Shown here: positions 1-64,000 of the stretch, piece by piece
How positions within the stretch are numbered: position 1 is the stretch's first letter
How the letters are laid out: every line of letters begins with the position of its first letter
DNA from: Candidatus Dojkabacteria bacterium
GTDB taxonomy: Bacteria; Patescibacteriota; Dojkabacteria; B142; JAFGMG01
Length of the DNA: 64,000 bases
NCBI GenBank assembly: GCA_016927655.1
Contig: JAFGMG010000001.1
Coordinates: forward strand, 179,599 to 243,598
Direction of reading: 5' to 3'
Made by a program: the position numbers and the translations under genes
Notes under the pieces: model-generated
Told to the model about the DNA's origin: nothing
The model's database searches: none
The model's input: only the letters and a program-made list of their open reading frames with translations

Positions 1-642
1 GTTAAAAAATTTCTCTTCTCCTCTACCGCGGCAGTTTACGGACACCCGGAAGAACTGCCAATACCAGAAACTGCGAAACTCAAGCCGATCAACCCATATG
101 GGGAATCAAAAGTGCGAGTTGAGAAACTGCTTGAAAAATATGCAGATTTTGGGAAATTGGATTCGATACGGCTTAGATATTTTAATCCGGCGGGCTCTCT
201 GAATGGGTTGATCGGCGAAAAACACGAACCCGAGACGCATCTAATCCCCCTGATCCTAAAAGCAGGGAAGGGCGAGCGTGACAAACTTTATATTTTTGGG
301 AATGATTATGAGACAAAGGACGGGACCCCAATTCGAGATTATATCCATATCATGGATCTTGTTGAAGCACACATTTTCGCTCTAAAGCACCTCGAGAAAA
401 TTTCCGGCACAGATGTATTTAACGTTGGGACTGGGACTGGCTATACTGTGAAAGAAGTCTTTGAAACAGTCAAGGAGGTTACCAGACTTGACGTGCCATA
501 CGAGATAGTCGAACGCCGCGAAGGTGACTCAAAAGAACTTGTTGCCGATCCTTCGAAAATAGAAGCTGTTCTTGGCTGGAAAGCCCAGTATAATTTACGC
601 GATATAATACAAAGTGCCTGGGAGTTTGAAAAAACGCAGTAG
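1..642 (+). CDS. galE: UDP-glucose 4-epimerase (C-terminal part; 5' end lies outside the window)
   Basis: Frame 1 is open from nt 1. YGESKVRVEKLL (YxxxK catalytic motif) and DGTPIRDYIHIMDLVEAH are typical of GalE-type extended SDR epimerases. Stop TAG at 640-642. Confidence 0.8.
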   Translation, partial: VKKFLFSSTAAVYGHPEELPIPETAKLKPINPYGESKVRVEKLLEKYADFGKLDSIRLRYFNPAGSLNGLIGEKHEPETHLIPLILKAGKGERDKLYIFGNDYETKDGTPIRDYIHIMDLVEAHIFALKHLEKISGTDVFNVGTGTGYTVKEVFETVKEVTRLDVPYEIVERREGDSKELVADPSKIEAVLGWKAQYNLRDIIQSAWEFEKTQ

Positions 643-674
643 TCTGCACAAAATTATTCTTTATAACAAATGGC

Positions 675-1226
675 ATGCAATTTGAAAAATTCGGTATTGA
701 AGGACTAGTGCTTATCAAGCCTGCAGTTTTTGAGGATGCAAGAGGATTTTTTTTGGAGACATACAGCAAGAAAAGATTTAAAGAAGAAGGCGGAATTGAT
801 TCTGAATTCGTACAGGACAACCATTCCAGATCAAGCAAAGGTGTCCTAAGAGGACTACATTTTCAATCACCGCCATTTGCACAAGATAAACTGCTCAGAG
901 TAGTCAGCGGAGAAGTTCTAGATGTCGCAGTTGATATAAGGAAAAACTCTCCTACTTATGGGAAATGGCATAGCGTTGTTTTAAGTGAGAAGAACAAAAA
1001 TATTTTCTTTGTTCCACAGGGTTTTGCACATGGGTTTCTTGTACTGAGTGAAACTTGCGATTTTGAATACAAAGTAAGTAATTATTATTCCAAAGAAAGT
1101 GAGGGCGGAGTTATGTGGAACGATCCTGATTTGGCTGTTGAGTGGGGGATTAATGATCCAATTGTTTCCGAGAAAGATTCGCAAAATCTGTCTTTCAAAG
1201 AATTTGATTCACCTTTTACCCGATAG
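675..1226 (+). CDS. rfbC: dTDP-4-dehydrorhamnose 3,5-epimerase
   Basis: 183 aa. N-terminus FEKFGIEGLVLIKPAVFEDARGFFLETY and RGLHFQ are the RmlC cupin signature. Sits in a cluster with rmlD, rmlB and rmlA. Confidence 0.9.
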   Translation: MQFEKFGIEGLVLIKPAVFEDARGFFLETYSKKRFKEEGGIDSEFVQDNHSRSSKGVLRGLHFQSPPFAQDKLLRVVSGEVLDVAVDIRKNSPTYGKWHSVVLSEKNKNIFFVPQGFAHGFLVLSETCDFEYKVSNYYSKESEGGVMWNDPDLAVEWGINDPIVSEKDSQNLSFKEFDSPFTR

Positions 1227-1228
1227 AA

Positions 1229-1774
1229 ATGCACAAGAACTGGAAAACACTTTCTTCTGATGTAAAGTACAAGAACCCATGGATTGAGGTTGTAGAGGAT
1301 AGAGTTGTTATGCCAAATGGGAAAGAGGGAATTTATGGGTATCTTAAGAAGTCGCCTGGAGTATTTGTGGTTGCGAAAGACACCGACGGGGGAATTTATT
1401 TGGTAAAACAATATAGATACGTACTTAAGAAGGAAATATATGAACTTCCTGCAGGAACCATGACAGAAAATGACGACATCCTGAAAGTTGCAAAGAAAGA
1501 ATTGCTTGAAGAAACAGGGATAACTGCTCAAAACTTCCAAAATATCGGGTATTACTACGCTGCGACAGGTCACGAGACAACAAAAGCCTATACCGTCATT
1601 GCAACGGATTTAGACAATACAAAGACAACTACAAAAAATCAAGAAGGGGATGAGTTGATAAACTTAGTAAAAAAAGTCAGCCCTAAAGAACTCCACCAGA
1701 TGATAAAAAACAATGAGATCACCTGTGGTCTAACCCTTGCAGCTCTGAATCAATATTTTAGCTATAAATCATGA
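1229..1774 (+). CDS. NUDIX hydrolase (ADP-ribose/nucleotide-sugar pyrophosphatase-like)
   Basis: Nudix box ELPAGTMTENDDILKVAKKELLEETGI (GX5EX7REUXEEXGU pattern). Stop TGA overlaps the next start (ATGA at 1771-1774). Confidence 0.8.
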   Translation: MHKNWKTLSSDVKYKNPWIEVVEDRVVMPNGKEGIYGYLKKSPGVFVVAKDTDGGIYLVKQYRYVLKKEIYELPAGTMTENDDILKVAKKELLEETGITAQNFQNIGYYYAATGHETTKAYTVIATDLDNTKTTTKNQEGDELINLVKKVSPKELHQMIKNNEITCGLTLAALNQYFSYKS

Positions 1775-2328
1775 GGCAAAAACGGGGATGGAAAATTAAA
1801 TCTTCAAAAGAAATTTACAAAAACCCTTGGATTGAAATCATTGAAGACCAGGTTATCAGGCCCGATGGAGAAGATGGAATCTATGGTTATATAAAGAACC
1901 ATAGTGCCGTTATGATCGTTCCAGAAGATGATGATGGCAATATCGTGCTTGTAAACCAGTATCGCTACCCTTCTGATCAAGACTATTGGGAACTTCCTGC
2001 GGGAGGAACAGATCATACAGAGAATTTCAAAGAAATGGCAGAACAGGAGCTTTACGAAGAAACTGGAATTAAGGCGAAAGAAATGATTTTATTGGGAGAA
2101 TATATCGAATTTGCTCTTTGCATGACAAACAAAAATTATGCATATTTAGCTAAAGGATTTGACAGTAGTTTTCTGAAGGACAACAGTGAAGGTGATGAAA
2201 TAATTAATAAAATTAAGGCATTTTCGCAAAAAGAAATTAAAGCGATGATCGCAGATAATATCATTCAAAATTCTCCTAGTCTTGCTGTTCTAAATATGTA
2301 TTTTAATAGAAAAAACAATGAGAAATAA
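1771..2328 (+). CDS. NUDIX hydrolase, tandem paralog of the previous gene
   Basis: The N-terminus is collinear with the upstream paralog (KNPWIEIIEDQVIRPDGEDGIYGYIK vs KNPWIEVVEDRVVMPNGKEGIYGYLK). Nudix box ELPAGGTDHTENFKEMAEQELYEETGI. Confidence 0.8.
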   Translation: MRQKRGWKIKSSKEIYKNPWIEIIEDQVIRPDGEDGIYGYIKNHSAVMIVPEDDDGNIVLVNQYRYPSDQDYWELPAGGTDHTENFKEMAEQELYEETGIKAKEMILLGEYIEFALCMTNKNYAYLAKGFDSSFLKDNSEGDEIINKIKAFSQKEIKAMIADNIIQNSPSLAVLNMYFNRKNNEK

Positions 2329-3202
2329 AAAACCAGCTGCACTAATCATCGGTTCACATGGAATGCTTGGGAGCGAGCTTGTGAGACAAGCCGAAAAATA
2401 TACAAACTGGGAAGTAGTTACCTCAGATGTGAGTGATGAGGGTGGAATAGACATAACAAACGAGGAATCTGTAAAAGGATGGTTCGAGAAAGTCCAACCA
2501 GATATTGTCATCAATTGTGCTGCATACACAAACGTCGATGGGTGTGAGACTAAAGAGGGATTTGAATTAGCAAAAAAAGTAAATGGATACGGCCCCGGCA
2601 TTCTTTCCAGATTTTCAGCAGAAAACAATGCTCTTTTCATTCACATCAGCACAGATTATGTTTTCGGCGATGATCTGGAAACTGGCTACACAGAAGACTA
2701 TGACAAATTCAAACCAGTTAATAAATACGGAGAATCAAAACTGTTAGGCGAGAAAGAAGTCCGGAAAGAGATGGATTCTAATCCAGATGCATATTTATAC
2801 ATTGTTAGAACAAGCTGGCTATTTGGGGAAGGGGCAAAAAATTTCATTGCAAAGATTATAGAATTGAGTGAAAAAATGGATACTTTGAAAGTTGTGACAG
2901 ATGAGGTAAGCTGCCCGACATATGTAAAGGATCTTGCTCAGCGATTGATCTATATTGCCGAAAAGAAACCTGAGCCGGGGATTTATCACGCAGCAGGGCG
3001 CGGCGCAGCAAGCAGATATGATTTTGCAAGGCAGATAATCAAAGCTTTGGGGAAGAAGAATCGAATTGAGCCGACTACCCTTGCAGAATTTGGTAGAACT
3101 ACCGGGATTGCTCACTACTCTGTCCTTCTCAATACGAAACTCCCAGTAATGAGAAAGTGGGAGGAGATGGTCAAGGATTATCTGATGGTTCAGGATCAAT
3201 AA
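2318..3202 (+). CDS. rfbD: dTDP-4-dehydrorhamnose reductase
   Basis: 294 aa. GSHGMLGSELV glycine-rich NAD(P) site near the N-terminus; YGESKLLGEKEV YxxxK motif; length and context typical of RmlD. Confidence 0.85.
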   Translation: MRNKKPAALIIGSHGMLGSELVRQAEKYTNWEVVTSDVSDEGGIDITNEESVKGWFEKVQPDIVINCAAYTNVDGCETKEGFELAKKVNGYGPGILSRFSAENNALFIHISTDYVFGDDLETGYTEDYDKFKPVNKYGESKLLGEKEVRKEMDSNPDAYLYIVRTSWLFGEGAKNFIAKIIELSEKMDTLKVVTDEVSCPTYVKDLAQRLIYIAEKKPEPGIYHAAGRGAASRYDFARQIIKALGKKNRIEPTTLAEFGRTTGIAHYSVLLNTKLPVMRKWEEMVKDYLMVQDQ

Positions 3203-3212
3203 TTTTATAAAA

Positions 3213-3749
3213 TCAATCTAGCCCGAGATCAAAGCCGATTGGAGTCTCCGGCTTTTCCTCCTGAATTATCAATTCTTGCAAAGTCTTATGTATTAGGGAT
3301 AATTTTGAGTCTGTCTTATCTTCCAGCTTATTCATTCTATTCTCAATTTCCATTAGTTTCTCAATAACTTTTTTATTTGATCTGATTATATAATTCACAT
3401 AAACAAACGCCCTCATAATTGAAATATTTACTTTAACAGCCTCTTTACTTCTTAGAACACCGGATAGCATTGCGACTCCCTGTTCGGTGAAAGCTCTTGG
3501 CAAACTCCTCCTTCTACCTCCCCAGGAGCTTGAAGTGCCAAAATGGTACTTCAAGTTCTCGAATTCTCTATCATTGAGCCTAAACATGAAATCCTCTGGA
3601 AATCTTTCGATATTTCGGCTAACAGCCCTGTTGAGCTGCTTTGTTTCGACGACATACAAATCCGCCAAATCACTATCGATTAGGACCTTTCTACCTCTTA
3701 TCGTAAATATCATTTTCAAGATTTCGGTTTTTTTAAATATTGGATTCAT
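3213..3749 (-). CDS. ORF6N-domain DNA-binding protein (phage/mobile-element-associated family)
   Basis: IRGRKVLIDSDLADLYVVETKQLNRAVSRNIERFPEDFMFRLNDREFENLK...WGGRRRSLPRAFTEQGVAMLSGVLRSKEAVKVNISIMRAF is the conserved ORF6N core. Opposite strand, splitting the rml operon. Confidence 0.75.
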   Translation of the reverse strand: MNPIFKKTEILKMIFTIRGRKVLIDSDLADLYVVETKQLNRAVSRNIERFPEDFMFRLNDREFENLKYHFGTSSSWGGRRRSLPRAFTEQGVAMLSGVLRSKEAVKVNISIMRAFVYVNYIIRSNKKVIEKLMEIENRMNKLEDKTDSKLSLIHKTLQELIIQEEKPETPIGFDLGLD

Positions 3750-3860
3750 GTTCTTTAAGTAATCATCGTGCTATCCTATCAAACAAATATTGCAGGAATC
3801 TTATGCTTTTATGGAAAAATTATGGAAAATGTTAAAATATTATTATATTAAAATAATTCT

Positions 3861-4886
3861 ATGTCACGAAACATATTAGTCACAGGGGGCGCTGGATTTA
3901 TCGGCTCGAACTTCATTCACTACTGGATGCAGAAATATCCGGAGGATAAAATTGTTAACTATGACAAACTAACCTATGCAGGGAATCTTGATTCTCTCAA
4001 AGATTTATCAGACAAACCAAATTATGTCTTTGTACAAGGCGATATAGTTGATTATGATTTGGTTGAAAAAACCGTTAAAGAGCACTCGATCAATCTCATA
4101 GTTCATTTCGCTGCTGAAACTCATGTTGACAGGAGTATTGAAGGCCCTGCAGTTTTTGTCGAAACAAATGTAATCGGAACACAAGTGCTACTTGATGTCG
4201 CAAGAAATAATGGGAATATCAGATTTCATAATATTTCGACGGATGAAGTTTTTGGAAGCCTTGAATTAGATTCAGAAGAAAAATTTACTGAAAATACTCC
4301 GTACGATCCGAGAAGTCCTTATTCTGCTTCGAAAGCAGGCTCAGATCATCTAGCTCGAGCTTATCATGAGACATACGGTCTGCCAGTAACGATCTCAAAT
4401 TGTTCTAATAACTTTGGACCATTTGAACATGTTGAGAAACTTATTCCACTAGTTATTACTCGTGCGCTGAGTGATGAAAAAATTCCTGTATATGGTGACG
4501 GGATGAATGTCAGAGACTGGATTCATGTAAATGATCACAACTATGGAGTTGATTTGATCATTGAAAAAGGAGAAATTGGACAGACTTATCTACTAGGCGC
4601 AAACGGAGAGAGACACAATATCGATTTGATCAAAGAACTGCTGTCTATTCTTGGCAAATCAGAGGATTTGATAGTTCATGTGGGGGATAGAAAAGGACAT
4701 GATCGAAGGTATGCGATTGATTTCTCAAAGCTGAAAAATGATCTTGGATACGAGCCGCAAAAGCCAGCCAGCGAATGGTTGCAATTAACAGCAGATTGGT
4801 ACAAAGAAAATGAATGGTGGTGGAGACCAAATAAAGCAGAAGCGGATAAGATTGCCGAAAAATATTTGACGAATCCTCTAGACTAA
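3861..4886 (+). CDS. rfbB: dTDP-glucose 4,6-dehydratase
   Basis: [14 protein letters not shown] Rossmann motif, [15 protein letters not shown] YxxxK motif, 341 aa, adjacent to rmlA. Confidence 0.9.
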
Positions 4887-4965
4887 ATTAAAGAGCAATA
4901 CAAAGATGTTTGATTGGAATTTAATCCCCCCTTTTGCTATTATCTGTCCATGTTACATTGAAATC

Positions 4966-5823
4966 ATGAAAGGAATAATTCTTGCTGGAGGCACAGGCTC
5001 CAGACTCTATCCAATCACTCGCGGAATCAGTAAGCAGCTGATGCCGATCTACGATAAACCGATGATTTACTACCCTCTTTCCACAATGATGACGGCAGGA
5101 ATCAATGAAGTCTTGATCATAACAACACCAATCGACCAGGAAAGATTTAAAAATCTCCTTGGAGATGGCTCACAATACGGCTGCAAATTTGAATACATGA
5201 TCCAAGAAACTCCAAGAGGTCTTGCGGATGCCTTTATTGTAGGCGAAGAATTCATAGGCCAAGACAAAGTCATGCTTATTCTAGGAGACAATATCTTTTT
5301 CTGGTTTGGGATGGAAGAACTCCTCAAATCACACACCGATCCAGATGGAGGAGTAGTCTTCGCTTATCAAGTTTCAGATCCAAAGAGATATGGAATAGTT
5401 GAGTTTGATGAAAACATGAAGGCAGTTTCAATCGAGGAAAAACCTGAGAAGCCAAAATCAAAGTACGCCGTACCAGGCTTATACATATACGACAATGAAG
5501 TTGTAGAAATTGCAAAGAACCTAAAACCAAGCCCGAGAGGAGAAATAGAAATTACGGATGTAAATGCAGAATATTTAAAAAGAGGAAAATTACACGTGGG
5601 AGTCCTCGGAAGAGGCACCGCATGGCTGGATACAGGGACTTTTAGATCAATGAATCAAGCTTCACAATTTGTTCAAGTGATCGAGGAAAGACAAGGTGTC
5701 AAAATCGGATGCATTGAAGAAGAGGCCTACAGGCAAGGATTTATTGATAAAAAGCAACTACAAGAACTAGCCGAGCCGCTTATGAAAAGCGGTTATGGTG
5801 AATATTTGATGGGATTAGAATAA
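4966..5823 (+). CDS. rfbA: glucose-1-phosphate thymidylyltransferase
   Basis: [42 protein letters not shown] is the RmlA signature. The ORF track begins at 4906, but the ATG at 4966 gives the canonical N-terminus. Confidence 0.9.
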
Positions 5824-5830
5824 GAAATTC

Positions 5831-7726
5831 TTAATCCCAATAATAATAGCTATAATAATTAGAGACTAACGAATCCCTTGTAACCAATCTTTCGTTCTCA
5901 GGATTTTGTGGATCAATTACCCATAAATCATCCTCCTTCGAAAAAAATAATAGCCCATCTCGCCAAAATGCATTATCAACCTTTCCGTTAGATGTTATCT
6001 TTGTTTCTTCTTTGTTACTTAAATCAACTACATATATATCTGATTTATTGTCTCTGTTACTGACAAATGACACGAACTCTGAGTTGTCCGAAAACCTTGG
6101 AGAATATTCATACGAGGCAGTATTAGTGATTTTTATAAGTTCACCTTTATTAAAAATACGTATAAATAAATCCGAACCCTGTGGGGTCCTTTCCCGGATC
6201 ATAGCCATCTTCCCATCTGAACTAAATTCTATTATCTCTCCATATTTGTTCTCTTCATTGTTTGGCTCATATATACGATCCTTATCCAAATTAGTCGTAT
6301 TCATTAAATAAAGTCCATTCCTGCTACTATCTGGATAGTATCCCTGAAACAGCACATATTTGCCATCATCAGATATACTGTAGAAATAAGTGGATTCATT
6401 TTCTGATGTATGGGCTAACTGCTTATTACCCGTCCCATCAATGTTTCCAAACCACATTTGATAGGTGTCTGGATAATCAGGGTGCTCCTTTACAAATGCC
6501 CTCTTTCCTGCTCTCAAATTATATGCTCCAATATTGCCATCATTGTCATTGTATTCATTAGAAGAAATCTTTGTAATTTTCTTTGTCAAGACATCTACTT
6601 TGTAAACAAGATCAACAATATCACCGTCATCATCTTTTTTCCCGTCTCTATTTGATAGGAAATAGACCACATTGTTAGCCTCATCGAAGTATGGAGAATA
6701 ATTCCTGCCCGTGTTTCCAGTCAGCAGCTGTTCTTCAGAACCATCATAGTTTGCAATATATATCTGCTCATTCCCAGTTCTATTTGAAGTGTAAACTAAT
6801 TTGCCTTCACGAACCATCTGCAAATCTTCTTGAAAATTTTTACCCTGTTCTACACTCCCCACTTCAATATTCTTTGTTATGTACCCATCCTTCACAACTT
6901 GCAATGAGGCCCTGTCTTTTAGTTCTAGATCTTTAATATAACATTCAGCTTGCCTTTGTTCATAGTTAATTGTTTCTATCTCTTCTTCGTTAATTGTTCC
7001 AGAAATCTTGAGATCTTCGATAACAATTTGAGATAGCCAATCAGTACAGTCAAAGGTTATATCTCCAGCTACCTCGAGAGTTCTTGTCCCAAGATCAATC
7101 ACGAGCTGAGATACATCAACTTCAACTTCTATATCTTTATAATTGGGGGATTGAATCTTCACCCTTTCCGTTGTAATTTCAACATTTTTCACCTCAAAAC
7201 TACCGTCATCCCCAACTATAATTGGTTCAGAATTTTCCCCAAGATTGAGGATTAAGTCATCCTCAACTACCTTGCCCTTGTTTTTCTCAAGATTCAATAC
7301 ACCTATAAAATCCCTGCGACCAGCAATCTGCATTTCAAACTCCTTGAAATTTGCACCTCTTTTGAGATTTACAATCATGGTTGCTGTTTCGTAGCCTTGC
7401 TGTGAGATTTCAATTGTATTTTTACCATAAGTCAAATTCGCCAGAGAAAACTCACCATTAGAATCTGTATTTGTGCATTTATTTCCTATACAGACTCTTG
7501 CTTCCTCTATCGAAATATTTTCATAGTCATATACTTGACCATCTAAAGATGAAGGGAAAATAATTGAATCGAGTTTGAAGATTAAAATAACCGGTATGGC
7601 TATAGAACATAGCAATCCAAGCACAAAGACACTCCATATAGCTATTCTGGTTGTTTTTCCTAACTCTTTGTACTTTTTAACAACCCTTTTAGAGAATGTC
7701 ACTTTTTTATTATCTTTTGCCATCAT
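5831..7726 (-). CDS. membrane-anchored TolB-like beta-propeller protein with carboxypeptidase-regulatory-like domain
   Basis: N-terminal TM helix (IAIWSVFVLGLLCSIAIPVILIF). CIGNKCTNTDSNGEFSL...TIEISQQGYETATMIVNL resembles CarboxypepD_reg. Repeated PD40-type motifs (LVYTSNRTGNEQIYIANYDGS, VVYFLSNRDGKKD, FVSFVSNRDNKSDIYVVDLS). Confidence 0.6.
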   Translation of the reverse strand: MMAKDNKKVTFSKRVVKKYKELGKTTRIAIWSVFVLGLLCSIAIPVILIFKLDSIIFPSSLDGQVYDYENISIEEARVCIGNKCTNTDSNGEFSLANLTYGKNTIEISQQGYETATMIVNLKRGANFKEFEMQIAGRRDFIGVLNLEKNKGKVVEDDLILNLGENSEPIIVGDDGSFEVKNVEITTERVKIQSPNYKDIEVEVDVSQLVIDLGTRTLEVAGDITFDCTDWLSQIVIEDLKISGTINEEEIETINYEQRQAECYIKDLELKDRASLQVVKDGYITKNIEVGSVEQGKNFQEDLQMVREGKLVYTSNRTGNEQIYIANYDGSEEQLLTGNTGRNYSPYFDEANNVVYFLSNRDGKKDDDGDIVDLVYKVDVLTKKITKISSNEYNDNDGNIGAYNLRAGKRAFVKEHPDYPDTYQMWFGNIDGTGNKQLAHTSENESTYFYSISDDGKYVLFQGYYPDSSRNGLYLMNTTNLDKDRIYEPNNEENKYGEIIEFSSDGKMAMIRERTPQGSDLFIRIFNKGELIKITNTASYEYSPRFSDNSEFVSFVSNRDNKSDIYVVDLSNKEETKITSNGKVDNAFWRDGLLFFSKEDDLWVIDPQNPENERLVTRDSLVSNYYSYYYWD

Positions 7727-7863
7727 ATTGTTATTTAATACATATGAAGAGATTATACAATTTTTACAAGAAAAAACATTGTATCGGAATACAAATTTAG
7801 GAAAACTCCCACTTAGTCGAGAAATAATGTAAAATCATCTCGTTTACCGGATTCCACAGCATT

Positions 7864-9144
7864 ATGAAAAAACAAAAAGTTGCAGTAATTGGTTTGGGAT
7901 ATGTCGGTCTGCCGCTTGCAATAGCAATCCAGAAAAGTAAAAAATACAAATTAATCGGATTTGACATAGATCAAAGCAAAATTGACCAGCTGAATGCCGG
8001 AGTTTGTTATCTGGAAGATGATTTCATTAAAGAAGAATTTAGGAAACACCCTGTTAATGTCGGGACAGATGTTAACGAACTCACAGACACAGACATTTTC
8101 ATAATCGCGGTCCCTACTCCAGTTACAGATGATTATGTCCCTGACTATACCCCGGTTATCAAAGCCAGCGAAACTGCAGCACAGTTCCTTAAGAAAGGAG
8201 CAACTGTCGTTCTTGAATCAACCGTCAATCCAGGGACTTGCGAAGAAATTGTTCTGCCGATCCTGGAGAAAATCAGCAAATTAAAAGGCAAAAGAGACTT
8301 CAACCTTACTCATTGCCCGGAAAGAATAAACCCCGGAGATCCGAAATGGAATGTGTACAATATCCCAAGAAATGTCGGATCTTTGGATCTGAAAAGAAAT
8401 AAAGAAATAGCAGACTTCTACAGATCGATAATCGATGCTGAAATCAACGAAGTTTCAAGCCTCAAAATCGCAGAATCGACCAAAATAATCGAGAATACCT
8501 TCCGAGATATAAATATCGCATATGTCAATGAACTGGCAAAATCATTTGACGCTATGGGTATCGATCTGATTGAGACGATCAAAGCTGCATCAAATAAACC
8601 CTTTGGCTATATGCCGCATTGGCCGGGAGCCGGAGTCGGGGGGCATTGCATTGCTGTGGACCCATACTATTTGATCCAAAGAGCTGCAAAATCAAATTTC
8701 AATCACAAGTTTTTGAAAATGGCACGCTCGATCAACAATTCTATGCCTCGTTATGCAATTCAAAGACTTGAAGAAGCTCTAAAAGAGGCAAAACTATCAA
8801 GAAACAAGGCGACGATTGCTATGCTTGGAATCAGTTATAAAGCAGACGTTGCAGATCTTCGCGAATCGCCGAGTCTGGAGATTAAAAGCCTCATGAAAAA
8901 AGAAGGCATAAAGACAATTATTTACGACCCGTATTTCCTGGAGCAATCGGACTTTAAAACTCTCGCAGAAACGCTGGCTGCATCTGATGGTGTATTACTT
9001 GCAACGGCACACAAGGAATTTTTATCTCTTGACGGCCAGAAACTGAAAAATACAAAACAAAAATTTGTCATTGACGGCAGAAACGCACTCGATAAAGCTG
9101 ATATAATTGACTCTAATATTATTTATAAAGGGATTGGCCGATGA
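7864..9144 (+). CDS. UDP-sugar (UDP-Glc/UDP-GlcNAc/UDP-ManNAc) dehydrogenase family protein
   Basis: KVAVIGLGYVGLPLAIAI N-terminal NAD site, and a HCPERINPGD-type catalytic Cys region, typical of the UDP-glucose/GDP-mannose dehydrogenase family. 426 aa. Confidence 0.8.
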   Translation: MKKQKVAVIGLGYVGLPLAIAIQKSKKYKLIGFDIDQSKIDQLNAGVCYLEDDFIKEEFRKHPVNVGTDVNELTDTDIFIIAVPTPVTDDYVPDYTPVIKASETAAQFLKKGATVVLESTVNPGTCEEIVLPILEKISKLKGKRDFNLTHCPERINPGDPKWNVYNIPRNVGSLDLKRNKEIADFYRSIIDAEINEVSSLKIAESTKIIENTFRDINIAYVNELAKSFDAMGIDLIETIKAASNKPFGYMPHWPGAGVGGHCIAVDPYYLIQRAAKSNFNHKFLKMARSINNSMPRYAIQRLEEALKEAKLSRNKATIAMLGISYKADVADLRESPSLEIKSLMKKEGIKTIIYDPYFLEQSDFKTLAETLAASDGVLLATAHKEFLSLDGQKLKNTKQKFVIDGRNALDKADIIDSNIIYKGIGR

Positions 9145-10088
9145 AACTAATAATTCTAATACCGGCTCTAAACGAAGCCGAATCAATTGCAAAGACAATC
9201 AAAAGCATCCCGCAAAAAATTACTGGAGTTGATGAAATCGTTTCTTTGGTAATCAACGATGGATCTGCCGACGCTACTGCGGAAATTGCAAAAAAAAATG
9301 GCGCACAGGTTTTCTCACACATAAAAAACAAAGGTGTCGGGGCAGCATTTCACTCAGGAATTGAATGGGCGCTTGAAAACCATGCTGATATGCTTGTAAG
9401 TATTGACGCTGATGGGCAGTTCGACCCAAAAGACATTGAAAAAATAATCGCCCCGATCCTTGAAAACCAAGCAGATATGGTCGTTGGCAATAGGTTTGCG
9501 AAAGGCAAACCTGAGAATATGTCCGGACTTAAATACTGGGGGAATAAAAAAATGAACAGGCTAGTTAGTAGTCTTGCAGGTGAAAAATTTGAAGATGTCT
9601 CTTCAGGATTTAGAGCGTACAATCAGAAAGCACTGCTAAACATCAACCTTCTTGGCAAATTTACTTACACACAGGAAGTTTTTCTCGATTTATCGATGAA
9701 AGGCTTGAATATTGTTCAGATTCCAGTTGATGTCAAATACTTCAAAGAAAGAAAATCCCGCGTAGCGGGCAATATTGTGAAATATGCATTTCGCACTTCA
9801 TGGATAATTTTTAGAACGATTCGTGATTACAAACCATTGAAGTTTTTTGGATTGCTGGGACTTGGGATTTTTGTATTTGGATTGTTTTTTGATGGATTTC
9901 TGCTTGGACATTATATTCTTGCTGCTAAATTCTCCCCTTATATCTCGATTGGCTTCATTGGGGCATATCTAAACTCAATTGGCTTGGGGATCATGTTTCT
10001 GGGGCTGATTGCCGATATGTTTGACAGGGTCAGGCAAAATCAGGAGAAGATTTTGTATTATTTGAAGGCGGGATCGTATAGAGAATAG
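9141..10088 (+). CDS. GT2 polyprenyl-phosphate glycosyltransferase (DPM1/ArnC/GtrB-like)
   Basis: N-terminal GT2 domain (LIILIPALNEAESI..VINDGSAD..DADGQ) plus C-terminal TM helices (FFGLLGLGIFVFGLFF...), the architecture of lipid-phosphate sugar synthases. Start overlaps the previous stop (ATGA). Confidence 0.75.
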   Translation: MKLIILIPALNEAESIAKTIKSIPQKITGVDEIVSLVINDGSADATAEIAKKNGAQVFSHIKNKGVGAAFHSGIEWALENHADMLVSIDADGQFDPKDIEKIIAPILENQADMVVGNRFAKGKPENMSGLKYWGNKKMNRLVSSLAGEKFEDVSSGFRAYNQKALLNINLLGKFTYTQEVFLDLSMKGLNIVQIPVDVKYFKERKSRVAGNIVKYAFRTSWIIFRTIRDYKPLKFFGLLGLGIFVFGLFFDGFLLGHYILAAKFSPYISIGFIGAYLNSIGLGIMFLGLIADMFDRVRQNQEKILYYLKAGSYRE

Positions 10089-10228
10089 CCGGCCTTAATA
10101 TTTGTTCACCGCCCTTGAATTCTGCTACAATGGGACTGTAACTATTTACTGCTTCTACTATGCTTTACGAGACATACTTGGGTCGCTATAAGAATATTCG
10201 CACAATCGGTAAAAAATACAAGAGATCA

Positions 10229-13200
10229 ATGTCTTTTATATTGCTTGCTGTTTTGGCATTCGGTCTGATACTTAATCCCCTGGTAACCCTGCCAGCAGGA
10301 GCAAGTCAAACGATCACCGCAGTTGGGACTGACAAACTTAAAAACCCGGATTATTATCCAAAAAAGACAGAGAATTTAATCGCTAAAACTACTGAAATTA
10401 TCGGGCTGGATTCAGAGATCACTCCAGCGCAGGTTTTTGAATTTGAAAAAGAAACATCCGGCTTCTATTTTACACTCAGAGCCGGAGAAAATTTCTCAGA
10501 GAGCAGTTTCAAGGTTGAATATCCTTCCGGAGAAATTTCAGACGAATATCTAATTCAAGAAAGTGACGTGTATTTTGGAGAAGATAGCTCAACCAGTTTA
10601 GGAAATAGAACTTCGGAATTATATTTATTCAATCAGGGAGTTACAAAAGTTTTGGTGTATTGCGGTTCAGATACCGAATTTGAAATCCATCAGATTGGTG
10701 AGCAAAACAACGACTTTGAAGATTCTCTTGGCCTAACGCAAATCAAAGCATTTAGCAGTACACCAGCCGAGACAACCTACAAAGAAGCGCTATTTAGCAA
10801 TATGGGCTTTAATATTATCACAAGAGAAGAATGGGGGGCACCAACAGAAAGCGGATGGGGACCGACAATTGCGGATGTAAATAGAATTGTGATTCATCAT
10901 ACCGCTACAAGTGTCGATATGAGCAATCCTAAAAATACTGTAAAAGCAATTTATGACTATCACAAAATAAGATGCAACAACAATATCGGCACCGCACCAA
11001 CATACTGCGACTATGCAGATACATGGCAGGATATTGGCTACAACTATTTGATCGATCCATATGGGAATGTCTACGAAGGCCGGGCAGGAGGCAATGGAGT
11101 TGTCGGCGCCCATGCTATTCCAAATACGGGAAGTATTGGTATTTCAATTTTGGGCGACTACAGCAATCAAGTACCAACCAGCGCTTCTTTGAATGCCTTA
11201 TCAACACTTATGGCAAGATTGAGTTTGATCAATAATTTTTCACTGACAAAAGGATCCAGTGTACTCGGACATAGAGATGTAAATGCAACGGCTTGTCCGG
11301 GGAATGCTTTTTATAGCAAACTAAGTACAGTTACAAGCAATGCAAATCAAATCAGAACTACTGCCTCTACAGCAAAAACAGCAAATACAAAGATCAACGA
11401 TTATCTTGCTCCAGAACGTGAATATATCAAAAAAGACGGAAAGACCCAGCTAATAGTTGATACGACAGGGCTTAGCCTAACTATGATCGAAAAGCTTTCT
11501 ACAGTATCTAGGGGGATTGATGAGATTACAGAAATTGATAATGGGCTGATTTATACTGTTGATGATGCGAAGGCTGATCAGGTAATTGGAGAGACATATG
11601 TTGCTGCCAGCAGTACCAAAATTCAGCCTGATTTTATATATAGGCTTGAATCCTGGGACAATACTGATCCGGATAGATCAATTCCAAGCGACTATGATGT
11701 CAGTACTCACTGGAACCTGGAAAAGACAAATACGCCAGAAGCCTGGAAAGACCTGGGAGGATGTACTGGCGATGATAGCTGCGGGGGAGATTCGAGTGTA
11801 ATAGTAGCAGTACTAGACACTGGAGTAGCTTATGAAGACTTTGATTTCGATGCCGGAGGGACATATTCTACTACCAAGTATTCCGGTTTATGGATTGATG
11901 TTCCTGGAGCTGCTGCAAATGGAACATACAATGAAGGCTACGACAGGCAATTTTATCAATTACCGGAACTCGCAGGAGTGAATTTTGTCGATCCATATGA
12001 CCCCGCGTGGGATTTGCTTTGCAGCATAAGAACAGGCGGCGGTGCCTGCAACGCAACCGAGCTTGCAAAAATTGATCATCCAAACGACGATAATGGCCAT
12101 GGTACTTTTGTGACAACGATTATTGCCGGAGATACCGGAGACACTGCACCTAATAAAGTTGTTGGAATTGCTCACAACGTATCTATAATGCCGGTAAAAG
12201 TTATGCTTCCAAATGATAGAAGTATGTGCCAGACAGCAGCAGGAGCACTTGATCTGACCTGCGCTGATTATCGATATGATTACCGTTCGGTTGGCACCAC
12301 ATCTACTATTGTTGCTGGGATCGAGCACGCGGTAGACAATGGCGCTGATGTGATCAACATGAGTCTTGGTGGAGAAGGAACAGATTCAGTAATGGAAGCC
12401 GCGGTTGATGCAGCTGTAGCTGCAGGTGCAATTGTAGTGGTCTCCTCAGGTAATGAAAATGATGATATAGCGAATTATTTCCCAGCTTCATTTAATAATG
12501 TAATTGCTGTCGGAGCAACAAACACAGATGATAGCAGATCCTCCTATACAAATTATGGAGAAGAGCTTGATATTTCTGCTCCAGTTGGCACTACGATTAG
12601 ATCTAGAACTTTGAATTGCTATCCAAGCGAAAATGACTGTTCTAACGAAGCAACGTTAGACTTTTCAGTGTTTTCGTCTGAATCGACACCAAAAACAAGC
12701 AGCGGGACAAGCTTTGCAGCGCCGCAGGTTAGTGCCGCAGTTGCCCTGCTGAAATCATATAAGCCATTTCTTAATTATGAAATGATAAAAGCACTTTTAT
12801 ATCAAAATTCTACAGATATAGGAACGGCAGGCAAAGACAATCTTACCGGCTGGGGATTATTAGATATAGAGGCATCGCTAATCGGAGCGGATTATGCATT
12901 TCCCGCATCAAGCAAATGGCATGATTGGTTTGCACCATACGGAGAAGTGCCCGAGGTTGGTGACTTCAATCATGACGGATATGATGACATTGTGACTTTC
13001 ACAAGCGATGGATGGGGCGACGTATGGATCGCCCTAAACAACAGTGGGACGGGCTTTAATACTTCTTCAAAATGGCATGACTGGTTCGCGCCATATGATG
13101 AGATCCCGGCAGTTGGAGATTTTAATGACGATGGATATGACGATATCATAACCTTTACAAGTGATGGGTGGGGCGATGTATGGGTCGCTCTTAATGATCA

Positions 13201-13834
13201 GGCCGGAGGGTTTGATACTGCCACAAAATGGCATGACTGGTTTGCACCATTTAATGAGATTCCAAGAATTGGAGATTTCAACGGAGATGGTTACGATGAT
13301 ATAGCAACCTTTACAAGTGATGGGTGGGGCGATGTATGGATTGCTCTTAATAATCAAACCGGAGGATTCAACACCGCAACCAAATGGCATGACTGGTTCG
13401 CACCTTTCGATGAAATACCGGCAGTTGGAGATTTTAATAATGACAGCTATGATGATATAGCAACTTTTACGAGCGATGGATGGGGCGATGTATGGGTCGC
13501 TCTTAATAGCCAGTCCAGTAGTTTTAATACATCTACAAAATGGCATGATTGGTTTGCCCCTTATGATGAGATCCCTGCAATCATGAATTTTGATGGCGAT
13601 ACAGATTTAGATATTGTTACCTTTACAAGTGACGGTTATGGGGATGTATGGCTTGCAACAAGTGATGGGGGGACTGGATTTAACCCATCACACCTTGCCC
13701 ATTACTGGTTTGCGCCATTTAATGAAATTCCTAAAGTCGGAGATTTTGACGGTGATGGGAAAGATGATCTAGCCACTTTTACCAACGACTCTAATTGGTG
13801 GGGAGACGTCTGGGTATCTATAAATCAGAACTAG
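10229..13834 (+). CDS. secreted multidomain cell-wall hydrolase: Amidase_2/PGRP domain + subtilisin-like S8 peptidase + 7x FG-GAP-like repeats
   Basis: Signal/TM MSFILLAVLAFGLILNPLVTLPAGASQ; the track ORF starts at 10160, and the ATG at 10229 gives a signal-peptide N-terminus. Amidase_2 motifs HHTAT...GYNYLID...GAHAIPNTGSIGISILGDY...LGHRDVNATACPG. S8 triad regions VAVLDTGV (Asp), HGTFVTTIIAG (His), GNE (oxyanion), GTSFAAPQVSAAVALL (Ser). Seven ~52-aa repeats KWHDWFAPYDEIPAVGDFNxDGYDDIxTFTSDGWGDVWxALN at the C-terminus. Confidence 0.8.
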   Translation: MSFILLAVLAFGLILNPLVTLPAGASQTITAVGTDKLKNPDYYPKKTENLIAKTTEIIGLDSEITPAQVFEFEKETSGFYFTLRAGENFSESSFKVEYPSGEISDEYLIQESDVYFGEDSSTSLGNRTSELYLFNQGVTKVLVYCGSDTEFEIHQIGEQNNDFEDSLGLTQIKAFSSTPAETTYKEALFSNMGFNIITREEWGAPTESGWGPTIADVNRIVIHHTATSVDMSNPKNTVKAIYDYHKIRCNNNIGTAPTYCDYADTWQDIGYNYLIDPYGNVYEGRAGGNGVVGAHAIPNTGSIGISILGDYSNQVPTSASLNALSTLMARLSLINNFSLTKGSSVLGHRDVNATACPGNAFYSKLSTVTSNANQIRTTASTAKTANTKINDYLAPEREYIKKDGKTQLIVDTTGLSLTMIEKLSTVSRGIDEITEIDNGLIYTVDDAKADQVIGETYVAASSTKIQPDFIYRLESWDNTDPDRSIPSDYDVSTHWNLEKTNTPEAWKDLGGCTGDDSCGGDSSVIVAVLDTGVAYEDFDFDAGGTYSTTKYSGLWIDVPGAAANGTYNEGYDRQFYQLPELAGVNFVDPYDPAWDLLCSIRTGGGACNATELAKIDHPNDDNGHGTFVTTIIAGDTGDTAPNKVVGIAHNVSIMPVKVMLPNDRSMCQTAAGALDLTCADYRYDYRSVGTTSTIVAGIEHAVDNGADVINMSLGGEGTDSVMEAAVDAAVAAGAIVVVSSGNENDDIANYFPASFNNVIAVGATNTDDSRSSYTNYGEELDISAPVGTTIRSRTLNCYPSENDCSNEATLDFSVFSSESTPKTSSGTSFAAPQVSAAVALLKSYKPFLNYEMIKALLYQNSTDIGTAGKDNLTGWGLLDIEASLIGADYAFPASSKWHDWFAPYGEVPEVGDFNHDGYDDIVTFTSDGWGDVWIALNNSGTGFNTSSKWHDWFAPYDEIPAVGDFNDDGYDDIITFTSDGWGDVWVALNDQAGGFDTATKWHDWFAPFNEIPRIGDFNGDGYDDIATFTSDGWGDVWIALNNQTGGFNTATKWHDWFAPFDEIPAVGDFNNDSYDDIATFTSDGWGDVWVALNSQSSSFNTSTKWHDWFAPYDEIPAIMNFDGDTDLDIVTFTSDGYGDVWLATSDGGTGFNPSHLAHYWFAPFNEIPKVGDFDGDGKDDLATFTNDSNWWGDVWVSINQN
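12910..13830 (+). repeat. seven tandem ~156-nt coding repeats (FG-GAP/VCBS-like, DxNxDGxDD Ca-binding-like motif)
   Basis: Direct reading. The unit starts (aaatggcatgaytggtt) recur at about 12913, 13069, 13225, 13381 and 13537, plus a diverged unit and a final unit. The repeat also produces the spurious antisense ORF 13067..13546. Confidence 0.8.
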
Positions 13835-13840
13835 CCTGCG

Positions 13841-14962
13841 ATGAAACCTATATACATCATTATTGGGACCAGAGCACAGTTAATAAAAATGGCTCCAATA
13901 ATGCAGCAGCTAGAGATCCGAGGAATTAAGTACGAATTTCTTTATACCCAGCAGCACAAGGTCACGATTGACGATCTGCTTCAAAATTTCTCTATTAAAA
14001 CTCCATATAGGCAAGTCATAAAACGAAAAAAAGAAGCGAAGACAATTAGACTCTTTGCCGGGTGGGCGTCTCAAATGCTCCTTGCCATGTTCAACCCATT
14101 TTCAAGAAGGCGACTATTAAGCAGCGGACGTGGATTGATTCTGACTCATGGAGATACTGCAACCGCTGCATGGGCAGCTATTTACGGGCAGACATCACTG
14201 TGCAAAGTAATGCACATCGAATCGGGTCTTCGCTCATATAATATCTTAAAGCCATTCCCGGAAGAGTTGATGCGCCTGATCACTTTCACATTCTCAAACT
14301 ATTATGTCTGCCCGAACGAATGGGCAAAAAACAACTTAAAATGGTTTCCAGGCAGGAAACTCAACGTCGGAGCGAATCAAATGTACGATGCACTTATGTA
14401 TGCTCTAAAAAAGATCCAGGAACCAACTTATAAATCAAAATTATCCAATCTAAAAATTCCTCCAAAATATGCAATAGTAAGTATTCATCGTTATGAGAAT
14501 ATTTTTAAAGCAGACGCATTTGAAAAGATCCTGCGCCTGCTTGAAAATATTGCAAAAAGTATTGATCTTGTGATTGTTTTACACCCAGTTACCGAGAAAC
14601 GCCTTAGACAAACTGGTAATTATATGCGATTAAAGAATAATGCCCAAATTACTCTCGTGCCAAGGTTGGATTTTTTGAGTTTTGTGGAGATTAATAAAAA
14701 TTCTGAATTTGTAATTACTGATGGCGGAAGCAATCAAGAAGAAATGAGTTATCTCGGTAAACCGACTTTACTTTTTAGAGATACTACTGAAAGGAAAGAG
14801 GGGTTAGGGGAAAATTCAATCCTTTCTAATTTTGACGAGGGGATTATTACCGATTTTGTTAGTTCGTATAAGAAATATGAGCGCCCAGCAAAAAATATCA
14901 CTCCCTCTCCAAGTCAACTGACCGTCGACTGGATAGAAGAGATCACCAGGGTAAATAAATAG
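13841..14962 (+). CDS. UDP-N-acetylglucosamine 2-epimerase-like (WecB family, divergent)
   Basis: IIGTRAQLIKMAP (cf. GTRPEAIKMAP), THGDTATAA (cf. VHGDTTTT), HIESGLRSYN (cf. HVEAGLR), PFPEELMR (cf. PWPEEANR), DGGSNQEEMSYLGKPTLLFRDTTERKEG (cf. [27 protein letters not shown]). Confidence 0.75.
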   Translation: MKPIYIIIGTRAQLIKMAPIMQQLEIRGIKYEFLYTQQHKVTIDDLLQNFSIKTPYRQVIKRKKEAKTIRLFAGWASQMLLAMFNPFSRRRLLSSGRGLILTHGDTATAAWAAIYGQTSLCKVMHIESGLRSYNILKPFPEELMRLITFTFSNYYVCPNEWAKNNLKWFPGRKLNVGANQMYDALMYALKKIQEPTYKSKLSNLKIPPKYAIVSIHRYENIFKADAFEKILRLLENIAKSIDLVIVLHPVTEKRLRQTGNYMRLKNNAQITLVPRLDFLSFVEINKNSEFVITDGGSNQEEMSYLGKPTLLFRDTTERKEGLGENSILSNFDEGIITDFVSSYKKYERPAKNITPSPSQLTVDWIEEITRVNK

Positions 14963-15012
14963 ACACTAATTTCTTTTTCAATTAGAATCAGCTAAGTTAT
15001 TAGACAATATTT

Positions 15013-15696
15013 ATGAATGTAATAATTCTTGCTGCAGGGATGGGAACTAGATTAGGCAGCCTTGTTCCAAAACCCCTTACTCCGCTTAAGAATGAAGAGA
15101 CAATCCTTGATTATCAGCTGAAAAATATTGCAAAATACGTTGATTTGGATAACGTCATTTTGGTAGTAGGATATAAGTTCTATTCAATTATCGAAAAATT
15201 CCCAAATCTAATGTATGTCTACAATCAAAGATACACTCAAACAAATACAGCAAAAAGTCTTCTTATGGCACTAAAGAAATGTAAAGACGGAGATACTATT
15301 TGGATGAATGGAGATGTTTATTTCGATCATAGAATTCTCCAGAAGCTTATGAAATCCAGAAGATCAACTCTAGCTGTAGATAACAAGAAGTGCTCAGATG
15401 AGGAAATTAAATACACTTTACATAAAGATGGTTTTATAAACGAACTCTCAAAAACAGTAAAAAAGCCTGTAGGCGAGGCACTTGGTATAAATCTTATCAA
15501 GGCAAAAGATACACAGACCTTCATAAACTCTCTTCAACGTGTAGAAGACACTGATTATTTTGAGAAGGCACTTGAAAACCTCACGACGAAAGGGAAGCTT
15601 CAACTAAAAGCTTTGAATGTTGAAAATTTGTATTGTAAAGAAATTGATTTTCCCGAAGATCTAGAAGAAGTTAAATCTCGCATTTCCCGAAAATGA
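15013..15696 (+). CDS. LicC-like sugar/alcohol-phosphate cytidylyltransferase (NTP_transferase fold)
   Basis: MNVIILAAGMGTRLGSLVPKPL, VVGY, and a length of 227 aa are collinear with CTP:phosphocholine cytidylyltransferase LicC-type enzymes. Confidence 0.65.
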   Translation: MNVIILAAGMGTRLGSLVPKPLTPLKNEETILDYQLKNIAKYVDLDNVILVVGYKFYSIIEKFPNLMYVYNQRYTQTNTAKSLLMALKKCKDGDTIWMNGDVYFDHRILQKLMKSRRSTLAVDNKKCSDEEIKYTLHKDGFINELSKTVKKPVGEALGINLIKAKDTQTFINSLQRVEDTDYFEKALENLTTKGKLQLKALNVENLYCKEIDFPEDLEEVKSRISRK

Positions 15697-16847
15697 AAAT
15701 AGATAAGCGAAACATCAAACATTGGCTGTATTTGATTGTAACCACCGTAAATATTTTTATTGGTTTAGCTCTACGAATCAAGCCCTCCCCGAGAAGAATC
15801 ATTTTATATGGTCACAAACTTAATGGGAACCTTCTGGCCTTTTATAAATACATAAAAGAGAACCAAAAGGATTACGAGATTTATTATCTGACAATGGATC
15901 CAGATTATTACAGGAATATTAGAGAAAAACACTCCGTTCTTCTCTGCTTGAAACCTGCCGATATGATTAAAGCTGCAAGAGCAAAATGCTTTGTCACTGA
16001 TCATGGACTTCACAGCTTAAGTATTTATAAAAAGTTCACAAATATAAAATTTTTCGATGTCTGGCATGGAATTCCATACAAAGGATTCGATCAGGATGAT
16101 TTTGCGCCGCTTCATAATTATGACCAGGTTTGGGTAAGCTCACCTTCTATGAAAAATATCTATGTGAGTAAATACGGTTTTAATGAAGAAAAAGTCAAAG
16201 TGACAGGATATGCTAGAACAGACCCTCTAGTAAATAATTTATACAACAGACAAGAAATCTTGAAGAAATATGGTTTATCCGGGTTCAAGAAGATCATTTT
16301 AATTGCGCCGACCTGGGCCCAAGATGATAAAGGCCGAAGCATTGTGCCCTTTGGTGTCCCAATTGATAAATTCTTCACTAGGCTGAATCTTGTCGCAAAA
16401 TCAGTTAATGCGCTAATAGTTTTTCGAGCTCACTTAAATTCAGCCGAAATCGCCAATCTTGGGCCCTTGAGCAACGTTAAAATTATGTCGTATCAAAAAT
16501 ACCCAATAGCAGAAGAATTTTTGTACATCGCCGATCTTTTAGTCAGCGATTGGTCCTCTATTGTCTTTGACTATTTAGTTCTTAGAAAACCCACAATCTT
16601 TCTGGACGTAAAAGCACCATTTGCAAAAGGATTCAGCTATGATGCCTCATACCGGTTTGGGGAAATAGTAGGAAGCATGACCGATCTGGAGCATGCACTG
16701 GAGAAATATTCAAAAAAGCCTGCAGAATTTAATAAAAAGTATGCAGGATTGATGCAGGATGTAAGCGATGAAGTATATAATATCTACGCTGACGGGAAGT
16801 CTGCTAAAAGATATTTTGAGAATTTAGCAAAATTGACTAATGCATAA
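15693..16847 (+). CDS. CDP-alcohol (CDP-glycerol/ribitol-type) phosphotransferase, TagB/TagF family
   Basis: ILIAPTWAQDDKG (cf. YAPTWR) and ADLLVSDWSSIVFDYLVLRKPTIFLD (cf. TDYSSVFFDF..KP.IF) are hallmark Glyphos_transf motifs. Overlaps the upstream gene (ATGA). Confidence 0.7.
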   Translation: MKIDKRNIKHWLYLIVTTVNIFIGLALRIKPSPRRIILYGHKLNGNLLAFYKYIKENQKDYEIYYLTMDPDYYRNIREKHSVLLCLKPADMIKAARAKCFVTDHGLHSLSIYKKFTNIKFFDVWHGIPYKGFDQDDFAPLHNYDQVWVSSPSMKNIYVSKYGFNEEKVKVTGYARTDPLVNNLYNRQEILKKYGLSGFKKIILIAPTWAQDDKGRSIVPFGVPIDKFFTRLNLVAKSVNALIVFRAHLNSAEIANLGPLSNVKIMSYQKYPIAEEFLYIADLLVSDWSSIVFDYLVLRKPTIFLDVKAPFAKGFSYDASYRFGEIVGSMTDLEHALEKYSKKPAEFNKKYAGLMQDVSDEVYNIYADGKSAKRYFENLAKLTNA

Positions 16848-18009
16848 AATAAAAGTAAAAATCCTCTATAGAAATTATAAACCAATTCACGCTACATATA
16901 CTTCTTTGCTAGAAAACCCTCCAGAAGGAGTTAATTATGTAATACCAAAGGTACGAAAAGATCTGAAACTTCTTCTTCCGATATACCGGAAGTTCGGGGA
17001 TATGCGGATAAGCAAAAAATTAATGCAATTTTTGCAGAGGCAGGTTTTTGAAAAAGGGAGGCTGGAAACTGATAATATAGATCTTTTGCACTATGTTCAG
17101 ATGCTCCCCAAAAAATTGCCTGACAAGCCTTTTATTATCGACATTGAACACGCTGCAGCGCTATTCAATTTTTCGAAATTCTCCCGAGAAGATATAAGCA
17201 ATCTAATCTCAACTCTGCAAACAGATCAATGTAAGCAGGTAATTGCCCTTAGCGAAGCAGCGAAACAGTCTATACTCAAATTGACCGGAAACGATTCTGT
17301 AATAAGTAAAAAGATTAGCGTAATATATCCAGCCGTAAAAAGATTTTATGAAGCGTACAATACTTCGATAAATTCCAACTACATAAAACCTGGCAACGGG
17401 CTAAATATACTTTTTGTTGGATCTCATCCAGCGAATAAGGGACTTTTTGAACTCCTTGAAACATTCAATCAACTACAAGAACTTGATCTAAACTTGCATA
17501 TAATTTCAAATGCCTCTAAAAAACTAATCTCTAAATTTACCAGTCCTAAAATACACTTCTATCCTTCAGAATTTGACCGCGAAGAAATTGTGAAAAGTTT
17601 TTATCTGCCTGCAGATGTATTTATTATGCCAACAAGAGGCGATACATTCGGAATGGCGTTTCTAGATGCACTTGCTTCAAAAACCCCCGTAATTACTACA
17701 AAGCAATACGCCTGCAAAGAAATCATTAAAGATGGCCAAAATGGTTTTCTAATCGATTCAGAAAATTTATATCTCGAGAAATATCCTATGCCCTCAAGAA
17801 AAATTGTAGAATCTTTCAGCAAGCGTAAGATCGAGGGGCTAGTGGTCGAACAGCTTGTTATTATTATCAAACGACTCTACAATGACAGAGAGCTATTGAA
17901 AGCAATGAGTGTAAACGCTCTTTTGGATTTTAGAAAAGGCGGTAAATTCTCAATAGAAAAAAGGAATGAGCAGCTAACTCATGTATATGAAAAAGCACTA
18001 AACTCATGA
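16840..18009 (+). CDS. GT4-family (GT-B) glycosyltransferase
   Basis: C-terminal EX7E-type region FIMPTRGDTFGMAFLDALASKTPVITT. 389 aa. Confidence 0.7.
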   Translation: MHKIKVKILYRNYKPIHATYTSLLENPPEGVNYVIPKVRKDLKLLLPIYRKFGDMRISKKLMQFLQRQVFEKGRLETDNIDLLHYVQMLPKKLPDKPFIIDIEHAAALFNFSKFSREDISNLISTLQTDQCKQVIALSEAAKQSILKLTGNDSVISKKISVIYPAVKRFYEAYNTSINSNYIKPGNGLNILFVGSHPANKGLFELLETFNQLQELDLNLHIISNASKKLISKFTSPKIHFYPSEFDREEIVKSFYLPADVFIMPTRGDTFGMAFLDALASKTPVITTKQYACKEIIKDGQNGFLIDSENLYLEKYPMPSRKIVESFSKRKIEGLVVEQLVIIIKRLYNDRELLKAMSVNALLDFRKGGKFSIEKRNEQLTHVYEKALNS

Positions 18010-18968
18010 AAAAATATTTAGGTACAATCCTTACGATATTCTTTTTGACAGTTTTTTGTATTTATTTTCTAGGGAATCTTTCGAAATTTAAGCCACTGCT
18101 TGATATTTCATTAGGCTCATTAGTTCTAATTGGGATTCTCAAAATCATAGTAATTTTTCTTAACGGCTTATTTATAAAAGTCACACTCAAATCTTTTGAT
18201 AAAATAATTACCCAACTTGAAACATTTTATATTTCCCTGCTATCTTCGATTGGAAACTATTTCACCCCAATGCAGGGAGGGGCTGGTATCCGGGCAGTAT
18301 ATTTAAAAAAGAAATTTAATCTTGCATATTCACATTTTCTATCAACCCTATCCGGAAATTACATAATTTCCTTTTTGATAAACTCACTAATCGGTTTGGT
18401 TAGTTTATTATTGGTTCACAAATACCAAGGACATTATTCAGGTGTGCTTTACGGATTTTTTATCGCATTATTTATTGTAACCCTGATTTTGAGTATTTTT
18501 AAAGTACCGCCAAAAATATTTCAGATCAATCTCAAGCTGAAGCCCCTAAACCGAATACTGAAAATAATCTTGATGATTGTCGAAGGCTGGAACCGGATTA
18601 TTGGCAACAAGACTTTTCTACTGCAGCTCATTTTCCTTACAATCGCGAATTTTTGTATTGGTCTATTTACTGTGTATTGGGAATTCCATATTTTTGGGAT
18701 AGAGACACATCTTTACAATCTGACATTGTATTCTGCCCTTGCCGGAGTGACATTATTGATCAGTCTTACCCCAGGCTCAATTGGTATTAGAGAAGGTGTT
18801 TTTATCTTTTCATCCACTCTTATTGGCATAACACATGAGGAAATCCTGCAAATAGCAGTTGTTGATCGAGGTGTTTTATTCTTTGTGCTTGTAGTTTCCT
18901 ACTTGCTAATAAAAATAGTCCCCGCACCCAAAAATATCCGGATGTTAATGAGAAGAAATGGTAAATAG
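18006..18968 (+). CDS. polytopic membrane protein, LPG-synthase-TM/flippase-like family (PF03706-like)
   Basis: About 8 predicted TM helices; the conserved motif LTPGSIGIREGVF resembles the PGGxGxxE motif of that family. Confidence 0.5.
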   Translation: MKKYLGTILTIFFLTVFCIYFLGNLSKFKPLLDISLGSLVLIGILKIIVIFLNGLFIKVTLKSFDKIITQLETFYISLLSSIGNYFTPMQGGAGIRAVYLKKKFNLAYSHFLSTLSGNYIISFLINSLIGLVSLLLVHKYQGHYSGVLYGFFIALFIVTLILSIFKVPPKIFQINLKLKPLNRILKIILMIVEGWNRIIGNKTFLLQLIFLTIANFCIGLFTVYWEFHIFGIETHLYNLTLYSALAGVTLLISLTPGSIGIREGVFIFSSTLIGITHEEILQIAVVDRGVLFFVLVVSYLLIKIVPAPKNIRMLMRRNGK

Positions 18969-20298
18969 ACTTCAATTGAAAAATAACTGGCATCGGTATC
19001 TATTCGCAGTAATTATTGGGCTTTTTGTTTTACAAGGCGCATATTTTGCTCTAAGAATAAAATTCGAACTCCCGCCTGATGAAGGCTATCATTTTGAATT
19101 TATCAAACAATATTCGGAAGTATTATATACTCCGGAGAATTCCCCGGAGACGTATCAATTTGGTCCTATCAATCATAAACCATATTTGTATCATTTCCTT
19201 TTTGGCAAGCTTCTACATTTAAACATTTTTGGAATTGAAGATTTTGTCTTTATTAGATTACTAAACATCTTTCTGGGCGTGGCAACAATTATCACCACGT
19301 ACAAAATCACCTCAATATTTACAAAGCGAAAGACGACAAAGTTGTTATCTGCCTTTCTAATTGCAAACACTTTGATGTTCGTTTTCCTTTCAGGATCCAT
19401 CAATTATGACAATCTAGTAAATCTACTTGCCGCCTTGAGCATTTTATTTACTCTAAAATTTACAAAATCACGGGAACTTCGTTTTCTCCTTCTGTTTATC
19501 TCAACTGCTTGCGCTGGAGTACTTACAAAAATAAGCTTTATACCCCTAGCGCTAACTCTAGGATTGATTATTTCAATGGATATTATTTTTTCCCAATTAA
19601 AGAATCTAAGAATAAATCCTATAGAATTCAAAAAGCAGATAAATATCCTAAATATTCTTCTTTTTGCCACTTCTATGATACTTATAGTTTTAAGCCTGAG
19701 ATTATATATCGGGAACTTTTTAAATTTTGGGGGGTTCGAGCCAAGCTGTGATCAGGTTCTTACTCAAGAACAGTGTTTAAATGATCCTATTTATACAAGA
19801 GCGATAGAGGGACAATCAACGCAGCCGGAAAACCTAATGAATCCGTTTGAATATTTTTTCCGATGGTATTTTTACATGCAGCAGAAATCACTTGGTATAC
19901 TAGCACATCAGACAATGATTAAACCTTTAAAGTATCTAATACCTTATAATATTTTGATTATACTTTCACTTTTTCTCTATCTAAAACATCCTAAATTAAT
20001 TAAACAAGATCGTAAACTATTGATATACCTAGGAATAACGGTAATTTCATACTTGCTCATTCTAGCTTTCTATCAAAACTACCAGACATACTTGGCTACC
20101 GGAGAAATTGGGCGTGCATTACAAGGCCGTTACGCCTTCCCAGTTCTTTCGGGAGTTTATATGCTATTTTTGTACCCTTTCGATAAGTATCTAAATAAAA
20201 AGCATAGACTTATACTCTACATACTAATCACAGCAATTTTCCTCTGGGGAGGATTTTTCTTCTTCATCACGAATGTGCCAGGCAGCTGGCTGAGATGA
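18958..20298 (+). CDS. GT-C fold glycosyltransferase (ArnT/PMT-like; polyprenyl-phosphate-sugar dependent)
   Basis: 446 aa, more than 10 TM helices. The first extracytoplasmic loop carries LPPDEGYHFEF, matching the DE-x-(Y/H)F catalytic loop of GT39/GT83 enzymes. Confidence 0.5.
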   Translation: MVNRLQLKNNWHRYLFAVIIGLFVLQGAYFALRIKFELPPDEGYHFEFIKQYSEVLYTPENSPETYQFGPINHKPYLYHFLFGKLLHLNIFGIEDFVFIRLLNIFLGVATIITTYKITSIFTKRKTTKLLSAFLIANTLMFVFLSGSINYDNLVNLLAALSILFTLKFTKSRELRFLLLFISTACAGVLTKISFIPLALTLGLIISMDIIFSQLKNLRINPIEFKKQINILNILLFATSMILIVLSLRLYIGNFLNFGGFEPSCDQVLTQEQCLNDPIYTRAIEGQSTQPENLMNPFEYFFRWYFYMQQKSLGILAHQTMIKPLKYLIPYNILIILSLFLYLKHPKLIKQDRKLLIYLGITVISYLLILAFYQNYQTYLATGEIGRALQGRYAFPVLSGVYMLFLYPFDKYLNKKHRLILYILITAIFLWGGFFFFITNVPGSWLR

Positions 20299-20301
20299 TT
20301 C

Positions 20302-22065
20302 CTACAAACTCCAAACAGGTTTTTTATTCAAATCCTTGTTTAGATTTGGGTTGTAATATGGGTCATTATTAATGAATCCGCTCCACTTTCCCTGCATGTA
20401 TTTATCCTCATATTCGCTGACTTGCGGATCTCTCGATTTTGATTCGTAATGATAAAGCTCTACGTATGGGGTGTAAACGTTTCTATAACCTTTTTCATAC
20501 AATTTCAAACAAAGATCAACATCATTAAATGCTAGAGGCAATTCCTCATTGAACCCTCCGACCTCATCAAATTTCGCTTTGGAGAGCATCATACAGGCAC
20601 CTGTAACTGCGAGATAGTTCCTGACGCAATGAAGCTGATTGAAATAGAAATTATTTTCTTCCGGCTGTCTATAATATGCGTGATTTGCAACCCCTCCTAC
20701 CCCTAGCAAAATTCCCGCATGCTGAACTTTCCTGTCTGGGCAAAGAAGCTTACAGCCAACGGCACCAATTTCTTTCTGCTGAGCCCACATAAGAAGGCCT
20801 GAGAGCCAATCACTATTTACTACTTTGGTGTCATTGTTAAGAAAAAGAATATAGTCTGCCCTGCTTTGTTTTGCGGCAAAATTATTTATTGCAGAGAAAT
20901 TGTACTCATGAGGATAATCGAGCACTCTTACTTTGTCTTTGATCTGGCCTAGATACTCTTTCGTCTCTTCCAGTTCGGAATTGTTATCTACAACTGTGAC
21001 TGAATAATTATTATAGGATGTATTTTCCCAGATTGATTCCAGACAGGTTTTTAGAAGTTCGATTTTGTCTTTGATCGGTATAATTATTTCAATTGACGGA
21101 CTGCCTGCTACTTCTAATACAGGAAGAAATGGATAGAAATCGTGGATTATTTCACCTTTTAATCCTCGTCTTCCTAAAGCATCTCTAAGTGCCTTTTTTG
21201 CTGAATCTATTGCATAAGACTTGCCTTTGATATCTGAAGCAGTTGATCCTTCAACTTTTCGCCAGGAGTATAACACCCAGGGAATATGTTCTATTCTTTC
21301 AGTCAGCTCCATCACCCGCAGACACAAATCGTAGTCCTGGCTGCCTTCGTAGCCTTTGCGCATTTTGCCGGATTTTTCAAAGATTTCTCTTGAATAAACG
21401 GCGTGTGTGGGATACATCATTGACCACATAAGTTCAGGTGAAAAATCCGGCTTGAACCACGGTTCTATTCTCGTGCCGAATTTATCGAGCTTATCTTCAT
21501 CGAAGTAGACCAGGTCCTGATCACCTTTTTTATTTAGTAGTTTTACAATTTCATAAAGTGCGTGCGAATGAAGTATGTCATCATTATCCATGAGCATTAG
21601 ATATTCTCCGCTTGAAATTGCAAATGCTTCATTTGTTGCGCCGGAGATATTCTGATTTTCCTCTCCAAATTTGATTTTTAATTTCCCCGTTCTGTCATTT
21701 GCCTGCAATTCTTCCAAATATTTTATTGTATTTTGATTTGTAGAAGCATCGTCATACAAGCACAGTTCCCAATTCTCGTACCATTGGCTCATGACACTTG
21801 CAACTGCCTCTTTTAGAATCTGGGAATCGACATTATAAACCGGCATAAGAATCGAGATTTTCGGAGATTTTTTGAATTCTGATATTTGCTTCCTAAAATC
21901 CTCTCCGCTCAGATATACTTTTTCAACATTTTCTATCCAAGTAGCATAAAGCTTGTTTTGATCAGGATAGATGCTCAATCTTTTCAGCTTCCCTGCTGCT
22001 CGTTTGAGCAGCCCCAAAATCCCTTCGTTTTTCAAGACTTCCTTCGATCTTTCGAAATAGTACAT
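20302..22065 (-). CDS. dual-domain GT2 glycosyltransferase (rhamnan/O-antigen-type)
   Basis: Two GT2 modules. The first is ISILMPVYNVDSQIL...LYDDAST...LMDNDD; the second is IEIIIPIKDKIELL...TVVDNNS...LFLNNDT. Confidence 0.75.
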   Translation of the reverse strand: MYYFERSKEVLKNEGILGLLKRAAGKLKRLSIYPDQNKLYATWIENVEKVYLSGEDFRKQISEFKKSPKISILMPVYNVDSQILKEAVASVMSQWYENWELCLYDDASTNQNTIKYLEELQANDRTGKLKIKFGEENQNISGATNEAFAISSGEYLMLMDNDDILHSHALYEIVKLLNKKGDQDLVYFDEDKLDKFGTRIEPWFKPDFSPELMWSMMYPTHAVYSREIFEKSGKMRKGYEGSQDYDLCLRVMELTERIEHIPWVLYSWRKVEGSTASDIKGKSYAIDSAKKALRDALGRRGLKGEIIHDFYPFLPVLEVAGSPSIEIIIPIKDKIELLKTCLESIWENTSYNNYSVTVVDNNSELEETKEYLGQIKDKVRVLDYPHEYNFSAINNFAAKQSRADYILFLNNDTKVVNSDWLSGLLMWAQQKEIGAVGCKLLCPDRKVQHAGILLGVGGVANHAYYRQPEENNFYFNQLHCVRNYLAVTGACMMLSKAKFDEVGGFNEELPLAFNDVDLCLKLYEKGYRNVYTPYVELYHYESKSRDPQVSEYEDKYMQGKWSGFINNDPYYNPNLNKDLNKKPVWSL

Positions 22066-22127
22066 TTTGTTAGTATATAAAGATGAAATTCGTTATAATT
22101 ATACGCTTAAATCACTGAAACTTTATC

Positions 22128-23363
22128 ATGCAGAGCAAAAAAAGGAAACCTTCAATTGCGTATGTGATGGGATTTATGGGAATTTGTGGGGGTAATAAAA
22201 TAATCTACGAGCATGCCAATAGACTTGCCAAGCAGGGCCTGAGCGTATATTTACTTCATCTAAACGATGGAAAAGATCGAGGCTGGTTTAAAATTAACCC
22301 GAAGGTGAAAATTCTGCCTTTCAAGAACAGCAGAGAGTGGATCGATAAAATTGATATCATAATTGCAACTTTCAATGAGACTTTCTGGGATATTATAGAT
22401 TTGCCTGATACGATCAAAAAAGCATACTTTGTGCAGAGTGACGAAAGAAGGTTTTATGAAAAGGGATCGCTAGGGGAATATTTATCGAATGCGACGTATA
22501 CTTTCAAAAATGTATATTATTATACTGAAGCAGTCTGGATGCAGGAATGGTTGAAAGCTGAGTTTGAGATTGACGCTCCGATTTTCAAAAATAGAATTAA
22601 CAAAGAGCAATTTTTCCCGGATCCTGATTTGGAACTCAAATCAGATAAAGTAGTAGTCCTTGTTGAAGGCAATGCTACCACTCCTAAAAAGGGCGTCCAG
22701 GATGCAGCAAAAGCTCTTGAGGATATTGATTGTGAAAAATGGCTCTTAACTAATACTGCCGAGAACGAACTCCCAGATTATACAAAGATATTTAACAAGA
22801 CGTTTTGTTTGCCACAACAGGAAAAAATCAGGAAGATATATTCATCTGCCGATCTACTTGTGAAACCTTCATATTTTGAAGGCTCTCCTCTGCCTCATAT
22901 GGAAGCGATGTGCTGCGGGACTGCCGTTTTGACAACTGATTGCACCGGGGTAAGTGAATACTGCAGACATTTAAAAAACTCCTATATTGTCAAACTGGGG
23001 GATACAAAACAGATGAGAGAGGCTATTAAACTGCTTATACAAGACCCCGAATTAAGAAAAAACCTAGCAAGAGGCGGACTCAAAACAGCAGAAGAGTTCC
23101 TGTATGACTGGGATAGCGAGATCGCTAAAGAAATTGAATTTTTTAGTAGAATCCACGAGACAACTTCCCAAAAAGTAGTTTTTTCAGAAAATATAACCCG
23201 GAAATCACTAGAACATGAATATTTCCTCCGGAAGCAAAATCTATATACCCGAATCGTTTCTCTGGAAAATAAATTTAATACCCTCACCAGGATTCCGAAG
23301 TTTTTCTACAAACCGCTAAATAGATTACTAAAACGAACGAAGATGAACAAACCTGCAAAATGA
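22128..23363 (+). CDS. GT4-family glycosyltransferase
   Basis: VKPSYFEGSPLPHMEAMCCGTAVLTTDCTGVSEY is the EX7E region. 411 aa. Confidence 0.7.
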   Translation: MQSKKRKPSIAYVMGFMGICGGNKIIYEHANRLAKQGLSVYLLHLNDGKDRGWFKINPKVKILPFKNSREWIDKIDIIIATFNETFWDIIDLPDTIKKAYFVQSDERRFYEKGSLGEYLSNATYTFKNVYYYTEAVWMQEWLKAEFEIDAPIFKNRINKEQFFPDPDLELKSDKVVVLVEGNATTPKKGVQDAAKALEDIDCEKWLLTNTAENELPDYTKIFNKTFCLPQQEKIRKIYSSADLLVKPSYFEGSPLPHMEAMCCGTAVLTTDCTGVSEYCRHLKNSYIVKLGDTKQMREAIKLLIQDPELRKNLARGGLKTAEEFLYDWDSEIAKEIEFFSRIHETTSQKVVFSENITRKSLEHEYFLRKQNLYTRIVSLENKFNTLTRIPKFFYKPLNRLLKRTKMNKPAK

Positions 23364-23376
23364 ACACAACTCTTTT

Positions 23377-26283
23377 TTAAGAGCTTCTATATTTGAGAAT
23401 CTCTATTAATTCTTTCCCAAGCTTTTTAATGTCAAATTGTTTCACATATTTCTTCAGGCTTTCCCCTCTATACCAGTTTTTTGCCAATACCTTTTTAAGT
23501 TCCTGCGTTAATTCCTGTTGATCAAGTTTTGTAACAAAATACGCATTCTCCCCTTCTACTAGCACTTCCTTTTTTGCTCCCGCATCTGTTGCAATAACAG
23601 GAAGACCCATTGCCAGGGCTTCCATAATACTTGGGGGCATTCCTTCTATTTGGGATATTTGTACAAATACATCGCTAATGGCATACAACTCCCTAGGATC
23701 ATCCATAAAACTAAAGAGATTAACATTATCCCCTATGTTAAGACTTTCTATCAAATTCTCCAACTCATTTTTTTGTCCTCCTTCTCCGGCAAGTATTAGA
23801 CGAACCGGATCGAAACGTTCATCACTTTTAATTAGTTCTGCAAAACTCCTAACTAATAAGTCAAGATTTTTTACTGGTGACATTCTTCCTATGTAGCAGA
23901 ATACAAAACTGTCTTTGTAGATAGAGTATTTTTCTCTTATTCTCGACTTATCGAATAAACTACTATCAAAATATTCAAGGTCAATTGGAGTTGGCAGAAA
24001 TCTTACTTTTTTCTCAGATATCCCAAAATGTTCTCGGTAATGATCCTTTATCTTATTATTATTTACTATATGAAGGTCTAAAAATGTATCTTTTTCGATA
24101 GATAAGTCAAGGCACCCGTATTCACTATCATTATAAATGATATCGAAAATTCTTATTTTTGGATTTAACTTTAAACTTCCGATATTCATGTAGGCATACC
24201 TGCTATTGCTAATAATAATTTCCTCTATTGAATATTTTGTTATCTGCTCTGAAATAAAATCAAGCCAATACTTCTGATCAAGAATATTAGGAAGATTAAA
24301 AATACCAATTACATTTTGAGCCAGCTTACTATAAACATAGTCCTGTGCCGGAATGGTACCAATAATTATAAATTTATAACCATATTTTTCAGCTTCGTTT
24401 ATGTAGTTCATCCAGAACCTCTCTGCGCCTCCTCCTCCCACATTCGGAACAATCAATAGCACCACTTTTTCTTTTAAATTAATTTCTTTGTCATTATTAA
24501 ATTTAGCCATTTGGAATTTTGGCTTTTTCTTATTTTGTTTGCCGGCAGGCTTGTAATGGTCTACAGTATAAATATCTGGATGCAGTCTTCTGATCTTTAT
24601 CTTTAGGACATCATCTATCTTATTCGCTTTTTCACTCAAACTTTCGTTGGAATGTTTTCGATAATAGAATAACGGTTCCGGTATTTTGTACCCTACCCAT
24701 CCTGTTTTTGATATGCTTAGCCAAAATTCCCAATCTTCGTGAGCATTTTTCATTTCTTCCTTATAACCTCCAACCTCTTCCCAGCAGACTTTTCTAAATG
24801 CAGACGCAGTGAAAATTTGATTATGCACTTTTAAATGGTCTGGTTCAAAAACACCCGCAGGATAAATTGTATTTTCTTTGCCGAACATCTGAAGGTCACT
24901 AAATACCACACCTACTTCAGGCATTGTTTCGAATACCCATATACACTTTTCTAAATAGGACTTCTCAAGTTTATCATCGGCATCAAGGCAGATAATGTAT
25001 TTACCCTTCGCCATACCTATTCCTTTATTCCTTGAGTAAACAACTCCTTTATTTGATGAATTGCGAGAGACTTGAATCGGTATCTCAGAATCCATTTCCT
25101 GGATTTCCTTTAATATCTTCTGAGTTGTTTTATCGTCTGAATTATCGTCAATAATAATTATCTCGGTCCTCTTCCATGTTTGCTTTTGGATACTAAGGAT
25201 TGCCTCAGGCAGTAACCGGCCGTAGTTATAACAGGGGATTATTACCGAGATAACTGGGATTTCTTCTGAAATGTGCTGCTGCCCTTCAATCCTATAATAT
25301 CTTCCCTCCCCTCTTGTAAATTTTCTTATGCGGGAGATGACTCGGGCAATTTTTGAATCAACAATAAAATTCTTCATTCGATCAATCAGCCTTTCAATGC
25401 GAGATAAAACAAGATTATTCCCAATAACTACATCAAAATTCCGATCTGTCCGCAAACTTATATCTTCCAATCTGTTAAATTTTTTGTTATTAAAATCCTT
25501 TTCCTTCAAATCTTTAATCACAATGTCTTTGTATAATAAATCCCTGTCTTTTGCTTTTAGCACATCAACAAGGTATTTCTGATATAACTCTTTATGCTTT
25601 GCGTAAATATATGCAAGATTATCCTGAATTTTCAGTGGATCGTTTCTTAGAGCTCCGAGCATTGATGCTTTTCTGACACGGTAAGAGAAGAGTATTTCCG
25701 GGATTGTGTATACCTTTGCCCCATGAGAAAGGCAGTTTATCCAGAACTCCCAATCTTCATAGCCATCCCGCATAGATTGATCATAACCTCCAACTTCCTC
25801 CCAAATTTGCCTCCTATACATAGAGGCCACCTGTATGTTATTTTTATAAAGCAAAAATGGGAGCTTTGCATTGTTTAATTCAATTACACTTTACGTTTCT
25901 CCAAATGTACGCATCCATGTATTTACAACGTGAATTTCAGGATGTTTATCGAGATAATCACATGCCTTCTTTAAAAAACTCGGATGATATTCATCATCAG
26001 CGTCTATACAACAGATATATCCCCCGGTCGCGCTTTTGATCCCCGTATTTCTTGCACCGGGCAATCCCATGTTCTTTTGTTGAATGATCTTTATATCCGG
26101 CCTTTTATTTCTTAAATTCTCTAACTTCGCGATAGAAAACTCATCCGTGCTTCCGTCATTAACTATTACTATCTCAAATTCCTTCAAAGTTTGTTTCTCA
26201 AGGGATATCATAAAGGAGTCAATGAATTCTCCCATATTATAATAGGGAACTATTACACTAATTTTTGTTTTCTTTTTCACCAT
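23377..26283 (-). pseudogene. tri-domain GT2-GT2-GT4 glycosyltransferase interrupted by a single in-frame TAA (25891-25893); pieces are 25891..26283 and 23377..25854
   Basis: The two minus-strand ORFs are in the same frame. Translating through the gap gives ...WMRTFGET*SVIELNNAKLPFLLYKNNIQVASMYRRQIWEEVGG, collinear residue-for-residue with the intact paralog at 32384..35305 (WMSTFGEYETTYQFNSTDLRDLLKENILHVSSIFKKDVWEKVGG). The stop sits where the paralog has Glu (GAA to TAA). The downstream piece only begins at a TTG. Confidence 0.6.
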
Positions 26284-26291
26284 GATCTCTT

Positions 26292-26343
26292 ATTTATCAT
26301 TTATCATTTATCATTTATCATTTATCATTTATCATTTATCATT
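26292..26343. repeat. heptanucleotide microsatellite (ATTTATC)7 plus partial unit
   Basis: Direct reading: perfect units at 26292-26340, then a partial att. It lies 9 nt upstream of the ATG (26281-26283) of the minus-strand GT fragment. It also contains the TGA stop (26325-26327) of the upstream minus gene. Confidence 0.9.
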
Positions 26344-27440
26344 AAATGGTCCAGGTTATCAATTATACTACGGACTTCTCCTTTCACTCTATCTACAATC
26401 TTAAACATTTTTTCATAATCCTCTCTCACATCAATTCCCTTTTTTTTATAATCGAAAGAGATTTTTTCTAATTGATCCAGATTAGTAATTGTATATTTTT
26501 CACTCAAAATACCATAGCCCTGAAGAGCTTTCGCCTTCTGCTTATAAAAATCATTCATGGCCACAAGATACAAAGGGCACTGCAATCTATTTCTAGCAAT
26601 CATATAAGTGTGGTACGAATTGACTATTCCAAAAGAATAATCTCTCAATGCAAACAGCCTTTTGGAAAAATCTATTACATATTTGTAATTGACTTTAAGA
26701 TTAAGCCCAAGTTCATCGTATAGACACTTTGCTTCTCTTACTTTAGATATATCTTTATTAAAACTGCTATACATATCAATACGATACTTTTTGCCAATTT
26801 TATTAAGGAATCTTTTATATTTTCCTGCTATTTCTTTTTTAAATCCCTCATCAGCATCATACATATAATCGTTTAAAGAAAGCTGTACAAATGCCTTTTT
26901 TGATGGCCGGCTCAATGCTCGATAAATCGAATCTCTTCGTTTAGTTCTCTGTAAATGGAAAAATGCCTCATCACAAATATATGCATCTTTCACTCCCATT
27001 AGTTTCCGGGATGCCTCCCCTCTGTATGATACCCACTTAAAATATTTTGGAGATCTGCCTATTTGTTTCCTGTATTTTTTATAAAAAGTCTCATCAATTT
27101 GGATCCCAGTTACAATCAACGGTATTTTCAAATCCTTTAGCTTGACAATTAATTTTAAAAAATCATCTCCCCAATATTTATTTAAATAGCCTCCGCCATA
27201 CATATGTACACAATCTATTCCCTCATTGCTTTTTAGTCTAGTCATAAAATCCTCATAGTTTTCCAATTTGATGCCCGGCAGAGCCTCTTGTATTCTTTGT
27301 TTGCCATCCTTGTAGTGCAAAAACACCACCCTCACGTTATCTAATTTCTCGTAGAAGTCTATCCAAACCCTGGCTTGTATAACATCACCAAAATTATCAT
27401 TTATCATAAAGCCCCCAATCAGGTATATCGTTTTTTCCAT
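26325..27440 (-). CDS. polysaccharide pyruvyl transferase-like (PS_pyruv_trans family)
   Basis: N-terminus IYLIGGFMINDNFGDVIQARVWIDFY resembles the GYYGxGNLGDEAIL opening of CsaB/WcaK-type enzymes. 371 aa. Confidence 0.5.
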   Translation of the reverse strand: MEKTIYLIGGFMINDNFGDVIQARVWIDFYEKLDNVRVVFLHYKDGKQRIQEALPGIKLENYEDFMTRLKSNEGIDCVHMYGGGYLNKYWGDDFLKLIVKLKDLKIPLIVTGIQIDETFYKKYRKQIGRSPKYFKWVSYRGEASRKLMGVKDAYICDEAFFHLQRTKRRDSIYRALSRPSKKAFVQLSLNDYMYDADEGFKKEIAGKYKRFLNKIGKKYRIDMYSSFNKDISKVREAKCLYDELGLNLKVNYKYVIDFSKRLFALRDYSFGIVNSYHTYMIARNRLQCPLYLVAMNDFYKQKAKALQGYGILSEKYTITNLDQLEKISFDYKKKGIDVREDYEKMFKIVDRVKGEVRSIIDNLDHLMINDK

Positions 27441-28645
27441 CTGCTAATTCTAATTAGTTTTATTAAATAAATAATTTTATAGTAGATATTATTCTTACGA
27501 AATATTTCTTGATAGCTCCGAGAAATATAACGCCTTAAAGACTCCTTTAACTGTCCCTCGTCATTTCCTAAATGTTTTAAAAAATACTCCCACACATAAA
27601 TCCTGTGCTTTGGAGAAGTATCAATACTATCGAAATCACTCTCATCTATATTATGTTTAAATTTCTCAAACTTATTTAAAACTCCGTATATTTTCAACTG
27701 CAGCATTGTCCGCAGGCATTTTTCACACTGGGAGCAATTATATTGGTTCCCGATATTTCTCCAGCATACTCGTAAATATTTTCGAACAAGAAGATTGTCT
27801 TTTATATCTTTGATCTTCTCTATCCTACTTAAAGCTGACCCATAAGGAATAAACTTTAGAGATGAATTCGACCAAAGAGGATCCATATCTGGATGGGTCC
27901 CATATGCTGCCCCGGTAATGTATGAATCAGAAGAATTTATGTATACTTGTCCAAACAAATTTCTGAATATAAGTGCTGCTGCTGCTAAACCAGCGCCATG
28001 ACACATTTCCCATTCATTTGCACTATTTACCGGGAACAAATTTAGGAATTCTCGATAATTAGTTTGTACGATGATAGATCTCAATCCTGTTGCCTTTGAT
28101 ATTCCATCTAAAGAATTTAAAAATTCTTTGGATAGTTTCTTGTTTTCTATATCAATATCATAGCCAATTATACTTAGTAGGTATTTCAGATTTGTCTTCT
28201 TGTCTTTTTGCAAATTAAGCATCGTATAGAAAGAATCAACTCCAGCAGTAAAAAACATTGCGGAAGACTTTTCTTTCTTTATTCGCAAGCTTTTTGGTGA
28301 GCTTTTTGCCTGTCTTTGATCTGTTCGAATTTCAATAGTATTTAACTTTTTGTGCCAGCTGTCAGATACCTCCCAAGGTCTAATTAATTTTTGCAGTTTA
28401 TCAATATTATCCAGAAAGGCCTCATCCACAGCACCATTTATTTGTATATTTTCCGGTATTCCCATTGATGGGATCAAAACTGCTGCAAGAAACCCGTCAT
28501 ATGATTTCGAAAGGAATTTAGAATATTGCTTATTTACCTCAAAATACAATTCAAAATTTTTAACACCAACCTTTTCATAACTCAGCGTTACAGAAACCCT
28601 GGTACTGTTAGTATTCTTCTTAATCCTTAAATTCTCTATTAGCAT
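27419..28645 (-). CDS. hypothetical protein, possible PP-loop ATPase-like (adenine-nucleotide alpha-hydrolase-like) with C-terminal CxxC
   Basis: MFFTAGVDSFYTM resembles a degenerate SGGxDS PP-loop; CSQCEKC lies near the C-terminus. No confident family assignment. Confidence 0.4.
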   Translation of the reverse strand: MLIENLRIKKNTNSTRVSVTLSYEKVGVKNFELYFEVNKQYSKFLSKSYDGFLAAVLIPSMGIPENIQINGAVDEAFLDNIDKLQKLIRPWEVSDSWHKKLNTIEIRTDQRQAKSSPKSLRIKKEKSSAMFFTAGVDSFYTMLNLQKDKKTNLKYLLSIIGYDIDIENKKLSKEFLNSLDGISKATGLRSIIVQTNYREFLNLFPVNSANEWEMCHGAGLAAAALIFRNLFGQVYINSSDSYITGAAYGTHPDMDPLWSNSSLKFIPYGSALSRIEKIKDIKDNLLVRKYLRVCWRNIGNQYNCSQCEKCLRTMLQLKIYGVLNKFEKFKHNIDESDFDSIDTSPKHRIYVWEYFLKHLGNDEGQLKESLRRYISRSYQEIFRKNNIYYKIIYLIKLIRISRWKKRYT

Positions 28646-28697
28646 GAAGACTTCTACTAATGGTATGATTTTATCATCTGGGGTTCTTTAGTTCTAA

Positions 28698-29510
28698 TTA
28701 CCGATAAAGTTTTCTAACGAAAGTGATAGCATTCTTTATACTGCCAATGTTATTACCCTCTAGATTTTTCATTTCGATCGATACCCATTCTTTGTAATTA
28801 AATTCTCTTAGACAAGTATGTATTTTTTCATGGTACGTATTTGTGGGATCCACCGGCGCTAGAAATGGTTCACTTATATGCACATGCCCAATGTATTTGA
28901 TATTTTCCAAAGTAAAGAATGATAGATCTTCTTTGTTTAAAGCTATTGTTCCACTATCAATATTGATTTTCAGATTCAAATGGTTGATTTTTTTTACAAA
29001 ATCCAAAGCTTCAATTGTAGTGTTTAGAAAATTTGTTCCGTAAGCGGCAGGATTTGGCTCAATGCATACGTTTGTCCCTGCATTTTCTGCGAAATTGGCA
29101 AGTTTGCCAAAAAATTCCCCTCCTATTTCGTGTATTTCGTTTTGCTTTAGACCTTTTGGAATTATTCTATTTTTTGGCGAGCCGAAAACAAGAGCACGAA
29201 TACCAAGGTCTCCTGTAATTTTTATTCCATCAAAAAGGTATTGAAGAATTTTTTTTCGGCTCGCTTCTCTATCCCAGATATTTAATTCCGGCTTACCAAA
29301 GAGTAGAGATTGCATAGCAACTGGGCATATTTGGTATTTTTTTAGTGTCCTTTCGAAATCAACCAACTCTTCTTTGCTGACTTTACTAATATCCCCCCAA
29401 ACTTTTGTCGGGGCAATTTCCAAGCCATGGAAATTATTTTCCTGCATGAAATTATAAACAGTTTCATTTTCCGAATTTTCCCAGGCGATATTTGATATTG
29501 CTAAGTTCAT
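28698..29510 (-). CDS. sugar-phosphate isomerase/epimerase, xylose-isomerase-like TIM barrel
   Basis: MNLAISNIAWENSE...FHGLEIAP is the typical N-terminus of the AP_endonuc_2/TIM-barrel sugar isomerase family. 270 aa. Confidence 0.7.
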   Translation of the reverse strand: MNLAISNIAWENSENETVYNFMQENNFHGLEIAPTKVWGDISKVSKEELVDFERTLKKYQICPVAMQSLLFGKPELNIWDREASRKKILQYLFDGIKITGDLGIRALVFGSPKNRIIPKGLKQNEIHEIGGEFFGKLANFAENAGTNVCIEPNPAAYGTNFLNTTIEALDFVKKINHLNLKINIDSGTIALNKEDLSFFTLENIKYIGHVHISEPFLAPVDPTNTYHEKIHTCLREFNYKEWVSIEMKNLEGNNIGSIKNAITFVRKLYR

Positions 29511-30268
29511 TTTTTCCCAATAAAGGCTTTAATCTGTTCTATTATCTCCTCTTTTGTATAGATATAACCATCTTTACCTCCAAACAATTCTGCATGTATC
29601 GTCTTTACATTGTAGCAAGCAGGTAGTTTATGTTTGGGGGCATTTTTAAATTTCATATCGAAACATTTTTGCGCAACCTCCTTGGCAGTGATAGGTTCAG
29701 ATGTGATATTTACAAGATCAAGATTTTTCCCCAAAGCAATTGTAATGATCTCCCATAAGTTTTTTAGAGCAAAAAACTGAAAGAGACTATCTTCATGTGT
29801 ATAGTCTAGAGCGTGATTATTTAACATATCAAAAATGAAATTTTTTTTCAGTCCTTCGCCAAATAATCCTGGCAACCTGATTATAAGGTGGTTCTTAAAA
29901 TTGCTCTTTACAAATTCTTCCAACAAAAGCCTGTGTTTACCATAAGGATGCAGGCCTTTTTGTCGCATTTTGCTTTTCTCATCAACATTATATGGAGTTT
30001 TGTAAACATCAATAGTAGAAATCTGCACAAATTGCTCCGTATTTATGTTTTTAATATCATCGATGAGCTGGTTTACAATCCTGAGATCATTATCCGGGAA
30101 CTGATTTGCCTCCCATTTGACTGCTGATGGGGCTGCACAAACAACTAAATCGTAGTTATTTCTTTTAATTTTTTCTATATTTCTACTATTGAATAGATAT
30201 TCAAAATCAGTCTGCCGCTGCAAATTGCCGCCAACAAATCCCGTGCTGCCAATTAGTGCTTTACTCAT
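29507..30268 (-). CDS. short NAD(P)-dependent epimerase/reductase-like protein
   Basis: N-terminal ALIGSTGFVGGNL Rossmann motif; PYGKHRLLLE candidate YxxxK motif. 253 aa. Confidence 0.55.
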   Translation of the reverse strand: MSKALIGSTGFVGGNLQRQTDFEYLFNSRNIEKIKRNNYDLVVCAAPSAVKWEANQFPDNDLRIVNQLIDDIKNINTEQFVQISTIDVYKTPYNVDEKSKMRQKGLHPYGKHRLLLEEFVKSNFKNHLIIRLPGLFGEGLKKNFIFDMLNNHALDYTHEDSLFQFFALKNLWEIITIALGKNLDLVNITSEPITAKEVAQKCFDMKFKNAPKHKLPACYNVKTIHAELFGGKDGYIYTKEEIIEQIKAFIGKK

Positions 30269-31181
30269 TATTTATTCTCTCAATTGAACGAATTATGTAG
30301 CCAGATCCTTCTTTTGTATCGCGCAAAATAGTCTCAAGGTATTTTATAATAAAAACCGATAGAGTGAGCATGCCTGTAAATCCAAAAATCCCCATAAGAA
30401 TAGTTAATTTTATCAATATTTCAAAATTCAGTTGAATAAATGCGAATACCAAAGAAACTACAAAAGACAACGCAAAAATGACAAGAAGAACCGATGAAAA
30501 AATTACCGGGATGTTTGAATAACTTACCACAACATCCAAAGCAAATGATAACCTAGTTATCAACGACCCATCTCTTTTGATTTTACTTTTACTTTTAGGG
30601 GTGTATTTTATAAGTGTATTTTTGAACCCAGTGTATTTATATAAAATTTTTCGATACCTTGATCTTCCCTTAGCCCTCACTGTTGCATTGATTGCTCTTC
30701 TGCTCACTAGCCTTACATTTTCAGGCTTTAAATCATATTTCAAATGCCCAGCGATATTGACCATCATATAAAAAATTCTTGTTCCTAATCCTTGGAATCT
30801 CTGTGCGCTTCCTGCGACAACATCATATCCCTGATCTGCTTTGTCCATCAGATCTCTTAATAATTTCAATGAATAATCTACATTTCTCAGATCTATTTCA
30901 TACACGAAATCACCAATAGAGAGATCTATGCCTGCCTTTATCCCAGCCTCTACCCCCTGTTTCCAGGCCATTGTGATTAGAGTAAATGGCACAAAAACAG
31001 ATTCGCCAGCCTTTACAATTTCTTTTATTGTGCCATCCCGGCTCGCATCATCGATAATTATAATCTCAAAGTTTTCAAAATATCGATCAAGATAATTATA
31101 AATTCTCAATACCAGATTCTTGACTGTCGATTCTTCTTCATATACGTATGCAACCAAAGAAACAAAGCTTTGTTTTTTCAT
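30261..31181 (-). CDS. GT2 polyprenyl-phosphate glycosyltransferase (GtrB/ArnC/DPM1-like) with C-terminal TM helices
   Basis: FENFEIIIIDDASRDGT and a DxD region, then two or three C-terminal TM helices (VVVSYSNIPVIFSSVLLVIFALSFVVSLVFAFI...). Confidence 0.75.
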   Translation of the reverse strand: MKKQSFVSLVAYVYEEESTVKNLVLRIYNYLDRYFENFEIIIIDDASRDGTIKEIVKAGESVFVPFTLITMAWKQGVEAGIKAGIDLSIGDFVYEIDLRNVDYSLKLLRDLMDKADQGYDVVAGSAQRFQGLGTRIFYMMVNIAGHLKYDLKPENVRLVSRRAINATVRAKGRSRYRKILYKYTGFKNTLIKYTPKSKSKIKRDGSLITRLSFALDVVVSYSNIPVIFSSVLLVIFALSFVVSLVFAFIQLNFEILIKLTILMGIFGFTGMLTLSVFIIKYLETILRDTKEGSGYIIRSIERINNE

Positions 31182-32296
31182 ATTAAAATTTCGTCTAGGT
31201 CATATATTGTGCTCATCTTTCCGGATAAAACACTTGTAAAATTGGGGCTTTTATTTGCTTGTACTATAACAGTAGGCCTTGAGTCATCTACTTCAGAAGA
31301 CTGAAGAACCGGCTTAAGTGTGTACAATGATTCTTTATAATTATAGCTTATTTCCGGAACCAAATATTTTTTCGCTAACTGGCTCATATATTTCCATGCT
31401 GTTGCTGGTTTTCTGCTCTGCTTTACCCCTTTGTTATTAGGCTTAAGGAATTTAAAGTCCGGGAGATCTGCTTTGCTGCTCTTATGTGGAGTAAATGAAA
31501 CAGATGTCAGAGAGTGGTTCTTAGAAAGGCCAAAAGGCATTAGAGAAAAAAAAGGACCATCCATCACAGTCAGTCCGATATTTTTAATGTTGTTGCTCAC
31601 ATCACAGATAATTACTTCGCAGTATTCATACTTTATCGGGAAGTATTCATAGCCGAAGACCTTTAGCACTTCGTTTATCCCGGCATACGTTAAATTCAGC
31701 ACATTTGGAGTAAGAATCTTCTCGCCTGTATTTAGCCTCAAAAAGTATTTATCATTTTTTATTATCGCTTTCTTTACGATCGTATTTAAAGAGATGTCAG
31801 CCTTCTCGTATTTTGATAGTTCACTTAAGAAATACTCCCTAATCTTGATTGCGTCATAAGAATACTCATGTGTTTTAAAAGCCGCTTCTACAAACCCCTC
31901 ATTAAAGTATTTTGATGAGTCTATCTCTTCACACTCAACTCCAATATTGCTGCAGAACTTTTTATAACTTGCTGCATTTGTATGCGAGAAGACACTCGAT
32001 ATTGCATATATTTTGGAAAATTCTTTATTGATTGCAAAATCAAAATCTCTGGAGAATTTTTCGAAGTATTGAATTGTTTTTTGTGCTGTTGCAACACTTC
32101 GCGGATAATGATACCCCTTATGCAGCCTTGCCTGATTTACATACGAGCCCGCATTCAATGGAAGATTGGTTTTTTCAATCATTAAAACACTACGACCTTT
32201 CCTGGCTAACTTCTCGGCAGCATATAAGCCAAATATTCCAGCCCCGATTATTACATAGTCATATTCTTTTTGATTATAATATTCCTCTGTAGGCAT
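31178..32296 (-). CDS. FAD-dependent oxidoreductase (Rossmann GxGxxG; UDP-galactopyranose-mutase/amine-oxidase-like N-terminus)
   Basis: YDYVIIGAGIFGLYAAEKLARKGRSVLMIEK is a classical FAD dinucleotide-binding motif. Weak resemblance to Glf, and only at the N-terminus. Confidence 0.6.
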   Translation of the reverse strand: MPTEEYYNQKEYDYVIIGAGIFGLYAAEKLARKGRSVLMIEKTNLPLNAGSYVNQARLHKGYHYPRSVATAQKTIQYFEKFSRDFDFAINKEFSKIYAISSVFSHTNAASYKKFCSNIGVECEEIDSSKYFNEGFVEAAFKTHEYSYDAIKIREYFLSELSKYEKADISLNTIVKKAIIKNDKYFLRLNTGEKILTPNVLNLTYAGINEVLKVFGYEYFPIKYEYCEVIICDVSNNIKNIGLTVMDGPFFSLMPFGLSKNHSLTSVSFTPHKSSKADLPDFKFLKPNNKGVKQSRKPATAWKYMSQLAKKYLVPEISYNYKESLYTLKPVLQSSEVDDSRPTVIVQANKSPNFTSVLSGKMSTIYDLDEILI

Positions 32297-32383
32297 AAAA
32301 TGCAGTCTGGGGCAGAATTAACTCTTAGTATTTTTAAAGGCTTTGTAGTATCATTAGCGCACGTAATCATAACACGAATCCTT

Positions 32384-35305
32384 ATGAAAAATAAGCAACC
32401 GAAGGTAAGCGTGATCATAACTTACTTTAACATGCAAAACTATATTGATTTTGCATTAAAAAGTGTTTTTAAACAAACTTATCCTAATATTGAAATTATT
32501 CTTGTCGATGATGGGTCGCCAGATATCGAAGCAATAAAAAAACTCGAGAAACTTCAGACAACTTATAAAAATCGCGTCTTATTTATAAACCAAAAAAACA
32601 AAGGTCTGCCTGCTGCTAGAAACACCGGGATAAAAAGCTCCAAAGGAGATTTTCTGTGTTGTCTCGATGCCGATGATATTCTTGAACCTAGTTTTATTGA
32701 AAAGGCAATCGAGAGTTATAAGACAAATCCCGAAGTTTCAATTGTCACTTCCTGGATGTCAACATTTGGAGAATATGAAACAACGTATCAATTTAATTCT
32801 ACTGATTTAAGAGATCTACTGAAGGAGAATATCCTCCATGTCTCCTCAATATTTAAGAAAGATGTGTGGGAAAAAGTCGGCGGCTTTGATGAAAATTTTA
32901 TTAACGGCTTTGACGACTGGGAATTTTGGATAAATGCAGCCAAGCATGACTTCAAATGGATGATTATTCCAGAAGTCCTTTTCAATTACAGGATAAGGAA
33001 AAACTCGATGAGTTCCCAGATTGAAAAGAACACCGCAAGGGAAATCGGCTTATATAACAGGCTTTATACAAAGCATATCAGCTTATTTAAAAAATATGCT
33101 CTCGATATTTTAATATCCAAGGATTTCAGCATAAGCTGGCATAAAGGGCAATTGCGTATCCTGAAAGAAAGCCAACCTAAAAATGAGGAGAATAAAGATA
33201 AACAAGAAGAATCTGCCAATATTGACGAAACCCTGGAGATTGTCAAAACAAATAGCCTGATTCTCCAACGTTTTAATGGGGTGCTTAATAGGACGGAACG
33301 TTATCTAAAAATGTTTGGACTATATATATTGATTCGAATAGTCCGTCGCACAAGACATATTTTGAAATATAAAGAATATCCATTCTTACCTAAGCGTTAC
33401 GGCCAAATGGCAGATACCGGGATTTATAACCGCAACAAGCCATTGGTGAGCGTCATTATTCCCTGCTTCAATTATGGAGCATACATCCAGGAAGCTGTCT
33501 CAAGTGTCAAATCACAATCCTGGAACAATCTTGAGATAATAATTGTTAACGATAAATCAACTGAAAAGGAAACGATAAATATATTAAAGAAACTAAAAAA
33601 AGATCCTGGGATAAAACTGCTTGAGAATAAAGAAAATTCCGGAGTTGTATATACAAGAAACAGAGGAATAAAGGAAGCCCGGGGAAAATATATTTTATGT
33701 CTTGACGCAGATGACAAACTTGATCCATCTTATATTGAAAAATGTATCTGGGTTTTTGAGAGGAATCCGCAAATTGGAGTTGTTTATTCAGATTTGCAGA
33801 TGTTCGGGAATTCAAATGATTTTTATAAATTTGGAAATTTTGATATAAGGGCGCTTATGAAGTGGAATCAAGTTACAACAGCGGCAATGTTTAGGAAAGT
33901 CTGTTGGGAACAGACTGGTGGATATAAAGAGGAAATGCGTTATGGGCATGAGGATTGGGAGTTGTGGCTTTCGATAGCTGAAAAAGGCTGGGAAGGCTAC
34001 AAAATACCCGAGCCATTATTTTTTTACCGCACACACTCCAAATCAAGTCTAAGTCATAAAGCCTTAGAAATAAATAACAATCTAATTTCAAGAATTAAGA
34101 CTCTACATACTCCCCTTTATTCACTCCCAAATCCATACAAGATTCGTAAAAAAGTTTTTCCACTGAAATCGGTCAAAGATAATAAAATTAACTATGATAA
34201 ACCAGAAAGCAAGAAGAATGTGGTTTTACTTTTCGTACCCTTTGTAATAGCCGGTGGCGCCGAAAAACTATGGGCGAATATTGCTCAGGAAATCAGTAAA
34301 TCCGGTTACAAGATTTTAATTATTGGAACAAATGAAGCCGAACAGGAAATATATCCCGAACTTCTTGAAAATACGATTGGTATCTTTAATCTAAAAAAGT
34401 TTGCCGCTAAAAAAGATTGGGAAAAATTTATTTTCTCACAGATTAAAAAATACTCCGTACGAAACGTAATAATAAGCAATAATGCCTACGTTTATAAGAA
34501 CACTAAATTGCTGAAAGCTTTAAGAGCAAAAGACATAAAAGTCATGGATATTGTATACAATGATAGTGCATATGGATTTCTGGACCAATCAATAAAAATC
34601 GATAGACTTTTAGACAGACATTTCGTAAACAATCCAGAAATTATTAAATCTTATAAAAAAGCAGGAATAGACCCTCAAAAAACTAACTTCATACCCTCAT
34701 GTGTAAACCTGAAAAATTACGATTATAAAAAATACAATTCAGTAAAGTTAAGGACAAAATTCAAGGCGAATAGAGATAATTTCTTGATTACCTATATTGG
34801 AAGATTATCGCCAGAAAAAAATGTCGAGTCTTTAGTACAAGCAATCAGTGACCTGCGAGTACAAAAAAGCCCACTTGGTAAAAGAATCCGGCTCAATATA
34901 ATAGGCAGCGGGATGCAGGAAAAACATCTTAAAAAATTAGCCAAAAAACTATCTATTTCTAAACAGGTCCATTTTTTTCCCTTTACAAGCAAAGTTCAAG
35001 AATTCTATGCTGCAAGTGATCTTTTTGCTCTTGTCTCGACAATTGACGGGTTTCCTTTGACTATAATTGAATCCGTGGCAATGGGGGTTCCTGTTCTTGC
35101 TACGAATATTGGCGCAAAAAAGAACCTGCTCAAACACAAGCAGAATGGCTATTTGATAGAAAGCCCTGATAGATTTGCAATCTCGAAGGCACTTGAAGAT
35201 ATATATAATAATGATTATTTCCTTGATAGAGCCTCAATTCGTGAATCAGCAAAAGAATACAACGTGGATAAAGTAGCTGGGATTCTACTAAAAGAGTTAA
35301 AGTGA
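32384..35305 (+). CDS. tri-domain GT2-GT2-GT4 glycosyltransferase (intact paralog of 23377..26283)
   Basis: GT2 #1 VSVIITYFNMQNYI..LVDDGSPD..CLDADD; GT2 #2 VSVIIPCFNYGAYI..IVNDKST..CLDADD; GT4 C-terminus EX7E FPLTIIESVAMGVPVLAT. The track ORF starts at 32270, overlapping the divergent gene; the ATG at 32384 (MKNKQPK) is the more plausible start. Confidence 0.8.
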   Translation: MKNKQPKVSVIITYFNMQNYIDFALKSVFKQTYPNIEIILVDDGSPDIEAIKKLEKLQTTYKNRVLFINQKNKGLPAARNTGIKSSKGDFLCCLDADDILEPSFIEKAIESYKTNPEVSIVTSWMSTFGEYETTYQFNSTDLRDLLKENILHVSSIFKKDVWEKVGGFDENFINGFDDWEFWINAAKHDFKWMIIPEVLFNYRIRKNSMSSQIEKNTAREIGLYNRLYTKHISLFKKYALDILISKDFSISWHKGQLRILKESQPKNEENKDKQEESANIDETLEIVKTNSLILQRFNGVLNRTERYLKMFGLYILIRIVRRTRHILKYKEYPFLPKRYGQMADTGIYNRNKPLVSVIIPCFNYGAYIQEAVSSVKSQSWNNLEIIIVNDKSTEKETINILKKLKKDPGIKLLENKENSGVVYTRNRGIKEARGKYILCLDADDKLDPSYIEKCIWVFERNPQIGVVYSDLQMFGNSNDFYKFGNFDIRALMKWNQVTTAAMFRKVCWEQTGGYKEEMRYGHEDWELWLSIAEKGWEGYKIPEPLFFYRTHSKSSLSHKALEINNNLISRIKTLHTPLYSLPNPYKIRKKVFPLKSVKDNKINYDKPESKKNVVLLFVPFVIAGGAEKLWANIAQEISKSGYKILIIGTNEAEQEIYPELLENTIGIFNLKKFAAKKDWEKFIFSQIKKYSVRNVIISNNAYVYKNTKLLKALRAKDIKVMDIVYNDSAYGFLDQSIKIDRLLDRHFVNNPEIIKSYKKAGIDPQKTNFIPSCVNLKNYDYKKYNSVKLRTKFKANRDNFLITYIGRLSPEKNVESLVQAISDLRVQKSPLGKRIRLNIIGSGMQEKHLKKLAKKLSISKQVHFFPFTSKVQEFYAASDLFALVSTIDGFPLTIIESVAMGVPVLATNIGAKKNLLKHKQNGYLIESPDRFAISKALEDIYNNDYFLDRASIRESAKEYNVDKVAGILLKELK

Positions 35306-36154
35306 GATTTTTCTGAAACTTTTTCCGGGGAAAACTTCTTGTGTTTTTAAATTATCAGCAAAAACAATTGATTCGTCTTTCAACGGAACTATTTTGTAGT
35401 CCAATTCCCAGCCTAATTTAGCAGCAAGATTTATCAAATCACTATTATAAAAAGCTCTGCTTGTACCTAAGTTTATTACATTAAAAATTTGTTTTTCTTG
35501 CAGCGTCAAAGCCTTTATTAAAAAATCAATCACGTCGTCGATATGAATATAATCCCGCGCAAATTTATCAAGCTCATACAAATTTATCTGCTCTTTTGAT
35601 TTGCGGGCTCTTTTAAGTTTATTTATCAAGGATTCTTCAAATCCAGGTCCGTATATATTGAAAATCCGGAAAATGATCACCTGCATTTTTGATGTGGGGG
35701 CGATCCTTTCCAGCTCCTGCTCCGCAAGAAACTTTGTTTTACCATAATTACTTTGCGGATTTGCATCTGATTCTTTCAAGGCGGTCTTTGAATTTTGAGG
35801 ATAAACAGCCGATGTAGATGAAAAGATAAATCTCTTTGTTTGATTATCTGCACATATCTTAGCTAGATCTTTTGTTGCCTGAGTATTTATTTTGTATGCC
35901 AGGTCATAATTTTTTTGACATTGGTCTGGCAGCAATCCCCCTAGATGAATGACTGCATCAGGTTTTTCTTTTGAGACAACCTTTTGTATCTGTTCTGGCT
36001 TGGTAAGATCTGCTTGATAATATACTGTATTTCCAAAAACTCTCCTTGGCTTTTCTTCTATTGAAGTTAGAATTAAGAAATGTCCCTTAGTGTTCAGCTT
36101 TTGGATCAAATGCTGCCCTATTCTTCCATTTGCACCAGTAATTAATATTTTCAT
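35297..36154 (-). CDS. NAD-dependent epimerase/reductase (likely the 4-keto reductase partner of the CapD-type dehydratase)
   Basis: MKILITGANGRIGQHL; NYGKTKFLAE YxxxK motif. 285 aa. Immediately downstream of the CapD/PglF-like gene with a 1-nt spacing. Confidence 0.7.
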   Translation of the reverse strand: MKILITGANGRIGQHLIQKLNTKGHFLILTSIEEKPRRVFGNTVYYQADLTKPEQIQKVVSKEKPDAVIHLGGLLPDQCQKNYDLAYKINTQATKDLAKICADNQTKRFIFSSTSAVYPQNSKTALKESDANPQSNYGKTKFLAEQELERIAPTSKMQVIIFRIFNIYGPGFEESLINKLKRARKSKEQINLYELDKFARDYIHIDDVIDFLIKALTLQEKQIFNVINLGTSRAFYNSDLINLAAKLGWELDYKIVPLKDESIVFADNLKTQEVFPGKSFRKISL

Positions 36155-37537
36155 CTATTTCTTGATTTTGAAACCTAATTTACGCAATTTATCAATTACT
36201 TCTTCATTGCCCAGATCATAAACTGAAGTTTTTTTAAGCAATTGATTGATTTTTGTTTCAATGTCTTTTGATCTTGTAATATCCTCTCCGTTTACAACAA
36301 AAATCTGGTTGTGGCGGGTTTTTTTGACATGTTCTTTATCAAAATATAGCTCTTCATACATTTTCTCTCCGGATCTCAGCCCGATTGTCTTTATTTCTAT
36401 ATCTTTCTTTGCAAGTCTTACCATCAATTCGGCCAATTCCCTGACTTTTATAGGATCCCCCATATCGAGAACAAATATTTCTCCATTATTGCTCAAAATT
36501 GCTGCCTGGATTATTAATTGAGCCGCCTCTTCTTTTGTCATAAAAAATCTTGTTATTTCTTTGTGTGTTAGCGTAATAGGACCGCCTTTTTCTATCTGCC
36601 TTTTGAACAGCTGGACTACACTTCCATTGCTCTCAAGGACATTTCCAAACCTGACGGAAGAAATTTTGGTGTTGCTTTGTTTTCTGCTGCGATTTTGTAA
36701 AAGTATCTCCACAACCCTCTTCGTTGTACCCATGACATTTACGGGATTGACAGCCTTATCTGTAGAAACATTTACAAAACATTTCACTTTGTGTTTAATT
36801 GCTGTATCAATTAAATTTAACGAACCAAGAACGTTGTTATTAACGGCTTCCAGGCTATTTTCCTGCATTAGAGGCACATGCTTATAAGCAGCAGCATGAA
36901 AAACAAAATCCGGTTTATGTTTAGAAAATATCTGCTCCAATCGTTTTTTATCGCGGATATTTGCAATATAGTAGGTAACACTCCTTTTATTTCCTACTTC
37001 ATGCTGTAGATAGAAAATTCCGCTTTCCCAGAAGTCTACGCATATTATTTCTTTCGGCTTTAAAAGCAATACCTGCTGGACCAATTCAGAGCCAATTGAA
37101 CCAGCTGCCCCCGTGATAAGGATTTTCTTTCCCTCAATCTCTTTTTTAGCCAAAAACAGATCCTGCTTTACAGGTTCACGCCCGATTAAATGCAAAATAT
37201 CAACATCTCGAAGATCGTTAATTGATACCTCTTCGTCTGAAATGATCCGGAAAGATCTTGGAACAATTAAAAGATGGACTTTTTTTGATTCGACAGAGTT
37301 GATAAATTTTCGCACCTTCTCAGGCGAAGCTGAGGGAATTGAGAAATATATATCTGTGATTTTCTCTTTGCTTATTAACATATTTACATCAGAGAGATTC
37401 CCCAGTTTTTTAAAACCAGCATTGCTTTTGATATCAGCGTCATCGACAAAGCCCACAACCTTGTATCCATGCTTTTTAAGATTTCTTGCTAGGGAGCGCC
37501 CTGCAACTCCGGCTCCTACAATTAATATTCGCTGCAT
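36155..37537 (-). CDS. UDP-GlcNAc 4,6-dehydratase, CapD/PglF/WbpM family (Polysacc_synt_2)
   Basis: ILITGAAGSIGSELVQQVL and the downstream motifs are typical of the family; N-terminal CoA-binding-like domain (ILIVGAGVAGRSLARNL). 460 aa. Confidence 0.8.
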   Translation of the reverse strand: MQRILIVGAGVAGRSLARNLKKHGYKVVGFVDDADIKSNAGFKKLGNLSDVNMLISKEKITDIYFSIPSASPEKVRKFINSVESKKVHLLIVPRSFRIISDEEVSINDLRDVDILHLIGREPVKQDLFLAKKEIEGKKILITGAAGSIGSELVQQVLLLKPKEIICVDFWESGIFYLQHEVGNKRSVTYYIANIRDKKRLEQIFSKHKPDFVFHAAAYKHVPLMQENSLEAVNNNVLGSLNLIDTAIKHKVKCFVNVSTDKAVNPVNVMGTTKRVVEILLQNRSRKQSNTKISSVRFGNVLESNGSVVQLFKRQIEKGGPITLTHKEITRFFMTKEEAAQLIIQAAILSNNGEIFVLDMGDPIKVRELAELMVRLAKKDIEIKTIGLRSGEKMYEELYFDKEHVKKTRHNQIFVVNGEDITRSKDIETKINQLLKKTSVYDLGNEEVIDKLRKLGFKIKK

Positions 37538-37551
37538 AATGAGATAAATAA

Positions 37552-38322
37552 CTACATTAAGCTTGTAATGAAATCATCAACAATTTCTCCAGGTTCTCCC
37601 ATCTGTTCTATCCTGCCGCCTTTTAACCAAATCACTCTATCAGCTAGATTTTTAACAGACTCCAAATCGTGCGAAACATACAAAACAGTAACTCCAGTAT
37701 TTATTAGTTCGGAAATTTTACCCATACTCTTTCTGCTAAATCCCGCATCTCCAACTGCAAGAACCTCATCAAGCAGATATATATCTGCTTTTGCTTGAAT
37801 TGCTATTGCAAAAGCTAATCGCACTGCCATACCGCTTGAATAGTTTTTTATCGGTGTATCTGCAAATTCCTCCACCTCGGCAAAAGCAAGTATTTCCTGA
37901 ACTTTTGTCCTGAGGAATTTCTTAGACATTCCAAGGATTGTTCCATTCAAAAATATATTTTCTCTAGCAGAAAGTTCAGGGTTAAAACCTACCCCAAGCT
38001 CTAAGAATGGAACAAGTTGCCCGTGAATTTTGATCTCTCCTTTGTTTGGAGCATATATTCCGGCAATTAATTTGAGCAAGGTGCTTTTCCCACTTCCGTT
38101 TTTTCCGACAATACCAACGAACTCTCCCTTTTTCACCGTGAAAGTTATATCGCTTAATGCATCAAATTTTCTTCCCTGCTTTTTGAAAAGTTTCCAGGGT
38201 TGAAGAAAATATCCCTTGAAGCTATTGATCCTTTCATCTGGTATCCAAAAGGATTTATCAACGTCTTTTACTTCAAGAACAACATCATCATTTTCTTTTT
38301 GAGTTTTGCTGTTGAATATCAT
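37552..38322 (-). CDS. ABC transporter ATP-binding protein, Wzt/TagH/KpsT type (polysaccharide or teichoic-acid export)
   Basis: Walker A GIVGKNGSGKSTLL; signature YSSGMAVRLAFAIAI; Walker B DIYLLDEVLAVGD. Confidence 0.85.
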   Translation of the reverse strand: MIFNSKTQKENDDVVLEVKDVDKSFWIPDERINSFKGYFLQPWKLFKKQGRKFDALSDITFTVKKGEFVGIVGKNGSGKSTLLKLIAGIYAPNKGEIKIHGQLVPFLELGVGFNPELSARENIFLNGTILGMSKKFLRTKVQEILAFAEVEEFADTPIKNYSSGMAVRLAFAIAIQAKADIYLLDEVLAVGDAGFSRKSMGKISELINTGVTVLYVSHDLESVKNLADRVIWLKGGRIEQMGEPGEIVDDFITSLM

Positions 38323-38344
38323 AGTAGATTTGGGAAAGATTTTA

Positions 38345-39544
38345 TCATTTACCCTTATATAGTTCTAATAAAAATAACTCAAGCTGACTGCCCAAACTAT
38401 CAAGACTATAGTTTTTTTCAACCCAGTTTTTTGCATTTTTTGCGATCTCTCCTCTTTGTTCTGATCTGATAAAGTTTCTCAACACTTCATACCACTTCTC
38501 GCTCGATTCGACAATCATCCCAGTTTCCATGTTTTTAATTACCGAAGCTAGATCGCCCACCGCACTTGCTACAGTCGGGACTTCACACAAGGCTGCTTCA
38601 AGAAATTTGATTTCGCTTTTTCCTCGATTAAACTCGGTATTTTCAAGCGGGAGCAAATTGATATCAATACCCGCTAAAGTTTCCATATATTTTTCTCGGC
38701 TCATAAACGGCAGATGTTTTATTCTTGAGCTCAGACTACCTGTCGCGAATTTTCTTTTGTCGATTCTGCCGCCAAGCCACAGCTCAAAATTTTCGTCTTC
38801 TTCAAGAATATTTTTGACAGCAGGCCAGATAATTTCAAAGTCTCGATCATGCGTTTCTGAACCACTAAAATAGCCAAGTATTATTTTTTGATTTTCAGCC
38901 TTCAATTTCAGCCGTTTTCTTTTTTCATCTAAAATCCCATTTCTGTTTACGAAAACCTCGCCTTGAATATGTTTTTTCATATCTTCAGCTAGATATTTTG
39001 TACTTGCGATCCCAGCGTCAACCTCTTGCATTAGTGCCAGCATTCCATCTGCCCTTTTTAATAAAAGTTCTGCATCCTCAGAGAAAAGGGCTTTTGTATA
39101 ATCTAAATTCTCAATTAAATCCCTGCGATAAACAAAATCATCCACACTAAAAATCGTTTTAATCCCTCTTTGCCTGGCCTGCTCAAAAATTCCACAGACA
39201 GCACTTAAAGGCGTCCTATAAAAAACAATGTATTTATAATTGGCAACATCCACCCCTTCAGCAAATTTTTCAAAAACAATATCTACCTGCCAGCCTCTCA
39301 TCTCAAGCTGCCTGGCAGGAATTTCACATCTGTAATAAGACGTAGCATTTTTGGGTTCTCCGCTGACAAAGAGCAGACTTTCAACATTCAAGGCTTTCTT
39401 GCCCTTTTTTTGGGGTAAATGGTAATACCTTCCTAGTCGTATTTTCCTGTCAAAAAAAATAAACAGCCTCTTTATGAATTCTCCAACTCCATAATCTCGA
39501 ATTGTCTTATATGATTTATTAAGAAATCTTAACATCAAACTCAT
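38345..39544 (-). CDS. GT-B fold glycosyltransferase (GT4-like)
   Basis: C-terminal EIKFLEAALCEVPTVASAVG is an EX7E-like region. 399 aa. Confidence 0.55.
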   Translation of the reverse strand: MSLMLRFLNKSYKTIRDYGVGEFIKRLFIFFDRKIRLGRYYHLPQKKGKKALNVESLLFVSGEPKNATSYYRCEIPARQLEMRGWQVDIVFEKFAEGVDVANYKYIVFYRTPLSAVCGIFEQARQRGIKTIFSVDDFVYRRDLIENLDYTKALFSEDAELLLKRADGMLALMQEVDAGIASTKYLAEDMKKHIQGEVFVNRNGILDEKRKRLKLKAENQKIILGYFSGSETHDRDFEIIWPAVKNILEEDENFELWLGGRIDKRKFATGSLSSRIKHLPFMSREKYMETLAGIDINLLPLENTEFNRGKSEIKFLEAALCEVPTVASAVGDLASVIKNMETGMIVESSEKWYEVLRNFIRSEQRGEIAKNAKNWVEKNYSLDSLGSQLELFLLELYKGK

Positions 39545-39558
39545 TCAATTAGATAAAC

Positions 39559-40359
39559 TTAGAAGAATTCTGCAACTTTCTTTACGCGGCTTTTAAAAAA
39601 TGCTCTTCCGATCAAAACAAACAATAAACTGATGATAAAAATCAACAGTACTTCATATAGATAGCTTATCTGCCCATTGATAAAAGTATTTCTTGCAGCT
39701 TGTATCAAAATATACAAAGGATTGAGTTCAAAAATCTCCCTTGCCGGAATTTCCTGAACAAAGAATATTGAGATTCTTTCTGGAACCAGGCTTATTGGGA
39801 AAAATATAGCCGACGCATAAAAAAGAAGCTGAAGTCCAATTTCTGTAATATGAAGTAGGTCTCTAAATCTTATGAAAATTACGCTTGTGAAAAAAGAAAT
39901 CCCCAGAGTCAAAATAGTCAGAGTTAATAGCACAAAGGCGAAGTAGGCTATCAGATCAAGTTCGAGATACACATCATTAAATAACAAAAATAATGCAAGA
40001 ATTAGCAGGTTTATTATAAGATTAATTCCTGCTAATACTTGATTGCTGTATACTGCGATAGTACGATTGAAATTTACCTTTAGGATGATATGCGCCTTTT
40101 CAAGCAGCGAATTCATCCCCATGACAATAGACTCGTTGAAATAGTTATATATAATTATTCCAATGAGCAGGTAAATCTGAAATGATTTTTGGTCCTGACC
40201 TCTTGAAACATTTGAAAAAACAATATACAGCATTCCAAATATCAGAAATGGCTTTAGAATTGCCCAAAAGAAACCAAGCAGGGAGTCATTATATTTAAGC
40301 TTGAAATTGGTTCTTACAAGCTCTATCAATAAATCTTTGTCGTTTGATGTGCGTTCCAT
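39559..40359 (-). CDS. ABC-2 type transporter permease (Wzm/TagG)
   Basis: 266 aa, six predicted TM helices, the ABC-2 topology, adjacent to the Wzt/TagH-like ATPase. Confidence 0.75.
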   Translation of the reverse strand: MERTSNDKDLLIELVRTNFKLKYNDSLLGFFWAILKPFLIFGMLYIVFSNVSRGQDQKSFQIYLLIGIIIYNYFNESIVMGMNSLLEKAHIILKVNFNRTIAVYSNQVLAGINLIINLLILALFLLFNDVYLELDLIAYFAFVLLTLTILTLGISFFTSVIFIRFRDLLHITEIGLQLLFYASAIFFPISLVPERISIFFVQEIPAREIFELNPLYILIQAARNTFINGQISYLYEVLLIFIISLLFVLIGRAFFKSRVKKVAEFF

Positions 40360-40398
40360 ACAAAAAAAGTATAAAATCTTCTATTCAAAATTAGAGAC

Positions 40399-41955
40399 AT
40401 GAACATGTACGATTATAAAGCTTTACTGAAAATTAATAAACCAGCAAAGTTCTTTCTGTCCGTTCTGATTTTCGCCAATTTGCTTGCAGCTTTTTCTATA
40501 ATCGTGCTTTCTCTTGTCCCTATTGAAAATCTAATCGGGAAAGACCCGATAACTGGAGACTATTTCCTATTTTATAAAACACATGGCTTCAAAACAACAT
40601 TCAATCTTGCGTGGGGAATTTATGGATACAGAACATTACAACTGAGATATTTGTTCCTTTTGTTTTTCAGCATAGCAGGCTTTTCAATAGGACAACTTTC
40701 TTATCCCAAATTTTTTAAAAGAATTTATGACAAATTAAGCAACATCTCGAAAATTAATTTAAATATTAAGGCACAATATCTTCTAGGACTTTTTATTGTC
40801 CTTTTGGTATTAGTCTTACTTAGAACCGATCCTGTAAAAAATGCATATTTTGCAGATGGTTCACAGCTCCCTAGAGAAATCCGGGAGGGGATGATATTCG
40901 CTGCAGAAATTCTCACTACTTTTGAATATGTTATCTTTGATAAATTCCTTTCAAGTTTTTATCCAACCCTCACGGCTTCTATGTCAATTGAAATAAGTGC
41001 GATTTTTAATGGCTTGATCTATGTACCGGCAGTGTATTTTCTCTCCAGAATACTAGCCAAAAAAAAGCAGGATTTCCTTCTTTTATTTTTGGGAATTATT
41101 TCGACTATTCCAATAATTAACTTTTTGGGATACATCGAGACAACTTCTTTGTGCCTTGCCATGATAGCAGCTTATATTTTATTTGGCCTTGAGTATCTAC
41201 GAAAGACCGAAATTAAATATTTTATGCTTTCATCGGCAGCTTTAACTCTTGCCATACTTGCTCATACCGGTGCAATTTTACTGGCTCCATCTTTTGGGCT
41301 GTTGTACCTAAAGGGGAATTTACAGAAATTTAAAAAAGCAGATATTTCAAAGCTCATATTTAACCCTATAAAAGCAGCTGTTATAGGAGGATTGGTGCTC
41401 TTACCTCTACTTCTGATTTCCTACAATTTATTCTATGCAAAAGGAAATGTGGGAAACCTTCAAGGAGGGGGAGATGGCATACAGTTTGTACCATTGTCCT
41501 TCGATTATGCTAACCCAGTATCGCAATTCGTCTATTATGACATGATATCTTTATGGCATTTTATTGATATTGCCTGGGTAATCGCTCTTTCAGCGACATT
41601 CCTGATCCCGGTAAGTGTAATTTATCTCTTAGCGCATTTCAGAAAAATCAATAAAAAAGCAATTTTGGACATGATATGGAATCCATCGTATCTGCACTTT
41701 CTTCTACTCACCTCACTTTTCACGTTTTTAGTACCATTATTGTGGAATCACGATTTTGGAGTCTGGGGTGATTGGAATATCTCAGCGACCTTTATGTTTC
41801 CAAGTCAAGTTCTGACCTGGTATCTTGCAACCCAGCTACTTGATAAACTAAAATCAAAGCAAGAAATGCCCCAAATAAGAGTCATCCTGATTAAGATAAA
41901 TATGATCTTGATGCAACTCTTGTTTTTCTTCGGACTATACCTGCAGCTAAAATAA
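40399..41955 (+). CDS. large polytopic membrane protein (candidate GT-C-like glycosyltransferase/polymerase)
   Basis: 518 aa, more than 10 hydrophobic helices, no recognisable soluble enzymatic motif. First of three consecutive such genes. Confidence 0.5.
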   Translation: MNMYDYKALLKINKPAKFFLSVLIFANLLAAFSIIVLSLVPIENLIGKDPITGDYFLFYKTHGFKTTFNLAWGIYGYRTLQLRYLFLLFFSIAGFSIGQLSYPKFFKRIYDKLSNISKINLNIKAQYLLGLFIVLLVLVLLRTDPVKNAYFADGSQLPREIREGMIFAAEILTTFEYVIFDKFLSSFYPTLTASMSIEISAIFNGLIYVPAVYFLSRILAKKKQDFLLLFLGIISTIPIINFLGYIETTSLCLAMIAAYILFGLEYLRKTEIKYFMLSSAALTLAILAHTGAILLAPSFGLLYLKGNLQKFKKADISKLIFNPIKAAVIGGLVLLPLLLISYNLFYAKGNVGNLQGGGDGIQFVPLSFDYANPVSQFVYYDMISLWHFIDIAWVIALSATFLIPVSVIYLLAHFRKINKKAILDMIWNPSYLHFLLLTSLFTFLVPLLWNHDFGVWGDWNISATFMFPSQVLTWYLATQLLDKLKSKQEMPQIRVILIKINMILMQLLFFFGLYLQLK

Positions 41956-43283
41956 TGAGAATAATAGATAAAATCAACTCGTTTTATAAAACTCATAGAT
42001 TACTATGCTTGATTACTTTGGGGCTTGTGATTCGATTGATACTGTCTTTCGTAGCAAGACATACCTGGGATTTTTGGCTGAATTATGAAACGGTTGACCA
42101 GATGTGGGCAATGGGCGGCCCTAAGCATATATATGAAGCGGGAGAGATAATGATAGAAGGAGCTGGACAGATATGGTTTTACGGTCCGGTTGCAACTTTT
42201 GCGTTAGCTCTGCCATCACTAATTGTTGGGGGCTTCAATTCCTGGAATCACTTACATGTTTTCATTGGCCATCTTCCTTATTTGTTTTTTGAAACCATTG
42301 CTTTGCTTTCTTTTATGAAACTTACCCCTGCTAAATGGCAGAAACGTTTTATATTTATTTTGTGGCTTGGACCATTCTGGATTTATCTAAATTATGCTTA
42401 TGCTCAAATTGACATAATTGCAGCCTCCCTAAATCTGGTTGCTATGGCCTTTCTGATCAATATCTCACCTGAAAAATTTGCTCTCACCAAAAAGAAAATT
42501 TTATATTTAGCACTTGCAGGATTGTTTTGCGCACTTGCTTTGCACTTTAAGACCGGACATTTAATCGGAGTAGCTGCCTGTTATTGGGCTGTAATAATTG
42601 AAACAAAAAAATTATCCATCAAAGATATATTTTTAAAGCTGAGTATTTTTACTTCCTCATTGGTGTTTTTTGCAGGACTGATTGCTTTTGCTTCATGGAA
42701 ATTCTTTCCCGGATATTATTCTGCCATTACAGGAGGACCTACTAGCTACATTTTTGCAGATAATGCATTTGGGATTTCAACTATCTGGACAATAATAATA
42801 GTATTCATTATCTTGGCGATTATTCTTGGCACCCAGAAATATTTGTCGAAATCTTTGACACTTCCTAACTGGAAAATTATCTGTACTGAATTATTTGCAA
42901 TTGTGATATTTTGCTTATTTCTAGGAATGGATTTTCACCCCCACTGGCTTGTCTGGAGTCTGCCCGTATGGGTATTAATTGCGAAATATTCCGAGATTAC
43001 AAAATATTTTTACAGACTTCTCCTAATATATGGCACTTACGTTTTGCTCACGTACGACTGGGTGACTTCATATCGCACATTCGATATGATTTTGTACAAG
43101 GTTGTCCCAAAATATGATGTCTATAATTTTATCTGGCAAAAGAATGTAATTTCAGCACTTTCAATCAGATCTGAAACCGGTTTTCTTTTTTCCTTTATTT
43201 TCACAGCTGTTGTTGCAATTATTCTACTTTATCCCTATTTAAATGAAAGAACGAATAAACAAGCTAATCAAAAAATTAAATAA
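41955..43283 (+). CDS. large polytopic membrane protein (candidate GT-C-like glycosyltransferase)
   Basis: 442 aa with many TM helices; its start overlaps the previous stop (ATGA at 41952-41955). Confidence 0.5.
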   Translation: MRIIDKINSFYKTHRLLCLITLGLVIRLILSFVARHTWDFWLNYETVDQMWAMGGPKHIYEAGEIMIEGAGQIWFYGPVATFALALPSLIVGGFNSWNHLHVFIGHLPYLFFETIALLSFMKLTPAKWQKRFIFILWLGPFWIYLNYAYAQIDIIAASLNLVAMAFLINISPEKFALTKKKILYLALAGLFCALALHFKTGHLIGVAACYWAVIIETKKLSIKDIFLKLSIFTSSLVFFAGLIAFASWKFFPGYYSAITGGPTSYIFADNAFGISTIWTIIIVFIILAIILGTQKYLSKSLTLPNWKIICTELFAIVIFCLFLGMDFHPHWLVWSLPVWVLIAKYSEITKYFYRLLLIYGTYVLLTYDWVTSYRTFDMILYKVVPKYDVYNFIWQKNVISALSIRSETGFLFSFIFTAVVAIILLYPYLNERTNKQANQKIK

Positions 43284-45084
43284 AAATTTGTTTCTGTTTA
43301 TTACATTATTCTTCTTTGTCGGGACTTTCGAGCTGATTTTCATTGAACAGATGAAGCGGATTGGTGTGCACTATTTGATAGCCTTTTCACTCTCACTGAT
43401 TCCATTATATTTAGTTTTTCTTATCAAGTGGCATATTCCCGAGATCAAATTTCCTGTTCAAAAAGAAAAATTTGAACCTGCTTTTATCAAATTTTCTAGT
43501 TTGGGGATAGTGTTTTTGTTCTACGCGTTAATCTGCGTTCCAATATTTTTTGGCGGGAATAGATTTGAGATGTCAGTAGATTCTTTCTTATACCACAATA
43601 TGATTACACATAGTCTCACTTCTGTTACAAGTGTCTTCAGCCTCAATACATACGCCTCCGTATATGCAATCAGTTTTCAAAGAGGGGCTGAGGCAATAGT
43701 TGCTCTGACACAAATAGCTTTTTTAGGCAGACTCACCCCTCTTGAAGCTCAAAGTCTGGTAATTGGTTTTTTGTTTTGTCTCTCACATTTAAAAATGAGT
43801 AAAGTAGTCGGCGCGCTTGAATCTATGGTTCTTCATATTCTTATTCTTTCCGTTCCGACAGTGTTTCTGCAGTCACTCACTAATTATATCGATATTTTTC
43901 AGATACCTATATTGATTATTGCTTTATCTAGCTTGCTGCTTGCAAAATCCAAAAAGGAGATATTTATCGCTTTAATGTGGTTTGGGATATTTGGGGCAAT
44001 CAAACTCCCGGCACTTATGATTTCCATTCCCTTGGTCGTATTGATTTCATGGTACCAACACAAAAAACTTAATCTTTTATATCTTCTTTTTGCAGGATTA
44101 ATAATTGGCCTGATCTCAGCCCCGTTACTTCTTATAAATACCTTTGAACTTGGCAGCCCCTCCGCACCATATTCATTTCTTTTCTTTGGAGGGTGGGATA
44201 TTTGGAGTACGAATTTACTACTTAATCGCCCAGGAGTTTTCGAGAAAACATTTTTTGGAATAAAACTTAACAACTCCATTTTTTTGAGATTTATTTATTC
44301 GCACCTAAGACAATTTCTTATAATGAATCAAACTTATGATTCAAGACTAGGCGGGGGCGGGATGGTAAATGTATTCACACTTCTTTCTTTTCTAGGAATT
44401 TTGCTCGCAAAATTTACAAAGCAGATTAAATTACTAATAAAAAAGCCCCGGTATAAAATTTCGGTTTTTAATAAAATCGATGTGATAATTATCATCCCGA
44501 CAATTTTTTCTTTCTTTGTTATCCCTGATACCTACTGGTTTCGATACATGATAATCCCATTTACACTAATGATTTTCTACATAATGTATTATCTCAGCAA
44601 AATAAAATATTTACCCCTAAAACAAGGAATCTTGATAATTTTGGCTTTTATAGGTCTGGCTGGATTCTTTACCCTTAGGAACTTTTTAATTCCTCCAAGT
44701 GCTAGCAATCGGCAATTAGACACTTTTATAAATTTCCTGCATCATGATCCGGATCTCGAAATTCAATTAGAAGATTTCCGCAGTCAGACAAACGACTTTA
44801 AAACTGTCTTATTCATTGTAGATACAAAAAACTCCTCTGGAAGCATGGTTGGGAATTATGTAGCAGCCCTAAATCCATCTGCTACAATAACGTACAAAGA
44901 TGTGCAGAATATTCACGATTTTAATAAAGAAATCGCTCATTATGACGCAGTTATTTATTCCAGCACAACTTTTCAGCTTGATGATTACCTGGCGAAAAAG
45001 GCCGAATTCGAACAGGATGGTTATGGCGTAATATTTCTTGAATCAGTAGCACATCCCGATGCTCTTGTAATAACCGAAAATTAA
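43243..45084 (+). CDS. large polytopic membrane protein with a ~120-aa C-terminal soluble domain (candidate GT-C-like glycosyltransferase)
   Basis: 613 aa. The N-terminal ~480 aa are hydrophobic; the C-terminal region is hydrophilic (HHDPDLEIQLEDFRSQTNDFKTVLFIVDTKNSSG...). This architecture recalls Emb/Aft arabinosyltransferases. Confidence 0.5.
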   Translation: MKERINKLIKKLNKNLFLFITLFFFVGTFELIFIEQMKRIGVHYLIAFSLSLIPLYLVFLIKWHIPEIKFPVQKEKFEPAFIKFSSLGIVFLFYALICVPIFFGGNRFEMSVDSFLYHNMITHSLTSVTSVFSLNTYASVYAISFQRGAEAIVALTQIAFLGRLTPLEAQSLVIGFLFCLSHLKMSKVVGALESMVLHILILSVPTVFLQSLTNYIDIFQIPILIIALSSLLLAKSKKEIFIALMWFGIFGAIKLPALMISIPLVVLISWYQHKKLNLLYLLFAGLIIGLISAPLLLINTFELGSPSAPYSFLFFGGWDIWSTNLLLNRPGVFEKTFFGIKLNNSIFLRFIYSHLRQFLIMNQTYDSRLGGGGMVNVFTLLSFLGILLAKFTKQIKLLIKKPRYKISVFNKIDVIIIIPTIFSFFVIPDTYWFRYMIIPFTLMIFYIMYYLSKIKYLPLKQGILIILAFIGLAGFFTLRNFLIPPSASNRQLDTFINFLHHDPDLEIQLEDFRSQTNDFKTVLFIVDTKNSSGSMVGNYVAALNPSATITYKDVQNIHDFNKEIAHYDAVIYSSTTFQLDDYLAKKAEFEQDGYGVIFLESVAHPDALVITEN

Positions 45085-45145
45085 AGTTGTGCTAAAAAAC
45101 CTTTTACCTTAGAATTAAACGCTCTTACTTTTTAAAAAACTTCGA

Positions 45146-46183
45146 ATGTCAACATATTTTATCACTGGCGGTTCTGGTTTCCTGGGGATTAACTTGATTA
45201 GATACTTACTCAAGAAAGGCCAGAAAGTGGTCAACTACGACATTGTTGAATTCGATTACCCAGAAAAGAACAAAATTAAATCAATAATCGGGGATATTAG
45301 AGATTATCCAAGCCTTGAAAAAGCCATGAAGGGTTCCGATATAGTCGTCCATTGCGCTGCCGCACTTCCTCTTTATTCCAAAGAAGACATCATGAGCACA
45401 GATTTAGATGGCTCTAGGAACGTTATGGATGCGGCTTTTAAAAATAAAGTGAAACGGGCTATCCATATTTCATCTACCGCGGTATACGGCATTCCAGATC
45501 ATCATCCACTTTTTGAAACTGATAAACTAGATGGAGTCGGGCCTTATGGAGAAGCAAAAGTAAAAGCAGAAAAAATTTGCGAAGAATATAGGGAGAAAGG
45601 AATGATCGTACCAATCATTAGGCCAAAATCATTTATCGGTCCAGAGCGGCTTGGAGTTTTTGCTCTGTTCTATGACTGGGCAAAAGATGGTAAAAATTTC
45701 CCTATGATTGGTAGCGGAAATAATAAGTATCAGCTACTTGATGTTGAGGATCTCTGCCAGGCAATATACCTTGCAGCCACAAAACCAGAAAAAGTCGCCA
45801 ATGATACGTTCAACATTGGGGCAAAAGAATTTACTACAATGAAAGAAGATTATCAGGCAGTTCTCGATAAAGCCGGACATGGGAAAAAAATTATCGGATT
45901 CCCAGCATGGCCGATGATTATGGCTTTAAGAATTCTTGAATTTTTCAAACTCTCCCCATTATACAAATGGGTTTATGAAACTGCATCGAAAGATTCTTTT
46001 GTTTCAATAGAGAAAGCGGAGAAAAAACTCGGATATAAACCAGAATACTCAAATAAAGAAGCCCTCCTTAGAAATTATGAGTGGTATTTATCAAATCTGG
46101 ATAATTTTAAAAATACCAGCGGGGTATCACACCGCGTACCTTGGAAACAAGGAATTTTAGGATTTATTAAAAAATTCTTCTAA
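45146..46183 (+). CDS. NAD-dependent epimerase/dehydratase (extended SDR)
   Basis: YFITGGSGFLGINLIRYLL; PYGEAKVKAEKI YxxxK motif. 345 aa. Confidence 0.8.
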   Translation: MSTYFITGGSGFLGINLIRYLLKKGQKVVNYDIVEFDYPEKNKIKSIIGDIRDYPSLEKAMKGSDIVVHCAAALPLYSKEDIMSTDLDGSRNVMDAAFKNKVKRAIHISSTAVYGIPDHHPLFETDKLDGVGPYGEAKVKAEKICEEYREKGMIVPIIRPKSFIGPERLGVFALFYDWAKDGKNFPMIGSGNNKYQLLDVEDLCQAIYLAATKPEKVANDTFNIGAKEFTTMKEDYQAVLDKAGHGKKIIGFPAWPMIMALRILEFFKLSPLYKWVYETASKDSFVSIEKAEKKLGYKPEYSNKEALLRNYEWYLSNLDNFKNTSGVSHRVPWKQGILGFIKKFF

Positions 46184-46184
46184 A

Positions 46185-47060
46185 ATGGCAAAAATAATAT
46201 ATAGAATTAAACTGTTGCGCCCCCATCAGTACCTAAAGAATCTTTTTATCTTTTTACCTCTTTTCTTTGCGGCAGATATTTTCGAAATCAACCTCTTGAT
46301 AAAAGCAGGGGTAGCTTTTATTGCTTTCTCATTAACTGCTAGTGCTTGTTACGTGTTCAATGATTATCTGGATATTGAAGCTGACAGGAAGCATCCGAAA
46401 AAGAAAAAACGCCCCCTTGCTTCAGGGAAGATAAGCAAAAAAGAAGCTCGTATTTATATGGCAATTCTGCCTGTTATAGGTTTTATAATAGCGGCTCCTC
46501 TTGGAATCGCAGCAATTGCTATTCTGGCATGGTATTTCGTTCAAAATATACTCTATACCATCAAACTAAAACACATACCGATCATTGATGTTTTTATAAT
46601 TGCTTTGGGTTTTGTTATTAGAATCCTTATTGGTGGTGCTGCAACTGGAGAAGAAATTTCCATGTGGATTATTATTATGACATTTCTGCTTGCTCTATTC
46701 CTGGGACTGGCAAAAAGAAGAGACGATGTCGTTCTTTACAAAACTACAGGTAAAAAAATGCGAAAAGCTGTAGATGGATACAACTTAGTTTTCCTTGATA
46801 CCACAATGATTATGATGACCTCGGTCGTACTGGTTGCCTACATAATGTACACGGTCACTCCCGAAGCGATAGCGAAATTCGGGACAGACAAACTCTACAT
46901 AACTACAATCTTTGTCCTTCTTGGAATCATGAGATATCTCCAAATTACACTTGTTGAAAAGAATAGTGGTTCACCAACCGAAATTCTCATGAAAGACCGA
47001 ATAGTACAACTTGCATTAACCGGCTGGCTGCTCACTTTTGGAATTATAATCTACGTGTAG
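46185..47060 (+). CDS. UbiA-family prenyltransferase, decaprenyl-phosphate 5-phosphoribosyltransferase-like
   Basis: NDYLDIEADRKHPKKKKRPLASG is the UbiA Asp-rich motif followed by RPLxSG; about 8 TM helices. The context (HAD, rpiB and prs directly downstream) points to PRPP as the donor. Confidence 0.75.
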   Translation: MAKIIYRIKLLRPHQYLKNLFIFLPLFFAADIFEINLLIKAGVAFIAFSLTASACYVFNDYLDIEADRKHPKKKKRPLASGKISKKEARIYMAILPVIGFIIAAPLGIAAIAILAWYFVQNILYTIKLKHIPIIDVFIIALGFVIRILIGGAATGEEISMWIIIMTFLLALFLGLAKRRDDVVLYKTTGKKMRKAVDGYNLVFLDTTMIMMTSVVLVAYIMYTVTPEAIAKFGTDKLYITTIFVLLGIMRYLQITLVEKNSGSPTEILMKDRIVQLALTGWLLTFGIIIYV

Positions 47061-47063
47061 TGC

Positions 47064-47666
47064 ATGAAAAATAAATCAACAATTGCAGTATTTGATTTTG
47101 ATGGGACTATTACAAATCGAGACAGTTTGATCGATTTTATTATTTTTTCAAATGGCTATTTGAAATTCCTAGTTGGAATATTCGCGAATTCTCCTTTTTT
47201 GATTTTGTATAAACTCGGGCTTTATCCAAACGACAAAACTAAGGGAAAGTTCTTCAGCTTTTTCTTTAGAGGAATGAATTCTCAGGAATTTATTGATAAA
47301 TCACAAAAGTATTCTCTGGAAAAGCTTGGAAGAATAATTCGGCCTGAGGCACTTGATCGTATCAACTGGCACAAAAAGCAGACTCATAAAGTCTTAGTAT
47401 TGAGTGCATCTGCTGAAAACTGGGTGAGGCCGTGGGCAAAAAAAGAAGGACTTGATGTGATTGGCACCAAAGTTGAAATTTCCAATTCAAAACTCACCGG
47501 CAATTTCGCCACGAATAATTGTTTTGGGCAAGAGAAAGTGCGAAGGCTGCTCGAGAGATACCCAGCAAGAGATCAGTATACTATATATGCTTATGGTGAC
47601 AGCAAAGGAGATAGGGAGTTACTCGAACTTGCTGATCATGCTTTTTACAAAATGTTTGGTGAATAA
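47064..47666 (+). CDS. HAD-superfamily phosphatase (HAD-IB/phosphoserine-phosphatase-like)
   Basis: IAVFDFDGTIT is HAD motif I (DxDGT); YGDSKGDRELL is HAD motif IV. Confidence 0.75.
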   Translation: MKNKSTIAVFDFDGTITNRDSLIDFIIFSNGYLKFLVGIFANSPFLILYKLGLYPNDKTKGKFFSFFFRGMNSQEFIDKSQKYSLEKLGRIIRPEALDRINWHKKQTHKVLVLSASAENWVRPWAKKEGLDVIGTKVEISNSKLTGNFATNNCFGQEKVRRLLERYPARDQYTIYAYGDSKGDRELLELADHAFYKMFGE

Positions 47667-48090
47667 AATATATCTAGCCTCAGATCATGGTGGACTTGGA
47701 TTAAAGATGAAAATAATCGAATATTTAAAGGAGGCTGATATTAAAATAGAGGATCTTGGCACAAATTCATCTGATTCGGTGGACTATCCCGATTTTGCAC
47801 ATAAACTTTGCAAAAAAGTCCTTAGAAACAAGAGTAGCCAGGGAATTTTATTCTGCGGAACAGGGCTTGGTATGTCCATTGCAGCAAATAGATATAAGGG
47901 CATTAGAGCAGCGCTGTGCCATGATCATTTCACAGCGGCAATGAGTAAAAAGCACAATGATTCAAATGTTTTATGCATTGGAGGCAGAACAACGGGAGAA
48001 GAAACAGCCAAAGATATTGTCAAAACCTGGCTGGAAAGCACCTTCGAGGAAGGGAGGCACACAAGAAGATTGGGAAAAATCGAAATTTAA
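47659..48090 (+). CDS. rpiB: ribose-5-phosphate isomerase B
   Basis: (M)NKIYLASDHGGLGLK...GILFCGTGLGMSIAANR...ALCHD...VLCIGGR is the RpiB/LacAB signature. The track ORF (47461) runs antisense through the HAD gene. A GTG at 47659 (overlapping the HAD stop) or the ATG at 47638 gives a ~143-150 aa RpiB. Confidence 0.75.
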   Translation: MNKIYLASDHGGLGLKMKIIEYLKEADIKIEDLGTNSSDSVDYPDFAHKLCKKVLRNKSSQGILFCGTGLGMSIAANRYKGIRAALCHDHFTAAMSKKHNDSNVLCIGGRTTGEETAKDIVKTWLESTFEEGRHTRRLGKIEI

Positions 48091-48111
48091 AATTTTTTAC
48101 AATCTCTTCAA

Positions 48112-49008
48112 ATGAAAAATGCAATGATAATTTCAGGTTCGTCGAATAATTCATTAGCGAAATCAATCTCGAAATATTCAAAAATACCAATCGGTAAAAC
48201 TAAAGTCGAGAATTTCCCAAACAAGGAAATTAGAATTTTGATAAAGGAAGATCTGAAAGAAAAAAATGTGTTTCTAGTACAAGCTACAAACGGCAGAGTA
48301 AATAGCTACATCATTGAACTTGCTCTACTTGCTGATGCAGCTAAAAGGTGTGGAGCAAAAAAAATCATAGCTATTATTCCATGGCTAGGATACTCACCCC
48401 AGGATAAAGTTTTTAGAAAAGGCGAACCATTATCTTCGAAGGTGATAGTAAAAATGCTTGAAAGTACTCAAATCGATAAGTTTATTTTAATCGATGTTCA
48501 CTCAAAGCTTGTTTTAAAGATGTTTACTAAACCTGTCGTACATTTAAGCGCAATGCCTGTTTTTGTCGAGCATTTTAAAGGCAAACTTGAAAAAACATCC
48601 TGGGTTTCTGTCGCACTCGATAAAGGTGCGCGGGAAAGAGCAAAGCTTTTCTCGAAAGAGCTAGGACTTCCGCTGGTTCAATTTGATAAGGAGCGGGACT
48701 TGAAAACCGGTGAGGTAAAATTCAAAAAACTCGAAGGGAATGTGAAAGGAAAAAATGTAATTTCATTTGACGATTTTGTAAGTACTGGCGGGACAAGAAT
48801 CCAGGCTAGCAAGCTGCTGAAACAACAGGGAGCAAAAAAATATATTGACTGTGTAACTCACCTAATCGTCCCGGAAACTACAAGAAAATTCCCGGCTTCA
48901 AAGATCGATGAGATTTATATTACCAACACAATACATTTGGATACAAAATTTAAAACTAAAAAATTACATGTACTAGATATTGGGAAATTAATTGCGAGAG
49001 GTATTTAA
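48112..49008 (+). CDS. prs: ribose-phosphate pyrophosphokinase (PRPP synthetase)
   Basis: IISGSSNNSLAKSISKY N-terminus; IPWLGYSPQDK; the PRPP-binding loop FDDFVSTGGT. Collinear with Prs across 298 aa. Confidence 0.85.
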   Translation: MKNAMIISGSSNNSLAKSISKYSKIPIGKTKVENFPNKEIRILIKEDLKEKNVFLVQATNGRVNSYIIELALLADAAKRCGAKKIIAIIPWLGYSPQDKVFRKGEPLSSKVIVKMLESTQIDKFILIDVHSKLVLKMFTKPVVHLSAMPVFVEHFKGKLEKTSWVSVALDKGARERAKLFSKELGLPLVQFDKERDLKTGEVKFKKLEGNVKGKNVISFDDFVSTGGTRIQASKLLKQQGAKKYIDCVTHLIVPETTRKFPASKIDEIYITNTIHLDTKFKTKKLHVLDIGKLIARGI

Positions 49009-49017
49009 TGCAAGGAA

Positions 49018-50319
49018 CTAGACATCATCAACATCCAGTCCAAGAGATCTTATAACATTTTCTCTACAGATTTGAGAGCTGGTTTTAATCGCTTTGGCTA
49101 CCGCTCTTTTAGCGTCTTCTGGTTTACAAACTTTTATCCATTTAGGATCAACAACCTCATTCCAATATTCTCCGCTCTCAGGCAAAGAAATATCATACCG
49201 TGTATCCTGGGGAAAAGGAGATTTGATTTTATCCAGAATGTGTATGCCTGTAGGCAAGTTCTGCTGGAACCAAGAATAGGCCTTTACCTCATGCTCCTGA
49301 AAGGGTCTCAATAAAACGACTTCCAACCCTAATGCTGCTAGCCATTGATTCTGATTTGGTCTAGTAATAACCGTCGTAAGAGATTTATCTTTAAGTGCCT
49401 CTATAAAAGCATCGACTTCAGAATCCCTATCGTCGTGACTTTCAATCTCAATTTTGTATTCTCTTAGCATATCTTCATCCGTTTGATATTTAACTTTTAC
49501 ATTTTTGTTCCTTAGCACATTTAAAATCATTTCTTTCAGTTCACCTTGATCAGGTCCTAAAATAACCTTAGTTTGAATCCCCTGCCCAACCAAGTAGTCT
49601 ACGCTTTCTAGTACCTGTTCTCTTTCTGGCATAGATCCCCCAACGGTTATTAAAGCTTTCCTTTCCACTTTCTTCCCTTCATCAATTAATTCTGTGATAT
49701 TATGCTTCCTTTCTTCATAAGCCACAAATATATCTTCATCAACTATTAGTCCCGTCTCAATAATCCTATTCTCACCAATTCCCTGATGTATCAAACTATT
49801 CGTTGCAGTTTTATTAGGAGTGAGAAAAACCATGTGACCATCTATGATCTGGGGGGAGATTCCTTTCGGGAACATATCAATTTCTAAACGTACTGTCGCG
49901 ATTTGTTTCTTCTGTAAAACCCCCTCAGGGATCTCCACAAGAGGCATTGTATGAGAAGATATAATAGCATCAGGCAATTCTTCAGCATCAAGATCAAGAA
50001 GAGCTTGCCTGTATTCTCCCATTAGCGCACCTATTATAATCGGATTAGTTCTAACGAAACTTACAGCTCTATCTTTAAAACGATCAATAACTCCATATCT
50101 TGACTGATAGGCTGTTGGCGTACTAGCAATTTTCTTAGGGAACTCAACAAATAATTCCCAGGCTAAATTCCCAGATGAAAATTGCGGCTCTTCAGTTCCC
50201 CTTTCATCATGAAATAGTCCGTTTGAAAGCGACATAAAATATTCGTGACCACTACTTGTTTTTATTCCCGGGATATATCTTTCTACTGAAAGATTCTCAT
50301 GAGCACAATTCATATTCAA
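49018..50319 (-). CDS. hypothetical protein, possible GT-B (MurG/MGDG-synthase-like) glycosyltransferase
   Basis: C-terminal half LITVGGSMPEREQ...TTVITRPNQNQWLAALGLEVVLL is reminiscent of GT28 C-terminal domains; weak. Confidence 0.35.
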   Translation of the reverse strand: MNMNCAHENLSVERYIPGIKTSSGHEYFMSLSNGLFHDERGTEEPQFSSGNLAWELFVEFPKKIASTPTAYQSRYGVIDRFKDRAVSFVRTNPIIIGALMGEYRQALLDLDAEELPDAIISSHTMPLVEIPEGVLQKKQIATVRLEIDMFPKGISPQIIDGHMVFLTPNKTATNSLIHQGIGENRIIETGLIVDEDIFVAYEERKHNITELIDEGKKVERKALITVGGSMPEREQVLESVDYLVGQGIQTKVILGPDQGELKEMILNVLRNKNVKVKYQTDEDMLREYKIEIESHDDRDSEVDAFIEALKDKSLTTVITRPNQNQWLAALGLEVVLLRPFQEHEVKAYSWFQQNLPTGIHILDKIKSPFPQDTRYDISLPESGEYWNEVVDPKWIKVCKPEDAKRAVAKAIKTSSQICRENVIRSLGLDVDDV

Positions 50320-50356
50320 TTTGAAAAATATATTTCCTATTATATTATAAATATAG

Positions 50357-51034
50357 TTAAATTATTACCCTTCCCCACCCCTCTGCGATAATTATATGAT
50401 CGAGAAGCTGAATATCCAGCAGATCACAAGCGGAGCGGACTTTTTGGGTAAATAAAATATCCTGCCTGGAGGGTACGGTATCTCCGCTTGGATGATTGTG
50501 CAGAAGAATAATACTTTTGGAAAGAAGTTCTACCGCCGGCTGCAGGATATTTTTCACCGAGGTGTTGATCGAGTCCGCTCCGCCTATGCTTATTAACTCT
50601 TCATGAATAATTCTCTGCCTGGTATTTAGATAAATCGCCCGCAGTTCTTCTCGTTTGAGTTTTCCCATCGATTTAAACAGCTTATAAACATCCTCTGCAT
50701 CGCGGATTACAGGCATTCTTTCATTTGTCTCTTTGAAGAATCTGCGCCCAAGCTCAAATAACGCTACTAGCTGGCAGGCTTTTGCATTTCCCAGGCCAAG
50801 AATATCTTGCACTTTCCCGACATCTTTAATATTTGTAATCGATCTGGAGCCATATTCTTTTAGACATCTCGCCGATAGATCCAAAACACCCTCTTTCCTC
50901 GTTCCAGTGATAAAAATCGTCGCAAGAAGCTCCGCGTTGCTCAATACATCCGGACCATGCGCTATTAGTTTTTCACGAGGCCGCTGTTCAAATTCCAAAT
51001 CGCTGATTTCATCTATATTTTCATAGTTTGACAT
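50357..51034 (-). CDS. radC: RadC-like JAB/MPN domain protein
   Basis: HNHPSGDTVPSRQDILFTQKV is the JAMM motif (HxHPxG...S..D); N-terminal helix-hairpin-helix region ELLATIFITGT... Confidence 0.85.
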   Translation of the reverse strand: MSNYENIDEISDLEFEQRPREKLIAHGPDVLSNAELLATIFITGTRKEGVLDLSARCLKEYGSRSITNIKDVGKVQDILGLGNAKACQLVALFELGRRFFKETNERMPVIRDAEDVYKLFKSMGKLKREELRAIYLNTRQRIIHEELISIGGADSINTSVKNILQPAVELLSKSIILLHNHPSGDTVPSRQDILFTQKVRSACDLLDIQLLDHIIIAEGWGRVII

Positions 51035-51184
51035 TATCTACCCACTAACAATTCCTTGATCCTACCAGACAAACCTTGCCAGATTATGGAAATATTATTG
51101 CGTTTCACTGGAAATTGACAGGGACAGGTTCGCCAGACGAGTTCATCTGCGTTATAATGGGTCATTAACTTTTATAAATTAAGA

Positions 51185-51721
51185 ATGATTGTCAGAAATA
51201 AAGATCAACGAGTTGCAGTACTAGTCGATGTACAGAATATGTATTATTCAGCGAAGAATCTTTATCAATCAAAAGTAAATTTTAAAAATTTACTTGATGT
51301 TGCTGTTCAAGGGCGGATACTAACAAGAGCTATCGCATACGTAATAAACACCGAACTAGGCAAGAAAAATGAGTTTTTTGACGCGGTGAATAGCGCAGGT
51401 TTTGAGACAAAAGAAAAAGAACTTCAGATATTTGCCGGTGGAGCGAAAAAAGGTGACTGGGACGTAGGAATTGCAATGGACGCGGTTAGACTTGGGAACA
51501 AAGTCGACTCAATAGTTTTAATCTCAGGTGATGGAGATTTCAAACCTGTTGTAAATTACCTTCAACAGTCACTTGGCTGTTTGGTTGAGGTAGTCGCCTT
51601 TGGCAAATCAGCAAATGCAGGACTTGTTGAACAGGCAGATGATTTTATCGATATCGATCAAAATCAGGCAAAACTGCTTTTTAAAGAACGCAAAACAAGC
51701 GAGACAAGAACTGCAAAATAA
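51185..51721 (+). CDS. NYN-domain (LabA-like) protein
   Basis: VAVLVDVQNMYYSA...GDWDVGIAMDA...LISGDGDF are the conserved acidic residues of the LabA/NYN nuclease fold. Confidence 0.75.
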   Translation: MIVRNKDQRVAVLVDVQNMYYSAKNLYQSKVNFKNLLDVAVQGRILTRAIAYVINTELGKKNEFFDAVNSAGFETKEKELQIFAGGAKKGDWDVGIAMDAVRLGNKVDSIVLISGDGDFKPVVNYLQQSLGCLVEVVAFGKSANAGLVEQADDFIDIDQNQAKLLFKERKTSETRTAK

Positions 51722-51900
51722 AATAACTGGGAATTATGCACACGATGCATAGATCGTGTTAAAAAAACTTTAAGAACAAGTGAAAAAAAACGAAATATTC
51801 TGTGGAAGTGGGGTTTGTTTATACCACTATGACAAAATCGACAAATATGTTGTATATGACATAAATGTCGATTTTTCGATAATGTTTTGGAGAGGTATCC

Positions 51901-52887
51901 TCATACATGAGAAGCCAAGTAGAGATATTCTGAAACGGCTTTTCGTTCTTTGCCTTCCAGCTGGATTTCCTCAAGTTCCAACGCCCCGCCTTTTAATGGG
52001 ACAAATAGGCCTTTCCCGTTTTTGACTATTTCGAGAGTTTTTGCATTTCCATGTTGTTTAAACTCAATCTTAGTCTCAATCTTAAGATCTCCAATTTTCG
52101 CTTTAAAAATTTTCAGCCTCTTCTCTTCCCCATTGACCCCAACGAATCCCCAAGCCACAGGCCAAGAATAGAAAGCTCTGATCATTCTCTCGGCTACCGC
52201 GACCTCTGTGTCAGGCGTGATTTGTGCTTTTTCTTTTGAGATGTCTTTTTGGACACAATATGTCGCCTCTGAATCATTTTGAGAAGAAGCCTCAAGACCG
52301 CCTTCTATCCAGCCTTTTATTACTTCTTCGATTCTTCCTCCGGCAAGGGAAGAAAGCTTTTTGCTTAAGCTCTTTGTTGTTTCATCATCTGAAATTTTGA
52401 CTCTAAAACTTTTAATCACGTCACCCGCATCCAATTTATCGATCATTTTTTGGAAACTTATTCCGGTTTCTTCAAGCCCCTGGAGAATTGCCATTGGGAT
52501 TGGAACTGCGCCACGAAGTTTTGGCAAAAGCGAAGCGTGGACATTTATGCAGCCAAATTTTGGATATTCAAGCATCTCATTTGGGATCATCTGACCAAAA
52601 GACGCAACTATTATCAATTCAGGTGAAGTTTCTTCAAGGATTTTTCCCGCCTCATCTTTTAATTTTTCTGGTTTAAACAGCTTCAGATTTTCAATATCTT
52701 TGGCATAATCTGCAACAGCAGAAGGTTTCAGCTCCGAGTGATGTCTGCCCGTCGGCTTATCTGGCTGGGTCACAACTCCGACAAGGTCAATAAAATCTAT
52801 TTTTACAAGCCTTGTTAAAATCGGAATTGCAAAATCACTAGTACCAATAAAAAGTGTGCGGATTGTTTTCATTTCAGTACTGCTCAA
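51901..52887 (-). CDS. fmt: methionyl-tRNA formyltransferase
   Basis: TLFIGTSDFAIPIL N-terminus; HASLLPKLRGAVPI (the SLLP motif); C-terminal Fmt domain. The start may be the second Met (52872). Confidence 0.85.
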   Translation of the reverse strand: MSSTEMKTIRTLFIGTSDFAIPILTRLVKIDFIDLVGVVTQPDKPTGRHHSELKPSAVADYAKDIENLKLFKPEKLKDEAGKILEETSPELIIVASFGQMIPNEMLEYPKFGCINVHASLLPKLRGAVPIPMAILQGLEETGISFQKMIDKLDAGDVIKSFRVKISDDETTKSLSKKLSSLAGGRIEEVIKGWIEGGLEASSQNDSEATYCVQKDISKEKAQITPDTEVAVAERMIRAFYSWPVAWGFVGVNGEEKRLKIFKAKIGDLKIETKIEFKQHGNAKTLEIVKNGKGLFVPLKGGALELEEIQLEGKERKAVSEYLYLASHV

Positions 52888-53563
52888 AATATATCTGCTC
52901 CTTTTTTACACCCTTTAGTTCAAGTGCGGATTTTACACTCTCAAGCATGTCTTTTATGCCACAGATATAATAATCGGCCTTTGGATCAATGTCATTGAGA
53001 TATTCGGTAACTCTGCCGACTGATTTTTTGATATTTCCCATATCCCCAGGCAGCCAAGCTTCTGTCGGTCTTGTAACACTGAGATTAAAACTGAAATTTG
53101 GATATTTCCCCGCTAATTCAGTCAGATCTTTCTCTTTTAGAATGTCTTTTTCATAACGAGTGCCGAAAAGAAGATGTAACTTCCTCGGATATCCTGCATT
53201 TAACTGTTCTTTGATCATTGAAATACAGGGTGCAATCCCAGTTCCTGTAGCAATAAAAACCGCATCTCCTCGTGATTTGAAATTGAAATTACCCATTGGG
53301 CCTATTATATCGACCTCATCTCCAACTTTTACCTTTTCAAAAAACTTTGAGCCGGGACCTCCCGGATCAGTATTGACAAGAAATTCCAGTTCCGGCTCGT
53401 CAGGTCCAGATGAGATTGAATAATACCGCTTGAGCTTGTCGCCAACGATAAATGCTGCAAACTGACCTGCCTTGAATTCAAATGGTTTCTCAAATTTACT
53501 GCAATACAATTGAGAACTTACTTCTTCTTTTGAAAGCAGCTTAATCTTGTGTGATTTTGGCAT
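52874..53563 (-). CDS. FNR-like FAD/NAD(P)-binding oxidoreductase
   Basis: RYYSISS is an RxYS FAD-binding motif; GTGIAP is the NAD(P) motif. 229 aa. Confidence 0.7.
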   Translation of the reverse strand: MPKSHKIKLLSKEEVSSQLYCSKFEKPFEFKAGQFAAFIVGDKLKRYYSISSGPDEPELEFLVNTDPGGPGSKFFEKVKVGDEVDIIGPMGNFNFKSRGDAVFIATGTGIAPCISMIKEQLNAGYPRKLHLLFGTRYEKDILKEKDLTELAGKYPNFSFNLSVTRPTEAWLPGDMGNIKKSVGRVTEYLNDIDPKADYYICGIKDMLESVKSALELKGVKKEQIYFEQY

Positions 53564-53564
53564 A

Positions 53565-53972
53565 CTAGTTTATTACTGAACTAACAATATATGGGGCGAT
53601 TTTTGTAATTGAGTCATTTGATAGTTTTTCAAGCTCCGTCCCGCACTCAGATTCATTTACATCTTTCAATTCACTAAGAATAGAGCTGACATCGTAAACA
53701 TTGCTCTGATAAATCACCCAGCAATTTTCAGCAGTATTGTATTGGACAATTGAGGGAGAATTGAAACTACTAGCCTCATTAAACTGCGTTTCATTTAGAT
53801 CTGTTATCTGGTCCTCTTCAGACAAGTCATTTTGCTCATCAAGAAGTATAAATATTGTTGAAGCAATGATCAACCCTGCAACTGTTAGGCCGACCAGGCC
53901 TATTAACATTCTTCTTGGGACGTTTTTTGGGATTACTATTTTCATAAGGACAGTATACATGAACTGGCTCAA
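53565..53972 (-). CDS. small membrane-anchored protein (weak cytochrome-b5-like segment lacking heme ligands)
   Basis: N-terminal TM helix LIGLVGLTVAGLIIASTIFILL. ENCWVIYQSNVYDVSSIL is reminiscent of the b5 W..I.G.VYDVT core, but no HPGG. Confidence 0.35.
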   Translation of the reverse strand: MSQFMYTVLMKIVIPKNVPRRMLIGLVGLTVAGLIIASTIFILLDEQNDLSEEDQITDLNETQFNEASSFNSPSIVQYNTAENCWVIYQSNVYDVSSILSELKDVNESECGTELEKLSNDSITKIAPYIVSSVIN

Positions 53973-54065
53973 GGCTTCTAGATATTTTATCTTTGATTTT
54001 TTAGAATTCTTGATCAGTATGCGCTATAATTGCCTTGTTTTAGTATGTATTTTATAGCTACGCAA

Positions 54066-57000
54066 ATGCCAATATTCAAACCAGTTGATCCGCGGGCAAA
54101 ATTCCCTGCACTTGAAGACGCAATAACAAAATTCTGGAAAGAAAATAAAATTTTCGAGAAATCTATTGAAATTAGACCGGTAAGTGACAAATATGTCTTC
54201 TATGACGGTCCTCCATTTATCACAGGAATGCCTCACTACGGACATTTACTGGGGAGTATTGCAAAAGACGTGGTACCAAGGTACTGGACTATGAATGGGA
54301 AGCGGATCGAAAGAGTCTGGGGCTGGGATTGCCATGGCTTACCGATCGAGAATAAAGTCGAAGAGAAAATTGGGCTGAAGAACAGGCGTGATATTGAAAA
54401 ATTCGGGATAGAAAATTTTGTAAAAGAATGCTACAAATACACTGAGGAAACTAGTGCAGAATGGAAATGGTACATAGACAAAATCGGCAGATGGGTCGAC
54501 ATGGATCAAGCCTACAGGACAATGGATCAGGACTACATGGAGACTGTCATCTGGGTATTTAAGCAGCTATGGGACAAGAGGCTTGTCTATCAAGGTACGA
54601 GAGTTTCTCTCTTTTGCACCAGATGCGGAACACCAGTTTCAAATTTTGAAATCGCAATGGATAACAGTTATGAAGACATGGAAGACCCAGCTGTTACGGT
54701 TAAATTCCCGCTCAAGGACGTCGAAGGGACAAAATTCGAAGGTGCCAGCATCCTTGCCTGGACGACTACCCCATGGACACTGCCAAGTAATAGGGCTTTG
54801 GTTGTAGACGAAAATGAGGACTATGTCTTGGTAAATGTACAGAAATTAGAAATTGAACTAGAAAAGTGCTGGCTGATCAAAGAACTTCCAAAAGATCTGA
54901 CGAAACAAAAATCATCGCAGATCACACAGGCGTATCTGGAAAATTTTGTAGATGAAAAAGGTATAAAACCAAAACAAGCCAGAATTCGGAAATTAGATAA
55001 TAAATATACGTTTACTTTGAAATATTTTGCCGGCAGTGAAGAAGAAAAAGGGCAATTAGTAGAAAAAATCGAAGAGATTACAAAGGAAAAATACATTGAA
55101 CTTATCAAGCAAGCCACGAAGAAAGTTGTAAAAACTAGATATTATTATCCATTAGACGAAAAATTTGTAGCCGAGATAGACATCTACGCGAATAATTTAG
55201 AGGGCTTGAACGTAGTTGAGGTCGAATTTCCAAGTATAAAAGCCGAACAGGAATTTGTAGTGCCAGAATGGTTTGGAAAAGAGGTTACAGAATCAGAAGG
55301 AGTATGTCCGCCAAAAATTGCGGAGATGTCATTTAGTGATGTTGTAGAAATTAACAATAATTTTAGCCAACCAGAACACCACTATGAAGAATCCGTCCAA
55401 ACGCATAGAGTGATACTTGCGAAGAAAAGAGTTGGGGCAGTTTTAAAAGATCTTGATTATCAGATCATGGAAGAATTTAAAGGCAAAGAGCTTGTCGGAC
55501 TTAGCTACTCTGCTCCATTCGACTATTATCCTGCCAATGATAAAGAACTTAAGGTTTATTCTTACGAAGGCATGGTAACTATGGACGAGGGAACAGGGAT
55601 TGTGCACTCTGCTCCGGGATTCGGCGAAATCGACACTGAAATGGGGAATCACTATGGCTTACAAACAATGTTCGCAGTCAATGATGAGGGTAAATTCCAG
55701 CCCGAAGTCAAAGATTATGCTGGGATGTATATAAAAGACGCCGATCCAAAAATCATTGCTGATTTATTCAATAGAGACCTGATGTTCAAAGCAGAAAGGA
55801 TAGTTCATAGATATCCATACTGCTATAGATGCCACACACCACTTATACAAAAAGCACAGCCATCATGGTTTGTAGATATACAATCCATGAAAAAGGATAT
55901 GCTAAAAAATAATGAGAATACAAACTGGGTACCAGATCACCTGAAAGAAGGACGTTTTGCAAAAGGAATTGAACAAGCCCCTGACTGGGGGATTAGCAGG
56001 AGTAGATATTGGGCAACTCCAATGCCAGTATGGAAATGCGAGAAAGAAGGCTGCGATCATATGCAGGTTTTTGGATCTCGCGCAGAAATTGAAGAAAAAT
56101 CCGGTCAAAAGATTGAAAACTTTCATAGACCTTATATAGACGAAATCACAATGCCTTGTGAAAAATGCGGCGGAGTTATGAAAAGGATCCCCGAAGTACT
56201 CGATGTGTGGATGGACAGTGGATCAATGCCATATGCAGAAAGACACTATCCTTTCGAAAACAAAGAAGACTTTGAAGCAAATTATCCTGCAGACTATATA
56301 GTTGAATATGTCGGCCAGACAAGAGCTTGGTTCTACACTATGCATGTAATTTCAACCGGCTTATTCAATAGCGAAAGTTTCAAAAACGTCATTGGCACAG
56401 GAGTGATGGCGGGTACTGACGGAAGAAAAATGAGCAAGACATACGGAAATTATCCTGATCCGAAAGGAGTTCTCGAAACTTATGGAGCCGAAGCCATGAG
56501 AATGTATTTCATGGGCAGTTCAATAATGGTTGGAGAAGATATGAATATTTCCGAAGATGAATTTAAAGAACAGGTAAAAGCTTTCTTACTCCCATTCTGG
56601 AATAGTTACAGTTTCTTTGTAACTTATGCAAATATTCACAATTGGAGACCAAGAGCAGATCTTGTCCAGGTAGATGGCAAAGTTCCATTTGATCAATTTT
56701 CGAATAAGCTGGATCAATGGATAGCAGCAAAATTGCAGCTGGTGATAAGAAATATCAGGGAAAGTATGGAAGCATACAATATTCCAGCCGCAGTGAGGGA
56801 ATTGCCGGAATTCGTAAATATCTTATCCAAATGGTACATCAGAAGAAGCAGAGACAGGTTCAATGCAGGCGATTCACAGGCAATGGAAACTTTGTATTAC
56901 ATTCTCATTGAATTTGCAAAGGCAGCAGCGCCATTTATTCCATTCTTGACAGAAGAGATCTGGCAGAATTTAATCGTAAATGAACTCAAAGAGCAGCCGG

Positions 57001-57611
57001 AGTCAATTCACCTGGCAGATTATCCAAAAGACGATATTAGTTTCGCTGAAAAATCCGCAATGATGATGAAACAGATGGACGCGGTCCGTGAAATTGTGGG
57101 TCTTGGGCAAGCAGTTAGAGTCGAGAAAGGAATCAAAGTCCGCCAACCACTTGCAGAAATGGAGATCAACCTGGACATTCAGGGCCAGAGAGACTACGAA
57201 ATTGAAGACTGGATGAAGGAGCTGATCGCAGAGGAACTGAATATCAAAGTCATAGACGAAGATAATGCGCCTTCACAAGCTGAAGGCTGGGAATATAGAG
57301 AATCTCCAAGCGGACAGGTTCAAATTTCTATAAATACAAATCTAACCGATATACTTTTCCGTGAGGGTATTTATCGGGAGCTAGTTAGATTTATCCAGGC
57401 AAGAAGGAAGAAAGACGGGCTAAACGTCGAAGAGAAGATAAAAATAAACATCACGACCGAGGCAGCAGATCTTTTAATAGCAATTGATGAGTATAAAGAA
57501 CAACTGATCCAGACAACAAATGCAGTTGATATTAACGTCAATAAAGCCAGAACAAAAACCGGGCTAAAATTAAATGGTATGGATCTGGATTTGGAGATTT
57601 CCGCAGACTAA
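54066..57611 (+). CDS. ileS: isoleucyl-tRNA synthetase
   Basis: HIGH-type motif PHYGHLLG; WGWDCHGLPIE; KMSKS-type motif RKMSKTYGN; 1181 aa from the ATG at 54066. The track ORF starts at 54030. Confidence 0.9.
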   Translation: MPIFKPVDPRAKFPALEDAITKFWKENKIFEKSIEIRPVSDKYVFYDGPPFITGMPHYGHLLGSIAKDVVPRYWTMNGKRIERVWGWDCHGLPIENKVEEKIGLKNRRDIEKFGIENFVKECYKYTEETSAEWKWYIDKIGRWVDMDQAYRTMDQDYMETVIWVFKQLWDKRLVYQGTRVSLFCTRCGTPVSNFEIAMDNSYEDMEDPAVTVKFPLKDVEGTKFEGASILAWTTTPWTLPSNRALVVDENEDYVLVNVQKLEIELEKCWLIKELPKDLTKQKSSQITQAYLENFVDEKGIKPKQARIRKLDNKYTFTLKYFAGSEEEKGQLVEKIEEITKEKYIELIKQATKKVVKTRYYYPLDEKFVAEIDIYANNLEGLNVVEVEFPSIKAEQEFVVPEWFGKEVTESEGVCPPKIAEMSFSDVVEINNNFSQPEHHYEESVQTHRVILAKKRVGAVLKDLDYQIMEEFKGKELVGLSYSAPFDYYPANDKELKVYSYEGMVTMDEGTGIVHSAPGFGEIDTEMGNHYGLQTMFAVNDEGKFQPEVKDYAGMYIKDADPKIIADLFNRDLMFKAERIVHRYPYCYRCHTPLIQKAQPSWFVDIQSMKKDMLKNNENTNWVPDHLKEGRFAKGIEQAPDWGISRSRYWATPMPVWKCEKEGCDHMQVFGSRAEIEEKSGQKIENFHRPYIDEITMPCEKCGGVMKRIPEVLDVWMDSGSMPYAERHYPFENKEDFEANYPADYIVEYVGQTRAWFYTMHVISTGLFNSESFKNVIGTGVMAGTDGRKMSKTYGNYPDPKGVLETYGAEAMRMYFMGSSIMVGEDMNISEDEFKEQVKAFLLPFWNSYSFFVTYANIHNWRPRADLVQVDGKVPFDQFSNKLDQWIAAKLQLVIRNIRESMEAYNIPAAVRELPEFVNILSKWYIRRSRDRFNAGDSQAMETLYYILIEFAKAAAPFIPFLTEEIWQNLIVNELKEQPESIHLADYPKDDISFAEKSAMMMKQMDAVREIVGLGQAVRVEKGIKVRQPLAEMEINLDIQGQRDYEIEDWMKELIAEELNIKVIDEDNAPSQAEGWEYRESPSGQVQISINTNLTDILFREGIYRELVRFIQARRKKDGLNVEEKIKINITTEAADLLIAIDEYKEQLIQTTNAVDINVNKARTKTGLKLNGMDLDLEISAD

Positions 57612-57667
57612 TCCTTGAACATTGATCTTCAAACCACTATACTGGAGAAGTTATTAATCACCTTATC

Positions 57668-58348
57668 TTGAACGATACTAATCCATTTTTCTATGATCCG
57701 CCACAAGACCAGGTCAAAGGCGGCGTAATAATTGACATCATGCAGACGATTGTAATTGCCCTGGCAATATTTGTCTTCGTCTATATTTTCTTGGCCATCC
57801 CAAATCAAGTAGATGGTCAGTCTATGGAACCGAATTTTTATCATAACGAACTACTCCTAACTAATAAGGTTATCCAATTTATCGGGGACAAGGGCATTGG
57901 AGAAAGCCTCGGCTACGACTACAAAAGAGGGGATGTAGTTATTATGCAGTTACCAAATAATCCTGACTTTATAAAAAGAATTGTAGCTGGACCTGGCGAT
58001 ACTCTAAAAATTGAAGATCATCACGTAATTGTAAATGATATGGTTTTAAATGAAGCCTATATACCAACTACTACTAGAACCGATCCCGGGACATTTCTTG
58101 AAGAGGGTGTCGAAGTAACAGTCCCGGATGGACATTATTTTGTTATGGGGGACAACAGACAAGCAAGTAAAGATAGTAGATCAGCAGATGTCGGGTTTGT
58201 AAATAGAAAATACCTCAAAGGAAAAGTTTTCTTGAGATGGTGGCCATTAAATAGATTTGGGCTAATTGGGACCGGGAATTATACCGAAGAACCGGCCACC
58301 CAGACCGAATCAGACACAAGTCAGTTCCTGCTGCCCCAAGTAATGTAA
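57668..58348 (+). CDS. lepB: signal peptidase I
   Basis: N-terminal TM helix; GQSMEPNF (catalytic Ser); KRIVAGPGD; VMGDNRQASKDSR (the GDN...S.DSR box). Confidence 0.85.
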   Translation: MNDTNPFFYDPPQDQVKGGVIIDIMQTIVIALAIFVFVYIFLAIPNQVDGQSMEPNFYHNELLLTNKVIQFIGDKGIGESLGYDYKRGDVVIMQLPNNPDFIKRIVAGPGDTLKIEDHHVIVNDMVLNEAYIPTTTRTDPGTFLEEGVEVTVPDGHYFVMGDNRQASKDSRSADVGFVNRKYLKGKVFLRWWPLNRFGLIGTGNYTEEPATQTESDTSQFLLPQVM

Positions 58349-58349
58349 T

Positions 58350-59102
58350 ATGATTATCGCATTCACAAACCAAAAAGGCGGAGTTGGCAAAACAACATCC
58401 GCATTAAATATCGGAGTATACCTCGCCAGCATGGGCAAAAAGGTATTACTCGTTGATGTTGATCCACAGGCAAACCTAACCTCAGGCATAGGGTTTGAAC
58501 GGACAAATCAAGGAAATGGAGCTTATGAGCTGCTGACACAGAAGATTCCAGCTGCAAAGAGTTTTTTCAGCACAAAAATTGAAAACCTTTATATAATCCC
58601 CTCTTCAATCGATCTTGCTGGAGCTGAAGTTGAACTCGTAAGCGCAATGAACAGGGAGCGAATTCTTTTTACTGCACTCAATGAAATAAAAAACTCATTT
58701 GATTTTGTATTGATTGACTGCCCGCCATCTCTGGGCCTTTTGACATTAAATGCGCTTACCTCAGCTGATGGAGTCATTATTCCGGTGCAGTGCGAATATT
58801 TTGCCCTCGAGGGACTTGGGCAGCTCATGAATACGATAAAGCTCGTAAAGAAAAATCTGAATCCAACTTTAAGCATTAAAGGAGTTCTGCTTACGATGTT
58901 TGATTCAAGAACGAATTTATCAAAAGAGATCGTAAACGAAGTGCAGGAATTTTTTAAAGATAAAGTTTTCAAAACAGTAGTGCCTAGAAATGTTCGCTTA
59001 TCTGAAGCGCCTTCCCATGGCGACCCGATAAGTACTTATGATCCAAAATCGCCTGGAGCGCTTGCATATAAATCTCTAGCCAAAGAAATTTTGAAAAAAT
59101 AA
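58350..59102 (+). CDS. parA: chromosome partitioning ATPase ParA/Soj
   Basis: IIAFTNQKGGVGKTTSALNIG is a deviant Walker A motif. 250 aa. Confidence 0.85.
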   Translation: MIIAFTNQKGGVGKTTSALNIGVYLASMGKKVLLVDVDPQANLTSGIGFERTNQGNGAYELLTQKIPAAKSFFSTKIENLYIIPSSIDLAGAEVELVSAMNRERILFTALNEIKNSFDFVLIDCPPSLGLLTLNALTSADGVIIPVQCEYFALEGLGQLMNTIKLVKKNLNPTLSIKGVLLTMFDSRTNLSKEIVNEVQEFFKDKVFKTVVPRNVRLSEAPSHGDPISTYDPKSPGALAYKSLAKEILKK

Positions 59103-59119
59103 ATTCTTAACAGAAAACA

Positions 59120-59692
59120 ATGCAAAAAAACTGGAATAAATTCTTTGATTCACACGGGAGATTCTATCTACTGCCACATGAAGATATTACAAAATTTATA
59201 AATCTATGCAAAGAGAGAAAATTAAATAAAATCCTGGATTTGGGATGCGGTCCGGGTCGCCATGTAGTTAAACTTGCAGAGGAAGGTTTTGAGGTCTTTG
59301 GAATTGATATCTCCCCATCAGCAGCAAGTCTTGCGGAAAAATGGCTTCATCAGAAAAACCTAGAAGCAGAAATTTTTGTGGCGGATTTTGATGACAAGCA
59401 AAAAGACTTTGAAGATAATTCTTTTGATGCGATTCTAGCCGTCAATACTCTTGAATATGGCCAGCAGGGGGAATTCGGAGAGAATCTTAAGCAGATAGGC
59501 AGACTTCTTAGAAAAGGCGGCCTCGTTTTTATCGTTTATCGAAGCGAGCAGTCACAGCTCAAACACCCCGATGTCCCGGTGCAATTTAAAAGTGAAGAAG
59601 ATCTAAAAGCAGAAATTGCCAAACACTTTGAAATCGAAGATTTTCACATTGATCAAAAACATAATTTTGTAGTTTTCGCAAAAAAAGCTTAA
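59120..59692 (+). CDS. class I SAM-dependent methyltransferase
   Basis: ILDLGCGPGRH (motif I), FGIDISP (motif II), FDAILAVNTL. 190 aa. Inserted between parA and parB. Confidence 0.75.
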   Translation: MQKNWNKFFDSHGRFYLLPHEDITKFINLCKERKLNKILDLGCGPGRHVVKLAEEGFEVFGIDISPSAASLAEKWLHQKNLEAEIFVADFDDKQKDFEDNSFDAILAVNTLEYGQQGEFGENLKQIGRLLRKGGLVFIVYRSEQSQLKHPDVPVQFKSEEDLKAEIAKHFEIEDFHIDQKHNFVVFAKKA

Positions 59693-59701
59693 AATATCAT
59701 T

Positions 59702-60562
59702 ATGACAGCTAAAAAACTCGGATCAGGACTTTCGTCTCTGATATCAGAAAGTACAATTGAAGAAATTGAACAAGCATACATTCCAAATTTCGATATTTCG
59801 AAAATTGATGTAAATCCCTATCAGCCAAGAATGGAGATGAAAAATGACGAGTTGCTTGAACTGGCTGATTCTATAAGAGAACATGGCGTAATTGAACCTT
59901 TGATAATTACCAAAACCAAAGACGGAGAGTATCATTTAATCGCTGGAGAAAGAAGACTTCGAGCATCAAGACTGGCGAAATTAAAAACCGTTCCAGTTGT
60001 CATTAAAGAAGCCTCACCACAACAAGTTCTAGAGCTGGCTGTCGTTGAAAACGTCCAAAGAGCAGATCTCAACCCACTTGAAGAAGGCATGGCCTATGAC
60101 CAGCTAGCCCAGGAATTCAAACTCACTCATGCAGAAATTGCAAAGAAAGTGGGGCTTTCCAGGCCTGCAATCGCAAATAAAATCAGGCTGCTCAATCTCC
60201 CAAGCGAGATTAAAAAAGGTCTGCTGGAAGGTGAAATTGACGAGGGTCATGCACGCGCCCTTCTTGGCCTAAATTCAAATGAATCCATGGTATCTGCATA
60301 TCAAATGATTGTTAAAGATCATTTAAGCGTCCGTGCAGTCGAAGAACTTGTTAGAAGATTGAGCAAAGGCCCAAGAAAACAAGTCAAAGCAACTGACAGA
60401 TTATTAGACTCCTATACTCAAGAAGTTGAGACAACTCTTCAGAACTTCTTTAGTCAAAAAACAACACTCTTCCGCTCTAGAAAAGGCGGGAAGATAGTTA
60501 TACCATTCACCAGTGATAAAGAATTAGAAGAGATTGTTAGCAAATTACGACCTTCCAGATAA
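59702..60562 (+). CDS. parB: chromosome partitioning protein ParB/Spo0J
   Basis: IEPLIITKTKDGEYHLIAGERRLRASRLA is the ParB box with GERRxRA; HTH region EIAKKVGLSRPAIANKIRLL. Confidence 0.85.
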   Translation: MTAKKLGSGLSSLISESTIEEIEQAYIPNFDISKIDVNPYQPRMEMKNDELLELADSIREHGVIEPLIITKTKDGEYHLIAGERRLRASRLAKLKTVPVVIKEASPQQVLELAVVENVQRADLNPLEEGMAYDQLAQEFKLTHAEIAKKVGLSRPAIANKIRLLNLPSEIKKGLLEGEIDEGHARALLGLNSNESMVSAYQMIVKDHLSVRAVEELVRRLSKGPRKQVKATDRLLDSYTQEVETTLQNFFSQKTTLFRSRKGGKIVIPFTSDKELEEIVSKLRPSR

Positions 60563-60623
60563 ATTAGCATTTTTAACGCTTAATGTTTTGCGTTATAATA
60601 ACTTCAATTGATTCAAGAAAAAT

Positions 60624-61868
60624 ATGGCACGCGTCATTATCTCAGCAGGACATACAAACGATCAGCCGGGAACCATTGCAAATGGGATACGGGAAGTTGA
60701 TCTGACTCGTAAAATCGCAGGGGAAGTGATAAAAGAACTTCGCAAAGAAGAGATTATTACATTGAGCGTTCCTCCAAATCTGGATCTTGCAAGAAGAATT
60801 TCCTGGATCAATCAAACCGGTTACACCGAAGAAGACGGAGATATTGCAATCGAAATTCATATAAACGAAGGCGGGAAAAGCGGGGTCGAAGGCTGGCATC
60901 AAGCTGATAAAAATAATTCTATTGAGCTTACCAAGGCAATTTGCGAAAGGATAAAAACAGATCTGGGCTGGGAAATTCAAGGAGTAAAAAGCGAGTATGA
61001 GCATGAGCTTGGGTCTCTGGCCTTCCTCCACAATACAAATCCGATTTCAAGTCTGATCGAATGCGGATACATTGATAATGAGGAAGATTTGAAAATTCTA
61101 AAAAGCGACGATGGGCTAAAAAAACTTGCAGGTTCAATCGCCAAAGGAATTTTGAAATATCTTGGAAAAGCAGTAAAACCCAGCACAAATACTTCTGTGA
61201 CTCAGCCAATTTCGTCAACTCCTCAACCACCGCCTGCAGCAGCTGCTCAACAGCCGCCAATAGATACAAACCAGCCAACTGCATACAATCCGCCAGTAAG
61301 CCAATATGCTCCTCCTCAAAACAACCCATATGCAAGTTCAGGCGGGTATAATCCGCCCGCAAACATAGGCATGGGTGCACAGGGTTTCGGTGGAGGGATC
61401 CAAGCAGGAGCTGGAGCAGGAGGAGGTTATATGAACCGTGAAGAACGGAAAGACATGATAAGAAATAATTACGTAAAAATCCTTGGACGGGAGCCAAATC
61501 AAGCCGATCTAAATTATTTTCTTAATCTTGGCACTTCAGAAGAACAACTTATCAAGCGGATGATTGATTCTCAAGAACATGCAGACCTGGTGAAAGCCAG
61601 GCAGGAAGTGATTAAAACAAAAGAAACGCTCTCCAAGCACACTACTGACATTCTTTATCTACGGACAAAAGTTACTGATCAGCAGGGAATTATCAAAAAC
61701 CTCAATCAGCTTCTCATTCAAAAAAACCGGGCTATTTATCAGCTCAATCTTGCTCTTCGAGGCTTCAGACAGCAAAACCCTCCTCAGACTAAGCCTCGGA
61801 AAATAAAATACAAAAAGACTTTTTCTGAAAAATTCCTCGACTATTTCAGCAACAAGCTTGGTTCTTGA
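60624..61868 (+). CDS. N-acetylmuramoyl-L-alanine amidase (Amidase_3) with Pro/Gln-rich linker, DUF4214-like segment and C-terminal coiled coil
   Basis: ARVIISAGHTNDQPG...EIHINEG has Amidase_3 zinc-ligand spacing. Low-complexity PQPPPAAAAQQPP...GGGIQAGAGAGGG linker. ILGREPNQADLNYFLNLGTSEEQL resembles DUF4214. Heptad-like C-terminus. Confidence 0.7.
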   Translation: MARVIISAGHTNDQPGTIANGIREVDLTRKIAGEVIKELRKEEIITLSVPPNLDLARRISWINQTGYTEEDGDIAIEIHINEGGKSGVEGWHQADKNNSIELTKAICERIKTDLGWEIQGVKSEYEHELGSLAFLHNTNPISSLIECGYIDNEEDLKILKSDDGLKKLAGSIAKGILKYLGKAVKPSTNTSVTQPISSTPQPPPAAAAQQPPIDTNQPTAYNPPVSQYAPPQNNPYASSGGYNPPANIGMGAQGFGGGIQAGAGAGGGYMNREERKDMIRNNYVKILGREPNQADLNYFLNLGTSEEQLIKRMIDSQEHADLVKARQEVIKTKETLSKHTTDILYLRTKVTDQQGIIKNLNQLLIQKNRAIYQLNLALRGFRQQNPPQTKPRKIKYKKTFSEKFLDYFSNKLGS

Positions 61869-62095
61869 AACTGGACTAAAATGCCTCTAACTGATATCAT
61901 TACATAGGTTAGTATTTGCTTGAGCTGAAAAGGGTTTGTGAGCTTTGAATCATTTGGAATTATTAGAAAAGTTTAAATTTATGAGTTCAATTATCATCAA
62001 TTTTGAACAATTTGCGAGACAATTCCTTCACCCTCTTTTTGCTTGCCCAAGCTTACTAATCAATGCAAATTAGTAATATTTATTAATTCAAATAC

Positions 62096-63637
62096 ATGGA
62101 AGTATTATTGGTACTTGTACTGATATTACTTGCTATTGCATTTGCCGGAGTCGGGGTTCTTTTTTCGAATAATAAAAATTTGACGAAGAAATTGAATGAC
62201 AAGAAAGAACTTCTGCTCGATGAAGATGAGGCAATCAAGAAAGCAAGTGATCGTGCAAAAAGCATCTTACTTGATGCTCAAAACAAAGCTCTGGAAACCT
62301 CTTCAAAAGCAAAAGAAGATGCCAGAAATCTTCTTACTGAAGTTGAAGAAAGAGAGAAACAGCTTGATACAAGAGAGAAAAAAATTCTTGAGCGATCAAA
62401 TACGCTGGATCAAAGATTTGACAGTCTTGAGAGCAAAGAGAAATCTCTCGAGCAATCAAAAAGAGACGTCAAGACTTTGCGAAATGAAATCGTCCAGAAA
62501 CTTGAAAAAGTTGCCGGTATGACCAGACAGCAGGCAGAGAAAGTTCTAAGAGAAGAACTTGAATCAGAACTTTCTGAATGGACTGCTAAAAAGATCAAAG
62601 AAGCCGAATTTGAAATTCAGGCTAAATCAGATGAAAAGAGCAAAGAAATTCTAATCGATGTTATGCAGAAAAGTGCTACTGATTATGTTGCAGAAAGTAC
62701 TTCTACAACAATTGACATTGACAATGAAGATCTAAAAGGGAAAATAATCGGTAAAGAAGGAAGAAATATCCGGACTTTTGAGAGACTTACCGGGGTTGAC
62801 TTTATCGTTGATGAAGCACCAAACCAGGTCACTCTCTCCTCTTTTGACCCAGTCAGAAGAGAGGTTGCGGCATTGACTCTTCAAAAACTTCTTAAAGATG
62901 GAAGAATTCATCCGGGAAGCATTGAACAAACGGTTAATGATGTAAAAAGACAGATCGCAAGAGAAATCAGGAAGAATGGTGAACAGCTCGCATATGAAGC
63001 AGGCTTCAACGATCTGCCACTTGAAATTATCAAACTACTTGGAAGGTTTAAATACAGATTTAGCTACGGGCAGAATCTGGCGAAACATACTCTTGAGATG
63101 ATAAAACTATCTCAACAACTGGCTTCAGAGCTTGGTGCTGATGTAAAACTCTCAAAGAAAGCCTGCCTGCTTCATGATATTGGAAAAGTTCTAACTCATG
63201 AGATCGAAGGCAAACCGCATCATCACATTTCCGGCGATATTGTCAGAAAATATTTGAAAGATGAGAAACTGGCAAACGCAGTTGAAGCACATCATGGAGA
63301 CATCGAGGCCAAATCGCTTGAAGCTGAAATTGTAAAAATCGCCGATGCAATATCTGGGGCAAGACCAGGAGCTAGGAGAAACACCTATGAAGAATATATT
63401 CAGCGGGTCAAGGCACTGGAAGATATTGCGAAACAGTACGACGAAGTTCACGAAGCTTATGCAATTCACGCAGGCCGTGAAGTAAGAGTGATCATCCAGC
63501 CAAAAGAAGCCAGCGATGAAGATACAACAACTCTAGCGCATAAAATCGCAAAGGAAATCGAAGAAACACAGAACTATCCAGGGACAGTTACAGTAACTGC
63601 GATTAGAGAATTTCGCGCCAAGGTCGATGCAAAATAG
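62096..63637 (+). CDS. rny: ribonuclease Y
   Basis: N-terminal TM helix; long coiled coil; KH domain GKIIGKEGRNIRTFERLTGVDFIVD; HD domain HTLEMIKLSQQLA...LLHDIGK. 513 aa. Confidence 0.9.
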   Translation: MEVLLVLVLILLAIAFAGVGVLFSNNKNLTKKLNDKKELLLDEDEAIKKASDRAKSILLDAQNKALETSSKAKEDARNLLTEVEEREKQLDTREKKILERSNTLDQRFDSLESKEKSLEQSKRDVKTLRNEIVQKLEKVAGMTRQQAEKVLREELESELSEWTAKKIKEAEFEIQAKSDEKSKEILIDVMQKSATDYVAESTSTTIDIDNEDLKGKIIGKEGRNIRTFERLTGVDFIVDEAPNQVTLSSFDPVRREVAALTLQKLLKDGRIHPGSIEQTVNDVKRQIAREIRKNGEQLAYEAGFNDLPLEIIKLLGRFKYRFSYGQNLAKHTLEMIKLSQQLASELGADVKLSKKACLLHDIGKVLTHEIEGKPHHHISGDIVRKYLKDEKLANAVEAHHGDIEAKSLEAEIVKIADAISGARPGARRNTYEEYIQRVKALEDIAKQYDEVHEAYAIHAGREVRVIIQPKEASDEDTTTLAHKIAKEIEETQNYPGTVTVTAIREFRAKVDAK

Positions 63638-63681
63638 TTTCGGAAATAAGGTTTAACTATTGGGAATTGTAGTAGATTATT

Positions 63682-63713
63682 GGGCGAAGTCTTTTGACTT
63701 CGCCCTTTTCTTT
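63682..63713 (+). terminator. rho-independent terminator downstream of rny
   Basis: GGGCGAAGTC-tttt-GACTTCGCCC is a perfect 10-bp GC-rich stem, followed by TTTTCTTT. Confidence 0.75.
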
Positions 63714-63748
63714 AGAGATAATTCTTATAAATTTGGTAATACTAATAT

Positions 63749-64000
63749 ATGCAAAATCTAATAAAAAAACTCCGCAAAGAACTCTACAGCAAACCCTCGC
63801 CAGGGAAAATTTTAAATGACATGATGGACAAGAAATTGAAAGAATTCGCGAAGCAACATCGACATGATGAGGAGGCCTTATGGATAGGTTCTTACCTTGC
63901 AGATATGAAAATCACAGAAGCACTAGAAACAGGCGATATAACTAAGCATGTCCCAATGGCTTCTAAATATGCACGGCAAATATTTAAGCAATATTCTATC
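63749..64000 (+). CDS. hypothetical protein, 5' fragment (continues beyond the window end)
   Basis: ATG at 63749, open to the window edge (MQNLIKKLRKELYSKPSPGKILNDMMDKKLKEFAKQHRHDEE...). No family recognised. Confidence 0.3.
   Translation, partial: MQNLIKKLRKELYSKPSPGKILNDMMDKKLKEFAKQHRHDEEALWIGSYLADMKITEALETGDITKHVPMASKYARQIFKQYSI

Follow-up and report, generated by a model that had tools for sequence, protein, structure and literature searches.

A single gene of Candidatus Dojkabacteria, read in a stretch of 64,000 nt (hereafter the window), encodes a large protein in which a predicted N-acetylmuramoyl-L-alanine amidase, an S8 family serine protease with a complete catalytic triad and a putative lectin-type propeller follow one another on one polypeptide. 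We interpret it, with a confidence that stands about midway between doubt and conviction, as the precursor of a wall-associated, self-processing autolysin/protease of the Dojkabacteria (CPR/Patescibacteria) cell. To our knowledge, very little has been described of the building, division and remodelling of the envelope in CPR/Patescibacteria, or of their means of gripping other cells.

The gene consists of one uninterrupted open reading frame on the plus strand that ends at position 13834, as the initial annotation had described. Its start had been placed at the ATG at 10229, which gives 1201 aa; the first ATG of the frame, at 10160, is however the likelier one and gives 1224 aa. The downstream ATG is probably an internal methionine, because the start at 10160 puts a basic n-region (KKYKRS) ahead of the hydrophobic core, because the homologues start alike (P0003 opens with MLYK...), and because the NCBI protein that is identical to the product (P0001, 'S8 family serine peptidase [Candidatus Dojkabacteria bacterium]') has 1224 aa. 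The signal peptide proposed earlier is recognizable at the N-terminus, where a hydrophobic segment is accompanied by a cleavage-type motif, A-G-A: a putative n-region (..GKKYKRS) is followed by the core MSFILLAVLAFGLILNPLV and by the cleavage-type site P-A-G-A, after which the protein continues with SQ. On this layout, read by eye from the sequence, the encoded protein is predicted to be exported. The amidase, the protease and the repeats named at the outset all reappear in the following list, but two parts had been overlooked, namely a family-specific N-terminal domain and a pro-domain-like unit, as had the kinship of the lectin-like module with Actinomycetota (all coordinates are positions in the window, and residue numbers further below follow the 1201-aa product).

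10160..13834, plus strand: whole open reading frame with its stop codon; the product has 1224 aa when counted from the first ATG.
10160..10303, plus strand: putative signal peptide, read from the sequence; homologues have an equal layout.
10304..10840, plus strand: beta-rich, family-specific domain (AF2 strands, pLDDT 70-85).
10874..11305, plus strand: predicted Amidase_2/PGRP-type Zn N-acetylmuramoyl-L-alanine amidase (Pfam, family alignment, PDB matches).
11441..11641, plus strand: pro-domain-like beta-alpha-beta-beta-alpha-beta unit (AF2 topology, Foldseek, conservation).
11792..12856, plus strand: Peptidase_S8 catalytic domain (Pfam, motifs, alignment, Foldseek).
12908..13831, plus strand: six tandem 52-aa FG-GAP units, modelled as a six-bladed, lectin-like propeller module (repeats, Pfam, AF2, Foldseek).

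About 25 homologues were found, with taxon names (where given) that are only Dojkabacteria or WS6. In a 24-sequence alignment their core is 31-53% identical and keeps the order N-domain–Amidase_2–pro–S8, with a linker in which QP..Y and EAW are invariant, and the window protein has every feature by which the family is defined. Both Amidase_2 and S8 are present in 24 of 24 members, and the C-terminal modules vary between FG-GAP, TIG, DUF5648, H_lectin and dockerin. The beta-rich N-terminal domain had no match in the Pfam scan of the protein; a search of 1.84 billion representatives returned 19 matches, every one at the equivalent N-terminal position, by which the domain is, as far as sequence comparison goes, confined to this family of Dojkabacteria. 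The fusion, at first described as unusual, is indeed rare, as among the GTDB species-representative loci listed only one, also from Dojkabacteria, covers both the amidase and the S8 domain. In the literature searched, no paper on such an amidase–subtilase enzyme in Dojkabacteria/Patescibacteria was found. Judged from these sequences, the family is small, uncharacterised and found only in the Dojkabacteria lineage.

Both catalytic assignments of the initial annotation, an Amidase_2 domain with its zinc ligands and an ordered D-H-S triad (DTG/HGT/GTSFAAP), agree with the Pfam scores, the motif positions and the alignments. Amidase_2 (PF01510) was placed at residues 216-359 (E 3e-17, 63.5 bits against a cutoff of 26), with the Zn ligands H223, H348 and C356, together with Y271 and T354, and with the motifs HHTA at 223 and GHRDVNATACPG at 347; these five residues (H, Y, H, T and C) are unchanged in all 24 aligned family members. 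Over the Zn-ligand motifs the domain aligns with animal PGRPs, which are its best PDB matches (E 8e-22), and with T7 lysozyme (E 1.3e-5), and from motif spacing we take the ligands to correspond to H17, H122 and C130 of the latter. The predicted activity would be the cleavage of the MurNAc–L-Ala bond. Peptidase_S8 (PF00082) covers residues 522-876 (E 8.5e-46, 157 bits against a cutoff of 21.8) and holds the complete, ordered triad D530, H624 and S828 with the oxyanion residue N742, the motifs DTG, HGT and GTSFAAP lying at 530, 624 and 826. These D, H, N and S residues are likewise unchanged (24/24), and an insertion of ~60 aa lies between D and H; three family members have a different S8 subtype without it. 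In Foldseek, the S8 model matches subtilisins at an E of about 1e-19. The best NCBIfam match is mycosin TIGR03921 (E 1e-43), an identity that was rejected, since its 149.8 bits lie far under the equivalog cutoff of 278.75; the protein is also without type VII secretion (T7SS) context and without a C-terminal membrane anchor.

Between the amidase and the protease, directly upstream of the latter, the AF2 model contains the pro-domain-like unit, which ends in an invariant QP-x-Y-x-Y and is joined to S8 by a linker (...HWNLEKxxxPEAW). Foldseek aligned about 525 columns with unprocessed pro-subtilisins and about 390 with mature subtilisins, and the TMt of 0.81 for 3whi_A, a 355-residue pro-subtilisin E chain, is above what ~275 mature residues alone could yield. 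An I9 pro-peptide had no Pfam match in the protein at E<=1 or in any of the 24 family members at E<=0.1, and when the linker region was searched as a profile against PDB sequences, no pro-domain match resulted, just chance calreticulin matches at E>2. That the S8 domain carries its own pro-domain upstream is a proposal drawn from the predicted structure, because all sequence-level searches for I9 were negative. Because this unit lies between the amidase and S8, autoprocessing should split the precursor in two. Standard subtilase self-cleavage would then also free the amidase, which is placed directly upstream of the pro-domain-like unit, and the Csp and SleC proteins (cited in PMC2605481, reference B46) provide a precedent for a protein whose only important S8 substrate would be its own precursor, the protease switching on or releasing the amidase and doing no wider proteolysis. 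We consider this quite unlikely, since S8 keeps a full substrate-cleft-type fold, since the S8 subtype without the insertion in three members suggests more than a fixed self-cleaving device, and since the binding module is found on the protease half and not on the amidase half, which suits a protease acting on wall-associated substrates.

The C-terminal module had been described as seven 52-aa FG-GAP repeats, about 85% identical in their DNA and with a copy number that could vary by recombination. The type of repeat (FG-GAP and FG-GAP_3 in Pfam, E 1e-17 and 5e-14) and the unit length stand, but the count is six: residues 894-1201 comprise six units of exactly 52 aa, with WFAP at 900, 952, 1004, 1056, 1108 and 1160, and with Ca-type loops (DxNxDGxxD) and the motif KWHDWFAP repeated from unit to unit. 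Nor is seven the norm among the 120 best relatives of the module, 96 of which have six units. Pairwise DNA identity between the units was measured as 46-80% (76% over 4.3 copies by TRF), numerous synonymous differences separate them, and no two have an exact match longer than 34 nt in common. With these synonymous differences, at most 34 identical bases and a conserved unit number in the relatives, the case for recombination is weak and instability of the copy number is unlikely.

While AF2 modelling of the full-length protein with the 24-member family alignment left the C-terminus poor (pLDDT 27-57), a second run with an actinobacterial alignment resolved the module (pLDDT 90.6, pTM 0.88), in a form that corresponds to a lectin-type propeller of six blades, its 23 strands recurring with a period of four; model residues 1-20 are of low confidence, and the first 'SKWH' strand would close the propeller. 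Among solved structures, the module is best matched by UmbA4, a six-bladed lectin with bound teichuronic acid (PDB 9oee; E 1.4e-16, TMq 0.77, 26% identity), and with PVL and AAL2 at TMq 0.63 the three lectins together range over 0.63-0.77, whereas integrin alpha-V is a far worse match than UmbA4 (TMq 0.42-0.47). The propeller expected in the initial annotation is thus confidently predicted, and the seven integrin-type blades expected along with it give way to six of the lectin type. A seven-bladed integrin-type propeller was rejected on the six repeats, these TMq values and a sequence match to integrin alpha that is weak (E about 0.005). FG-GAP repeats with DxNxDGxxD loops do occur in integrin alpha subunits as well, and with that weak match they would fit a module that is no lectin and serves as a protein-protein or Ca-dependent, integrin-like scaffold docking onto a surface protein layer or partner. 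This we hold to be very improbable, given that integrins are poorer structural matches than UmbA4, PVL and AAL2 and that the fusion partners of the module are mostly peptidoglycan hydrolases. Sugar binding by the propeller is suggested by fold similarity and by these fusion partners, not by conserved ligand residues.

Actinomycetota commonly possess the same module of six units (45-55% identity), often joined to peptidoglycan hydrolases; 46 of the 120 best relatives carry it fused to M23, glucosaminidase, CHAP or Amidase_2. These secreted proteins, from Micromonospora, Streptomyces, Nonomuraea and Lentzea (e.g., P0123, P0142, P0146 and P0133, and P0129 as an S8 fusion), have six units of ~52 aa with KWHDFF/GDFNGDGxDD, placed C- or N-terminally on a wall-cutting or proteolytic domain. 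They have, however, one catalytic domain in about 350-540 aa, and the N-domain–amidase–pro–S8 core is absent from all of them. No relevant paper on the functional characterization of these carriers was found in the literature searched. Within the 64-kb window, no second protein with the same module was found; a general wall anchor would often be common to several proteins, and the single occurrence speaks against an anchor for the cell's own wall.

The modules of the window protein and of P0015 are each nearer to actinobacterial modules (54-59% identity) than to each other (46%). Such actinobacterial kinship of the propeller would fit an enzyme directed at a host or prey, in which the propeller reads the wall glycopolymer of a host bacterium and the amidase and protease open or digest the wall and surface proteins of that host, either for attachment or for gaining peptides and muropeptides, with swaps of the C-terminal module tracking host range. 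UmbA4, the best solved match, is a targeting lectin against wall polymers of other species, the C-terminal modules are diversified within the family as they are in receptor-binding proteins, and CPR bacteria are generally host-dependent (review PMC13293708). We nevertheless regard this reading as possible and tentative rather than probable, as Dojkabacteria have no known host, as the literature searched contained no paper on such an enzyme, as the actinobacterial bias may stem from database composition, and as the placement of the gene in glycan-biosynthesis clusters of the producer itself is conserved. The GC3 of the module (0.37) equals that of the neighbouring genes and of the genome, for which reason we do not regard the propeller as a recent horizontal acquisition, and this too counts against a host-directed enzyme. 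It is unlikely, in our estimate, that the whole family is a Dojkabacteria tool for host recognition and wall opening, whose exchangeable lectin reads a species-specific host glycopolymer as UmbA lectins read teichuronic acids, and whose amidase and protease then breach the envelope of the host.

The gene is located inside a surface-glycan cluster and co-directional with it, and 6 nt separate its end from a WecB-like epimerase gene downstream; its flanking genes are UDP-ManNAc-dehydrogenase-like, WecB-like and TarF/TarL-like. All four loci examined (the window and those of the homologues P0004, P0015 and P0017, with proteins that are 31-100% identical) show this context. Membership in an operon, with 9141-10088 and 13841-14962 as possible co-transcribed neighbours, is proposed from gene spacing and strand only, because the numbers of promoters and terminators detected in scans were the same as in shuffled sequence. 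The conserved place within the cell's own surface-glycan clusters points rather to a role in its own envelope than to the attack on a foreign wall that the initial annotation had suggested. Glycan clusters span much of the window (about 3.8-40 kb), and the adjacency could partly reflect chance within a 'surface island'.

As a wall-associated autolysin/protease, the reading that we prefer, the protein would be exported, after which the subtilase would cut its own pro-domain/catalytic junction, as in pro-subtilisins, and so yield two parts, one with N-domain–amidase(–pro) and the other with protease–lectin. The enzyme would be held on the wall by the propeller through binding to an anionic glycopolymer of the wall, most likely the cell's own polymer of the ManNAcA/polyol-phosphate type, for the synthesis of which the flanking genes would be responsible. 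Cleavage of MurNAc–L-Ala bonds by the amidase could then serve the turnover of the wall or the separation of daughter cells, and the protease could mature or trim surface proteins, while the swapping of C-terminal modules among family members would match differing glycopolymers.

The family provides a defined candidate for a lineage-wide surface enzyme with three activities, and its targeting module can be expressed alone for tests with wall polymers. Should the propeller recognize the polymer that the flanking genes produce, an enzyme and its ligand would be paired for the first time in a Dojkabacteria envelope; should it recognize the polymer of another organism, it would offer a handle on host identity. 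Host recognition, if true, would mean that the actinobacterial-type propeller points to an actinobacterial host and that hosts could be predicted from sequence for an uncultured CPR class. Furthermore, the known range of six-bladed propellers that bind wall glycopolymers, a type whose structure was recently solved for Streptomyces umbrella toxins, would be extended to ordinary wall hydrolases of Actinomycetota and to CPR bacteria.

Among known systems, the staphylococcal Atl/AtlE proteins are exported precursors, which contain wall-binding repeats besides a pro-region and an amidase of the Amidase_2 type and are proteolytically split into two wall-bound enzymes that serve cell separation. The second enzyme of Atl is however a glucosaminidase, its repeats are GW/SH3b-like and it is processed by other proteases, whereas the second enzyme here is a protease with a pro-domain-like unit and the binding module is a propeller. 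The Csp subtilases of Clostridium activate the cortex-lytic pro-SleC, according to the work cited as reference B46 in PMC2605481. They resemble the protein described here in the functional coupling, proposed in our case, of an S8 protease to the activation of a peptidoglycan hydrolase; Csp and SleC are separate proteins that act in spore germination, unlike the one polypeptide of a non-sporulating CPR bacterium. The lectin domain of UmbA4 from the umbrella toxin of Streptomyces coelicolor (PDB 9oee) is, like the module modelled here, a six-bladed propeller with conserved Ca-type loops, and accommodates teichuronic acid, a glycopolymer of the wall, in pockets that lie between its blades or on them (PMC13274773). 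UmbA4 differs in that it comprises a trypsin-like domain with a bulb lectin and works in an UmbA/B/C toxin particle; an identity as UmbA was rejected for the protein described here, which is without a trypsin domain and without Umb partners and has sugar-nucleotide enzymes and glycosyltransferases as neighbours. The fungal lectins PVL and AAL2 (PDB 2bwr and 4tqj), which bind terminal GlcNAc according to their PDB entry titles, also share FG-GAP-type blades with Ca loops with the module, as do integrin alpha propellers, but all of these have seven blades and the module here has six units.

The gene encoding the amidase–subtilase–propeller protein is, as the initial annotation held, a single uninterrupted open reading frame on the + strand (10160 to 13834), which yields 1224 aa from its first ATG. 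That annotation had placed the start at 10229 (1201 aa). The 1224-aa product is likelier, because ATG 10160 contributes an extra MLYETYLGRYKNIRTIGKKYKRS, a basic n-region ahead of the hydrophobic core comparable to that of every homologue (the homologue P0003 begins MLYK...), and because NCBI chose the same form (an identical entry, 'S8 family serine peptidase [Candidatus Dojkabacteria bacterium]'). By that entry, the organism belongs to the CPR/Patescibacteria (former WS6). For comparability, residue numbers follow the 1201-aa form (ATG 10229). The Pfam scan that had been proposed found all the expected domain types:

Residues 216–359, + strand: Amidase_2 (E 3.2e-17; 63.5 bits against a cutoff of 26)
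Residues 522–876, + strand: Peptidase_S8 (E 8.5e-46)
C-terminus, + strand: FG-GAP and FG-GAP_3 repeats

The PGRP/T7-lysozyme-type amidase read from its motifs (HHTA at 223, GHRDVNATACPG at 347) was borne out, with animal PGRPs as top alignments (E 8e-22) and T7 lysozyme aligning too, across the IHHxA, DIGYN, and GHRDVxxTACPGN motifs. The subtilase triad also stands in order (DTG 530, HGT 624, GTSFAAP 826). Its Asp-to-His distance is 94 residues (530–624; nt 11816–12100); in subtilisin BPN' it is ~32. The extra stretch, kept in most family members, is predicted to fold into additional beta-hairpins and two helices.

About 25 proteins, all from Dojkabacteria or WS6 wherever a source name is given, have the N-domain–amidase–pro–S8 core in common at 28–53% identity. 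Amidase_2 and S8 are present in 24/24 aligned members, with amidase H, Y, H, T, and C and S8 D, H, N, and S invariant (n=24). No Pfam family matches the N-terminal domain, and a search of 1.84 billion representatives found it in only 19 proteins, each time in the same N-terminal place. Among the matches listed for GTDB species representatives, at least one locus covers amidase and S8, and only that of Dojkabacteria KatS3mg085 does so. In this complete genome (AP024679.1, locus L004, 8001–10491), the homologue ends with S8, has no propeller, and runs through frames 3, 1, 3, 1, which takes at least three frameshifts; it is either a decaying pseudogene or a product of assembly indels. The C-terminal modules of the family vary:

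FG-GAP types: 14 members
TIG + FG-GAP: 5 members
DUF5648: 3 members
Dockerin: 2 members
H-type lectin: 1 member
Repeats without family assignment: remaining members

Four homologues (P0003, P0004, P0009, and P0017; loci L001 and L003 for two of them) carry in the propeller's place 3–5 copies of a ~95-aa repeat (consensus YYFTWYD...AWILIGNPS...ITP.YN...GPV...SQR...SFNE; no Pfam family) that looks like an unclassified binding repeat. Three others, P0015 (locus L002), P0024, and P0025, retain the N-domain, amidase, and pro-like unit with an S8 that lacks the ~60-aa Asp–His insertion and resembles another subtype; within the family, the protease portion may have been swapped or heavily reshaped.

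A full-length AlphaFold model built on the 24-member alignment (mean pLDDT 67.7) comprised a beta-rich N-terminal domain, the amidase, a confident S8 (pLDDT 80–94), and a poorly modelled C-terminus. Ahead of S8 it contained a beta-alpha-beta-beta-alpha-beta unit at mature residues 380–446 (405–471 in the 1201-aa numbering). Foldseek against the PDB matched subtilisins at E ~1e-19, with unprocessed pro-subtilisins among the very best matches (pro-Tk-subtilisin 2zwo, 2e1p, and 2z2z; pro-subtilisin E 3whi) and ~525 aligned columns with these versus ~390 with mature enzymes. The TMt of 0.81 on 3whi_A (355-residue chain) exceeds the ~0.78 maximum attainable from ~275 mature residues alone, which points to the pro-domain-like unit superposing too. 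As no sequence method applied to the protein and its family recognised an I9 pro-peptide, it is the predicted structure that marks this unit as a putative subtilase pro-domain. It terminates in a QP-x-Y-x-Y motif invariant across the family, followed by a conserved ...HWNLEKxxxPEAW... and then DTG. The pro/mature junction of subtilases usually lies at the corresponding position, and autoprocessing there would be expected, as for other subtilases.

The C-terminal array (894–1201) had been read as seven FG-GAP repeats but holds six, with WFAP at 900, 952, 1004, 1056, 1108, and 1160 (a period of exactly 52 aa) and six units counted by an HMM made from them. The ~85% DNA identity claimed between repeats was likewise too high: unit pairs are 46–80% identical, and TRF gave 76% over 4.3 copies. 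Because units 1–5 differ by 11–25 synonymous codons per pair and no two units have an exact run longer than 34 nt in common, the repeats are, judged by sequence, old and held by selection on the protein rather than recent duplicates. The structure prediction suggested for a seven-bladed integrin-type propeller instead returned a confident six-bladed model (alignment of 110 module sequences; pLDDT 90.6, pTM 0.88) whose 23 strands keep strictly to a period of four. Its best solved match was 9oee_A, UmbA4 of Streptomyces coelicolor with S. griseus teichuronic acid (E 1.4e-16, TMq 0.77, 323 columns); the seven-bladed fungal GlcNAc lectins PVL and AAL2 reached TMq ~0.63. Six units, the four-strand period, and UmbA4 as best match together assign the modelled module as a six-bladed lectin-type propeller. 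The seven-bladed integrin-like fold is ruled out by the six units and by the TMq of integrin alpha-V (0.42–0.47 versus 0.77 for UmbA4). The model lacks the fourth strand of the last blade and has low confidence over its first 20 residues; the first 'SKWH' strand would close the ring. UmbA4 is described (PMC13274773) as a six-bladed beta-propeller lectin whose blades retain core and Ca-type loops; wall teichuronic acid sits both between blades 5 and 6 and at a place on blade 4. A protein rather than a sugar ligand is a minor alternative.

A search with the module (~888–1201) gave 610 matches. The best 120 are 44–65% identical to the query, and those named are nearly all Actinomycetota (Micromonospora, Streptomyces, Nonomuraea, Lentzea, Actinoplanes, Catellatospora). 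Six units are present in 96/120; apparent 'sevens' are a shifted register of five full and two partial units. Besides 6 proteins with a protease (S8, M10/astacin, trypsin, C10) as fusion partner, 46/120 have the module joined to a recognised peptidoglycan-hydrolase domain:

M23 (PF01551): 34 proteins
Glucosaminidase (PF01832): 7 proteins
CHAP (PF05257): 3 proteins
Amidase_2: 2 proteins

Within the family, only P0015 also has the six-unit type; the two modules are 46% identical mutually and 54–59% to actinobacterial ones. Since module GC3 (0.37) equals that of the genome, any exchange would be old.

The gene lies in a co-directional run (7864 to 20298), separated by 72 nt from the GT2 gene before it and by 6 nt from the gene that follows. 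Its neighbours include:

Nucleotide-sugar dehydrogenase (best match UDP-ManNAc dehydrogenase, below equivalog cutoff)
GT2, polyprenyl-phosphate-type
WecB-like UDP-GlcNAc 2-epimerase (below equivalog cutoff)
Nucleotidyltransferase
TarF/TarL-like polyol-phosphate transferase
GT4
Flippase-like protein
PMT-like glycosyltransferase

From their family names, the epimerase and dehydrogenase, both scoring under equivalog cutoffs, would produce UDP-ManNAcA, a teichuronic-acid-type building block. Further glycosyltransferases reach ~40 kb in the window, ~36 kb of which (3861–40359) forms one surface-glycan biosynthesis island with RmlA-like and RmlB-like dTDP-sugar genes and many GT2 and GT4 genes, including:

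20302–22065: double-GT2 protein, 587 aa
23377–25854: GT2+GT4 fusion, 825 aa
32270–35305: GT2+GT2+GT4 fusion, 1011 aa

At its edge, the - strand encodes a 631-aa protein (5831–7726) in which CarboxypepD_reg/PEGA-type beta-sandwich domains precede PD40/DPPIV_N-type propeller repeats; it is a candidate for a further envelope-associated propeller protein. Two + strand ORFs, 40399–41955 (518 aa) and 43243–45084 (613 aa), had no Pfam match at E<=0.001. GT2/GT4, sugar epimerases/dehydratases, and Wzt/Wzm-type exporters also neighbour the homologues P0004 (49% identity), P0015 (31%), and P0017 (38%). Such a recurrent location within the producer's own glycan clusters is harder to square with the main rival, a lectin that recognises a host polymer while amidase and protease work on the host wall. 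In favour of that rival, which we consider possible but rather unlikely, are the propeller's actinobacterial affinity, the UmbA4 parallel, and C-terminal module swapping. We give roughly even odds to a wall-anchored, self-processing autolysin/protease precursor. Its lectin would tether the precursor to an anionic glycopolymer of the wall, in the simplest case the product of the surrounding genes, and the subtilase would cleave at its own pro-domain junction to give an amidase half and a protease–lectin half, the former serving wall turnover or cell separation and the latter surface protein trimming. That the protease serves only amidase activation is a minor alternative.

The individual domains are all of known kinds, and databases already list the protein, though only generically named. 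The literature searched describes neither this domain combination, nor an amidase upstream of a subtilase pro-domain, nor a Dojkabacteria-restricted family with exchangeable lectin modules. The putative six-bladed wall-polymer lectin, the predicted built-in processing site, and the glycan-cluster context are of more interest than the seven-bladed propeller first claimed. Among known systems, we rate the protein with modular wall hydrolases bearing wall-binding repeats; activation of the Clostridium hydrolase SleC by the protease Csp is the counterpart of the role that the activation-only alternative would give S8 toward the amidase.

Follow-up and report, generated by a model that had tools for sequence, protein, structure and literature searches.

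A perfect GATAAAT microsatellite at a gene junction of a Candidatus Dojkabacteria glycan cluster, best read as a start-proximal heptanucleotide array and not as a dedicated contingency switch

Introduction

Simple sequence repeats (SSRs) with a unit of seven nucleotides are reported to be the most abundant class of long SSRs in many prokaryotes (Mrazek et al. 2007, summarized in PMC4679880), and in several described systems such a repeat lies a short distance upstream of a gene. The TAACTGA arrays of Beggiatoaceae, Cyanobacteria and Bacteroidetes run in the forward direction, a few nucleotides upstream of start codons (MacGregor 2015, PMC4679880). Each frame of these arrays meets a stop, the arrays lack structure and their surroundings are poor in Shine-Dalgarno sequences, and the genes that they precede follow no functional pattern (PMC4679880). 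In H. influenzae, 7-bp repeats upstream of hmw1A and hmw2A modulate expression (Dawid et al. 1999, cited via PMC2651432), and a TonB-dependent receptor gene of the same species is preceded, at a distance of 13 bp, by an (AACAACC)1-7 tract (Power et al. 2009, PMC2651432). Repeats of other unit lengths occupy 5' UTRs in Moraxella catarrhalis, with poly-G at uspA1 and (AGAT)n at uspA2 (cited in PMC4679880).

Here we analyze a heptanucleotide array in a stretch of 64 kb of DNA (the window) from a Candidatus Dojkabacteria bacterium. The array lies between a pyruvyl-transferase-like gene and a glycosyltransferase gene, and the initial annotation of this DNA took it for a candidate phase-variation (contingency) switch. 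A life in attachment to host cells is assumed for candidate-phyla-radiation (CPR) bacteria, so that stochastic variation of surface glycans, if true, would bear on host range and on phage escape. Our literature search found nothing linking CPR bacteria or Dojkabacteria with SSR phase variation; if the copy number of this array varied and tuned the glycosyltransferase, the locus would be the first of contingency type in a CPR bacterium. We combine repeat, promoter and folding analysis of the window with comparison to a relative and a survey of the same repeat in other genomes, and set the array beside the systems described above.

Results

The repeat is real and slightly shorter than it was first taken to be. 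Tandem Repeats Finder places a period-7 repeat of unit ATTTATC at positions 26292-26343, with 7.4 copies, 100% matches, no indels and a score of 104, and direct reading of the sequence confirms the same bases. On the minus strand, which is the strand of both flanking genes (hereafter the gene strand), the tract reads (GATAAAT)x7 followed by AAT. The initial annotation was right that the repeat is perfect, and its start at 26284 takes in eight non-repeat bases (26284-26291). Its claim that such an array exceeds chance also holds: a three-unit 21-mer has five overlapping matches in the tract and none in 100 dinucleotide-preserving shuffles, and a scan of the 64-kb window for perfect SSRs (unit of 2-10 nt, at least 3 copies, at least 14 nt) returns this tract as the only one. 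There is no second GATAAAT array in the 64-kb window, and near-copies of two or more units occur elsewhere in it at chance level. Perfect SSR tracts such as (GATAAAT)x7 are slippage-prone, and the uninterrupted perfection of seven copies hints at slippage that is recent or still under way, or else at selection that keeps the tract pure. The window also contains a repeat of a different sort at 12914-13656 (plus strand), where a 156-nt unit recurs in tandem about 4.3 times with 74-76% matches inside the 1224-aa ORF 10160-13834; since this unit encodes a recurring ...GDFNxDGYDDI... motif, it points to a repeat-domain protein and not to an SSR.

The unit itself has a strong asymmetry between strands. 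Read directly, GATAAAT places a TGA or TAA in three of three frames of the gene strand, just as had been claimed, and on the opposite strand ATTTATC is stop-free in every frame (ATT TAT CAT TTA TCA TTT ATC). Folding predicts that the RNA of the array is unstructured, and an Rfam search with the array and its spacer gave no family match.

The tract spans the end of one gene and the approach to the next. The upstream gene (26325-27440, minus strand, 371 aa) is identified as polysaccharide pyruvyl-transferase-like by a match to PF04230 (E=9.8e-6) and by the NCBI name of an identical protein, MBN1331476.1, which comes from a 255,869-bp contig of a Candidatus Dojkabacteria bacterium. Its ORF ends in ...HLMINDK*, with the final five codons (MINDK) and the TGA encoded by the array; the translation of the ORF thereby confirms the earlier claim that the array holds the upstream TGA (26325-26327), which sits 2.7 units into the tract. 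Because the array terminates all three frames, the upstream protein is independent of copy number. An intercistronic spacer of 41 nt follows (26284-26324, minus strand), composed of 33 nt of array and 8 nt of unique sequence (26284-26291, AAGAGATC), so that the array stops 8 nt before the glycosyltransferase ATG at 26281-26283 (minus strand). Since the 8 nt adjoining the ATG lie outside the array, the immediate start context is unaffected by slippage. Near the other end of the pyruvyl-transferase gene, at 27392-27405 (minus strand), two near-units, GATAAATGATAATT, encode the MIND of an N-terminal GGFMINDNFGD motif; this repeat-like MIND and the repeat-encoded C-terminal MINDK are probably a coincidence of AT-rich codon use.

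Both genes belong to a compact run. From 32296 to 23377 all genes are co-directional on the minus strand, with junctions that range from overlaps of 22 nt to gaps of 52 nt, and we find no terminator-like site between the pyruvyl-transferase-like gene and the glycosyltransferase. In such a tightly packed, co-directional apparent operon the array would be an intercistronic spacer and not a promoter. Overlaps of the ATGA type are frequent in the window, where six of the 38 co-directional junctions overlap by 4 nt. Over the surrounding 20 kb, GT2, GT1, epimerase/dehydratase, ABC transporter and Glyphos_transf genes make up a cluster of glycan or teichoic-acid-like type.

We next ask how the same junction looks in a relative, for which the Dojkabacteria assembly GCA_014728495.1 (locus L004) is the sole recognizable candidate. 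The window's gene of 408 aa at 27419-28645 (minus strand), which has no Pfam match, forms together with the pyruvyl transferase and the glycosyltransferase a three-gene module that is conserved there: the first is 49% identical to the gene preceding the relative's pyruvyl transferase, the pyruvyl transferases share 46% identity, and the GT2 shares 55% as measured against the N-terminal fragment of the window gene. At L004 7100-7116 the stop of the relative's pyruvyl transferase and the start of its glycosyltransferase overlap by 4 nt, as ATGA, within agtAAATGATAAgtc, and there is no array. The 9-mer AAATGATAA at this overlap is the exact core of the window repeat. The same 9-mer recurs in the window at 38342-38350 (near-copy 38340-38353), where a gene ends in a TGA-TAA tandem stop, and a gene end of the form GAT AAA TGA TAA AT already amounts to two GATAAAT units. 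With an ATGA overlap in the relative and no array beside it, the window array has the look of a stop/start junction that slippage has expanded. Judged from one relative with 46-55% protein identity, it would most likely have expanded by slippage from an overlapping stop/start junction, which would make the locus a concrete example of how such a junction is able to seed a microsatellite. By eye, the 5' end of the glycosyltransferase appears to differ in length by 7 nt between the window and the relative, in DNA that is too diverged for reliable alignment.

On balance, then, we lean towards reading the array as a microsatellite of a known kind that arose between two cistrons by slippage and is probably near-neutral, at most a graded modulator of translational coupling. 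In the sequence of events that we propose, replication slippage at an ancestral overlapping junction of the form ...GAT AAA TGA TAA... would have produced the array and pushed the glycosyltransferase start about 45 nt away. The array would have been tolerated because the upstream protein is unchanged and the 8 nt at the downstream ATG are untouched. Any further slippage would change just the length of the unstructured, AU-rich spacer between the upstream stop and the downstream start, in steps of 7 nt. As spacer length is the sole remaining variable, any effect would be a graded one on coupling or re-initiation of the glycosyltransferase, or there would be none.

A more active role at the level of RNA is an alternative that we regard as rather unlikely, even though several observations speak for it. 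Here the AU-rich, unstructured sense array would serve as a ribosome loading or standby site that is independent of a Shine-Dalgarno sequence, or as a site for an S1-, Csp- or CsrA-like protein; a relay of termination and re-initiation could, in addition, carry ribosomes over from the pyruvyl-transferase gene to the start of the glycosyltransferase. The genome offers a suitable background. A Shine-Dalgarno core (GGAG, GAGG or AGGA at -20 to -4) is found upstream of 2 of the 53 ORFs in the window against a background of 10%, and from this depletion it would follow that initiation is largely Shine-Dalgarno-independent; we take the figures to suggest as much for this Dojkabacteria genome. The upstream regions of the window's ORFs are AT-rich, and many of its genes overlap by 4 nt. 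The predicted lack of structure in the array also favors a loading site, as does the arrangement of its start codons: read directly, the ATGs of the array open mini-ORFs (MINDK*), the last of which (MINKRSW*) has its TGA stop across codons 2-3 of the glycosyltransferase (ATGGTGA). The same role was proposed for TAACTGA by MacGregor 2015 (PMC4679880). Against it, one array in 64 kb gives no sign of a regulon-like spread in this genome, and the relative GCA_014728495.1 manages with a plain ATGA overlap.

Further evidence on this role comes from the occurrence of the repeat in other genomes. An exact search for four units, with one genome per species, finds (GATAAAT)x4 or more at no fewer than 120 places (at least; loci L005-L124) in many bacterial and archaeal phyla, and all counts given here are among the matches listed. 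The hosts among these matches include Pyrinomonadaceae, Prevotellaceae, Saprospiraceae, pleurocapsalean Cyanobacteria, a Bacillota MAG and several CPR and DPANN genomes, and copy numbers are mostly 4-5, reaching 7 or more in 12 of 135. Among the matches listed with long open frames on either side of the array, 43 have both frames on the GATAAAT strand and 14 have both on the other one (binomial p ~1.5e-4 with relatedness ignored, the loci being not phylogenetically independent); 20 pairs are divergent and 6 convergent. A same-strand ORF starts within 20 nt downstream of 34 of 96 arrays among the matches listed, as opposed to 7 of 96 on the other strand, and often the start is an ATG of the array itself. 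This bias towards sense orientation and proximity to starts, seen across phyla, speaks for a loading or binding site, and it is in part mechanical, because the unit itself offers an automatic ORF caller both ATGs and stops; to that extent the start-proximity figure is a by-product of the ATG and the stops in the unit.

Some of these genomes show a more particular arrangement. In five Pyrinomonadaceae species (L029, L054, L069, L100, L104), arrays of 4.4-5.0 copies abut a PIG-L/LmbE-like gene whose ATG is apparently the last ATG of the array; the gene was called by Pfam for L029 and by a shared FAHPDD-coding flank for L054, L069, L100 and L104. Such recurrence beside orthologous PIG-L genes again favors an RNA-level role. 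Many Pyrinomonadaceae arrays also have an inverted (ATTTATC)n 10-20 nt upstream, a potential hairpin (L008, L029, L034, L055, L056, L061, L066, L068, L097, L099, L105), and we find no inverted partner of this style for the window tract. In the Bacillota MAG Emb289P3bin92, a single genome holds at least seven GATAAAT arrays (L022, L042, L050, L062, L080), several of them followed, by eye, by a GC-rich hairpin and a T-run, much like a repeated intergenic element that contains the array. The ten downstream genes that we sampled encode an ammonium transporter/kinase fusion (Amt), a metallo-beta-lactamase-fold protein, FtsW/RodA, tRNA-guanine transglycosylase (TGT), a cytochrome c assembly protein, a dehydrogenase, a glutamine amidotransferase, diacylglycerol kinase (DAGK), ThiG and a PIG-L deacetylase. 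All are of housekeeping type and none is a typical contingency gene. We found no description of GATAAAT arrays in the literature searched, so (GATAAAT)n tracts adjoining start codons in many phyla form a wider pattern that is, in that literature, undescribed.

Now we consider the contingency locus proposed in the initial annotation, in which slipped-strand changes of copy number would alter the geometry of the promoter or 5' UTR and so switch or tune the glycosyltransferase, giving surface heterogeneity. We judge this reading quite unlikely. Its appeal is clear: the tract is, as a contingency tract should be, a perfect SSR longer than chance, and by a wide margin; it lies in a large glycan cluster, 8 nt 5' of the start of a glycosyltransferase gene, which is a typical setting for such loci; and H. 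influenzae provides precedents in the 7-bp repeats of hmw1A/hmw2A and in the (AACAACC)1-7 tract (PMC2651432). The difficulty is to find anything for the copy number to act on. In a consensus scan the gene strand shows no sigma-70-like -35/-10 pair within the array or near it, and the 52-bp tract is too long to be the spacer of one, which speaks against the proposed effect on promoter spacing. Promoter-like sites in the region number 34, with 38.5 expected from shuffled sequence. We also considered a promoter inside the array and rejected it, the only candidates being four overlapping weak sites on the plus strand, antisense to both genes. The earlier description of the array as part of the gene's 5' zone is therefore partly right, correct as to the position 5' of a glycosyltransferase gene in a surface-glycan cluster and unsupported as to a promoter zone, since the scan gives no promoter-like site on the gene strand there.

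The proposed effect on the ribosome-binding site or UTR fares no better. The 8 nt at the ATG lie outside the tract, and the predicted energy needed to open the region from -12 to +12 around the ATG stays at 2.9-3.6 kcal/mol for 0-14 units, so that predicted accessibility of the start site does not depend on copy number. With an unstructured array and a flat opening energy over 0-14 copies, both predicted, we rejected a switch based on RNA structure. Switching by frameshift is excluded by the stops in all three frames: the array lies outside the downstream ORF and stops every frame of the upstream one. Judged by its position, by the promoter scan and by predicted accessibility, the tract thus lies neither within an ORF that it could switch nor at promoter elements, and its copy number is not expected to change expression in the way that defines a contingency locus. 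Its place as the intercistronic spacer of an operon, its being a lone SSR in 64 kb and the housekeeping genes that follow the sampled GATAAAT arrays elsewhere all weigh in the same direction. As to material for comparison, exact-protein look-ups of three genes matched only Logan contigs of run SRR13394437, in these searches the species appears in that one run and in its NCBI MAG, a homologue search returned nothing more than 46% identical, and a search of JGI metagenomes with the sequence of the array/start junction gave no match.

The state of the downstream gene adds to the case against a switch. The initial annotation described a giant tri-domain glycosyltransferase as one ORF, and this has to be corrected to an interrupted gene. 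An in-frame TAA at 25891-25893 (minus strand) is codon 131 of a 969-codon frame (26283-23377) and splits it into ORFs of 130 aa and 825 aa. The first 130 codons (25891-26283, minus strand) hold the N-terminal half of GT2 domain 1, DXD motif included, and end at the TAA; the rest of the same frame (23377-25890, minus strand, 837 codons) holds, by Pfam, the remainder of that domain, a second GT2 domain and a GT1 domain. Logan contig L002 shows the same 130-aa ORF and comes from an independent assembly of run SRR13394437, and the TAA was therefore not introduced by the assembler of the window. We rejected an alternative genetic code as an explanation of this codon, given that all three stops end ORFs in the window (TAA 25, TGA 16, TAG 13), and we know of no recoding of TAA in this group. 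The TAA aligns with a Glu both in the relative's orthologue and in an intact GT2-GT2-GT1 paralogue in the window (32270-35305, plus strand, 1011 aa, 40% identity over the full length of the 23377-25890 remainder). Transcription of this paralogue is divergent, and the TTG called as its start lies in a 27-nt overlap with the start of the gene at 31178-32296 (minus strand).

A single GAA-to-TAA change in a frame that is otherwise intact points to recent inactivation. Judged by this frame, the glycosyltransferase gene would have worked until a very short time ago, and an intact copy may persist in other cells of the population. A nonsense mutation of such recent date is compatible with fluctuating selection, and to that extent with a contingency locus. 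For the gene as assembled the consequence is the reverse: because the glycosyltransferase already bears a premature TAA, the array currently controls nothing intact.

Discussion

Our preferred reading, a slippage-born and probably near-neutral intercistronic microsatellite, leaves two further alternatives to be weighed. One generalizes the RNA-level role to a class. The sense-oriented (GATAAAT)n arrays of Acidobacteriota, Bacteroidota, Cyanobacteria, Bacillota, CPR and DPANN would together form a putative cross-phylum class that abuts or supplies start codons and acts in Shine-Dalgarno-independent ribosome loading or protein binding, with copy number tuning translation. We hold this to be very doubtful; were it true, the window locus would rank as the first SSR-based rheostat of expression at a surface-glycan gene in a CPR bacterium. 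The other, that the assembler created the array or the join across it, is highly improbable: the Logan (k=31) contigs of SRR13394437 do break inside the array on both sides (L001 end, L002 start), but a break is expected at a 52-nt period-7 tract that exceeds k=31 and so is uninformative on the true sequence and on heterogeneity, at both contig ends about 30 nt of pure repeat join on to the same unique flanks, and the relative keeps the gene order found across the join (408-aa gene, pyruvyl transferase, GT2).

How, then, does the array compare with the systems described at the outset? With the 5'-UTR repeats of uspA1 and uspA2 it shares a location between upstream signals and a start codon, where copy number could tune expression. 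The Moraxella repeats differ in that they are of mono- and tetranucleotide type and lie in monocistronic 5' UTRs with measured effects; the window array is known from sequence alone.

The H. influenzae tracts are closer in kind, being non-coding heptanucleotide SSRs upstream of a surface-related gene, as is the window array. For them a graded modulation free of frameshift has been proposed, and the same proposal can be made for the window array. The hmw tracts lie about 70-106 bp upstream of their genes in a mapped promoter region and have 13-38 copies with documented strain differences. The window array, by comparison, sits 8 nt from the ATG inside an operon, has 7 copies and precedes a truncated gene.

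The likeness is broadest with the TAACTGA arrays and other long SSRs of that type. Like them, the window array is a perfect direct tandem of a 7-nt unit, intergenic, forward and proximal to a start. It likewise has all forward frames stopped, the reverse frames open and no predicted RNA structure, and in both cases the combination of forward stops with an open reverse strand limits overlap with a gene end to a few codons. In both, too, the host is poor in Shine-Dalgarno sequences, and the genes downstream of the sampled GATAAAT arrays follow no functional pattern, as is the case for TAACTGA. The differences are of unit, number and history. The window array is built of GATAAAT, it is the one array in 64 kb as opposed to 169 sets per genome, and it has 7.4 copies where TAACTGA arrays mostly have 2-6. 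Its host, unlike theirs, is a CPR bacterium, and it would have replaced an ancestral overlapping gene junction. With these differences in view, the array is best read as an instance of the widespread sense-oriented, start-codon-proximal heptanucleotide arrays, and not as a dedicated contingency switch.

Follow-up and report, generated by a model that had tools for sequence, protein, structure and literature searches.

A block of eight genes in a Candidatus Dojkabacteria MAG probably makes a lipid-carried pentofuranose and attaches it to a surface glycan, in the manner of the "three-component" systems of Kelly et al. 2024; a probability of about 0.7 is assigned to this reading. It is anchored in the family and active-site identity of a UbiA-superfamily transferase, in the GT-C fold of one of three membrane proteins, and in the conserved linkage of UbiA-type genes with HAD phosphatase genes and with SDR genes. 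Most likely, the block is a new example of a widespread system type described in 2024 and not a new pathway.

Organization of the gene block

The analysis was performed on a window of 64 kb, i.e. the whole stretch of DNA under study. A check of its open reading frames gave the following eight genes, all on the plus strand:

40399..41955, + strand: M1, polytopic membrane protein of 518 aa, very rare family
41955..43283, + strand: M2, polytopic membrane protein of 442 aa, very rare family
43243..45084, + strand: M3, 613 aa, GT-C fold (by model) and C-terminal alpha/beta domain
45146..46183, + strand: extended SDR of 345 aa (Pfam Epimerase, E 5e-41)
46185..47060, + strand: UbiA-superfamily transferase of 291 aa (NCBIfam NF008977)
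47064..47666, + strand: HAD-IB phosphatase of 200 aa (Pfam HAD, TIGR01490)
47638..48090, + strand: rpiB, ribose-5-phosphate isomerase B, 150 aa (TIGR01120)
48112..49008, + strand: prs, ribose-phosphate diphosphokinase (PRPP synthetase), 298 aa (TIGR01251)

For rpiB, the start and end are those called on the public contig that matches the window. The assignments of the SDR, UbiA, HAD, RpiB and Prs proteins score strongly in Pfam and NCBIfam; M1, M2 and M3 (locus tags JW978_01215, JW978_01220 and JW978_01225) are annotated as hypothetical in the public record. The earlier note on this DNA described eight co-directional, closely packed genes, and this is borne out by the coordinates, by overlaps of 1 nt (M1/M2), 41 nt (M2/M3) and 29 nt (HAD/rpiB), and by gaps of 1 nt (SDR-UbiA), 3 nt (UbiA-HAD), 21 nt (rpiB-prs) and 61 nt (M3-SDR). 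In a consensus scan of the block, promoter-like and terminator-like sites showed no excess over shuffled sequence, and the scan thus neither supports nor splits an operon.

The UbiA-family transferase and its HAD partner

Comparison of the protein encoded at 46185..47060 with profiles of the UbiA subfamilies favoured DPPR synthase, with 239.5 bits for NF008977 (cut-off 234) and lower scores for the rival subfamilies in NCBIfam (haem O synthase 54 bits, UbiA 41.8 bits). Among PDB entries, Rv3806c (8j8j) was the best match at E 1.5e-35, followed by the next family, DGGGP synthase, at 1.6e-08. Out of 15 functional residues of Rv3806c, which contact PRPP, Mg or the lipid phosphate, 13 are identical in the window protein (R12, K18, Y56, N59, D60, D63, D67, K73, R76, Y124, K129, K177 and K194). 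The two changed contacts are Q135, which is N121 here, and Y157, which is F143; the latter change to F is also found in some mycobacteria. UbiA enzymes that transfer prenyl groups do not conserve the contacts to phosphoribose, according to the paper on the Rv3806c structure. As the earlier note had proposed, the gene, judged by family and active-site identity, encodes a polyprenyl-phosphate 5-phosphoribosyltransferase of the DPPR-synthase type (PPPRS) and not a MenA, UbiA or haem O synthase.

Relatives of the UbiA protein were found in 40 genomes from many phyla, and in 29 of them a HAD-IB ortholog, 36-51% identical to the window protein, is encoded within about 5 kb. The HAD protein of the window matches Pfam HAD with E 5.6e-34 and TIGR01490 with 118 bits (cut-off 98.3), and both motif I (DFDGT) and motif IV (GDSKGD) can be read in its sequence. 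When it is compared with the HAD domain of a fused HAD-UbiA protein, only motif I matches (BLASTP E 0.029). The HAD-IB protein is a candidate 5'-phosphoribose phosphatase. A HAD enzyme in the place of a PAP2-type phosphatase had been pointed out beforehand; its partnership with UbiA is conserved (29 of 40 genomes). It is no oddity, HAD enzymes being usual in such systems.

The SDR as a candidate epimerase

The NAD site of the SDR (GGSGFLG, residues 8-14, GxxGxxG type) and the intact catalytic triad S109/Y134/K138 with its YxxxK motif are invariant in its family, across which the C-terminal tail HRVPWKQGIL is conserved as well. Orthologs stand beside UbiA-type genes in Saccharibacteria (75% identity), Syntrophaceae (67%), Halostagnicola (49%) and Streptomyces (42%), and in Rhizobium CCGE531 an ortholog (35%) lies about 5.5 kb from a HAD-UbiA fusion gene. 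Among metagenomes, the 80 best matches share 69-78% identity with the SDR of the window, and a UbiA-family gene was found within 9 kb of the SDR ortholog in 19 of 44 metagenome loci. This linkage of 43% is far above chance for a single gene family.

DprE1 and DprE2 sequences of two related loci, used as tblastn queries, had no significant match in the 64-kb window, and both proteins are also absent from the Saccharibacteria and Syntrophaceae loci, the two genome loci with a close SDR ortholog. Since the window is without DprE1/DprE2, the SDR would take their role, and it is a candidate epimerase acting on polyprenyl-phosphate-ribofuranose. This substitution, put forward in the earlier note, is plausible. 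In Citrobacter youngae O2, a single SDR, ORF13, was shown by experiment to convert a Ribf donor to a Xylf donor (PMC11127046); the two proteins, both single SDRs, are likened by description.

It is rather unlikely that the final donor is polyprenyl-P-ribofuranose itself, with the SDR acting on another lipid or nucleotide sugar of the glycan locus. Such a role would agree with the orthologs of 69-78% identity that often stand alone (no UbiA gene within 9 kb in 25 of the 44 loci), with the best NCBIfam similarities of the SDR, which are to lipid-acting SDRs (HpnA-like, OleD) and lie far under all cut-offs, and with the existence of epimerase-free systems in Desulfobacterales and Citrobacter O1. 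However, a single nucleotide separates the SDR gene of the window from the UbiA gene that follows it, and SDR orthologs are near a phosphoribosyltransferase gene in five distant lineages including archaea (beside it in four, a few kb off in Rhizobium). The frequency of linkage in metagenomes and the lack of DprE1/DprE2 in the window and in the two loci with a close SDR ortholog likewise argue for epimerisation of the lipid-linked ribose.

Neighbouring polysaccharide locus and search for a flippase

The region from 13.8 to 40.4 kb is rich in glycosyltransferases and holds GT2 and GT4 enzymes, a TagF-like enzyme, sugar-modifying enzymes, an ABC-2 permease and an ABC ATPase. The features bearing on the block are:

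39559-40359, - strand: ABC-2 permease (Pfam ABC2_membrane), divergent from the block
38345-39544, - strand: GT4 (Pfam Glycos_transf_1)
37552-38322, - strand: ABC ATPase (Pfam ABC_tran, precomputed for the same gene on the public contig)
30261-31181: GT2 of GtrB-like architecture with two C-terminal hydrophobic helices
18958-20298: fourth GT-C-type gene, overlapping an LPG_synthase_TM gene (the pair spans 18006-20298)

The divergent trio at 37552..40359 is the probable exporter of the acceptor polysaccharide and one of its builders. Some of the GT-C proteins could receive another lipid-linked sugar through the GT2 at 30261-31181. The 64-kb window contains no flippase gene of the GtrA, SMR/EamA or MATE type and no small multi-helix ORF, and tblastn of the window with GtrA and SMR/EamA-like queries taken from loci related to the block returned nothing.

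Membrane proteins M1-M3

M1, M2 and M3 are all highly hydrophobic; each shows about 9-11 peaks of hydropathy, and M3 has in addition a soluble domain at its C-terminus, about 120 aa long. No meaningful match to any of them was obtained with Pfam and NCBIfam at default settings, with Pfam at E 10, or in PDB sequence and profile searches, and by BLASTP and hhalign the three are not related to one another. Structure modelling and fold search gave M3 the GT-C fold common to AftA, AftB and AftD; M3 is, by its model, a GT-C-fold glycosyltransferase and the best candidate for the pentofuranosyltransferase. M1 and M2 were modelled as one fused chain with low confidence, and the GT-C match is not attributable to either half; as modelled, at least one of the two has the GT-C fold too. 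M2 is probably a GT-C glycosyltransferase, and M1 would be either a GT-C glycosyltransferase or the flippase missing from the block. As regards the GT-C fold, the earlier suggestion of three candidate consumers holds for M3 and for at least one of M1 and M2 at the level of models. Their likeness to the Emb/Aft families is at fold level only, with no sequence match even at E 10. The soluble C-terminal domain that had been noticed is present in M3, but it models as flavodoxin-like alpha/beta and not as a carbohydrate-binding module of the Emb/Aft type.

When M1-M3 were compared by hhalign with the GT-C protein at 18958-20298 and with 22 groups of polytopic UbiA neighbours, a single match resulted, between M3 and a Desulfobacterales group. 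In four Desulfobacterales loci, the polytopic protein whose gene lies between UbiA and HAD is a homolog of M3, and these loci have no other polytopic candidate glycosyltransferase. Otherwise, a word-indexed search and a single exhaustive one, run with M2 joined to M3, recovered very few relatives of M1-M3, and none adjoins an SDR ortholog in the 80 metagenome loci with the best SDR matches. No UbiA gene was found on the contigs that carry relatives of M1, M2 or M3 elsewhere; most of these contigs are short, and the absence is therefore weak evidence.

We consider it improbable that the donor is synthesised as proposed while M1-M3 are GT-C or other membrane proteins of the polysaccharide locus that use a lipid-linked hexose from the GtrB-like GT2, the pentose donor going elsewhere, for instance to the GT-C at 18958-20298. 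The presence of both the GT2 with its two hydrophobic helices and the fourth GT-C-type gene would allow for this arrangement, and the lack of UbiA genes near the relatives of M1-M3 and the 61 nt between M3 and the SDR point the same way. Against it stand the homology of M3 with the protein between UbiA and HAD in the Desulfobacterales loci and the position of M1-M3 on the same strand as the donor genes, tightly packed with them. The use of the pentose donor by M3 is the preferred reading.

Origin of PRPP

RpiB scored 184 bits with TIGR01120 (cut-off 138.65) and Prs 261.5 bits with TIGR01251 (cut-off 113). The two genes are, by a slight preference, regarded as the ordinary housekeeping copies of the genome, adjacent by chance or genome compaction, and not as a dedicated PRPP module: they score as standard members of their families, prs is near UbiA in none of the 40 related genome loci and rpiB only in the Saccharibacteria locus, and a weak Prs-like match was seen at 1 of the 80 SDR loci (best 80 metagenome matches). 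On the other hand, the 29-nt overlap of HAD and rpiB and the 21 nt between rpiB and prs suggest co-transcription, and rpiB is nearby in both of the candidate phyla radiation loci in the comparison, the window and the Saccharibacteria locus, which are the only two. Conservation of the block as a whole, a matter raised in the earlier note, was not found, as M1-M3 are almost without relatives and, among the 40 genome loci, prs is linked to UbiA in none and rpiB in one.

Proposed pathway

We infer the substrates and products of all steps, the epimerised carbon, the acceptor, the flippase and co-transcription of the block. PRPP would be supplied by RpiB and Prs, and on the cytoplasmic side of the membrane the UbiA-family enzyme would transfer ribofuranose-5-phosphate from PRPP to polyprenyl phosphate. 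The HAD-IB phosphatase would strip the 5-phosphate to yield polyprenyl-P-ribofuranose, which the extended SDR, possibly anchored at the membrane by its conserved C-terminal tail, would epimerise to a xylofuranose or arabinofuranose donor, its bound NAD oxidising the sugar transiently and reducing it again. After outward flipping by a further protein, M3, and probably M2 and/or M1, would move the pentose onto a polysaccharide, of which the nearby glycosyltransferases would be the builders and the adjoining ABC transporter the exporter.

Comparison with known systems

A close parallel is given by the three-component pentofuranose side-chain systems of Citrobacter youngae O1/O2 (ORF12-ORF15; Kelly et al., PNAS 2024, PMC11127046). 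As in the window, the donor genes encode a polyprenyl-phosphate phosphoribosyltransferase of UbiA type, a phosphatase of the HAD family (a candidate in the window) and, optionally, one SDR epimerase; a GT-C transferase bears an additional domain at its C-terminus, and a polysaccharide locus that depends on an ABC transporter adjoins. In contrast, HAD is a separate gene in the window and an N-terminal domain in C. youngae; one split HAD, in a phage, was noted by Kelly et al. (PMC11127046). The window also lacks a MATE, SMR or GtrA flippase gene, and in place of a single GT136 (ORF12), as compared by description, it has three polytopic genes that are not related to one another; in its model, the domain at the C-terminus of M3 is alpha/beta, whereas that of GT136 is a beta-sandwich carbohydrate-binding module.

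The decaprenyl-phospho-arabinose pathway of Mycobacterium tuberculosis (Rv3806c, Rv3807c, DprE1/DprE2, Emb/Aft) has a first enzyme of the same family, with the 13 of 15 residues kept, and its AftA, AftB and AftD have the GT-C fold in common with M3. Closest to the window in UbiA (46-61% identity) and HAD (36-51%) are DprE1/DprE2 clusters of Campylobacterota, Marinicella, Nitrospirota and others, the type proposed in Gram-negative bacteria for D-arabinofuranosylation of Pseudomonas aeruginosa pilin (TfpW). These contain GtrA, an FAD oxidase and a classical SDR of 243 aa, whereas the window has one extended SDR of 345 aa. Their gene order in Campylobacterota is UbiA-GtrA-DprE1-like-DprE2-like-GT-C(PMT_2)-HAD; Marinicella has the same order with an unclassified polytopic gene in the GT-C position. 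The order in the related loci of Desulfobacterales is UbiA-SMR/EamA-like-polytopic(M3-like)-HAD. In haloarchaeal loci (e.g. on a Halostagnicola larsenii plasmid), an SDR ortholog of 49-52% identity with the same C-terminal tail adjoins a DPPR-synthase-type gene and a GT-C gene. Unlike the block, these loci have a PHP-domain phosphatase, an LPG_synthase_TM gene and a GT-C of Pfam Mannosyl_trans4. No published function for this haloarchaeal combination was found in the literature.

The novelty outside Actinobacteria and rhizobia that had been expected does not stand: the route was shown biochemically for Citrobacter O antigens and proposed for pilin arabinosylation in P. aeruginosa (PMC11127046), and UbiA relatives occur in the 40 genomes. 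As the pathway logic was published in 2024, the finding extends a known scheme and opens no new one.

Implications

To our knowledge, next to nothing has been learnt about envelope glycans in candidate phyla radiation bacteria, including Candidatus Dojkabacteria. The block predicts decoration of an exported polysaccharide by ribo-, xylo- or arabinofuranose in this Dojkabacteria bacterium, by a system without a recognisable flippase. M3 and its Desulfobacterales relatives would form a new sequence family at the GT-C position of such systems. The SDR family, strongly conserved and phosphoribosyltransferase-linked in bacteria and archaea, may be a one-enzyme alternative to DprE1/DprE2. A more far-reaching and only tentative proposal is that it comprises widespread, highly conserved single-enzyme polyprenyl-P-ribofuranose epimerases in bacteria and haloarchaea, and that M1 and M2 each represent a new GT-C family, or that one of the pair is a new kind of lipid-linked-pentose flippase; together, these would constitute the first pentofuranose-decorated envelope glycan in candidate phyla radiation bacteria.

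Gene organization of the block

The eight open reading frames predicted in the earlier note were confirmed in the window, every one on the plus strand. Junction spacings measured across them showed tight packing:

40399-41955, plus strand, polytopic membrane protein M1, sharing 1 nt with M2
41955-43283, plus strand, polytopic membrane protein M2, overlapping M3 by 41 nt
43243-45084, plus strand, polytopic membrane protein M3, followed by a gap of 61 nt
45146-46183, plus strand, extended SDR, followed by a gap of 1 nt
46185-47060, plus strand, UbiA-type gene, followed by a gap of 3 nt
47064-47666, plus strand, HAD hydrolase, overlapping rpiB by 29 nt
47638-48090, plus strand, rpiB, followed by a gap of 21 nt
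48112-49008, plus strand, prs

M1 to M3 are annotated as hypothetical proteins in the Candidatus Dojkabacteria MAG. The overlap of HAD and rpiB, which presupposes the rpiB start at 47638 chosen by the gene caller on the matching public contig, suggests that these two genes are co-transcribed. A scan of the block for promoter- and terminator-like sites yielded no excess over shuffled sequence and is uninformative on the operon either way.

The UbiA-type protein

The UbiA homolog scored 239.5 bits against NF008977, the NCBIfam equivalog model for decaprenyl-phosphate phosphoribosyltransferase (cut-off 234), compared to 54 bits for the haem O synthase model and 42 bits for the 4-hydroxybenzoate prenyltransferase model (NCBIfam). 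The closest solved structure was that of M. tuberculosis Rv3806c (8j8j, E 1.5e-35), with the next family at 1.6e-08. The residues of Rv3806c binding PRPP, Mg and the lipid phosphate have been listed, and its phosphoribose contacts are not conserved among prenyl-transferring UbiA enzymes (PMC10994848). Mapped via the HMMER alignment, 13 of 15 functional residues were identical in the window protein; the changed positions are Q135 (N) and Y157 (F), the latter change being also present in some mycobacteria. Therefore, the clustering with MenA, UbiA or haem O synthases that had been named as speaking against the pathway does not hold for this protein, which is by its sequence a predicted phosphoribosyltransferase. 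A further homolog (54.5% identity to the window protein) is encoded at 4871-5734 of GenBank MT837543.1, an unannotated record of 6.6 kb from human faeces that bears the name 'Bacteriophage sp.'.

Gene neighbourhoods of UbiA relatives

Relatives of the UbiA-type protein were collected by a scan with one genome per species, and the ORFs called at each locus were compared both among themselves and with the window proteins. Relatives with 46-61% identity were encoded at 40 loci from Nitrospirota, Desulfobacterales, Syntrophales, Campylobacterota, Spirochaetota, Leptospirales, Marinicella, Bacteroidota, Saccharibacteria and others. A HAD-IB ortholog (36-51% identity) was located within about 5 kb at 29 of the 40 loci, the remainder being mostly short or truncated contigs. 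About half of the 40 loci carry, in this order, UbiA, GtrA, a FAD_binding_4 oxidase (about 440 aa), a classical SDR (243 aa), a polytopic protein (490-613 aa) and HAD. These DprE1/DprE2-type loci represent the arabinofuranose donor pathway; the gene identities were verified by Pfam in one Campylobacterales locus, in which the polytopic protein matches PMT_2. The order in Desulfobacterales is UbiA, a small SMR/EamA-like protein, a polytopic protein of 570-587 aa and HAD, and an epimerase is missing. Among the 40 loci, the window-type SDR was present only in those of Saccharibacteria (75% identity) and Syntrophaceae (67%), in both beside UbiA and without DprE1/DprE2, and no homologs of DprE1, DprE2, GtrA or the SMR-like protein were found within the 64-kb window. 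The Saccharibacteria MAG locus (L020, 7387-12503) is ordered rpiB, Wzy_C-family protein, TPR protein, UbiA, SDR, HAD, and contains no relative of M1 to M3. A Wzy_C protein was also found at the Syntrophaceae locus.

The logic of such pathways has already been described under the term "three-component systems" (Kelly, Duong, Nothof, Lowary and Whitfield, PNAS 2024; PMC11127046). The Citrobacter youngae O1/O2 systems comprise ORF15, which combines a HAD phosphatase and a UbiA-type polyprenyl phosphoribose synthase in one fusion protein and converts PRPP to lipid-P-ribofuranose, the predicted flippase ORF14, and ORF12, the founder of GT136, which attaches the sugar to the exported O antigen (PMC11127046). 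In serotype O2 the side chain is changed from ribofuranose to xylofuranose by ORF13, a single GalE-like SDR, and among the candidate systems ORF13 homologs go with Xylf glycans and DprE1/E2 homologs with Araf glycans (PMC11127046). The P. aeruginosa pilin arabinosylation pathway is cited in the same paper (PMC11127046). Complete routes to a polyprenyl-P-pentofuranose beyond Actinobacteria and rhizobia, which the earlier note would have taken as novel, are therefore not new.

HAD, rpiB and prs

Pfam and NCBIfam agreed on the remaining three genes, and the NCBIfam models assigned the HAD protein to the HAD-IB hydrolases (TIGR01490, 118 bits, cut-off 98.3) and the last two genes to RpiB (TIGR01120, 184 bits) and PRPP synthetase (TIGR01251, 261.5 bits). 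The phosphatase partner is of the HAD-IB type in most bacteria and of the PAP2 type in M. tuberculosis. A candidate HAD phosphatase in place of a PAP2-type enzyme is present as proposed; it is no oddity, HAD being the rule in three-component systems. Since the resemblance of the window HAD to the HAD domain of a fused HAD-UbiA protein is confined to motif I, its predicted role rests on conserved gene order and not on orthology. The presumed partner is a PHP-domain protein in Halostagnicola (L049, 5830-6510) and an endonuclease/exonuclease/phosphatase-family protein in Streptomyces sp. SAT1 (L051, 11286-12662), so that it appears to have been swapped for unrelated families there. Regarding the proposed PRPP supply by rpiB and prs, the enzyme identities were borne out and a dedicated module was not: prs was absent from the vicinity of UbiA at all 40 related genome loci, and rpiB was found there only at the Saccharibacteria locus. 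Both genes are most likely the ordinary copies of the genome.

The SDR as candidate epimerase

The SDR is an extended SDR (Pfam Epimerase, E 5e-41) with intact GGSGFLG motif, S109, Y134 and K138, and its C-terminal tail HRVPWKQGIL is kept from the window to Halostagnicola and Rhizobium. By translated search of plasmid records, orthologs were found in Haloarchaea (Natronococcus, Haloterrigena and Halostagnicola; 49-52% identity), in Streptomyces sp. SAT1 (42%) immediately upstream of a UbiA-type gene, and in Rhizobium sp. CCGE531 (35%) about 5.5 kb from a HAD-UbiA fusion gene. The latter record is among the candidate systems of Kelly et al. (PMC11127046). The haloarchaeal SDR lies beside a UbiA-type gene in Halostagnicola, whose locus also carries a GT-C protein (Mannosyl_trans4), and in one Natronococcus record. 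The family is abundant in metagenomes and its sequence is strongly conserved, with 467 matching stretches, the best 80 of which share 69-78% identity. Linkage was counted at the 44 loci from these best 80 that have at least 1.5 kb on both flanks: a UbiA-family gene was located within 9 kb of the SDR at 19 (adjacent in 12) and was missing at 25, where the SDR often stands alone amid unrelated genes; HAD-IB was found at none of the 44. SDR and UbiA are linked far more often than expected by chance, and the linkage occurs in both bacteria and archaea, though it is not obligatory. The SDR would thus act on lipid-linked ribose and most likely epimerise it, be it at C2 or at C3.

The membrane proteins M1 to M3

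For M1 to M3, neither family nor PDB sequence searches returned a match, even with the threshold at E 10, and no relationship among the three was detectable. Their families are rare: an exhaustive HMMER search among 1.84 billion representatives, run with M2 and M3, yielded two relatives of the former and six of the latter, and word-indexed searches added one for M3 and four for M1. The polytopic proteins between UbiA and HAD at four Desulfobacterales loci were matched by the M3 profile in hmmsearch (E 4e-15 to 3e-8), and this group aligned with M3 in hhalign (97.3%, E 2.5e-11, 311 columns). D113, Y117, H118, D217, D366 and R368 are invariant in both groups, and the D113 motif lies in a loop following a transmembrane helix, where GT-C enzymes would have their catalytic acid. 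The C-terminal domain of M3 was modelled with modest confidence as a flavodoxin-like alpha/beta fold and shows no resemblance to an Ig-like carbohydrate-binding module.

Because the model outputs lacked residue ranges, it can only be said that at least one of M1 and M2 is a predicted GT-C. M2, with an invariant RHxWDF right after the first helix and then a loop of short helices, is the more typical GT-C candidate of the pair, and M1 may be either a GT-C or the flippase not found in the window. The gene contexts of M1 and M2 relatives are uninformative or unrelated to UbiA. One M1 relative (28% identity; L004 10001-11527, L005 2479-4005) is flanked by two small cupin genes and has a Mu-like portal gene within a few kb, a context unrelated to glycan synthesis.

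The surrounding glycan locus

The block is divergent from an ABC-2 permease gene, with an ABC ATPase gene slightly beyond, and stands at the end of a 26-kb locus with GT2/GT4 multidomain enzymes, a TagF-like enzyme, a UDP-GlcNAc 2-epimerase and other sugar-modifying enzymes:

13841-40359, surface-glycan locus
15693-16847, TagF-like glycerophosphotransferase
18006-18968, plus strand, LPG_synthase_TM gene, overlapping the next gene by 11 nt
18958-20298, plus strand, fourth GT-C-type gene (PMT_2, PMT and DUF2142 matches)
23377-25854, GT2-GT4 protein, 825 aa
26325-27440, pyruvyl-transferase, weak match
30261-31181, minus strand, GT2, 306 aa, two C-terminal hydrophobic helices
32270-35305, GT2-GT2-GT4 protein, 1011 aa
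36155-37537, CapD-like dehydratase

This arrangement, a block beside an ABC exporter and a glycan locus, resembles the Citrobacter prototype, and the product of the locus is the likely acceptor.

The simple reading of one donor with three consumers is weakened at four points: no recognisable flippase was found in the window, a fourth GT-C-type gene is present, the HAD similarity is limited to motif I, and the GT2 at 30261-31181 has an architecture like the polyprenyl-phosphate hexosyltransferases of the GtrB/DPM1 type. This GT2 may provide the glycan locus with a second lipid-linked donor and could feed some of the GT-C proteins. Since LPG_synthase_TM genes are likewise found with the SDR-UbiA pairs of Halostagnicola and Streptomyces sp. 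SAT1, and the one in the window overlaps the fourth GT-C-type gene, its protein is a candidate flippase for the lipid-linked pentose.

Taken as a lipid-linked pentose donor pathway, the block was read correctly in outline, with a probability of roughly 0.7, and it is a further example of the published three-component pentofuranose systems. Notable features are its host lineage, the absence of a known flippase, M3, which brings a new sequence family to the GT-C position, the two further orphan polytopic proteins (M1 and M2), and an SDR of a strongly conserved family where DprE1/DprE2 would stand.
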